A DNA stretch of 33,459 bases from an uncultured Oscillospiraceae bacterium (GCA_964542515.1 CAZIVK010000001.1:1-33459); one strand, 5' to 3'; shown: positions 1 to 33,459, counted from the first letter of the stretch. Translations and numbers: made by a program. The notes: generated by a model not told the origin, from the sequence alone.

Positions 1-14
1 AATCACTAGAAAGG

Positions 15-1694
15 ATGTCCCACAGAATGAAAAAAATTAAAATCATTTGCTTGCTACTTGCGTTTATCATTGTTTTCTCGATCCTTGGGGGGTGTGCAGG
101 AGACAAAAATGTTTCAGCAGACAGCACCCCAGACAGTAAAGCCCCAACACCCACACCTTCTGATGAAGTTGTGGAAGAAGGGATTGACTGGTCACGTTAT
201 CCAATAGTCACTGATGACTCTGTTACACTCAGCGCATGGTGGCCAACTTCCAATATTTATGTCACAGACCCCAACGAAACACTCCCATTCATCGAAGGAG
301 CAAAACGTACCGGCATCAAATGGGAGTTCCAAGTACCGTCTTCGGGCTCGGAGAGCGAGCAATTCAACCTGTTAATCGCATCCATGGAATACCCTGACTT
401 AATTAAGAATTTTGGCAACTACTATACCAAGGGATTTGATACAGCAATCGACGAAGAGTTAATTTTTGCAATCGATGATTATAGCTATGCAATGCCCGCT
501 ATTGAAAGCTGGCGCAACGAATCCGATCTGTTAAAAAAGAGTCTCACTACCGACAATGGTCACTTTGCAGGTATACCAATGTTCCTTATTGGATCTACTG
601 ATCACAAAGCGCAGGGTGCCTATTCCGGTTATGGTATTCGTACCGATTGGCTTTCAAACCTTGGTTTAAGCGTTCCGGAGACATACAGTGAGCTGGAAAA
701 TACCATGAAAGCATTTCAGGATGCCGGTTACTGTCAAAATCCACTTGAAATATGGCCCAATGCCGACACCTACGCCATCATGGGAGGCTACAACATTGTA
801 AGTGTTATGCCGGTTTGGGGACAGCTTGGTGGATGGATGATGGAAGGCGACACCGTTAAGTATGCTCTCTTTGAGGATAATTTTAGGTCGTACATAACCA
901 TGCTTAATGATTGGTATAACAAGGAATTCATTGAGTCCGACTATTATACTGTTACCACAAACTGGGACAACGCTCTGACTAAGGTCTCTAACAACGAAAT
1001 GGGTGTGTTCAACTTCATGTACACCTGGTATGAATTGTTCAAGAGCACCGCTATTGACCCAACTCTTGACATAGCTGCTCTGCCAGTGCTTCGTCATAGC
1101 AAGGCAGATGCTGTGCACGTACGTTCAGCCAGCGCTGGTGCAAGTATTGCTGCCAGTATAACCACCCAGTGCGCCAATCCCGAGTATGTATGTGCCTACT
1201 GGAACTACTTTTTTACTGAAGAAGGTATACTTCTTGGTAACTATGGCGTCGAAGGAGAGACCTTTGACTACAATGAAAACCAAGAGCCTATCTGGAACGA
1301 AGGTTATTACTCCCTTGTTGAGGAGCACGATGCATCCTATGCACAGTCAACGCTCTTCAACTTCTTAGGCCCAGGTTTCCGTTGGTGGGACCGTGAACTC
1401 CAGAGCGTCGGAGAGACTGAAAAGAGTTTCCTTGCCGTCTGGGACTCCAACGAATTTACTGACTCAGACTACTTCTATCCAGCCAGTGCAACTATGACCG
1501 GCGAAGAAAGCCTCACTTATTCCAACATTATGAGTGATATTGGAACTTATCTGAGTGAAACCATGACCGCTTTCATAATAGGTCAGAAGAGCATGGATGA
1601 GTGGGACAGCTTTTTAGAACAAGTAAAGTCAATGAACATAGAGGGTGCCCGTATCTGTAAACAAGCTGCTTACGACCGCTACAATCAACGCTAA
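15..1694 (+). CDS. Extracellular solute-binding lipoprotein of a carbohydrate-type ABC importer
   Basis: 559-aa ORF. The N-terminus MKKIKIICLLLAFIIVFSILGGC has a basic n-region, a hydrophobic core and an L-G-G-C lipobox. A Thr/Pro/Ser-rich linker follows, then a ~500-aa Trp/Tyr-rich body typical of large sugar SBPs. The ATG at 27 (11 nt after AAAGGA) may be the real start rather than the ATG at 15. Confidence 0.75.
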   Translation: MSHRMKKIKIICLLLAFIIVFSILGGCAGDKNVSADSTPDSKAPTPTPSDEVVEEGIDWSRYPIVTDDSVTLSAWWPTSNIYVTDPNETLPFIEGAKRTGIKWEFQVPSSGSESEQFNLLIASMEYPDLIKNFGNYYTKGFDTAIDEELIFAIDDYSYAMPAIESWRNESDLLKKSLTTDNGHFAGIPMFLIGSTDHKAQGAYSGYGIRTDWLSNLGLSVPETYSELENTMKAFQDAGYCQNPLEIWPNADTYAIMGGYNIVSVMPVWGQLGGWMMEGDTVKYALFEDNFRSYITMLNDWYNKEFIESDYYTVTTNWDNALTKVSNNEMGVFNFMYTWYELFKSTAIDPTLDIAALPVLRHSKADAVHVRSASAGASIAASITTQCANPEYVCAYWNYFFTEEGILLGNYGVEGETFDYNENQEPIWNEGYYSLVEEHDASYAQSTLFNFLGPGFRWWDRELQSVGETEKSFLAVWDSNEFTDSDYFYPASATMTGEESLTYSNIMSDIGTYLSETMTAFIIGQKSMDEWDSFLEQVKSMNIEGARICKQAAYDRYNQR

Positions 1695-1717
1695 ATAACA
1701 CCGTATACCACATTAAA

Positions 1718-1746
1718 ACGTCCCGTAGCTGTATGCTGCGGGACGT
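1718..1746 (+). terminator. Hairpin downstream of the SBP gene (possible terminator or attenuator, no U-tract)
   Basis: ACGTCCCGTAGC (1718-1729) pairs with GCTGCGGGACGT (1735-1746) with one T/G position and a 5-nt loop. It is followed by AGCACC, not a T-run. Confidence 0.35.
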
Positions 1747-1816
1747 AGCACCAAATAGATTGTAAACTACATAGCCGCCATTGTATCTACAACATCAATA
1801 TGCAAGGAGATTAAAA

Positions 1817-2758
1817 ATGACAAACAAAATGCGTACACGCGTCCTTGGTTCTATGACCAACGGCGAGGTTGAAAAGTATCTAGAGCGCAGTGATATTATC
1901 ATTATACCCGTCGGCACCGTGGAGACACACGGTATGTATCCGCTCGACTGCGAATATGTATGGGCGGAAGCATATGCCCGCCTTATAGCGGAAAAAGTTG
2001 ATGGGCTTGTCCTCACAGGACTTACCTGCTTTCATCCTGGTGCAACGCAGGTTGGCAGGGGCACTGTTCACATGAGCATGACTGACGGATTCAACTACGT
2101 TAAAGCTATCGCTGAATCCCTCCTTCAGCAAGGTTTTCGCCGCCAGATTTACATACCCGGGCATCAACCCATCTCCCAGTTTTTGTTGCCTATGTGTACT
2201 CAGTTCTTCGATGAGAATAAGGTTCCTATTTTTTACCTGGACATGATAGCATATCTGCAAGCTCACGGTGCAATGCCTGCAATGTTCGATCCCAATCGCA
2301 AACCTGCTCCAATTGTTTCCACTGACGAGCAGGTTGGTCGTCACGCTACTATTATAGGCTCGTATAAAGTTTGCGGACGCCTTGCCGACTTCCCATGCGG
2401 AGCTGAGGTGAATGACGAGCGCTATCTTTCCACCGCATACACCCCCACCGAGGGTGATATGGCGCTATTCGAGCTACTCAAGAGTCGCCCCACTCTTCTA
2501 AGTTGTTCCCCGGCTTTCTATTACTCTGATGTTGCTCAGCACGGCTCTGCGCTGTTGCCCGAGACAAAAGAGGAGATCGAGAGGGAGGCTGAGTACGGTG
2601 AACGTGAGCTCCGTCGTCAGATTGATATGTGCGATTTCCAGATAATTGTTAATTCACTGAAGACCGTAGACAAGTATCAGAACTCCGTAATCATGGAGTT
2701 ACATGGAGATCATTTACCGCGCAACAAGTGGTCCCCCAATGTTGTAAAAGAAGTATGA
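1817..2758 (+). CDS. Creatininase (creatinine amidohydrolase) family hydrolase
   Basis: The ATG at 1817 is preceded by AAGGAG (1804-1809); the track ORF from 1781 is probably over-extended. The motif IIIIPVGTVETHGMYPLDCEY matches the PvG-x-x-E-x-HG-x-x-P-x-x-x-D metal-binding signature of the creatininase family as I recall it. Confidence 0.7.
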   Translation: MTNKMRTRVLGSMTNGEVEKYLERSDIIIIPVGTVETHGMYPLDCEYVWAEAYARLIAEKVDGLVLTGLTCFHPGATQVGRGTVHMSMTDGFNYVKAIAESLLQQGFRRQIYIPGHQPISQFLLPMCTQFFDENKVPIFYLDMIAYLQAHGAMPAMFDPNRKPAPIVSTDEQVGRHATIIGSYKVCGRLADFPCGAEVNDERYLSTAYTPTEGDMALFELLKSRPTLLSCSPAFYYSDVAQHGSALLPETKEEIEREAEYGERELRRQIDMCDFQIIVNSLKTVDKYQNSVIMELHGDHLPRNKWSPNVVKEV

Positions 2759-3948
2759 GTGACTATAAAACCAATGCGAACAACGGAGCGCTAAACAGCA
2801 CCGTTATAAATTTTAGGCACATGCCCAATGTAATTCTTCCCGCTGCCGCATTTAGCAGTGGAATGCCTTTCAGCGAGATAAAACCGATCGCAACAGTGCG
2901 TCCCTTTGAGTTTCTTGAAAATGGAGATGTGGTGTTCAATGTATCCGTTCAGGACGTATCTACTGTTGAAGTGGGTGGCAAAAACGGTACTCTCTGGGGA
3001 GTAGAGAAGCACGCCTTAGAAAATATGGGCAGTGGCTGGTTCCGCGGAATTGTCAAATGTATTCCTGCCGGATTTCAGTACATGCAGTACTACTTCGATG
3101 GAAAACCAGTACTCTACGAAAATGCACCCATTGGAAGGGGATACGGCTATGCAGTAAACTATATTGATATGCCGTCAGCTGACGACGACTTTTATCTATA
3201 TAAAGATGTGCCACATGGAGCGGTCCGCTACGAGACTTATTACTCAACTTACGCCGGGGAGCTTCGCAACTGCTGGGTTTATACACCCCCCACATACGAT
3301 GTGTCCTCGGAGAAGTTCTATCCCACTCTGTACATACAACACGGCGCGGGTGAGAATGAGACCGGCTGGTTCTGGCAGGGTAAACTGAACTATATTGCAG
3401 ACAATTTAATCGCAAGTTCCGGGTGCGAAGAGATGATAATTGTATGTAACTGTGGCTATGCTGATCCCGTTAACAGCGATAAAGCCACTATGTTCAGCGA
3501 CCTCAGCACCTTAATAATTGATGAATGTATGCCATTTATAGAGAGTCGTTTCCGTGTTAAGAAGGATAAGGCAAACCGCGCTATGGCCGGTCTGTCTATG
3601 GGTTCATTCCAGACACAATACTGCTGCTTTAATCACCCTGGTTTTTGTGACTATATCGGTGTGTTTAGTGGTGGCACCGGAATTAAAAATCCAGGTGGGG
3701 CGGAGCGACCAAGAATTTCCGGAATCGACTATGATACTCTGTGGAGAGATCCCGCCGCCTTCAATGCCCAACACAAATTGCTATATTTCGGACGTGGTCT
3801 TAGTGAAGGTGGAGACAAACTGCCCGGAGAGATTGAGCAAATGCGTGCTCTGGGTATTGAGTGTGAGCACTTCACATGCGACGGTGTTCACGAGTGGCAG
3901 GTGTGGCGTAAGACTGCCCTAGACTTCCTGCCAAGACTTTTTAAGTAG
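2755..3948 (+). CDS. Esterase family protein (putative esterase / esterase-D fold, feruloyl- or acetyl-esterase-like) with an N-terminal beta-rich domain
   Basis: The ATG at 2755 overlaps the upstream TGA stop (ATGA), suggesting coupling. YIQHGAGENETGW and the nucleophile elbow AMAGLSMGSFQ (G-x-S-x-G) sit in a ~250-aa C-terminal half. The first ~130 aa look like an appended E-set/CBM-like domain. Confidence 0.7.
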   Translation: MSDYKTNANNGALNSTVINFRHMPNVILPAAAFSSGMPFSEIKPIATVRPFEFLENGDVVFNVSVQDVSTVEVGGKNGTLWGVEKHALENMGSGWFRGIVKCIPAGFQYMQYYFDGKPVLYENAPIGRGYGYAVNYIDMPSADDDFYLYKDVPHGAVRYETYYSTYAGELRNCWVYTPPTYDVSSEKFYPTLYIQHGAGENETGWFWQGKLNYIADNLIASSGCEEMIIVCNCGYADPVNSDKATMFSDLSTLIIDECMPFIESRFRVKKDKANRAMAGLSMGSFQTQYCCFNHPGFCDYIGVFSGGTGIKNPGGAERPRISGIDYDTLWRDPAAFNAQHKLLYFGRGLSEGGDKLPGEIEQMRALGIECEHFTCDGVHEWQVWRKTALDFLPRLFK

Positions 3949-3979
3949 TTGTTTGAAGTGATTTAAGGAGAATAAGCAT

Positions 3980-4882
3980 ATGAGGAAAATGATAATTCGC
4001 GCGGATGATGTGGGCTATACCGATGTTCACAATCTAGGTACCTTCGAGACAATCAAAAACGGTGTGGTTACATCCGCAGACGTGATGCTGGACTGTCCAG
4101 GCACAGTGGACGCCCTCGAGCGTCTCCGCGATTACCCCTGGATTTCGGTAGGATGGCATGCACATTTTTGGGGAGCCCCAGTACTTGCTCCGGAGGATGT
4201 TCCCACCCTGTATGACGCAGGGCGCAACGGCTTCCGCAAGGACTTGACTAGGTTGGAGGATGTTAGTTTTGATGAGGCGCTGGCAGAGTGCCGAGCTGAG
4301 ATGGAGCGCTGTGTTAAGATTCTAGGTCGGGCTCCCGACGTGGGCGGCTTCGGTTCGGGGAGTACCCCAATGGCTCGTGCGATGGCACAGGTACAGGAGG
4401 AGTACGGCATTGTTACAAACTACATGCAACACATAAACTTCCCGGGTATGCCCGAACCCTCTGAGGCGGACAAAAAGGCGAGATTGCGTTGGGCAGATCG
4501 TAAAATTGTCAGTGGCTCGTTTGTGGCATTTCGCGACCTTGAGACTGATTCCATAACAGATATTGAGAAATATGATCCCATTGCATTCTACCTAGAGGAC
4601 AAGTCTCACATATTGGATATGCCGGAGGACAACATCGTCATGCAGGCATGGCATCCGGGATATGTGGACTACTTTGTCTACCAACAGGGCGACTATGGTC
4701 CCAATGCCAACAAGTACATCGCAATCCGCACCGTTGATGTCCATGCTCTTATCTCACCTGAGGTCAAGGGATGGATCAAGAAGAATAGGATCGAATTGGT
4801 TAATTTTAGAGACGCTCTGTACGGCACTCGTGAGTACCAAAATCATCTTCGAGCTGTTGATAGTGAACTTGCTGTTATTTGA
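3980..4882 (+). CDS. YdjC/ChbG-family carbohydrate deacetylase
   Basis: AAGGAG lies 9 nt upstream of the ATG. The N-terminal MIIRADDVGYT matches the conserved (I/V)-x-x-ADD-x-G start of YdjC/ChbG proteins. At 300 aa, the size is typical of the family. Confidence 0.7.
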   Translation: MRKMIIRADDVGYTDVHNLGTFETIKNGVVTSADVMLDCPGTVDALERLRDYPWISVGWHAHFWGAPVLAPEDVPTLYDAGRNGFRKDLTRLEDVSFDEALAECRAEMERCVKILGRAPDVGGFGSGSTPMARAMAQVQEEYGIVTNYMQHINFPGMPEPSEADKKARLRWADRKIVSGSFVAFRDLETDSITDIEKYDPIAFYLEDKSHILDMPEDNIVMQAWHPGYVDYFVYQQGDYGPNANKYIAIRTVDVHALISPEVKGWIKKNRIELVNFRDALYGTREYQNHLRAVDSELAVI

Positions 4883-4918
4883 CGAGAACCATAAGAATAC
4901 ATTTTAAGGAGAAAACAT

Positions 4919-6445
4919 ATGTCAAAACAATATTACCCCCACTTTGAACGTGTTGTTGAGACCGATTGTGGCAAGATTCGCGGTGCTGCAGGGGCAGATC
5001 CCAAGTTCACCGTATACCGCGGAGTACCTTATGCAAAGCCTCCTGTAGGTGACTTGCGCTGGCGCCGCCCTCAACCCCTGGATAAATGGGAGGGCGTGAA
5101 GGATTGCATTGAGTTTGGAAATATACCCCCTCAGTCCCTCCACGAGATTGACAGCCTTTACGGCAAAGAGTTCTTCCAGCATGAGGAAATACGCAGTGAG
5201 GACTGCCTATATCTCAATATCTGGACCCCTTCCATGGGAGGCGGAGAGAGGCTTCCAGTACTTTTCTGGGTACATGGTGGAGCACTAATGAGCGGTTACG
5301 GCAATGAACCCGAGTTTGATGGAGAAGCATTCTGTCGAGAGGGTGTAATTCTGGTTAGCTGTAACTATCGCCTTGGTATACTAGGTTTCTACGCAAACTC
5401 AGAGCTAGAATCTGAAGAGGGTTCTGCCGGTAACTATGGGCATCAGGATCAGATAGCAGCCTTCCATTGGGTTAGACGTAACATCGCCGCGTTTGGTGGA
5501 GACCCGGACAAGATAACCATTTTTGGGCAAAGCGCTGGTGCTTCTAGCGTTCAGACCATGTGTGCATCGCCCCTTACTGAAGGGGAAATTGCAGGCTGCA
5601 TCATAATGTCGTCAGCAGGTGTATCCAAACCCGGTCAAGCAGGACCTATGGGAAGAAGCTTGCCCTCTAGCGAGCTTATCCGTCAGGGAGATGAGCTGTT
5701 GGCTGAATCAGGATGCAAAAATACCGCTGAACTTCGCAAGCTGAATTATGATCAATTGAATAGTCTCCCAGGTCTGTCTATGGATTTTGAAAAAATGATA
5801 TTTCCTAAATACCGTTTTAGTACCTGTATCGATGGATATGTCCTCACAGAGGGAGGTCCTGCAAAAGCGTACAGCGGAACTTTACGTGATATTCCTTTCA
5901 TGGTTGGCAATACCAAGGGAGAAGGGAATATGATGAACCGAAACCCGGTAGAAGATGTTGAGCAGTGGAAAGAGCAGATGACCGCACAGTACGGTGAGGA
6001 GTTTGTTAAACTATTTCCGGCAGAGACTGTTGAAGAGGCAAAATCTGTCACTAGCCAGATCCATGGCATGGCTATAAGCAACCGTTCTTTCTGTGAATGT
6101 CTACTCCGTGCTGGACACAAGGCCCCCTATCTATACCAGTTTGATCATGACCTGCCCGGTAACAACGACGGCAGTTTTCATTCAAGTGAGCTGTGGTATG
6201 TCTTCGGTACCGTCTCGCGCTGCTGGAGACCCATGACCGGAGTAGATTACGACATCTCCCGTACAATGAGTAAGGCGTGGGCAAACTTCGCAAAGAACGG
6301 TAGCCCAAATGGCGTCGGAGTACCTGCTTGGGTGCCATATACCGGAGATAACAAGTGCCGTATGAATTTCTCTGATAACAGTATCTGTGAGCATATACTG
6401 TCTTCACCGATTCTGGAATACATAATAGATAAGACTATAAACTAA
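4919..6445 (+). CDS. Type-B carboxylesterase (para-nitrobenzyl esterase-like)
   Basis: AAGGAG lies 7 nt upstream. Family hallmarks are present: RGVPYAKPPVGDLRW, EDCLYLNIWTP, the oxyanion WVHGGAL and the nucleophile elbow FGQSAGASS. At 508 aa, the size is typical. Confidence 0.85.
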   Translation: MSKQYYPHFERVVETDCGKIRGAAGADPKFTVYRGVPYAKPPVGDLRWRRPQPLDKWEGVKDCIEFGNIPPQSLHEIDSLYGKEFFQHEEIRSEDCLYLNIWTPSMGGGERLPVLFWVHGGALMSGYGNEPEFDGEAFCREGVILVSCNYRLGILGFYANSELESEEGSAGNYGHQDQIAAFHWVRRNIAAFGGDPDKITIFGQSAGASSVQTMCASPLTEGEIAGCIIMSSAGVSKPGQAGPMGRSLPSSELIRQGDELLAESGCKNTAELRKLNYDQLNSLPGLSMDFEKMIFPKYRFSTCIDGYVLTEGGPAKAYSGTLRDIPFMVGNTKGEGNMMNRNPVEDVEQWKEQMTAQYGEEFVKLFPAETVEEAKSVTSQIHGMAISNRSFCECLLRAGHKAPYLYQFDHDLPGNNDGSFHSSELWYVFGTVSRCWRPMTGVDYDISRTMSKAWANFAKNGSPNGVGVPAWVPYTGDNKCRMNFSDNSICEHILSSPILEYIIDKTIN

Positions 6446-6463
6446 ATAGGGTAGTGGATAGAG

Positions 6464-6501
6464 TGCGAGGTCGGAAGAAACAGCTCCGACCTCGCATTTT
6501 T
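6464..6501 (+). terminator. Rho-independent terminator between convergent genes
   Basis: TGCGAGGTCGGA (6464-6475) and TCCGACCTCGCA (6485-6496) form a perfect 12-bp stem with a 9-nt loop, followed by TTTTT (6497-6501). Confidence 0.8.
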
Positions 6502-6513
6502 AGTTATTTATGA

Positions 6514-7659
6514 TTACCTAATATTGTTGAGGGCTGAAATGCATTCATCAATCTTGGGGTCACCCGGTGTACGCATGAAGGGGTTTCCCTCCTTGTACCC
6601 TGACCAAAGAAGTAGGTTTGATAGGGAGAGGTTCAGAGTGATGTCGTTGAGCTTGTACTGTTTAAGCTGAGGGACATATTGATAGACAATCTCCATAGCT
6701 TTTGGAGAATCAATTAGTTCACGGAGTTTAGTGGTGGTGGAGATTCCGGATGACTCCCTGGGAGGACCAAATGACATCATGTCGTTTGTGACCATACAGG
6801 TTAGCGTCTCTTCATGGGTGCGTACCATGAACGGGAGGGGTTCTCCGTCCTCAGTCTTGAGATCTTCAAAGCTAAATTCAGGCATTTTGGGGTAACCAAA
6901 GCGGTCTTTGAGCCACTCGCGGCAGCGGTCAAACCAGTCGTAAAAGCCGGGGACACGTCCGTATTTTGTAGGTTTAGATATCAGCTGGTTGGGTGCGGCA
7001 TGGGCTCCAGGGGTAAACACGTGGTATTCCACGGGGATATCTGCCTTGCTCATGGCGGAGACCATCTGAAGGGACTGTTCCATGCTTACCATAGCATCTT
7101 CATATGTATGCACTACAAAGGCGGGAGGTGTGTGTGGCCCTACATATTCCGCAGCAGATATTGTCTTGTGCACAATCGCGCCATTTTCAACAGCGGGCAT
7201 ATCAATGTTGATACACGGGTAGCAGAGGAGCATAGCGTCGGGACGGTTTTCCGTACCGGTAGCGCCAATAGCTTCCTGGATTCCAGGGAGGTTCCACATG
7301 CTACCGGCTATGGCAGCAACATGTCCTCCGGCCGAGGAGCCGGCAATGGTTATGGCGTTTGCATCAACACCCCATTCATCCGCATGGTCACGGATGAGCT
7401 TAATGGCGGCACCCGCCTCCACAAGGGGTTGAGGCCAGAGGCAGTTCAGACCAACGGAATAGTTCAGCACAAACGCGTTGTATCCAGCGGCAAAGAACGC
7501 CATTGCGAGGGGCTCCCCTTCACCCGCTGAGAGACCGATGTAAGCGCCACCCGGACAGAAGATTATAGCCGGTGCTTTACCAACTTGGCCCGGTTCCTGC
7601 AGGTAACAGACAAGATTGGCATCAGGTTTGTCCCCTATGGGAAATGTAATTTGCTTCAT
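6514..7659 (-). CDS. Alpha/beta hydrolase (HSL/acetyl-esterase-like) with a ~125-aa C-terminal extension
   Basis: AGGAGGG RBS upstream of the ATG at 7659. Oxyanion-type IIFCPGGAY, nucleophile elbow IAGSSAGGH, and later HTYEDAM and PGAHA as candidate Asp and His. Residues ~256-381 lie beyond the fold and are unassigned. Confidence 0.75.
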   Translation of the reverse strand: MKQITFPIGDKPDANLVCYLQEPGQVGKAPAIIFCPGGAYIGLSAGEGEPLAMAFFAAGYNAFVLNYSVGLNCLWPQPLVEAGAAIKLIRDHADEWGVDANAITIAGSSAGGHVAAIAGSMWNLPGIQEAIGATGTENRPDAMLLCYPCINIDMPAVENGAIVHKTISAAEYVGPHTPPAFVVHTYEDAMVSMEQSLQMVSAMSKADIPVEYHVFTPGAHAAPNQLISKPTKYGRVPGFYDWFDRCREWLKDRFGYPKMPEFSFEDLKTEDGEPLPFMVRTHEETLTCMVTNDMMSFGPPRESSGISTTTKLRELIDSPKAMEIVYQYVPQLKQYKLNDITLNLSLSNLLLWSGYKEGNPFMRTPGDPKIDECISALNNIR

Positions 7660-7694
7660 TTTGTATTCCCTCCTGGTTAAATATTTTCCACCAA

Positions 7695-7703
7695 ATTATA
7701 CCA
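7695..7703 (-). promoter_or_regulatory. Extended -10 promoter element for the alpha/beta hydrolase gene
   Basis: The minus strand reads TGGTATAAT (TG-n-TATAAT) about 36 nt upstream of the ATG at 7659. Confidence 0.4.
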
Positions 7704-7745
7704 TGTGTGTGGATAAAATGTTAGGATAGCTTTTAAAGATATAGG

Positions 7746-10700
7746 TCAAAATAGTGTAATTTGGTCGCTTTTGATGTAGATGTGTTCTAGTCTCTCATTT
7801 CGTGTGACACTTGGTGATGTTATAACGTCGTCTGTCTTTAAGTATGATTTATTGCCATAAAGAGAGGGGCGTACAGAGAGCTGGTAAATCAAGGCAAACT
7901 GTCCCGTTATAGAGCTTTGACTCAGGTCGGACAGGCATATCATCTGGGTATCGAACTTTTTAGATATTTCAATCATAGCTTCCAAGAGGTGGCGCGATGA
8001 AGTTTTCCCAAAAGGATTGTCAATAATAAATGTCTTTGTTCCTTGGGTGATATTGTCTCCACTCTGCTGCATGAATTTCTTGCGGGTGTAGGCAATAAGC
8101 GCCGAGATCAAAATAAAGCAGGACACAAACATCTCGCCCCCTGAGTTTTGCACAACAACATTTTCCCACTGCTTTAAGCGGCTGTTGTTAGGGTTTATGT
8201 CAACCTTATAGAGCTTAACTGAGAGAGTGTCCCTGTTGATTGTTGTGTTAAGCAGCTGGCGATCAGATAGCATAGTGGCGACTCTTTTGCGTATGCTCAA
8301 GGAACCTGTGGTGTCGTCTCCCCGCTCTGTGCGCAGTAAGACAATACACTGGTTGATGTGGTCTTTCATTCTCTCTTCGACGGAATTATCCAAGTCGTCA
8401 GGCAGCTCAATTTTCAGCATTTGTTGGGGGCTGTTCCTGCCAGGAAGCTTTACAGAGGATGATGATGAGATCTGACTCAGTTCAGAGTAGAGCTTCTTTC
8501 CTTGGAGGACAGCGTGTTGTGTAACATGAGCTTTGTCCTTTTCAATGGTTTCCAAAGCATTTTCAATTATCTTTAGGTAGTCGATAAGGCGATCGTTGGC
8601 GGCAGTAGTGCGCTCATATACGTGATAACATTCACTGAAATCTAAATTATGGTTTTCAAGAGAGGCGACCTCAAGAAAAGGATCGATGATGGTGTGCGAT
8701 CCACTAAATTCACCCTTAATATTTTGATAGCTCCCATTAGTTATATTGAAGGTCCTTGTGCACAGGGCTCTTGTCTCTTTTAGCTCTTTGCTAAGTTCAT
8801 TGATGTTCAGATCTAGCCAGTTAGGTGTTGGCGTTATATCACTTGCTGTAACGGCATCAACATCCACACTGCGACGAATATCGTTGCGATGTTCGTTATA
8901 TGCCGCAATGGCACGATTATTCTGATTCAGTTGATTTTGAATATCATCCCGTGCTTTGCTTATCTTGTCCTTGCGGAATGGGTAATCACCCTTAATCTCA
9001 TCAATTGGCAGAGGGTCAGTGAAACCAGCTGATTCTAGGTCCTTTTTCCTTTCTCTATAGATACTGAGAGCGGCGTTCATTATGGCGTTGGCTTCTATGC
9101 TTAGTTTGTTAGCATCATCGTACTCTTTCTGAGCAGCTATGGCCTTTGTGGTGAAAAGGTTGTAGAGTTCTTCACTATATGTCACAGAACGGTATTCGCT
9201 TTCACTAAGGTCAGAAAAGTCCCTCTTCAAAATTCTTTCTGCGCTTGAACGCTCCTTTGCAGCGCTGTTTATCCTCTCGTTGAGGAGAACTCTCTTGTCG
9301 CTGACCTTATTCAAGTAATCTTGGTAACGCTCCTTAAGAACATCCAAGCTACCCGTGGTTAGTGTGCCCTCCTCACGGAGAGGCAGTTTGTCTAGTTCAA
9401 GACGGTATTTGCCTACAGTTTCTTGGAGGTCTCTCCTTTTAGCGGTACTTATAGATAAACTGGAACGTAACTCCTCTAGTAAGCGCTCTGCATTTTGTTG
9501 GTCCTCCGTTAAATGCTCAAGCTCCTTGTCGTTTTGAACCTTGGAGTTGAGAGTCTCCATATACAGCTCATTTTGAGCCAAATACTCATCAAAACGGGCT
9601 ATATTGGAGATACAGACCTCATGTTCCTGTTCCGAACGATGCATATGTTCCAAAATGGAGACGTTTTCTGCTTGAAGCTCCTTTTGATCGTGCTGGAGCT
9701 TCTTCAAAGTATCCTCAAGGTGTGCACTTGATGCTTCAAGAGTTGCTTCCTCTTCAGTTAAAAGTTCCAATGTTCCTTTTTCATAGGGGAATTGCAAAAT
9801 TATGGTACTGTTATGGTTGAGCTCTTGCAGCTCTAAGTTACAGTGTTTGTCCTCTCTGACGGTAGCTTCTATCTCCTCCTGTAAGGTCTCCTGGTAGCTA
9901 TCCTTTGTGTCTGCGCCAAAGCTTCTAAGGTTGTAATAGCAGACGAACTGTACAGGGTCTAGGAAGATGGTCTTATTTACCGGAGCTAAGCTGCTTTCTA
10001 GATCCTCAAAGGCAAATATAGGGCATGCGCGGCCTATTTCATCATGCGCGGGCAATTTATTTATCCGAACAATATCCTTCTTGGCGACTAAGAAACAGTA
10101 TGGTAGAAGTGGATTACGCGATATTAGCTGGTCCTGAACGGATTTTTCATAGTTCTTTAGGTAGCTCTCTCCGGTGGTAAATTCAATGCCTTCCTTTTGT
10201 AGGATGTTGCCAAAGGAGGGATCGGTATGGACGCTGCCATTTCTGAGGGCCTTCAAAAACTCCCGCTGCTTGCTGAGGGAGACTACAATTGCCGATTGAC
10301 GCTCCTCAAGAGTCCTCCTCTGTTCATTGAGGGTAATTGTGTTTATCTCCTTATCAAAGCGGTTTTCAAAAGGAATCTTGCATCCCCTTAGTGCAAGTTT
10401 AAGTGTCTCCTCATCCTTCTTGTACCTTTCAATTTCATGGGTCTTGAGGTCGAGCTGTATGCGGGTATCCCGGAGAGAGTCCTCATATCTCGACTGCTCC
10501 TGTGAATTGAGGACAATACGATCATTGTTAGCCTCATATTTACGGGTTAATTCTGCTTTCCTATCTAGTAGCTGCGTCTTGAGCGCTTGCAAATGATTGG
10601 TAAATGCTTCAACTTCACTGGGATCAAGGATTCCGGTTAGCATCCTTCCCACAGAAAAACTAAGATCCCGAAACGTGTTCTCCTCACGTTTTAGGAAGGA

Positions 10701-12107
10701 CTCTATCTTTTCCTCGAGGCGTCCCGACAAGCTTTTGCATGCGTCGCTTCTGCTCCGCGCATTTAAGAGTATTTTGCTAGTACTGTCCTTTTGCTCATGG
10801 GCTTGCGCAATAGTTTCATCGGTTTTTTTCAGTTCAGTGTCACGTTCCTGAATTTCTTCATTGTAACGTAAGCGTAGGGTATATTCTAGATTGATGGTAT
10901 TCTGTGTGGTATCAGATGATTCAAGGCGTCCAAGTTCCTCCTTATACGAATCAATCTTGTCGGTGGTCTCCATAATAATGCTGTGTTGCTCAGCTGCTCC
11001 TTGTATCATTTTTGCTCTACTTGCCGATTGTAAAGAAACTACTTTTTCCTCTAGAACATTTGAGGCATGTTCGGCTTTTTCCGAGGCATCCTCCCACGCC
11101 CTCTGTTTGTCGTAGAGCCTCTCTGAGAGCTCCTCGTATTGAATGTGCAGGAGCTGCGCTTGGAGATCTATATCTGAGTTTTTAAGCTGGTTTTTTTGAT
11201 CTTCAAGGGCAGAAATTTTTTGAGTAAAAAAGCTGTAAAGGCCAACAAGGATCTGTTCAATCCTATCGGAGGTGGAGAGATTGCCACAAAGTTCCTCCAG
11301 CTGGTCGATATAGGTGCCAATACGGGTGCGGAAGTTGTCCAATAGCTCCTTTTGCCGTACATTGTCCTCCTGCTCCAGGATGGAATCCATTAGTGCCACA
11401 AACATCTCAAATAGGTTGTCATTTCCCGATATGCTATCCGAAACGGTCTTAAGAATCCACTTATCTATTAGGCTATCCGATGTCCTACAACTTGCAAAGA
11501 GCTCGTCAACACCGCCTTCTTTTTCATTAATCTTCTGAATGATTCTCCACTCGTCCTGTAGGATACCATGTTCAGCTAGCTCCTTTTTGTAGCGGTCCAT
11601 GTCATCTCTAACAAAGTAGTTAATTTTGGATGAGCTATCCCTGGCCTGCCGAATTTCCTTCATGGCGGAGTCGTAGTTGAGGTAGATAACGCCGTTGTTT
11701 AGATGGTCAATAAAAGGGATGTTGGCGATGTCATATCTGTTTGCTTCCGTATAGTGATTGGTAAAAGTGAAATATTTTACACGGGCGGAGCTCTCTAAAC
11801 TGGATCCTGAGACGCACATTACTATACCTGTAAGGAAATAGGTTGGCTGAAGGGTGTCAAGTTTCCACTCTATAAGAATGAACGTTGGGGAGCTGGGGGA
11901 GCTGAGGTAATCCTCAACCTTTCTTCCGTGGATTCTAGCGGAGGGAAGTACGGGTTGTAGCATCATTTGGACCAGAACACTTTTGCCACTGCCATTTGCC
12001 AGATTTAGAAGAATATTCTCTCCTCCGAAGGAGTCGTATATCTCATCCGTTATATGTTTGTTGTCATAGGACACATTTGCAACGCGGATTCTATTAATTG
12101 TGGGCAC
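7746..12107 (-). CDS. SMC/MukB-like ABC ATPase, 1453 aa (candidate JetC/MksB-like subunit)
   Basis: GTG start at 12107, 2 nt after the upstream stop and preceded by a GGGGGG/AAGG purine run. N-terminal head with Walker A LANGSGKS (11979-11999) followed by VLVQMMLQPVLP, as in MukB/JetC heads. Hundreds of residues are Glu/Lys/Leu/Gln-rich and arm-like. A Pro/Cys/Phe-containing non-coiled middle segment lies around aa 620-745. The C-terminal head carries the signature NSGGE (8133-8144) and the Walker-B-like TFIIDNPFG (about 8004-8030). Confidence 0.7.
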   Translation of the reverse strand: MPTINRIRVANVSYDNKHITDEIYDSFGGENILLNLANGSGKSVLVQMMLQPVLPSARIHGRKVEDYLSSPSSPTFILIEWKLDTLQPTYFLTGIVMCVSGSSLESSARVKYFTFTNHYTEANRYDIANIPFIDHLNNGVIYLNYDSAMKEIRQARDSSSKINYFVRDDMDRYKKELAEHGILQDEWRIIQKINEKEGGVDELFASCRTSDSLIDKWILKTVSDSISGNDNLFEMFVALMDSILEQEDNVRQKELLDNFRTRIGTYIDQLEELCGNLSTSDRIEQILVGLYSFFTQKISALEDQKNQLKNSDIDLQAQLLHIQYEELSERLYDKQRAWEDASEKAEHASNVLEEKVVSLQSASRAKMIQGAAEQHSIIMETTDKIDSYKEELGRLESSDTTQNTINLEYTLRLRYNEEIQERDTELKKTDETIAQAHEQKDSTSKILLNARSRSDACKSLSGRLEEKIESFLKREENTFRDLSFSVGRMLTGILDPSEVEAFTNHLQALKTQLLDRKAELTRKYEANNDRIVLNSQEQSRYEDSLRDTRIQLDLKTHEIERYKKDEETLKLALRGCKIPFENRFDKEINTITLNEQRRTLEERQSAIVVSLSKQREFLKALRNGSVHTDPSFGNILQKEGIEFTTGESYLKNYEKSVQDQLISRNPLLPYCFLVAKKDIVRINKLPAHDEIGRACPIFAFEDLESSLAPVNKTIFLDPVQFVCYYNLRSFGADTKDSYQETLQEEIEATVREDKHCNLELQELNHNSTIILQFPYEKGTLELLTEEEATLEASSAHLEDTLKKLQHDQKELQAENVSILEHMHRSEQEHEVCISNIARFDEYLAQNELYMETLNSKVQNDKELEHLTEDQQNAERLLEELRSSLSISTAKRRDLQETVGKYRLELDKLPLREEGTLTTGSLDVLKERYQDYLNKVSDKRVLLNERINSAAKERSSAERILKRDFSDLSESEYRSVTYSEELYNLFTTKAIAAQKEYDDANKLSIEANAIMNAALSIYRERKKDLESAGFTDPLPIDEIKGDYPFRKDKISKARDDIQNQLNQNNRAIAAYNEHRNDIRRSVDVDAVTASDITPTPNWLDLNINELSKELKETRALCTRTFNITNGSYQNIKGEFSGSHTIIDPFLEVASLENHNLDFSECYHVYERTTAANDRLIDYLKIIENALETIEKDKAHVTQHAVLQGKKLYSELSQISSSSSVKLPGRNSPQQMLKIELPDDLDNSVEERMKDHINQCIVLLRTERGDDTTGSLSIRKRVATMLSDRQLLNTTINRDTLSVKLYKVDINPNNSRLKQWENVVVQNSGGEMFVSCFILISALIAYTRKKFMQQSGDNITQGTKTFIIDNPFGKTSSRHLLEAMIEISKKFDTQMICLSDLSQSSITGQFALIYQLSVRPSLYGNKSYLKTDDVITSPSVTRNERLEHIYIKSDQITLF

Positions 12108-12109
12108 CC

Positions 12110-12793
12110 TTAGTCCCCCCTTCCGGTTCTAAAAATACTGTTGATATCTTCTATGCGGCGCTCGTCAAGGTAGTAGTTTATCATCAGGTCATCCAGGCGC
12201 TGAGTCGTACGGATTTCACGCCTGTCGTCGTAAAAGTCAGTAAGTTTGTGGCGCTCCAGTAGGCGGCATGCGCGCATTACGGCTTCATGTCTGGTTGTGC
12301 GCTTTGTGTCGTCGTAGATGGGGCGTGACGCCCAGATTTCTGCTATGTTCTTGAAGTTGATGGAGTATTTGGACTCCAGTGTCTCCTGCATCTCATTGGA
12401 GGCATTGCTAAAATGGGTGTCCAGCTCACTTACGATATCCTTGATTTGCAGAAATGTGCGCTGCTTTGGATTGTTATTCTTTCCTCCGTAAAAGAGGTAG
12501 AGGATTGTCATAACAATGTAGCACTGTAAAAAAGCTTCCACCAGACGGGCACTGGATGCAACACTTTCACGGATGTCGCGCAATGAAAAGCTTAGAAGGT
12601 CGTTGTCTATATCCGGAACAAGATATACAGTATGGGGAATATCCACAAGGGTAAAGCCCAACTCCTCCCCAAAGGACTCAAGCATATCCCGCACTTCGCT
12701 GTCTTTGTAGTCTGAATATAGGTAGGGGTCGTCCTTGTCGTGCAGCTTCCCGTCCTCAATCAGTTTTCTGTAGATTTTAAGCGCTCGTCTCAT
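12110..12793 (-). CDS. Hypothetical 227-aa protein; candidate JetB/MksE-like (KITE, winged-helix) subunit
   Basis: GAGGTGA RBS 6 nt upstream of the ATG at 12793. The assignment rests on size, position directly upstream of the SMC gene, and a segment (MLESFGEELGFTLVDIPHTVYLVP) that resembles the pattern I associate with DUF4194/MksE proteins. There is no catalytic motif. Confidence 0.45.
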   Translation of the reverse strand: MRRALKIYRKLIEDGKLHDKDDPYLYSDYKDSEVRDMLESFGEELGFTLVDIPHTVYLVPDIDNDLLSFSLRDIRESVASSARLVEAFLQCYIVMTILYLFYGGKNNNPKQRTFLQIKDIVSELDTHFSNASNEMQETLESKYSINFKNIAEIWASRPIYDDTKRTTRHEAVMRACRLLERHKLTDFYDDRREIRTTQRLDDLMINYYLDERRIEDINSIFRTGRGD

Positions 12794-14348
12794 GTTTACT
12801 CACCTCAAAGGATAGATTGTTTATAGATATCAAGTCGTAGCTAAAGATTCTGTCGGATTTTTCCACTGATACGGTAAGCACTGAATAAAAGCTTGGATCC
12901 CTATCCTCGATACAGCTGAGGCAATAGGACAGGTCAAACTCACCGTTACAGTCCATTGTACGTATGCCCTCCTGTAGCCAACGGCTTATATCGATAACCT
13001 TGTATTCATAAAGTTTTAGCATTGTCAGATAGAGCATCCGGTTTTCCAGTAAATCATTAAAACTGGGTGTTGTACGTAGGTGTTCAAAAAAATCGTCAAA
13101 GAAAAAGCCATCCTTGTTTTGGGACGCAAAGTTAAGAAGGGAGTTAATAATACGGACATAAGCACTGTTTTTGCGCTCAATAGACTGCCTAAACATCTCC
13201 TCCTCGGCCATCTCGTCGTTTTCCAGAAGGAAGTTCTCCTCCTCCTCTTTTATCTTGGACTGGGTGTCGTAGATGAGGTTGAGGTTTAGAAACCGGTTCA
13301 TTGCAGGTAACAAGAGAGGATTAAGTAATTTGTTTACAATGCTATTCAGGTCATTTTCTGACATTATTTCAACTTGTGCCATAGGGCTAAGTATTTTTTC
13401 TTCAAAGTTATAGGTCTTTATTCTGTTATAGGCTATAGAGTCGGAAAGTACTTCCAGGTAGAGTTTCTTTAAGGATTTACACTCTGTGAGGAGTGTCCTT
13501 TGGTAATCCAGGGCGGTCTCTACGTTTGCAGTAATTGTAGCAATTTCAAGTTTTGCGGTTTTAAGTTTATCGTCAAGATCCCCAGAGCGCCGCTCCTCCC
13601 CGTTTAGGCGTTCTGCGGCTAGGGCAATCATCTCACTGATCTCTTTCATAGTGTCGTATTCCTGTTCAAGCAATGAGTTAATTTCTCGAATTAGGGTATC
13701 GTACTCTTCACCTGAAATAGTTGAGACACTGTTGCGCAGTTGAGCAATAAACTGCATGAGTTCGTTGCGTTTATTGATAAGCATCCGGATAAGTTCTTTG
13801 CTCTGAGATACCGCTTTTTTGTAGTTCTTCTTACTGATGAGCATTTTAAGCTTGATTTCTTCTATCTCAAAGCCCAGCTCATCGTCCACTTCCTTAGTGC
13901 GGAACATGAAATTATAGCCCTGTCTGGTGAGCTCGTAGACAATCTTGTGATCCACATTAATCTTGTCCGAGATGAGTCGGATTGGGACATCCACAAGACC
14001 CCTGCCATAGTGCATAACGGAGTATAGGCGTCTGTCCCCTTTGTTTTGCAAAATATCCTTAACTAAGTAACGGGTTAAGGTTTCAGCCTCTTCAATGGAG
14101 TAGTTCTTTTTGTACTCCGGGAGTATATCACGGACAAATGCCGATATTGACTCAATTGTGCAGTCCTGATTTTCTGTCAGTGTGGTCTCCATAATAAAGT
14201 TGAGAATTGAGAGGATGATGTTGTCCAGCTCATACTTTTCAAAGGCTCTCTCAATGTCCTCTGAGGTGTTCCGTCGGTTTACTATGGAGTCCACTACTGC
14301 GGCCAGCTCCATCCTTTTTTCAAAGCCTGATAGGAAATCTGGTATCAT
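12777..14348 (-). CDS. Hypothetical 523-aa protein; candidate kleisin-like (JetA/MksF-like) subunit
   Basis: The ATG at 14348 overlaps the upstream TGA (ATGA), with AAGGGGAGGG upstream. The protein looks mostly helical, with a central charged, coiled stretch (about aa 170-300). Its size and position match JetA. No motif was recognised, so the assignment is by context only. Confidence 0.4.
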   Translation of the reverse strand: MIPDFLSGFEKRMELAAVVDSIVNRRNTSEDIERAFEKYELDNIILSILNFIMETTLTENQDCTIESISAFVRDILPEYKKNYSIEEAETLTRYLVKDILQNKGDRRLYSVMHYGRGLVDVPIRLISDKINVDHKIVYELTRQGYNFMFRTKEVDDELGFEIEEIKLKMLISKKNYKKAVSQSKELIRMLINKRNELMQFIAQLRNSVSTISGEEYDTLIREINSLLEQEYDTMKEISEMIALAAERLNGEERRSGDLDDKLKTAKLEIATITANVETALDYQRTLLTECKSLKKLYLEVLSDSIAYNRIKTYNFEEKILSPMAQVEIMSENDLNSIVNKLLNPLLLPAMNRFLNLNLIYDTQSKIKEEEENFLLENDEMAEEEMFRQSIERKNSAYVRIINSLLNFASQNKDGFFFDDFFEHLRTTPSFNDLLENRMLYLTMLKLYEYKVIDISRWLQEGIRTMDCNGEFDLSYCLSCIEDRDPSFYSVLTVSVEKSDRIFSYDLISINNLSFEVSKHETSA

Positions 14349-15406
14349 GGTCTAAAACCCTCCCCTTTGACTCTTGTAAGAAGCTTGTCCAACCTCTGAT
14401 AGTGCATAATTTCCTGGGGTATGTACTTACTTTGTGTAAGAATACTGCAGATATCCTCCTGAATTTTGGGACTAAAGCAGCAGAGAAAGTCTGCCATATC
14501 GGAGGGGACAGCCTGGTTGTGCTTTACTTTACCAAGGGTTGAGGATCCGTGCGCCAGCATCTCCTCATAGAGTTCATGAAATAGGGCTATATTCAGGGTA
14601 GGGTTTGCTTTGCGCACGCGTAAGAACAGCTCTATTCCCATATAGTCCAGGTCCCCAAAGTACAGGTAGTGGACGTCATCACCATAGTTTAGGATTCCAT
14701 AATCTGTAAGGGCGTCTTTCCTGTTTATTTTGTTGCCCTCACCATAGAGGATAGCATCTATCTGTCTATCAAAAAGGGTACAACGATAGCGTCGCAGGGA
14801 TAAGATCCGCCGCAACGTAAACCAGGTATCCTTATTTTCAATAATTAGCACGTTCATTTTCTGATTCTGATTATCCACATAATCAAAGAAAGGTTCAGGT
14901 GTTAGATAGTAGTTTAGCCGCCCCCTCAGCCCGTTGAAACTGAGTACTGCTTTGGCGAGGGAGGTGTCTAGCATTTTTTCATCAGTCCATATCGAGTAAG
15001 ATCTCTCGTTTTTTGACATGGGAGCTTCCAGTAGACAGCTGTCCTTAATTAGGTAGTTGCAGAGAGGCCAGATAACTTGCCTATGTTTTTTATATAGGTT
15101 GATGTTTTCCAAATAACCGGAGATATTCATGCTGGGGTGTAACGTCTTGATTTCCTCTACGTAGGGCTGGTTGTCCTCCGATTCACGGAGAATCCTGTAC
15201 TTTAGGCTAAGAGCAGGGACTTTCCCGTTGGTATCCTGCTTCCTGCCTGCCGGTTTTATTGTCCCATCTAGGATTAGCTCGTTTATTGTCTGAAAAAAAA
15301 GGGCGTAGTCAACAGACCCCACAAGCTTTTCCAACTCGTTTAGGTCAATAAAAACCTTTTGAAAATTTAACAGTTGACTCTTAAGCTGTCCTATTAAAAT
15401 TCCCAT
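14345..15406 (-). CDS. JetD/MksG-like protein with a C-terminal Toprim-type domain (DUF2220-like), 353 aa
   Basis: The C-terminal half carries NVLIIENKDTWF (E190, codon 14837-14839), then ILYGEGNKI and YLYFGDLDYMGIELF (D252/D254, about 14645-14653). That is the Toprim E...DxD arrangement seen in JetD and topo VI-A. The upstream segment NERSYSIWTDEKML is reminiscent of JetD-family N-domains; this is recollection, not a search. Confidence 0.6.
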   Translation of the reverse strand: MGILIGQLKSQLLNFQKVFIDLNELEKLVGSVDYALFFQTINELILDGTIKPAGRKQDTNGKVPALSLKYRILRESEDNQPYVEEIKTLHPSMNISGYLENINLYKKHRQVIWPLCNYLIKDSCLLEAPMSKNERSYSIWTDEKMLDTSLAKAVLSFNGLRGRLNYYLTPEPFFDYVDNQNQKMNVLIIENKDTWFTLRRILSLRRYRCTLFDRQIDAILYGEGNKINRKDALTDYGILNYGDDVHYLYFGDLDYMGIELFLRVRKANPTLNIALFHELYEEMLAHGSSTLGKVKHNQAVPSDMADFLCCFSPKIQEDICSILTQSKYIPQEIMHYQRLDKLLTRVKGEGFRP

Positions 15407-15414
15407 AATATTAA

Positions 15415-16452
15415 TCAGCCCACTTGCGGAATGCGCGTGTCTTCATAAATAGACTGGACGTCTATATTGTTGTAAGCTTCTGTTTTCTCAACAGATATCT
15501 TAGCTTTGTACTCATTAAGAATGTCGTCAAAATCTTCAACGCAGTAGAGCTGCTTGATGCTTTCAAGGTTTTCATCCAGGTAGGTTTTATCGAGTGGTAG
15601 GCGGTTTACAATGCAGAGGGTTCCTTGGATTTCGAGGATATCGCTGGATTCGTTTTCCCCCAAAGCAGCAGTCGCATTGTAGTAGGCATCGGGCATCTCC
15701 CCTTGGGTGAAGGTGATGGTGTTGTTGTTGATACCGGTGTCCTGGTTATATTCCGTCATAAGTGTTTCGAAGTCCCCGCCGTCCTCTATGCGTGAGAGGA
15801 TGTCCTCCATGAGGACTCTGTATTCGGCAATTGTGGCGTCATCCAGGGGTGTTCCTTCCTCATCAAATAGATACACCATAATGTGGCGTGTGCGCAGATA
15901 ATTAGAGTAAAAGCGCTCGGCCACCGCGGTGTATTCCGGCTCCCTCTCCCCGCCTTCAGCGTATAAGCTCTGGTATATCTTAAAGTAGGCCTCAGGGCCT
16001 GTAAGAATGTATGTGTAAAGTTCCCTGTCAATGCCGGCAAGAGCCAGCTGTTTTGCAAAGGCCTCCTCACCGCCAGTCTGCTCAATGGTCTCCTCCACGG
16101 TCTCTTCAATGAAGGCAAGTTCCTCCTCCGTCAGAGTAAGTCCAAGTTCCTCACCATATTTTTGTACGCTTCTGTAGAGGACTATGCTGTCGGTGGCTTG
16201 GTCTTTAAAAAAATCATCGGGTTTGGCGTTGTCGATGGGCTCTTCCCAGTCAACTATCTTGCCCCCGTAATACTCAAATGCGTCCAACATGGATACAAGC
16301 TGGTATCTGAACTCCATTAGACCTATGTTTTCACCGTCCACAATCAGAACAGCAGCCGGAGATGGATCAGGGGGCGCTGTTTCACAGGATGTGAATGATA
16401 GTAATAAAACGGTTATCAAGAGCGATGCCAAGAGTGGGCGGATAAATCTCAA
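15415..16452 (-). CDS. PrsA/SurA-like peptidyl-prolyl isomerase lipoprotein (parvulin-type)
   Basis: A likely TTG start at 16452 is preceded by AGGAGG; the track ORF to 16572 is over-extended. The signal peptide (M)RFIRPLLASLLITVLLLSFTSC ends in a lipobox Cys. The parvulin-like region runs RTRHIMVYLFDEEG...GGDFETLMTEYNQD...GEMPDAYYNA...GTLCIVNRL. Confidence 0.7.
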   Translation of the reverse strand: MRFIRPLLASLLITVLLLSFTSCETAPPDPSPAAVLIVDGENIGLMEFRYQLVSMLDAFEYYGGKIVDWEEPIDNAKPDDFFKDQATDSIVLYRSVQKYGEELGLTLTEEELAFIEETVEETIEQTGGEEAFAKQLALAGIDRELYTYILTGPEAYFKIYQSLYAEGGEREPEYTAVAERFYSNYLRTRHIMVYLFDEEGTPLDDATIAEYRVLMEDILSRIEDGGDFETLMTEYNQDTGINNNTITFTQGEMPDAYYNATAALGENESSDILEIQGTLCIVNRLPLDKTYLDENLESIKQLYCVEDFDDILNEYKAKISVEKTEAYNNIDVQSIYEDTRIPQVG

Positions 16453-16485
16453 TATGAACACTCCTCCTAGGTAGTTTACATAACG

Positions 16486-16494
16486 ATTATAGCA
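16486..16494 (-). promoter_or_regulatory. Extended -10 promoter element upstream of the PrsA-like gene (may also drive the four-gene operon)
   Basis: The minus strand reads TGCTATAAT (TG-n-TATAAT) about 34 nt upstream of the TTG start, inside the 116-nt gap after the DUF1624 gene. Confidence 0.45.
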
Positions 16495-16568
16495 CTGTAC
16501 CGCTGCAAAGTATAGCGAATATTGCGAATTAAACGCCGGACCCGGTCCCCTGTTTAAAAGCTGCACAA

Positions 16569-17282
16569 TCAAAGGAGTCCTTTGATTATGAGCGTTATTA
16601 CGTAGAGAACGGGTTGGTGCAGGATGTAAATAATAAGAGTGTTGCGGCCGATTGCGGCAAAAACCGGAACCTTAAACGTGTAGAAACTTTCTGGGAGCCT
16701 GCGCTCCACAATGTAGCTTCCAGCCCAGGTACCCGCAAGGTAAATAAAGATCCATGGAAGGATTGGAAAATAGTCCGCTGATGCAAAACCCTCCGGCCTG
16801 AAGCCGAGCCACCAGAGAAAATTTACATTGTAGTAGCGCGAGGTGAAGACCATGGCGCATAAGTAGAGCACAATGTAGATTACTATGAGTGCGGGGCGGG
16901 ACACCTTGTCCAACAGTGGCCTTAGGAGTAAGTAGATGATTGGTGCCAAGCCCAGGAAGTGAATAATGCCGAACCACACAGGCATAGCCATGAAGAAGGT
17001 AACCACGGTGATGCCGACCCCAAAGGCCAGCAGTAGCAGCCCCCGCTTGAGGTTGTTCCGGGAAAACCTACAGCTGATGCCCGAGACAAATATAAATATA
17101 CCTGCAAAAAGTGGCTGCAGGATAGCGAGTACCGGATTAAAAATAAGACCGGGAGGTGCACCTACAAATGCAACTAGGTCAAAACCAAAGTGGTATAGGA
17201 CCATGAGGAAAATTGAGATCCCTCTGAGGCCGTCAATTATTTGAATGCGCCCTTTGGAGTCCTTAATGATGAGCGGCCTCAT
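16569..17282 (-). CDS. DUF1624 / heparan-alpha-glucosaminide N-acetyltransferase-like integral membrane protein
   Basis: 237 aa with multiple hydrophobic helices. The N-terminal RIQIIDGLRGISIFLMVLYH matches the conserved R-x-x-x-x-D-x-x-RG start of this acyltransferase-like family. The ATG overlaps the ychF stop (ATGA). Confidence 0.65.
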   Translation of the reverse strand: MRPLIIKDSKGRIQIIDGLRGISIFLMVLYHFGFDLVAFVGAPPGLIFNPVLAILQPLFAGIFIFVSGISCRFSRNNLKRGLLLLAFGVGITVVTFFMAMPVWFGIIHFLGLAPIIYLLLRPLLDKVSRPALIVIYIVLYLCAMVFTSRYYNVNFLWWLGFRPEGFASADYFPILPWIFIYLAGTWAGSYIVERRLPESFYTFKVPVFAAIGRNTLIIYILHQPVLYVITLIIKGLL

Positions 17283-18373
17283 ACGTTGAAGCGGAATAGG
17301 ATTACGTCGCCGTCTTTGACGGTGTATTCCTTGCCTTCAGAGCGGTATATGCCCTTTTCCTTTGCTTTTGCTATGGAGCCGGTGCTCACGAGGTCATCAT
17401 ATGATACAACCTCCGCACGGATAAATCCCCGCTCAAAGTCCGAGTGGATTTTTCCGGCTGCTTGGGGTGCAAGAAGACCACGTTTTATGGTCCATGCACG
17501 TACCTCCGGCTCACCCGCAGTGAGGTATGAAATAAGCCCAAGTAGATGATAACTCTTTTGAATGAGGCGGTTGAGGCCGGACTCTGTAAGACCAAGGTCC
17601 TCAAGGAACATCAGCTTATCTTCGCCTTCAAGGGAGGATATCTCCTCCTCCAGCTTTGCGCATATGGGGAGGGCCTCAGCGCCTTCGGCTTCAGCGTGCT
17701 TAAGTACTGTGTTGTAGTAGTCATTTGTGTCCTTGTTACGAAATCCGGTTTCATCCATGTTGGCGGCGTAGAGGACCGGTTTTTGTGTCAGGAGCTCAAA
17801 GGTGGGCATGAGCTCCTCCTCAGCGGGGTTGTCCGGCGCAAAGGACCGAGCGGTGTGTCCTGCGTCCAAGTGGACCCGCAGACGCTCCATGAGCTCTGCC
17901 TGAGCTACAAGGGACTTGTCCCCTTTTGACGCCTTCTTAGCCCTGTCTATCTGACGAGTTAGGGCCTCCAGGTCTGAAAGGATGAGTTCTGTGTCGATGA
18001 TTTCAATGTCACGCAGAGGGTCGGTTGAACCCTCTACGTGAGTAACATTTGCGTCATCAAAACAGCGCACTACGTGTACAACGGCGTCCACAGACCGGAT
18101 GTGGCTTAGAAATTTGTTTCCGAGCCCCTCACCTTTTGAGGCCCCCTTTACGAGCCCGGCTATGTCAACGAACTCAACAATGGCGGGTGTCACCTTTTTG
18201 GGGTTATACATTTTGGCCAGAGCGTCCAGACGGGAGTCCGGAACGGCCACAACGCCGATGTTGGGGTCTATTGTGCAGAAGGGGTAGTTTGCAGATTCCG
18301 CACCTGCATTTGTAATAGCGTTAAATAGTGTGGACTTTCCTACATTGGGCAGTCCTACAATGCCTAGTTTCAT
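17279..18373 (-). CDS. ychF: Ribosome-binding (redox-regulated) ATPase YchF
   Basis: 364 aa. [22 protein letters not shown]1 motif, a central coiled insertion and a C-terminal TGS-like end ([12 protein letters not shown]). AAGGAGG RBS upstream. Confidence 0.92.
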
Positions 18374-18401
18374 GAGGGGGGCCTCCTTATAATTGGCTTG
18401 G

Positions 18402-20057
18402 TTATGCTTCCATGATTATCGGAAGAATCATCGGGCGACGCCTTGCTTTTCTAAAGAGGTGGTCGCTGATTTTACCTTTGATTGCGGCTTTCATAGCGGT
18501 CCAGTCGCGTTTTTCAAAGTTGCCGTTCTCAAATACGTTAAGGGCGATTCTTTCAAGGTCCGACATGAGGTCCTCCGTCTCCTTGTCATAGACAAAGCCC
18601 CTTGAGATGGCGCTTGGGCCGGTCATGAGCTCGCCTGTGGCGGAGTTCAAGGTCATGGCAATGATAATGAGACCGTCATCTGCGAGGACGCGTCTGTCAC
18701 GCATAATAGCACTACCGGAATCCCCTACAACCGATCCGTCTATGAGGAGAGATCCGTTTGGAATATTACCGGCAAGCTTTGCAGTTTTGGCGGTAAACTC
18801 TACAGTGCGACCGTTTTCACCGATGAAGATGTTTTTCCGGGGAACACCCATGGTTTCTGCGAGGTTTGCGTGTGAGTTTAGATGCCTGTATTCACCGTGG
18901 ATGGGAACAAAGTATTTGGGGTTTGTCAGCCCAATCATTAGCTTTAGTTCCTCTTTGCAGGCATGTCCGGACACGTGGAGTTCATTTAGGCGTTCGTATA
19001 CAACCTCTGCACCCTTGCGGAAGAGCTCGTTTATGAGCCTTGAGATAGTTTTTTCATTACCCGGGATGGGTGATGCGGAGATAATTATTTTGTCATTTGA
19101 GTCTATTTCAACCTGGCGATGATTGCCAAAGGCCATTCTGTTAAGGGCTGAGAGGGTCTCGCCCTGGCTGCCGGTGGTAATGATGACAAGCTTGTTGCGG
19201 GGTACTCCGCCTATGCGAGCCATGTCAACAAGAGTGCCCTCAGGAATTTTGATATAGCCAAGTTTCATGGCGATGTTCAGGACGTTTTCCATAGAGCGAC
19301 CTGAGATTGCAACTTTTCTGCCTACATTAACGGCGGCCTCTATGATCTGTTGTACCCTGTGGACGTTTGAAGCAAAGGTTGTGACAATCAGGCGTTTTTT
19401 GCAGCCCTTAAAAAGGTTGTCAAAGGTCTCACCTACGGTACGTTCAGACATGGTGTAGCCGGGGCGCTCAACATTTGTTGAGTCTGAGAGCAGAGCAAGA
19501 ACGCCCTGTTTGCCAAGTTCTCCAAAGCGGGCAAGGTCAATCATCTTGCCCTGCACCGGAGTGGGGTCAATTTTAAAGTCACCTGTGTGGATGACTGTGC
19601 CCAGTGGTGTGAAGATGGCCAGTGCCAGGGCATCCGGAATGGAGTGGTTTACGTTGATAGCTTCAACAATAAACTTGCCCAGAGTAAGAACGGTTCCGGG
19701 GTTGATTACCTTAAGCTTTGTGGATTTGAAAATGCCTGCTTCCTCAAGCTTACCCTGAATGAGCCCGGCTGCCAGCGGTGTGGCATATACGGGAGGGTTT
19801 ATGTCCTTTAGGACATAAGGTAACGAGCCTATGTGGTCCTCATGACCGTGGGTAATGACTATTCCACGTATGCGGTTCTTGTGCTTTTTGAGGTATGAGA
19901 TGTCGGGAATGACCAAGTCAATTCCGAGCATATCCCCGTCTGGAAAGCCCATTCCGCAATCCACAACAAGAATATCCCCACCGAATTCATACACGTAGAT
20001 ATTTTTTCCTATCTCGTGCATGCCCCCAAGAGGTGTGATTTTTAATTTTTCTGCCAT
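18402..20057 (-). CDS. rnj: Ribonuclease J
   Basis: The start at the ATG 20057 (MAEKLKITPLGGMHEIGKN) follows AAGGAG; the track ORF to 20123 is over-extended. Metallo-beta-lactamase motif ITHGHEDHIG plus beta-CASP and C-terminal domains. At about 551 aa, the length is typical for RNase J. Confidence 0.9.
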   Translation of the reverse strand: MAEKLKITPLGGMHEIGKNIYVYEFGGDILVVDCGMGFPDGDMLGIDLVIPDISYLKKHKNRIRGIVITHGHEDHIGSLPYVLKDINPPVYATPLAAGLIQGKLEEAGIFKSTKLKVINPGTVLTLGKFIVEAINVNHSIPDALALAIFTPLGTVIHTGDFKIDPTPVQGKMIDLARFGELGKQGVLALLSDSTNVERPGYTMSERTVGETFDNLFKGCKKRLIVTTFASNVHRVQQIIEAAVNVGRKVAISGRSMENVLNIAMKLGYIKIPEGTLVDMARIGGVPRNKLVIITTGSQGETLSALNRMAFGNHRQVEIDSNDKIIISASPIPGNEKTISRLINELFRKGAEVVYERLNELHVSGHACKEELKLMIGLTNPKYFVPIHGEYRHLNSHANLAETMGVPRKNIFIGENGRTVEFTAKTAKLAGNIPNGSLLIDGSVVGDSGSAIMRDRRVLADDGLIIIAMTLNSATGELMTGPSAISRGFVYDKETEDLMSDLERIALNVFENGNFEKRDWTAMKAAIKGKISDHLFRKARRRPMILPIIMEA

Positions 20058-20218
20058 ATGTTTACAGATCTCCTTAAATTTGGTGCACAGTAGAATACCG
20101 CTATGCAGAAGCACAGCGTTCATATGTGGACCGTTAAAATATTATATAAATGTAGAGCCATAGCTATACATGTAAATACATAAAAAGTTAAATGCAATAT
20201 TTAACAATAGTTAATACT

Positions 20219-20247
20219 ATTATAACACCATAAGTCCCTTATGTATA
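20219..20247 (-). promoter_or_regulatory. Candidate sigma-A promoter for rnj
   Basis: The minus strand reads TATACA, a 17-nt spacer, then TATAAT with TG at -15/-14. This implies a ~150-nt AT-rich leader before the rnj ATG. Confidence 0.35.
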
Positions 20248-20258
20248 CATTTAGGACC

Positions 20259-20295
20259 AAAATTTTTTGGGTACCTCCCGAAGGAAGTACCCAAA
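20259..20295 (-). terminator. Terminator hairpin after the small orphan gene
   Basis: On the minus strand, TTTGGGTACTTCC pairs with GGAGGTACCCAAA (13 bp including one G-U, TTCG loop), followed by AAATTTT. It starts 5 nt after the stop codon. Confidence 0.45.
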
Positions 20296-20299
20296 TTAA

Positions 20300-20605
20300 C
20301 TACTTTGTGTTATCAACAAACGTTAGATGGTTGTCCTTTGCGAATTTCTCTAGCTGGGTCTTATAACCATCAAAAAATTCCTTTTCCTTGCTCTTCTCAA
20401 AAATGATAGGTACGGGTGCGCCGGAGGACTCAATGGTAATTTTTTCAGACTCTGTGGGTTTACGCAGGAAAGCTTTAGCCTCATATTTGTCAAACTGGAT
20501 GCGCCTGATTTTGTCAGCTGTCAGGTTGACGTTGCGGTATTGGTTTCCCATAAGTACAGTTGCGATGATTTCTGTTTTATCACAGATTAGATGATTCTTT
20601 GCCAT
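20300..20605 (-). CDS. Hypothetical small protein (101 aa)
   Basis: The ATG at 20605 is preceded by GGAGG; the track ORF to 20683 is over-extended. The gene is flanked by its own promoter-like and terminator-like elements. It is Lys/Glu-rich with no signal peptide and no recognised motif. Confidence 0.55.
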   Translation of the reverse strand: MAKNHLICDKTEIIATVLMGNQYRNVNLTADKIRRIQFDKYEAKAFLRKPTESEKITIESSGAPVPIIFEKSKEKEFFDGYKTQLEKFAKDNHLTFVDNTK

Positions 20606-20660
20606 AAAAATATGTGCCTCCTTCAAAATACAAAGGTATTGAAAAATATATTCAAGTTGT

Positions 20661-20688
20661 ATTATACACATTTTTTTCCACAAATCAA
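20661..20688 (-). promoter_or_regulatory. Candidate sigma-A promoter for the small orphan gene
   Basis: The minus strand reads TTGATT, a 16-nt spacer, then TATAAT. Confidence 0.45.
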
Positions 20689-20718
20689 GAGTGTAGGAGT
20701 TTTTTGCACCCGTTTTTG

Positions 20719-20747
20719 TTGTTTTTATCTATGCCTTCTGATATAAT
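20719..20747 (+). promoter_or_regulatory. Candidate sigma-A promoter for the gdpP-rplI-dnaB... operon
   Basis: TTGTTT, a 17-nt spacer, then TATAAT with TG at -15/-14 (TGATATAAT). It lies about 40 nt upstream of the TTG start. Confidence 0.45.
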
Positions 20748-20785
20748 AATCTGTATTACATTGATGGACTGTCGGAGGTGAGTAG

Positions 20786-22777
20786 TTGAAGAAGAACAGG
20801 ATAATGAGACTCCTGGAGCCCGGAATGAGGGCGTATTTTATCATTTTCCTCCTTTTTTGCACGGCACTTCTCTGGATTGACCCCCTTATTGCTGCCGCAG
20901 GTTATGCTCTTATTATAGTGGAGTATCTGGTATACAGGCGTGTAGCGGCAAGGCGGAGGCGTGAAATACTCGGCTACATTGATAGCGTCACCGCTAGTGT
21001 TGGTGATATAAGGGTGGGTTCGGTAAGCTCGCTCCCCTTCCCTACTGCTATAATCCGGCCTGAAACCGGTGAAATAGCTTGGAACAACGACCTCTTTCAA
21101 GCAATGACAGGTGAGCGCAAGCACATCTTTGATGTGAAGATCGGAAAGGTCATTCCAAACCTGGACCTGCGCTGGCTCATAGAGGGGAAGAGTGAAGCAC
21201 CTTCAGATATTGAAATTGGCGGCCGGGTATACAATGTGTACGGAAGCACTGTGCGTGCTCAAGTATCGGGCGGCGTCCTAGCCACCCTAAACTTTGTTGA
21301 CTGTACTGACTTGAAGCAGACAAAGTTTCTCTATGAGGAGTCCCGTCCGGTTGTTGCCATAGTCCTCATAGACAACTATGATGAAATAATGAAAAATCTC
21401 AGCGGAAATGAATCCAGCAAACTCCTGGTGGACATAAATGATAAAGTGGAGGCCTGGGCGGATCAAAAGGACACCCTCATCATAAAGTATGATAGGGATA
21501 GGCTACTCCTCGTAATGGAAAAGAAGAAACTCGCCCAATTGACTGAGGATAAGTTTGCAGTTCTGGATGCCTCTAAGGCCATCTCCTCAGACCCTATTCC
21601 CCTTACACTCAGTGTGGGAGTTGGCGTTGAGGGGGAATCTTTTTCGGAAAACTTCAGGTACGCCCAACTGGCTATTGACATGGCACTCAGCAGGGGTGGG
21701 GACCAGGCAGTCATTAAGGACCGCCAGAACTTTAAGTTTTATGGTGGACAGACACAGGAACTTCAAAAACGCACCAAAGTCAAGAGCAGAGTTATGGCCA
21801 ACGCACTCAAACAGCTGGTGCTTGACTCAAGTATCATCCTCATTATGAGCCACAAGATGTCTGATCTGGACAGCATCGGTGCCGCCGCGGGGGTTGTGAG
21901 CATTGCCCGCAAGCTGGGCAAAAAGGCCTACATTGTGGTGGACCGCAACAAAACAGCCGCAGCACAACTCCTGTCAAGACTTGAAAATACCCCTGAGTAC
22001 AAGGATGTCATAGCATCACCTACGGACGCCATTCTAATGGCTGACAGCAAGACTCTACTCATAGTGGTGGACGTAAACCGCCCTGAGGTTGTTGAGTCGG
22101 AGGAGCTTTTATTGTCGTGTAATAGAGTGGCCGTCATAGACCACCACCGCCGTTCCGCCAGTTATATAGACAACGCGGCACTGAACTTTCATGAGCCCTA
22201 TGCGTCATCGGCATCGGAGCTTGTCAGTGAGCTCCTCAGTTACATGAGTGAGGGTCCCCCAATTCTTAAAATTGAAGCGGAGGCTATGCTCGCTGGTATA
22301 GTCCTTGACACCAAAAACTTCTCAATGCGCACCGGAGTCCGCACTTTTGAAGCGGCAGCTCGTCTGCGTATGGCCGGAGCGGACACCATAGACATCAAAC
22401 GCCTCTTCCAGGTGGACTTTGACAGCTGTGTAGACCGCTATGACATTGTGCGCCGTACCAATATGTTCCGTGGCTCCATAGCCATCTCACTATCTGAAAA
22501 CACTGTAGACCGCACCATAGCTGCACAAGCAGCGGATGAGCTTTTAAATATTCAGGGAGTTCTGGCATCCTTTGTCCTGTTTCCGGAGGGCAACCGTGTC
22601 ATAGTATCAGCCAGGTCACTGGGTGCTGTAAACGTACAGGTGATCCTTGAAGAATTTGGCGGCGGTGGTCACATGAATATGGCCGGCGCCCAAGTGGAGG
22701 GAAAATCCCCTGAGCTTGTACTCAGTGAGCTCTACCTAGCGGTGGATGAATACCTCAAAACAAACAAAATACAATAG
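20786..22777 (+). CDS. gdpP: Cyclic-di-AMP phosphodiesterase GdpP (DHH/DHHA1 family, YybT-like)
   Basis: TTG start 5 nt after GGAGGTG. Two N-terminal TM helices, then a PAS-like and degenerate GGDEF-like region. DHH-domain motifs SHKMSDLDSIGAA and VIDHHRR, and DHHA1 GGGGH near the C-terminus. It sits immediately upstream of rplI, as in Bacillus. Confidence 0.85.
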   Translation: MKKNRIMRLLEPGMRAYFIIFLLFCTALLWIDPLIAAAGYALIIVEYLVYRRVAARRRREILGYIDSVTASVGDIRVGSVSSLPFPTAIIRPETGEIAWNNDLFQAMTGERKHIFDVKIGKVIPNLDLRWLIEGKSEAPSDIEIGGRVYNVYGSTVRAQVSGGVLATLNFVDCTDLKQTKFLYEESRPVVAIVLIDNYDEIMKNLSGNESSKLLVDINDKVEAWADQKDTLIIKYDRDRLLLVMEKKKLAQLTEDKFAVLDASKAISSDPIPLTLSVGVGVEGESFSENFRYAQLAIDMALSRGGDQAVIKDRQNFKFYGGQTQELQKRTKVKSRVMANALKQLVLDSSIILIMSHKMSDLDSIGAAAGVVSIARKLGKKAYIVVDRNKTAAAQLLSRLENTPEYKDVIASPTDAILMADSKTLLIVVDVNRPEVVESEELLLSCNRVAVIDHHRRSASYIDNAALNFHEPYASSASELVSELLSYMSEGPPILKIEAEAMLAGIVLDTKNFSMRTGVRTFEAAARLRMAGADTIDIKRLFQVDFDSCVDRYDIVRRTNMFRGSIAISLSENTVDRTIAAQAADELLNIQGVLASFVLFPEGNRVIVSARSLGAVNVQVILEEFGGGGHMNMAGAQVEGKSPELVLSELYLAVDEYLKTNKIQ

Positions 22778-22786
22778 GAGGACAAT

Positions 22787-23233
22787 ATGAAATTAATTTT
22801 ACAGGCCGACGTAAAGGGTCAGGGGAAAAAGGGAGATATAATCAACGTATCTGATGGATACGCAAGAAACTACCTACTGCCAAGAAACCTCGCAATCATT
22901 GCAACTCCGGATGCTCTTAACTCCGTTATTATTAGGGATAAGGCCCTCAAGGCTCAGGAGGAGCGTGAAAAGGAGCGCCTCCGCGGTGTAGCAAAGGACA
23001 TGGAGAGCAAGGTTACCCGTATCACAGCTAAAGCCGGCGCCCACGGAAAGCTGTTTGGATCTGTCACATCAAAAGAGATAGCTGACGAACTACAAAAACA
23101 ACACAACATTCAGATAGATAAGCGGAAAATAGTACTGGAAGAGTCAATCAAGCAGTACGGAAGCTATGAAATTCCCGCAAAACTGGGGTATGAAATAAAT
23201 GCAGTTATATTTGTTAATGTTACTGAGGAGTAG
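22787..23233 (+). CDS. rplI: 50S ribosomal protein L9
   Basis: 148 aa. MKLILQADVKGQGKKGDIINVSDGYARNYLLPRNLA is the canonical L9 N-domain. AGGAGG RBS upstream. Confidence 0.95.
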   Translation: MKLILQADVKGQGKKGDIINVSDGYARNYLLPRNLAIIATPDALNSVIIRDKALKAQEEREKERLRGVAKDMESKVTRITAKAGAHGKLFGSVTSKEIADELQKQHNIQIDKRKIVLEESIKQYGSYEIPAKLGYEINAVIFVNVTEE

Positions 23234-23244
23234 GATGAAGACAG

Positions 23245-24576
23245 ATGGATGAGTTACTGGGCCGGCGCATGCCGTCAAGTATAGAAGCGGAACAATCTGT
23301 GGTGGGCTCCATGATAATAGACTCGCGCTGCGTGCCCGAGGTTATTGAAATCCTAAAAGCTGAGGACTTCTACATAGAGCAGAACAAGGTGATCTATGAA
23401 ACAATCCACTACATGTTTAGCTACTCTGAACCAATAGATCCGGTCACAGTACTTGACCGCATGAAGTCACGGGGGGTCTTTGATGACCGCACAAGCCGTG
23501 ACTACATCATGCAGTTGATGGACGTCACACCTACTGCCGCAAACGTGCGCTATTACGCGGGAATTGTAAGGGACAAAGCCCTCCTGAGGCAGATGGCAAA
23601 CGCCAGTGGTGAGATTTCAACCCTCGTCTACAATGAGGAGGGCCAGGCATCAGATATACTTGAGTTAGCAGAGCAGAAGATCTTCTCCATAAGACAGGGC
23701 CGCTCGGACCAGAGCTTTTCAACAATATCGTCTGTACTCATAGACGTCTATGAAAACTTAAATGAGCTGGCTAAAAACAAGGGGCAGATCCCCGGAATCA
23801 CCACTGGCTTTCCTGACATTGACAATATGATATCCGGTCTCAACAAGACTGACTTTGTACTTGTGGCTTCCCGCCCAGGTATGGGTAAGACCGCTATAGC
23901 ACTGAACATGGCCCTTGCGGCCGCCAAAAAACAGGAGAAGGCCGTGGTCATATTCTCCTTGGAGATGTCAAAGGAACAGCTGGCAACGCGTCTGCTCTCC
24001 AGTGAGTCGTTTGTGGACTCAAAGAAGCTCATAACCGGAGACCTTGGGGACAACGACTGGACCAAGATAGCCGTAGCATCGGAAAGCCTCAGCCGCTGTG
24101 ATATCCGCATTGATGACAACCCCACCGTCACACCGGCGGAAATGAAAGCAAAGTGCCGTAGAGTGGATAATCTTGGCCTCATCATAATAGACTACCTACA
24201 GCTCATGTCACTGGGCGGACGCAAAAGTGACAACCGCGTTCAGGAGGTCAGTGAGATGTCCCGATCTCTTAAAATCATGGCTAAAGAGCTGAATGTACCG
24301 GTACTCTGTCTCAGCCAGCTCTCCCGTGCAAATGAAAAGCGTACCGACAAGCGCCCCATGCTGTCGGACCTCCGTGAATCCGGCGCCATAGAGCAGGACG
24401 CAGACATAATCATGTTCCTCTACCGTGACGACTACTATAATGACGACACGGACCGCCGCAACATAGCTGAGGTAATCATAGCCAAAAACCGTCATGGTTC
24501 CACAGGCACAGTCGAGCTGCAGTTTGTACCTCAATATACGGTATTTGCCTCTCGAGACAACATCCACAGGGAGTGA
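23245..24576 (+). CDS. dnaB: Replicative DNA helicase DnaB
   Basis: 443 aa. N-terminal PSSIEAEQSVVGSMI motif, Walker A ASRPGMGKTA, Walker B LIIIDYLQLM and the arginine-finger region SQLSR. Confidence 0.95.
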   Translation: MDELLGRRMPSSIEAEQSVVGSMIIDSRCVPEVIEILKAEDFYIEQNKVIYETIHYMFSYSEPIDPVTVLDRMKSRGVFDDRTSRDYIMQLMDVTPTAANVRYYAGIVRDKALLRQMANASGEISTLVYNEEGQASDILELAEQKIFSIRQGRSDQSFSTISSVLIDVYENLNELAKNKGQIPGITTGFPDIDNMISGLNKTDFVLVASRPGMGKTAIALNMALAAAKKQEKAVVIFSLEMSKEQLATRLLSSESFVDSKKLITGDLGDNDWTKIAVASESLSRCDIRIDDNPTVTPAEMKAKCRRVDNLGLIIIDYLQLMSLGGRKSDNRVQEVSEMSRSLKIMAKELNVPVLCLSQLSRANEKRTDKRPMLSDLRESGAIEQDADIIMFLYRDDYYNDDTDRRNIAEVIIAKNRHGSTGTVELQFVPQYTVFASRDNIHRE

Positions 24577-26018
24577 TAAAAATCAACCAAAGCATTGGCG
24601 CATTCCTAAATAAGCTCCTGGACACTGCCGGAAGGCACAAGATGTTTGAGCCGGGGCGTGGAGTCCTTGTTGCCCTATCGGGTGGTGCTGACTCCGTTGC
24701 ACTCGCTGCGGCTCTATTGGAGCTGTCCTCCCGCTTGGGAATAGAGGTCTCCGCCGCGCACCTAAACCACTGCCTGAGAGACGCTGAGTCAGATAGGGAT
24801 GAGCAGTACGTCCGGGACTTCTGTGCTAAATATGACATACCGCTGGTGGTGGAGAGCTATAATATTAAGGAACTGGCACTGGAGAAGCGCATGGGGATTG
24901 AGGAGGCGGCAAGGCTCGTCCGCTACAATTTTCTTGAGGGGAGCGCTGAACGCCTAGGCTGCGGAAGTATTGCCACAGCACACAACGCAAACGACAACGC
25001 GGAGACAATGATTTTTAATCTGGCCAGAGGTACAGGACTCCGGGGTCTCTGCGGCATACCACCTGTACGCGGGAACATAGTGCGCCCCTTAATAGATATA
25101 ACACGCAGTGAGATTGAACACTACCTCAACCTCCGTGGCATACCGTATGTAACGGACAGCACAAATGCAGACTCCACCTACACCAGGAATAGGATCAGGC
25201 ACTCCGTATTACCTGTCCTATTAGATATTAATCCATCATTTGTTGAAAAGGCTCGGGACACAGCCGCCCTCTTGACGGATGACGCAGACACCCTGGATGC
25301 AATTGCCACGGGAGTGCTAGCCACCATGGCACAGCCTAAGACAGAACCATCGCCTACCTCTGTCCTACTCAGTGTGGATAAACTTTTAGAGTTGACTCCA
25401 TCGTTATCGGGTAGAATTGTTATTGAGGCCAACCGCAGTATAGGCGGAGCTGAGCTCTCAAAACGCCATATTGAAGCGGTACTTGCGCTGGCAAGGGGAG
25501 AAAATCCATCGGCATCGCTAAACCTTCCCTCATATGTTGTTGCAAAGCGCAAATACAGTGATATAATATTGGAACGGTCTGAAAAACATGCGGACCCTCA
25601 CGTTTCCCAAAACACGCAACCTCGCAATCTGTCCCTGGGTGAAAATAACTTTGGGACATGGGTAATAAAGCTCGAGCTTGTTGGGGATAAGGGCTCCATA
25701 GAGACACAGCCCCATGGCGCCGCCATTGTTACACCACGGTTACTTGAATTTGGACTTAGCATCAGGCAAAGGGAACCTTCTGACACAATAGCCCCCAAAG
25801 GTAGGGGTTGGGGAAAAAGTCTGAAGAAGCTCTTTATTGATATGAAGATTCCGCGTGAGGAACGGGATAGGATCCCGGTAGTAACTTACAAGGGTCAGGT
25901 GGTAGCGGTACCAAACCTAGCACCGGACAAAAAATTTGCCGTAAATTCCTCCCCCGCTATAAAAATAACGTTCGAAAACCAGAAAAATGGAGAGTATGGG
26001 TATGCAAAAAGAAAATAA
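24573..26018 (+). CDS. tilS: tRNA(Ile)-lysidine synthetase TilS
   Basis: GTG start overlapping the dnaB stop (GTGA). PP-loop VALSGGADS and the conserved TAHNANDNAET motif. Located upstream of hpt-ftsH, as is typical of Bacillota. Confidence 0.88.
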   Translation: MIKINQSIGAFLNKLLDTAGRHKMFEPGRGVLVALSGGADSVALAAALLELSSRLGIEVSAAHLNHCLRDAESDRDEQYVRDFCAKYDIPLVVESYNIKELALEKRMGIEEAARLVRYNFLEGSAERLGCGSIATAHNANDNAETMIFNLARGTGLRGLCGIPPVRGNIVRPLIDITRSEIEHYLNLRGIPYVTDSTNADSTYTRNRIRHSVLPVLLDINPSFVEKARDTAALLTDDADTLDAIATGVLATMAQPKTEPSPTSVLLSVDKLLELTPSLSGRIVIEANRSIGGAELSKRHIEAVLALARGENPSASLNLPSYVVAKRKYSDIILERSEKHADPHVSQNTQPRNLSLGENNFGTWVIKLELVGDKGSIETQPHGAAIVTPRLLEFGLSIRQREPSDTIAPKGRGWGKSLKKLFIDMKIPREERDRIPVVTYKGQVVAVPNLAPDKKFAVNSSPAIKITFENQKNGEYGYAKRK

Positions 26019-26019
26019 T

Positions 26020-26562
26020 ATGCAGAAGGATCTGGCGAAGATCCTATTTACAGAAGCGGATATCAAAGAGAGAGTTCAAAGCCTTGCCGAGCAGATTACT
26101 GCTGACTATCGTGGAAAAACTCCCCTTCTAGTCAGTATTCTGAAGGGCTCGTTTATATTTATGGCAGACCTCGTACGGGACCTGGACATTGGCTGTACCA
26201 TAGACTTCATGGTGGTCTCCTCATACGGTACCAAGTCCAAGTCAACCGGAGCCGTAAAAATAATTAAGGACCTCGATGCAGATATTGAAGGTAAGGACAT
26301 ACTTTTGGTTGAGGACATTCTTGACAGCGGGTTGACCTTAAGTTATATTAAGGGAATAATGGAAACAAAAATGCCGGCATCGCTACGCATATGCACCCTG
26401 CTGGACAAACCCAGCCGCAGAACGGCTGACATAACAGCTGACTATATCGGGTTTACCATCCCCGACGAATTCATAGTTGGATACGGCCTGGATTACGCAG
26501 AAAAGTATCGCAATCTTCGGGAGATCGGGGTACTCAATCCGTCCATATATGAGGGCGAATAA
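26020..26562 (+). CDS. hpt: Hypoxanthine phosphoribosyltransferase
   Basis: The probable start is the ATG at 26020 (MQKDLAKILF), directly after the tilS stop; the track ORF from 25987 overlaps tilS. PRPP-binding loop ILLVEDILDSGLTLS. About 180 aa. Confidence 0.9.
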   Translation: MQKDLAKILFTEADIKERVQSLAEQITADYRGKTPLLVSILKGSFIFMADLVRDLDIGCTIDFMVVSSYGTKSKSTGAVKIIKDLDADIEGKDILLVEDILDSGLTLSYIKGIMETKMPASLRICTLLDKPSRRTADITADYIGFTIPDEFIVGYGLDYAEKYRNLREIGVLNPSIYEGE

Positions 26563-26577
26563 AGGAAGTGAGTTTAT

Positions 26578-28461
26578 TTGAAAAAAACTAATCTGAAGGA
26601 TATCGGATTCTACGTGCTGGTAATAGTAATCCTACTCGGAACAATCTATGTTCTATACCAGTCAGCTAAGCCCGTAGAAGCCATATATTCCGACGTGTAC
26701 CGGCATTTCCGTGAGGAAAGCGTCACAGAGTTTACAATAGAGGGAAACATTCTTACCGCAAAACTTAAGGACGGCACATTGATCCAACACACCATCCCCT
26801 ATATGACAATCTTTTACGAGGATCTGGGTGAAACCATAAGGGGCCAGTTGGACGCCGGCATTATTCAACAGAACAACTATATTGAGGGTTTTGAGACCCC
26901 CTGGTGGATGATGTTTGTGCCATACCTCGTGGTTGTGGTTATATTTGTGCTGCTGTGGTACTTCCTGTTTAACAAAAGCGGAGTGGGCGGCGGAGGTGGC
27001 GGTGCAAATAACGCCATGAAGTTTGGTAAAGCCCGCACCCGTCTGGGAACTGATGAAAAGAAGAAGATCACCTTTGCGGATGTAGCCGGAGCTGAGGAGG
27101 AGAAGTACGAACTCCAGGAGATCGTAGAATTCCTTAAGAGCCCCAAACGCTTTGTTGAGCTTGGCGCACGTATACCTAAGGGAGTATTGCTGGTGGGCCC
27201 TCCGGGAACCGGTAAGACCTACCTTGCAAAAGCAGTTGCCGGTGAGGCCGGAGTTCAGTTCCTTTCCATATCCGGATCTGACTTTGTTGAGTTATACGTG
27301 GGTGTAGGTGCATCCAGAGTACGTGACCTCTTTGACCAGGCCAAGAAGGCCGCCCCATCAATCATCTTTATAGATGAAATTGACGCCGTCGGACGTCAGC
27401 GTGGCGCCGGAATGGGCGGAGGACATGATGAGCGCGAGCAGACCCTAAACCAACTCCTCGTAGAGATGGACGGTTTTGGAAATAACGAGGGCGTCATCAT
27501 AATGGCCGCCACAAATAGGCAGGACATACTTGACCCCGCACTGATGCGTCCCGGCCGCTTTGACAGACAGGTATACGTAGGATTACCGGATGTCCGCGGA
27601 CGCGAAGCTGTTCTAAAAATTCACTCAAAGGGCAAGCCCCTTGACGCCAGTGTTGATCTTTCAATTGTGGCCAAGACCACAGGTGGGTTCTCCCCTGCTG
27701 ACCTTGAAAACCTCCTGAATGAGTCGGCACTTCTGGCCGCCAGAATGAAGCGCAAGGTCATCAACATGGAGGACATGGAGGAGGCTATGATCAAGGTCAT
27801 AGCGGGCCCTGCCAAAAAGAGCCGCGTAATATCGGATCAGGAGCGCAAGCTCACAGCATTCCATGAGGGCGGACACGCAATTGTAATGAAAAACCTCGCC
27901 CACCATGACCCCGTACACCAGATCTCAATTATACCCCGTGGTGCCGCGGGTGGTATGACAATATCGCTCCCAAGTGAGGACCGCTTCTTCATGTCAAGAA
28001 GTGAGATGTTTGACAGGATTGTAAGTCTTCTCGGCGGACGGGTATCGGAAAAGCTTGTACTTGACGATATCTCAACAGGCGCATCAAATGACATTCAGAG
28101 GGCAACAGACATTGCCCGTAAAATGGTAACACGTTACGGTATGAGTGAAAGCCTCGGCCCAATAGCCTTTGGTTCGGAGCATGACGAGGTATTCCTCGGC
28201 AGGGACTTCACCTCCACCAGAAACTACTCTGAAAACGTGGCCTCTGCAATAGACTCGGAGATTAAGAGCATAATAGACAAGGCATATGTGCGCTGTGAGG
28301 AGATCCTCAAACAGCACATTGACAAGCTCCATGCTGTTGCAAACTATCTGCTTGAGCATGAAACAATGGATGGTATCACCTTTAACACCTACTTTGAAAC
28401 CGGTTCTTTTGACTCCGGAGAGCAGTACGAGGACGTCATGATGCCCGACTTCATGAGTTAA
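26578..28461 (+). CDS. ftsH: ATP-dependent zinc metalloprotease FtsH
   Basis: TTG start after AAGGAAGTGAG. Two TM helices, AAA+ Walker A GPPGTGKT, Walker [10 protein letters not shown], second region of homology, and the zinc site HEGGHAIV. Confidence 0.95.
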
Positions 28462-28473
28462 TGGTACTAAATA

Positions 28474-28498
28474 AGGGGAGGCCAAATGGTCCCCTCTT
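28474..28498 (+). terminator. Weak hairpin after ftsH
   Basis: AGGGGA (28474-28479) pairs with TCCCCT (28490-28495) around a 10-nt loop, followed by CTT. The stem is short and there is no real U-tract. Confidence 0.3.
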
Positions 28499-28506
28499 GA
28501 CAAATA

Positions 28507-28515
28507 TGATATAAT
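28507..28515 (+). promoter_or_regulatory. Extended -10 promoter element for the ABC-2 operon
   Basis: TGATATAAT (TG-n-TATAAT) lies 110 nt upstream of the ATG at 28625. The TTGACA at 28497-28502 is only 7 nt away, so it cannot be its -35. Confidence 0.4.
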
Positions 28516-28624
28516 ATTCTGCGTCGGTGTTAACACAATATTAACATTAAGACGCAGGTGTTATGGTATACTTAGCTGGAATTTTTAAGTTTACTTACGC
28601 GGTTTCGCGTGGAGGGGAAAACGA

Positions 28625-29572
28625 ATGATTGAAGTAAGCAGCCTCACAAAGCAATATGGCGACAAGCGCGGTGTAGATGACATTTCATTTCTCATAAATG
28701 AGGGTGAGATTGTCGGATTTCTAGGCCCCAACGGCGCCGGGAAAACTACTACTATGAACATTATTACCGGGTACCTCTCAGCTTCATCAGGAACAGCAAA
28801 GGTTGCAGGTATAGACATACTTGAAGACCCAATTGCTGCAAAAAGGCACATAGGGTACCTCCCAGAGCATCCACCTCTCTATTTGGACATGAAGGTATCT
28901 GAGTATCTCGATTTTATTTTTGATCTCAAAGGCGCCAAAGTTCCAATGAAGCAAAAACATATCAAGGACATATGTGAGCTTGTAGGCGTTGAACAGGTAT
29001 ATGGCAGAATTATTCGAAACCTATCTAAAGGATACAGGCAGCGTGTTGGTCTGGCACAGGCGCTGATTGGAGATCCTGATGTTCTGGTTTTGGACGAGCC
29101 CACCGTTGGCCTAGATCCACGTCAGATCGTAGAGATTAGAAACGTCATAAAGATGCTGGGTAAGAGCAGAACAGTCATCCTATCAACACACATCCTACCT
29201 GAGGTTGAGGCGGTATGTGAGCGGGTACTCGTTATAAACAAGGGTAAAATTATAGCAGATGATGCCCCGCAAAACCTGGCCGGCAAGGTGTCCGGTGAGC
29301 ACAAACTTGCTTTGCGTGTTTCAGGCGCTAAAAACAGTGTAGGACAACTGTTACGTTCAATTGACGGTGTTAGGGCAGTCACCCCGCTCGCTGACCGTGA
29401 GCCCGGTGCTTCAGACTTTTTAGTTGAGTCCGTCCCATCAATAGACATACGTAAGCCAATGTTCACAGCTCTGTCACGTGCAGGATACCCAATCCTAATG
29501 ATGCGTCCACAGGACATGTCGCTTGAGGACATATTTATGTCCCTCACAGACGACAGCGCAGCCCATGAATAA
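28625..29572 (+). CDS. ABC transporter ATP-binding protein (ABC-2 / GldA-like)
   Basis: Walker A GPNGAGKTT, signature LSKGYRQR, Walker B VLVLDEPTVGLD and H-loop STH. GGAGGGG RBS upstream. A C-terminal ~90-aa accessory domain is present. Confidence 0.9.
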   Translation: MIEVSSLTKQYGDKRGVDDISFLINEGEIVGFLGPNGAGKTTTMNIITGYLSASSGTAKVAGIDILEDPIAAKRHIGYLPEHPPLYLDMKVSEYLDFIFDLKGAKVPMKQKHIKDICELVGVEQVYGRIIRNLSKGYRQRVGLAQALIGDPDVLVLDEPTVGLDPRQIVEIRNVIKMLGKSRTVILSTHILPEVEAVCERVLVINKGKIIADDAPQNLAGKVSGEHKLALRVSGAKNSVGQLLRSIDGVRAVTPLADREPGASDFLVESVPSIDIRKPMFTALSRAGYPILMMRPQDMSLEDIFMSLTDDSAAHE

Positions 29573-29593
29573 TCAAGGAGGGCATATAAAGAT

Positions 29594-30298
29594 ATGTTAG
29601 CTGTATTTAAAAGAGACTTACGTAGCTACTTTACTTCCCCGCTCGGTTACGTATTTATCGCCGCATTTCTGGTAGTACTGAACGCCTTTTTCTTTATTAA
29701 TAATATTTTGAGCGCATCATCCAGTCTGGCCCCGGTGTTTGGATTCATGCAGTTTATCCTAATATTTGTAACTCCCATTCTCACCATGAGACTTTTCAGT
29801 GAGGAGTTCAAACAGAAGACAGACCAGCTGCTCCTGACATCGCCCACAAGTGTCTACAAAATAGTAATGGGTAAGTTCCTTGCAGCTCTTGCAATGTTTA
29901 GCGTTGTTATTTTGTTTACGTTGCTCTACCTTATCATTGTATCAGCTTATGGTCAGCCAAACGTAAAACAGCTTTTGGCAAACTATATCGCCATCTACTG
30001 TGTTGTATCGGCCTTCCTTGCAATCGGCCTTTTCATTTCATCCCTAACTGAAAACCAGCTTATTTCAGCTGTACTTGCTCTGGCAGTCTTCCTTGGGCTT
30101 TACCTTGTGGACTACTCAGGTATCGGCCAGACCAACCCAATAGTTAACAATTTCCTATATGCCATTTCAATGTATAGGCGCTATGAGAGCATAGGCCGCG
30201 GAGTATTGGCGGTCAACGATCTCATCTATTATGTCAGTGTAGCCGCAATATTCCTTTTTCTCACCACCCGTGTCATTGAGAAAAAGCGCTGGAGCTGA
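29594..30298 (+). CDS. ABC-2 type transporter permease (GldF-like)
   Basis: 234 aa with about six hydrophobic helices. It sits immediately downstream of the ATPase, and the N-terminal FKRDLRSYFTSPLGYVF is typical of ABC-2/GldF permeases. Confidence 0.8.
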   Translation: MLAVFKRDLRSYFTSPLGYVFIAAFLVVLNAFFFINNILSASSSLAPVFGFMQFILIFVTPILTMRLFSEEFKQKTDQLLLTSPTSVYKIVMGKFLAALAMFSVVILFTLLYLIIVSAYGQPNVKQLLANYIAIYCVVSAFLAIGLFISSLTENQLISAVLALAVFLGLYLVDYSGIGQTNPIVNNFLYAISMYRRYESIGRGVLAVNDLIYYVSVAAIFLFLTTRVIEKKRWS

Positions 30299-30310
30299 TG
30301 AAGGAGATAG

Positions 30311-31765
30311 ATGATGAAAAAATTTAAATTATCCGGACAGAAAGTAAAATATGGGTCAATCACCGCAATATTCACAGTTTTGTTTGTGGCGGTTGCAGTG
30401 GTACTAAACGTCTTTGCAGGTGTTGCTACAGACCGCTTTGGACTAAGATTTGACCTGACAGACAACCGTATGTATGAGATTACTGATGGCACAAAGCAGC
30501 TACTGCAACAGGACCTCAATGAGGACATCAAAATTACAATTCTCAGCACTGAGAGTCTATATATTGACAACGCCTCATTCTCCCCAATCCGTGAGGTAAT
30601 ACTTAGGTACGTAGCCCTATCAAACGGTAAAATATCCGTGGACTATGTGGACCCATATATCAACCCTGAAGTTGTTGAAAAGTATGACGACATCAGCACA
30701 CCTACCTACAGGGACATAATAGTTGAGAGCGGCAAAAGGTACAAAGTGCTGAACCCGGCCGATCTCTACGCCATCCGCACAGACTACCAAACAGAGCAGG
30801 AATATGTTGCCGGACTGCAAGCTGAGCAGAAGCTTTCCTCCGCCATCATGTACTGCATTATTGAGCAACTTCCACAGGCTCTGCGCGTTGTAGGACACAG
30901 TGAAACAAACACTGTTGGGCTCAACTCCCTCCTGGTTTCAGGTAACTATAAAGTTGACACCATAAACCTCTCCGTTGCAGACATCCCTGACGACTGTGAA
31001 ATGCTCATAATCTCCTCCCCACGGACAGACTTCACAGTGGAAGAGATTGAAAAACTAGACGCCTACTTTGACAGAAACGGTAACGCAATTGTTCTATACG
31101 ACATTAACGTGCCTGAACTTCCTGTATTTGAACGCTTTATGGCGGACTGGGGTGTGCGCTATGAGGACGTCCTAGTGGCGGACTCCAACCAGTCAATCAG
31201 CCACCCCGCAAACATTGCCCCTTCACTACTGAGTCACGCCATGACAGAAAACCTGGCATCCACCAGTGAATACGTCGTGGTTCCCGGCGCTCGTCAGATA
31301 ACCCCCCTCTATGAAACATCCGGTTGGAGGACACTGAGCCCAATCCTTATATCGTCCTCAGCATCCTACGGTAAAGTCATAGACGGTACAAGCACTATAG
31401 CTGGATACAACAAGGAGGACGGAGACATAAACGGCCCATTCTTTGTAAGTATCCTGGCCGAGCAAAATAGAATAGACAACATGAATAACAACTACTCACG
31501 GATTCTTTTTTGCTCCGCCGGAATGGCAACGGATGACATCCTAAATGTGGATGCCTTCCTAAACTCAAGGTTCTTTGTACGTGCCATCAACTACATGAAT
31601 GAATCCGCCGACTCAATTGTAGTAGAGCCAAAATACTATACATCGTCCCAGCTTAACATCCTAGGTGATCAAGCTAACGTTGTTTTCTGGCTACTTGTTG
31701 TTATTATCCCTGCCGGCACACTGGCTCTAGGTATATTCATTTGGGCTAGAAGGAGAAACATGTAA
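30311..31765 (+). CDS. GldG-like ABC-transporter auxiliary protein (N- and C-terminal TM anchors, large extracytoplasmic domain)
   Basis: 484 aa with an N-terminal TM (ITAIFTVLFVAVAVVLNVFAGV) and a C-terminal TM (VVFWLLVVIIPAGTLALGIFIW). Its position after the GldA/GldF-like pair matches the GldG family. The ATG at 30314 is an equally good start (7 nt after AAGGAG). Confidence 0.7.
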   Translation: MMKKFKLSGQKVKYGSITAIFTVLFVAVAVVLNVFAGVATDRFGLRFDLTDNRMYEITDGTKQLLQQDLNEDIKITILSTESLYIDNASFSPIREVILRYVALSNGKISVDYVDPYINPEVVEKYDDISTPTYRDIIVESGKRYKVLNPADLYAIRTDYQTEQEYVAGLQAEQKLSSAIMYCIIEQLPQALRVVGHSETNTVGLNSLLVSGNYKVDTINLSVADIPDDCEMLIISSPRTDFTVEEIEKLDAYFDRNGNAIVLYDINVPELPVFERFMADWGVRYEDVLVADSNQSISHPANIAPSLLSHAMTENLASTSEYVVVPGARQITPLYETSGWRTLSPILISSSASYGKVIDGTSTIAGYNKEDGDINGPFFVSILAEQNRIDNMNNNYSRILFCSAGMATDDILNVDAFLNSRFFVRAINYMNESADSIVVEPKYYTSSQLNILGDQANVVFWLLVVIIPAGTLALGIFIWARRRNM

Positions 31766-31767
31766 TT

Positions 31768-31905
31768 ATGAACAAGGCCATAAAACCAATTCTTATTACA
31801 TTAGCGGCCCTTGTGCTTTTAGTTGGAGGATACCTCCTGCTAAAGCTCATCCCCCCGCTGACAGTCAGGTGGACGTCACCCCAACCACCACTCCCACCCC
31901 AGTAA
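31768..31905 (+). pseudogene. Detached 5' fragment (TM anchor) of the downstream DUF4340 gene, out of frame with its body
   Basis: The ATG at 31768 encodes MNKAIKPILITLAALVLLVGGYLLLKLIPP..., a classic signal-anchor. It then runs out of frame to a TAA at 31903-31905. The frame of the 458-aa ORF is open across this region but has no start codon before 31869. Confidence 0.55.
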
Positions 31906-33245
31906 AGACAACCTACCTCATCAACATAGACTACTATGACCTAAAGTATATGGAGTTTGATTTCCGTGATGACACAGACCTAAGTATAGGCGTTGTCCGC
32001 GGTGACAACATATCCTTTGACCTGGAGCCCGCACAACCCGGTTGGGACTACAGCCAGGAAAAGATGAGAGCGTCAGCATTTAATATCATATCAGTATCGG
32101 CTATAGCAGAGGTTGCCAAAGGTGTTACCAACTTTGCTGAGTATGAGTTGGACAAACCTGCCCTCAAAGCAAGGGCCATCTATGAAGGTGAAAACGGTGA
32201 GGAGTCCATAGAGCTCCACTTTGGTAAATTGACATCCCTCAAGGACTCATATTACGCCCGGGTAGCCGGTGAAGACACCGTGTACGCCGTAAGCAAATAC
32301 ACCGTAGAAAACCTCATGACCACTGAACTGATGTACAGGGAGATGAACTTCTTCCCGTCATACCTCAGTGAAGACAAAATGACCGTAGAGGCCGCAGGAT
32401 TCATTAGCTATGTCAGGCTCCGCAATGAATCCACCGGCATGGACATTGAAATCACCAAGCGCACCGCAGATGAGCTGGAGGCCATGCCTCTAGGCTCCAC
32501 CGCTTACTATATGACGAAACCTGTTGTGTCAGAATGTAATGACGCAGTAGTGGACCAAAAGATAATTAACGTAGCATCGGGACTCAACATCGTAGGAGTT
32601 GTTGCGGACAGTCCTGAGGACCTCTCCGAGTACGGACTGGATAAACCCTTTGACATCTGGTTGAAAAACACAGATGGAGAAGAGATTCACTACCTAGTGG
32701 GTAGCTTCAACGGTACCTCCGCCTATGTTATGGTTGAAGGCACCGACTCAGTTCTCTTTGCCGAGAACTTTGCATCCGGTCTCACAGACCTCAACTATGT
32801 GGATTACATGTTTAAGCTCGTCTGGATTCACAACATTGACAAAGTGAAGACCATCACATTTGACCTCAAAGGTGACAAACACCTTCTCACAATCCGTGAA
32901 AACTACAAGGATGAAGAGGGCAAACAGATCTTTGACGCAATTCTTGACGGCAAGCCCATTGAGTCAACCAATGCAAGGCGTCTCTACACCCGTGCTCTCA
33001 ACATGATGATTTCCGGAGATCTCCCTGAACCCATGTCGGTGGCAGGCAAAACTGCAGACTACACCACCATAATTACCATGACTGACGGCACAAAAGAGGA
33101 GCTGAGGCTCTACGCACTCAATGAGCGGCAGTACGCTGCAAGCGTAAACGGTGCAGACCCATCCTTCTTTATCAACGTCAGTGACCTCAGAAACCTCGAA
33201 GATGCATTTGCACTCATAGCTGCCGGAGAGGAAATCCCCCGCTAG
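31869..33245 (+). CDS. DUF4340 domain-containing protein (body; GldG-operon partner)
   Basis: 458-aa ORF with a Thr/Pro linker (VTPTTTPTP), then beta-rich repeats. Its position after a GldG-like gene is the usual context of DUF4340 proteins. The annotated GTG start is probably not the ancestral start (see the frameshift finding). Confidence 0.7.
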   Translation: MDVTPTTTPTPVKTTYLINIDYYDLKYMEFDFRDDTDLSIGVVRGDNISFDLEPAQPGWDYSQEKMRASAFNIISVSAIAEVAKGVTNFAEYELDKPALKARAIYEGENGEESIELHFGKLTSLKDSYYARVAGEDTVYAVSKYTVENLMTTELMYREMNFFPSYLSEDKMTVEAAGFISYVRLRNESTGMDIEITKRTADELEAMPLGSTAYYMTKPVVSECNDAVVDQKIINVASGLNIVGVVADSPEDLSEYGLDKPFDIWLKNTDGEEIHYLVGSFNGTSAYVMVEGTDSVLFAENFASGLTDLNYVDYMFKLVWIHNIDKVKTITFDLKGDKHLLTIRENYKDEEGKQIFDAILDGKPIESTNARRLYTRALNMMISGDLPEPMSVAGKTADYTTIITMTDGTKEELRLYALNERQYAASVNGADPSFFINVSDLRNLEDAFALIAAGEEIPR

Positions 33246-33254
33246 AACAATAAA

Positions 33255-33308
33255 ACCATAACCGCAAATTCCGAGTTGATAACCTTGACATGGATTTGCG
33301 GTTATGGT
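33255..33308 (+). terminator. Long-stem hairpin after the DUF4340 gene (possible terminator)
   Basis: CCATAACCGCAAAT (33256-33269) and ATTTGCGGTTATGG (33294-33307) form a perfect 14-bp stem, extendable by A33255/T33308, with a ~20-24-nt loop. It is followed by AAAATTTATCTT, a poor U-tract. Confidence 0.4.
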
Positions 33309-33313
33309 AAAAT
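33285..33313 (+). promoter_or_regulatory. Sigma-A promoter for tRNA-Gly
   Basis: TTGACA (33285-33290), a 17-nt spacer, then TAAAAT (33308-33313). The tRNA 5' end lies 16 nt downstream of the -10. Confidence 0.55.
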
Positions 33314-33328
33314 TTATCTTACGCAAGT

Positions 33329-33402
33329 GCGGGTGTAGCTCAATGGCAGAGCACCGGCTTCCCAAGCCGGCTACGTGAGTTCGATTCTCATCACCCGCTC
33401 CA
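33329..33402 (+). tRNA. tRNA-Gly (anticodon CCC), CCA-encoded
   Basis: Cloverleaf folded by hand. Acceptor GCGGGTG/CACCCGC, D-arm GCTC-AATGGCA-GAGC and anticodon arm CCGGC-TTCCCAA-GCCGG (anticodon CCC at 33361-33363). T-arm GTGAG-TTCGATT-CTCAT, discriminator T, and CCA at 33400-33402. Confidence 0.9.
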
Positions 33403-33405
33403 TTT

Positions 33406-33459
33406 TAATACGTAAGGACGGGATACTTGTTTAAACAAGTATCCCGTCCTTACGTATTA
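33406..33459. repeat. Perfect 54-nt palindrome (27-nt arms, no spacer) reaching the window end
   Basis: TAATACGTAAGGACGGGATACTTGTTT (33406-33432) is the exact reverse complement of AAACAAGTATCCCGTCCTTACGTATTA (33433-33459). I checked this base by base. Confidence 0.9.

What the first reader, a model, noticed from the sequence alone, without database searches (positions are those of the whole stretch)
7746..15406. Wadjet-like SMC/Toprim four-gene operon with permuted gene order (nuclease first): candidate divergent or undescribed SMC-based defence system
Four minus-strand genes are translationally coupled by an ATGA overlap at 14345-14348, a 17-nt overlap at 12777-12793 and a 2-nt gap at 12108-12109. 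In order they encode four proteins. (i) A 353-aa protein with Toprim-type E...DxD motifs (LIIENKD, FGDLDYMG), like JetD/MksG. (ii) A 523-aa helical protein. (iii) A 227-aa protein. (iv) A 1453-aa ABC/SMC ATPase with Walker A LANGSGKS, long charged arms, a central non-coiled segment and an SGGE signature. This parts list (kleisin-sized, KITE-sized, SMC, Toprim nuclease) matches Wadjet/MksBEFG, the SMC complex that restricts small circular plasmids. Canonical Wadjet loci, as I know them, run jetA-jetB-jetC-jetD with the nuclease last and a JetC of roughly 1100 aa. Here the order is D-A-B-C, the SMC is MukB-sized, and the two middle proteins carry nothing I can recognise by eye. It is therefore either a very divergent Wadjet subtype or a separate SMC-plus-Toprim system.
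Basis: partly seen in the sequence, partly recalled or inferred. Interest (0 to 1): 0.85.

Follow-up and report, generated by a model that had tools for sequence, protein, structure and literature searches.

The report
Ordinary type III Wadjet plasmid-defence operon
These four genes are a standard type III Wadjet system, a known bacterial SMC-plus-nuclease machine that destroys small circular plasmids, and its nuclease-first gene order and very large SMC protein are normal for that type, not a novelty.

Summary
Four tightly coupled minus-strand genes of 353, 523, 227 and 1453 aa sit exactly where stated, with the stated overlaps and motifs.

The "permuted or undescribed system" reading fails. 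All four proteins match PADLOC's Wadjet type III models end to end: JetD3 3e-87, JetA3 1e-155, JetB3 3e-75, JetC3 3e-136. Among 80 related loci from other genomes, the order D-A-B-C is found in 72. The other 8 show partial sets in the same order; most are cut at a contig end. Three annotated megaplasmids have the same order. Median sizes are 349, 536, 234 and 1470 aa. So nuclease-first order and a roughly 1450-aa SMC are the type III norm.

AlphaFold models plus Foldseek place the 227-aa protein with JetB/MukE (KITE fold) and the 523-aa protein with MukF (kleisin fold). The flanking genes are housekeeping genes and are not shared with any related locus, so this is an accessory, horizontally moving system.

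One point is worth keeping. JetC here has Walker B D-N instead of D-E, as do all 150 family representatives I examined. I found no mention of this in the literature I could search.

Interest in the finding as stated is low.

The parts
14345..15406 (-). jetD (353 aa): type III Wadjet Toprim nuclease
   Evidence: PADLOC JetD3 PDLC00592 scores 3.2e-87 and covers residues 8-343 of the protein against 4-342 of 346 model positions. Pfam JetD_C scores 21.7 bits, just under its cut-off of 22. The only PDB sequence hit is E. coli JetD(E248A), 8q72_M, E 0.005, aligned across the DxD motif.
14837..14839 (-). JetD Toprim glutamate E190 (in LIIENKD)
   Evidence: Invariant in 24 aligned homologues. Codon position verified.
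14645..14653 (-). JetD Toprim DxD (D252-L-D254, in FGDLDYMG)
   Evidence: Invariant. Aligns to GDMD of E. coli JetD 8q72_M. Verified.
12777..14348 (-). jetA (523 aa): MukF-like kleisin
   Evidence: PADLOC JetA3 PDLC00562 scores 1.2e-155 and covers residues 4-505. The AF2 model has pLDDT 79.8. The top nine Foldseek PDB hits are all MukF (9gm7_C 5.8e-5, 9gm9_D, 7nz2_C1, 3euh_B, 1t98), each with probability 1.00. There is no Pfam hit and no PDB sequence hit.
12110..12793 (-). jetB (227 aa): KITE subunit (DUF6063)
   Evidence: PADLOC JetB3 PDLC00576 scores 3e-75, and Pfam DUF6063 scores 3.2e-36. The AF2 model has pLDDT 81.4 and pTM 0.77. The top Foldseek hits are JetB of P. aeruginosa JetABC (8dk1_E, 2.3e-4), JetB of E. 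coli (8as8_C), and MukE (3rpu, 7nyw_E).
7746..12107 (-). jetC (1453 aa, GTG start): type III Wadjet SMC ATPase
   Evidence: PADLOC JetC3 PDLC00583 scores 3.3e-136 and covers residues 1-1428 against 1-1448 of 1471 model positions. A profile of the N-terminal head hits Rad50 N-terminal ATPase (1ii8_A, 0.007) and an ABC-F Walker A region. The C-terminal heads of 25 of 29 family members hit PF13558 SbcC_Walker_B, best E 1.7e-5.
11979..12002 (-). JetC Walker A LANGSGKS (residues 36-43)
   Evidence: N38, G39, G41, K42 and S43 are each conserved in at least 36 of 37 family members. Verified.
9768..10250 (-). JetC hinge region (about residues 620-780)
   Evidence: This is a Pro/Gly-rich stretch between two Pro/Gly-poor, charge-rich arms. 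It contains a conserved patch: T645, G646, E647, N665, P666, P669, P696. The boundaries are approximate and inferred.
8133..8147 (-). JetC ABC signature motif NSGGE (residues 1321-1325)
   Evidence: N1321, S1322, G1323 and G1324 are each conserved in at least 36 of 37 family members. The motif aligns to the LSGGQ signature of a condensin Smc head, 6qj0_A.
8007..8033 (-). JetC Walker B TFIIDNPFG (D1363-N1364): Asn occupies the place of the canonical catalytic Glu
   Evidence: DNPFG is conserved in at least 36 of 37 loci proteins. DNPF[GAS] (DNPYG in one) is present in 150 of 150 cluster representatives at 50% identity. It is also present in B. mycoides p481, Pontibacillus and C. perfringens pJFP838A. 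The assignment as Walker B is inferred from its position about 40 residues after the signature motif, following a hydrophobic strand, and inside the PF13558 match.

Best explanation
The locus is an intact, canonical type III Wadjet (JetDABC) anti-plasmid system, carried as an accessory operon in the chromosome of an unnamed, poorly sampled bacterium that looks like a member of Bacillota.

By analogy with the characterised type I and II systems, the likely mechanism is as follows:
1. [quoted passage not shown]
2. The complex loads on DNA and scans it in an ATP-dependent manner.
3. Only on small circular DNA can the scan be completed, which switches the complex into a cleavage state.
4. The JetD Toprim dimer (E190, D252, D254) then cuts the DNA, so plasmids are linearised and lost.

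What is shown here: the identity of the four proteins, their folds, their motifs and the operon layout. What is inferred from relatives: complex assembly, DNA scanning, the size limit and cleavage.

One step is uncertain for the whole type. JetC3 lacks the canonical Walker B glutamate, so its ATPase chemistry may not be that of type I.
For: Family assignment:
- all four proteins hit only type III PADLOC models at full length (JetD3 3e-87, JetA3 1e-155, JetB3 3e-75, JetC3 3e-136). Type I JetD models reach only about 1e-4 over a partial stretch.
- of 80 genome loci encoding relatives, 72 have D-A-B-C on one strand. The other 8 show partial sets in the same order, most of them cut at a contig end. 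Median sizes are 349, 536, 234 and 1470 aa, against 353, 523, 227 and 1453 here.
- RefSeq megaplasmids of C. perfringens, B. mycoides and Pontibacillus carry the same layout. PGAP names the genes 'Wadjet anti-phage system protein JetD domain-containing protein', hypothetical, 'DUF6063 family protein' and hypothetical.

Folds and motifs:
- the JetB model is closest to JetB and MukE.
- the JetA model is closest to MukF.
- the Toprim E and DxD residues are invariant and align to E. coli JetD.

Accessory status:
- none of seven tested flanking proteins has a homologue in any related locus.
- the flanks are core genes (rnj, ychF, gdpP, rplI, dnaB, tilS, hpt, ftsH).
- GC content is 0.438 in the operon and 0.478 in the flanks.

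Literature:
- Three Wadjet types are classified by sequence and operon organisation (PMC10586767; 10.1101/2025.03.10.642339).
- The B. thuringiensis JetABCD operon (named the type III representative in 10.1101/2025.03.10.642339), expressed in B. subtilis, blocks transformation by circular plasmids (10.1101/2022.10.04.510915).
- Type I and II systems cleave circular DNA but not linear DNA, and need ATP to do so (10.1101/2022.10.04.510915; 10.1101/2025.03.10.642339).
Against: - No activity was or could be tested for this locus.
- No type III complex has been solved or reconstituted according to the papers I could read. One states that types II and III remain 'largely uncharacterized' (10.1101/2025.03.10.642339).
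- JetC has D-N in place of the Walker B D-E. It also has SS where ABC ATPases usually have the D-loop, and mostly S/T-D where the H-loop histidine would be. In E. coli type I, the E1022Q change abolishes ATP hydrolysis and cleavage (10.1101/2022.10.04.510915). The type I ATPase cycle therefore cannot simply be transferred to type III.
- jetD has only a weak ribosome-binding site and starts 8 nt after the stop of an unrelated PPIase-like gene. No consensus promoter lies between them, so how the operon is transcribed is unknown.
- I could not read the published type III reference operon itself, because the gene order is shown only in figures. The statement that D-A-B-C is canonical therefore rests on my own survey.
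- The one residue number given for the B. thuringiensis JetD Toprim glutamate is E298 (10.1101/2022.10.04.510915). It does not match E190 here, nor about residue 214 in B. mycoides p481. I could not resolve this.
Confidence: 0.92

Rival explanations
1. This is the reader's reading: a very divergent Wadjet subtype, or a separate and undescribed SMC-plus-Toprim defence system, marked out by a permuted gene order and a MukB-sized SMC.
For: - Pfam and NCBIfam recognise almost nothing. JetA and JetC have no family, and JetD_C falls just below its cut-off.
- Profiles of JetA and JetB find no solved structure by sequence.
- The closest JetD homologue is only 49% identical.
Against: - The type III-specific PADLOC models match all four proteins end to end.
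- The order and the protein sizes are the same in 72 of 80 related loci and in three annotated megaplasmids.
- The family is large. The C-terminal head of JetC has 706 cluster representatives at 50% identity with E<=1e-3.
- The literature already describes type III as differing in operon organisation and arm length (PMC10586767; PMC12647877).
Confidence: 0.03
2. It is a housekeeping MksBEF/MukBEF-like condensin for chromosome organisation that happens to have an associated Toprim protein.
For: - JetA folds like MukF and JetB like MukE.
- The operon sits among core genes (ychF, rnj, dnaB) with no integrase or transposase nearby.
Against: - The locus context is not conserved. None of the seven tested flanking genes recurs near any of the 80 related loci.
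- Relatives are scattered patchily over Clostridia, Bacilli, Spirochaetia, Muiribacteriota and a Methanosphaera bin, and occur on megaplasmids.
- A Toprim nuclease with intact catalytic residues is always the first gene.
- GC content is lower than in the flanks.
- No Pfam MukB, MukE or MukF match was found.
Confidence: 0.03
3. It is a type III Wadjet, but it does not work as a processive ATP-hydrolysing loop extruder. Because JetC lacks the Walker B glutamate, ATP would serve mainly as a binding or engagement switch, as has been suggested for Lamassu LmuB. Alternatively, hydrolysis may use a relocated catalytic residue. Either way, target sensing could differ from type I.
For: - D-N at Walker B is found in all 150 representatives and in all loci and plasmid homologues.
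- The D-loop and H-loop positions are also non-canonical.
- Natural Walker B E-to-Q substitution is reported for LmuB, with the suggestion of low or no hydrolysis (PMC10586767).
- E1022Q inactivates type I JetC (10.1101/2022.10.04.510915).
Against: - The Walker B assignment rests on motif order and a weak PF13558 match, not on a structure.
- Walker A, the signature motif and the Walker B Asp are strictly conserved, which argues for a working nucleotide site.
- Authors working on types I and II expect type III to follow the same extrusion-cleavage principle (10.1101/2025.03.10.642339).
- Other invariant acidic residues could supply the catalytic base, for example E186, E197 and E1315.
Confidence: 0.25
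4. It is a decaying, non-functional remnant of a Wadjet operon.
For: jetD has a weak ribosome-binding site and no recognisable promoter of its own.
Against: - All four ORFs are full length relative to the family medians.
- They match the HMMs end to end.
- They retain the family-conserved motif residues checked here (JetD E190, D252, D254; JetC Walker A, signature and DNPFG).
- Gene junctions keep translational coupling and strong ribosome-binding sites for jetA, jetB and jetC.
Confidence: 0.04

Closest known systems
Wadjet type III (JetDABC). The reference system is from B. thuringiensis (10.1101/2025.03.10.642339), which I recall as strain YBT-020. PADLOC family wadjet_III: JetA3, JetB3, JetC3, JetD3.
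   Same: - All four proteins match the type III HMMs at full length.
- The order D-A-B-C, the tight gene coupling and the protein sizes are the same as in 72 of 80 related loci and in the B. mycoides, C. perfringens and Pontibacillus megaplasmids.
- It shares the DUF6063 JetB and the DNPF Walker B.
   Different: - Only the sequence differs. The nearest homologues are 49% (JetD), 64% (JetB) and 53% (JetA) identical.
- It is chromosomal, lies between ychF and esterase genes, and apparently reads on from an unrelated PPIase-like gene.
- I could not align it directly to the B. thuringiensis reference proteins.
Wadjet type I (JetABCD / MksBEFG / EptABCD): E. coli GF4-3, P. aeruginosa PA14, B. cereus Q1
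   Same: - It has the same four roles: SMC, kleisin, KITE and Toprim nuclease.
- The JetB model's best structural matches are type I JetB, 8dk1_E and 8as8_C.
- The JetD DxD region aligns to E. coli JetD 8q72_M.
- The presumed function is the same: restriction of small circular plasmids.
   Different: - Type I has the order A-B-C-D, per the jetABCD naming used for type I systems in the papers read.
- No DUF3375, DUF4194 or DUF3322 Pfam hits were found.
- Type I PADLOC JetD models reach only about 1e-4, and no JetA1, JetB1 or JetC1 match was found for the corresponding proteins.
- The arms are longer, and type III is reported to lack a hinge channel (PMC12647877).
- Walker B is D-N here, whereas type I has a D-E whose E1022Q mutant is dead (10.1101/2022.10.04.510915).
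Wadjet type II (Neobacillus vireti nvJET-II; PDB 9QE0, 9QE1)
   Same: - It is an SMC-based plasmid-cleaving system with a Toprim JetD and long coiled coils. Types II and III are both reported to lack a hinge channel (PMC12647877).
- N. vireti JetB appears among the weak structural matches (9qe0_D, E 1.2).
   Different: [quoted passage not shown] JetB here is 227 aa with two winged-helix domains.
- No NCBIfam or Pfam type II families were hit.
MukBEF / MksBEF condensins
   Same: - The JetA model's top nine structural matches are MukF.
- The JetB model matches MukE.
- JetC is MukB-sized.
   Different: - MukBEF has no nuclease gene and is a conserved housekeeping locus.
- Here a Toprim nuclease leads the operon, and the locus is not syntenic with its relatives.
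- There is no sequence-level match to the Muk families.
Lamassu LmuB (SMC/Rad50-like defence ATPase)
   Same: It is a defence-associated SMC-like ATPase whose Walker B glutamate is naturally replaced, by Gln in LmuB (PMC10586767) and by Asn in JetC3.
   Different: - LmuB is about 650 aa with short coiled coils, and it has no kleisin, KITE or Toprim partner.
- No PADLOC Lamassu model was hit.

Membership tests
Wadjet type III | Four co-directional, tightly linked genes in the order jetD-jetA-jetB-jetC | tested here: met
   ORFs and junctions were confirmed. The same order is found in 72 of 80 related loci and in three annotated megaplasmids.
Wadjet type III | JetD3: a roughly 350-aa protein with a Toprim (DUF2220/JetD_C) domain and catalytic E...DxD residues | tested here: met
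   PDLC00592 scores 3.2e-87 at full length. E190, D252 and D254 are invariant. The DxD region aligns to E. coli JetD 8q72_M. Pfam JetD_C scores 21.7 bits against a cut-off of 22.
Wadjet type III | JetA3: a roughly 530-aa kleisin homologous to MukF | tested here: met
   PDLC00562 scores 1.2e-155. The AF2 model's top nine PDB matches are MukF, each with probability 1.00 and E down to 5.8e-5. Global TM-scores are low (0.2-0.4), as expected for a flexible multi-domain protein.
Wadjet type III | JetB3: a roughly 230-aa KITE protein (DUF6063) with two winged-helix domains | tested here: met
   PDLC00576 scores 3e-75 and DUF6063 scores 3.2e-36. The AF2 model (pLDDT 81) is closest to JetB (8dk1_E, 8as8_C) and MukE (3rpu, 7nyw_E). 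MAGE and ScpB appear further down the list.
Wadjet type III | JetC3: a roughly 1450-1490-aa SMC with N- and C-terminal ABC head halves, long arms and a hinge | tested here: met
   PDLC00583 scores 3.3e-136 over residues 1-1428. Walker A and the signature motif are conserved. The arm and hinge composition fits. The N-terminal head matches Rad50 N-terminal ATPase, and the C-terminal head matches PF13558.
Wadjet type III | [quoted passage not shown] | not testable with these tools
   No multimer prediction or biochemistry was available. JetC exceeds the 1200-aa limit of the structure tool.
Wadjet (any type) | Restricts small circular plasmids in vivo, dependent on the JetC ATPase and the JetD Toprim residues | not testable with these tools
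   This is shown only for relatives. The B. thuringiensis type III system was tested in B. subtilis, and type I and II systems in vitro (10.1101/2022.10.04.510915; 10.1101/2025.03.10.642339).
Canonical SMC/ABC ATPase | Walker B hhhhD-E with a catalytic glutamate | tested here: not met
   The motif is TFIID-N-PFG. Asn is found in all 150 family representatives and in all other homologues checked. This is a property of the whole type III family, not of this locus alone.
Wadjet type I | JetA with DUF3375, JetB with DUF4194, JetD with DUF3322 plus DUF2220, in the order A-B-C-D | tested here: not met
   No Pfam hit to DUF3375, DUF4194 or DUF3322 was found. Only partial JetD1 PADLOC hits at about 1e-4 were seen. 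The order is D-A-B-C.
Wadjet type II | A single tandem-KITE JetB with four winged-helix domains, as found in the N. vireti type II complex | tested here: not met
   JetB is 227 aa with two winged-helix domains. The tandem-KITE feature is taken from 10.1101/2025.03.10.642339. I also recall, but did not check, that type II proteins belong to the TIGR02677-TIGR02680 / DUF2397-DUF2399 families. No such Pfam or NCBIfam family was hit at the thresholds used.
MukBEF/MksBEF housekeeping condensin | A three-gene SMC-kleisin-KITE set with no nuclease, at a conserved chromosomal position | tested here: not met
   A Toprim nuclease gene is part of the operon in all relatives. The flanking genes are not conserved. 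The family also occurs on megaplasmids.
SbcC/Rad50 orphan | An ABC ATPase with a zinc hook and an Mre11/SbcD partner, without kleisin or KITE | tested here: not met
   The kleisin and KITE folds were confirmed next to the gene. No SbcD or Mre11 family appears among the neighbours. A zinc-hook motif was not specifically searched for.

The most novel reading that the evidence does not exclude
The operon itself is ordinary. However, it exposes a family-wide oddity that I could not find discussed in the searchable literature.

Every type III Wadjet SMC examined has Asn in place of the Walker B catalytic Glu (DNPF). This covers all 150 cluster representatives at 50% identity, 37 JetC sequences (the window's plus 36 from the genome loci), and three megaplasmids including a B. 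cereus-group one. The D-loop and H-loop positions are also non-canonical, while Walker A, the signature motif and the Walker B Asp are strictly kept.

If this means type III JetC hydrolyses ATP by a relocated catalytic residue, or hardly at all, then type III Wadjet would recognise plasmids by a mechanism that differs from the hydrolysis-driven loop extrusion established for type I.
Probability: 0.2. Interest if true: 0.6.

Novelty: new member of a known kind. Interest (0 to 1): 0.15.

Why it matters
As stated, the finding matters little. It is one more instance of a defence system described in 2018 and recognised by standard defence-annotation models.

There are two practical consequences:
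- An organism carrying it is likely to resist small circular plasmids. That is relevant if this lineage is ever cultured and engineered.
- The case shows that nuclease-first order and a roughly 1450-aa SMC should not be flagged as novel by a reader who knows only type I.

The side observation matters more. Type III remains biochemically and structurally uncharacterised. Its SMC head lacks the glutamate whose mutation kills type I, so a direct ATPase and loop-extrusion test of a type III complex would be informative for how the SMC mechanism varies.

Tried and rejected
1. JetD-JetA fusion proteins. My first ORF-extension script suggested 885-939-aa fusions in six loci. Reading the junctions showed one stop codon in each. 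This was an artefact of my script, and I rejected it.

2. The PPIase-like gene that ends 8 nt upstream of jetD as a fifth component. It has no homologue in any of the 80 related loci, so I rejected it.

3. Sequence-level links of JetA and JetB to solved structures. Profile searches against PDB sequences found nothing meaningful, so fold comparison was needed instead.

4. Residue-level proof that N1364 occupies the catalytic Glu position.
   - The PDB profile search of the C-terminal head aligned only the signature motif.
   - hhalign against the window's own ABC transporter was uninformative.
   - The N-terminal head search gave only Walker A and Rad50 N-terminal matches, plus spurious hits to designed Kelch-repeat proteins.
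   - The idea that invariant E197 replaces the Q-loop Gln therefore stays pure speculation.

5. Organism identification. YchF, DnaB, L9 and JetD are unnamed singleton clusters at 90% identity. The contig recurs only in Logan assemblies of SRR11702756 and SRR11702757.

6. Reading the original type III description (PMC6387622). It is not held in the library. The papers I could read show the type III operon only in figures.

7. Rfam and tRNA scans found nothing in or next to the operon.

8. The promoter and terminator scan found no more sites than shuffled sequence for promoters, and nothing placed convincingly for the operon.

Full report
**Observation**

On the minus strand lie:
- jetD, 14345-15406, 353 aa
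- jetA, 12777-14348, 523 aa
- jetB, 12110-12793, 227 aa
- jetC, 7746-12107, 1453 aa, GTG start

The three junctions are as described: an ATGA overlap, a 17-nt overlap and a 2-nt gap. G-rich Shine-Dalgarno runs sit in front of jetA, jetB and jetC.
- LIIENKD (E190) and FGDLDYMG (D252, D254) in the first protein. All three residues are invariant in 24 homologues.
- LANGSGKS (residues 36-43) and NSGGE (1321-1325) in the last protein.

The large protein has Pro/Gly-poor, charge-rich arms around a Pro/Gly-rich centre at about residues 620-780.

**What it is**

Against PADLOC-DB, each protein matches only Wadjet type III models, at essentially full length:
- JetD3 PDLC00592, 3.2e-87
- JetA3 PDLC00562, 1.2e-155
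- JetB3 PDLC00576, 3e-75
- JetC3 PDLC00583, 3.3e-136, covering residues 1-1428 against 1-1448 of 1471 model positions

Type I JetD models reach only about 1e-4 over part of the Toprim domain. General libraries see little. Pfam gives DUF6063 for JetB (3e-36) and JetD_C just below its cut-off (21.7 against 22 bits). It gives nothing for JetA or JetC, and NCBIfam adds nothing useful. That explains why the two middle proteins looked anonymous to a reader working by eye.

**Is the gene order or size unusual?**

No. I used an alignment of JetD homologues to fetch 80 loci from species-representative genomes. I then mapped the four window proteins onto them with tblastn.
- 72 loci have D-A-B-C on one strand.
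- The other 8 show partial sets in the same order. Most are contigs cut off inside the operon. One (L058) lacks detectable JetA and JetB between JetD and a short JetC match.
- Median ORF sizes are 349, 536, 234 and 1470 aa, against 353, 523, 227 and 1453 here.

Three annotated RefSeq megaplasmids show the same layout: C. perfringens pJFP838A, B. mycoides p481 and a Pontibacillus 898-kb plasmid. PGAP names the genes 'Wadjet anti-phage system protein JetD domain-containing protein', hypothetical, 'DUF6063 family protein' and hypothetical.

A phmmer scan of 1.84 billion cluster representatives with the JetC C-terminal head finds 706 proteins at E<=1e-3. The full-length ones are 1430-1502 aa.

The literature agrees:
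- The three Wadjet types were defined by sequence similarity and operon organisation (PMC10586767; 10.1101/2025.03.10.642339).
- Wadjet-III SMCs lack a hinge channel and tend to have longer coiled coils (PMC12647877).

I could not read the original 2018 description. The type III operon is drawn only in figures, so the statement that D-A-B-C is canonical rests on my survey.

**Fold-level test of the kleisin and KITE assignment**

Profiles of JetA and JetB find no solved structure by sequence. I therefore predicted both with 42-sequence alignments.
- The JetB model (pLDDT 81.4, pTM 0.77) is closest to JetB of P. aeruginosa JetABC (8dk1_E, E 2.3e-4), JetB of E. coli (8as8_C) and MukE (3rpu, 7nyw_E). 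MAGE, ScpB and N. vireti JetB appear lower down.
- The JetA model (pLDDT 79.8) has MukF as its top nine matches (9gm7_C 5.8e-5, 9gm9_D, 7nz2_C1, 3euh, 1t98), each with probability 1.00. Global TM-scores are low, as expected for flexible multi-domain proteins. I give more weight to the consistency of the hit lists than to the scores.

For JetD, the only PDB sequence hit is E. coli JetD(E248A), aligned across GDLD and GDMD. For JetC, the N-terminal head matches Rad50 N-terminal ATPase and an ABC-F Walker A region. Twenty-five of 29 family C-terminal heads match PF13558 SbcC_Walker_B.

**Context**

The window is a chromosomal core segment. It carries RNase J, YchF, GdpP, L9, DnaB, TilS, Hpt and FtsH on one side, and esterase and carbohydrate genes on the other. 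There is no integrase or transposase.
- None of the seven tested flanking proteins has a homologue in any of the 80 related loci.
- Relatives are scattered over Clostridia, Bacilli, Spirochaetia, Muiribacteriota and a Methanosphaera bin, and occur on megaplasmids.
- The operon's GC content is 0.438 against 0.478 in the flanks.

This argues for an accessory, horizontally acquired system and not a housekeeping condensin.

YchF, DnaB, L9 and JetD are singleton clusters at 90% identity.

jetD starts 8 nt after the stop of an unrelated PPIase-like gene, with no consensus promoter or terminator between them. The operon may therefore be read through from upstream.

**Mechanism**

[quoted passage not shown] Completion of the scan on a small circle would license the JetD Toprim dimer to cut. 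These steps have been shown for relatives:
- for type I and type II in vitro
- for the B. thuringiensis type III operon in vivo in B. subtilis, where it blocks transformation by circular plasmids

The sources are 10.1101/2022.10.04.510915 and 10.1101/2025.03.10.642339. For this locus these steps are inferred.

**A caveat that concerns the whole type**

The JetC Walker B motif is TFIID-N-PFG. The canonical catalytic glutamate is an asparagine.
- This holds in at least 36 of 37 JetC sequences, the window's and 36 from the genome loci.
- It holds in 150 of 150 cluster representatives.
- It holds in the C. perfringens, Pontibacillus and B. mycoides plasmids.
- The D-loop position reads SS, and the H-loop position is mostly S/T-D.

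In type I, E1022Q abolishes hydrolysis and cleavage (10.1101/2022.10.04.510915). Lamassu LmuB naturally carries an E-to-Q change, with low hydrolysis suggested (PMC10586767).

I found no paper mentioning this feature for type III. However, the searchable library lacks most subscription papers. The Walker B assignment is also by motif order and a weak Pfam match, not by structure. I record it as the most novel reading, not as a finding about this locus.

**Verdict**

This is a canonical, apparently intact type III Wadjet operon, and a new member of a known kind. Its novelty argument came from knowing only the type I layout, and its own first refutation criterion is met. Interest in the finding as stated is low.

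Noticed in passing
window 8007-8033 (JetC residues 1359-1367); also L083, L084, L085 and P0361-P0510: The Walker B motif of type III JetC is DNPF[GAS], with Asn in place of the catalytic Glu, in every family member examined (150 of 150 representatives). The D-loop and H-loop positions are also non-canonical. I found no mention of this in the searchable literature.
   Followed up: partly
window 15415-16572 (-): A PrsA/SurA-like peptidyl-prolyl isomerase gene (Rotamase_3 plus SurA_N_2; 345-385 aa depending on the start codon) ends 8 nt before the jetD ATG, with no promoter or terminator consensus between them. It has no homologue near any of the 80 related Wadjet loci. It is therefore a neighbour and not a component, but jetDABC may be co-transcribed with it.
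   Followed up: yes
window 16569-20123 (-) and 20786-28461 (+): This is a core-gene neighbourhood: rnj, ychF and an HGSNAT-type acyltransferase lie on the minus strand, and gdpP-rplI-dnaB-tilS-hpt-ftsH lie on the plus strand. YchF, DnaB and L9 are unnamed singleton clusters at 90% identity among about 15 billion proteins, so the source organism belongs to a very poorly sampled lineage.
   Followed up: partly
window 20124-20790: There is a low-GC stretch (0.384 for 20001-21000) between the divergently oriented rnj-side genes and gdpP. It includes a 127-aa ORF (20300-20683, minus strand) with no Pfam match. No Rfam family was hit.
   Followed up: no
window 15-7659: This is a cluster of likely deacetylase and esterase genes. 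It includes a solute-binding protein, a creatininase-like protein, a putative esterase, YdjC, a carboxylesterase (COesterase, 8e-99) and a BD-FAE / lp_1002-like arylesterase. The last of these lies immediately downstream of jetC and has its own promoter-like site (CTAACA-18-TATAAT at 7724-7695).
   Followed up: no
window 28625-33245 (+); tRNA at 33329-33402: An ABC-2 transporter (ATPase plus permease) is followed by ABC_transp_aux/DUF7088 and DUF4340 proteins, and then by tRNA-Gly(CCC).
   Followed up: no
L086 7525-9696 (Collinsella aerofaciens, NZ_OY725717.1): A stand-alone 723-aa hypothetical protein has a C-terminal part that resembles the JetD Toprim domain (25% identity over JetD residues 131-334). 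No jetA, jetB or jetC lies next to it.
   Followed up: no
L043 (Methanosphaera sp. MAG, JAJQHG010000075.1): A complete type III Wadjet operon sits in an archaeal bin. Its JetA and JetB are 52% identical to the window's. The same JetB cluster is also labelled Clostridiales (P0149). This is either inter-domain transfer or a binning error.
   Followed up: no
literature versus window JetD E190; L084 8863-9918: 10.1101/2022.10.04.510915 gives E298A as the B. thuringiensis JetD equivalent of E. coli E248A. The Toprim Glu is residue 190 here and about residue 214 in the 351-aa B. mycoides p481 JetD.
   Followed up: partly
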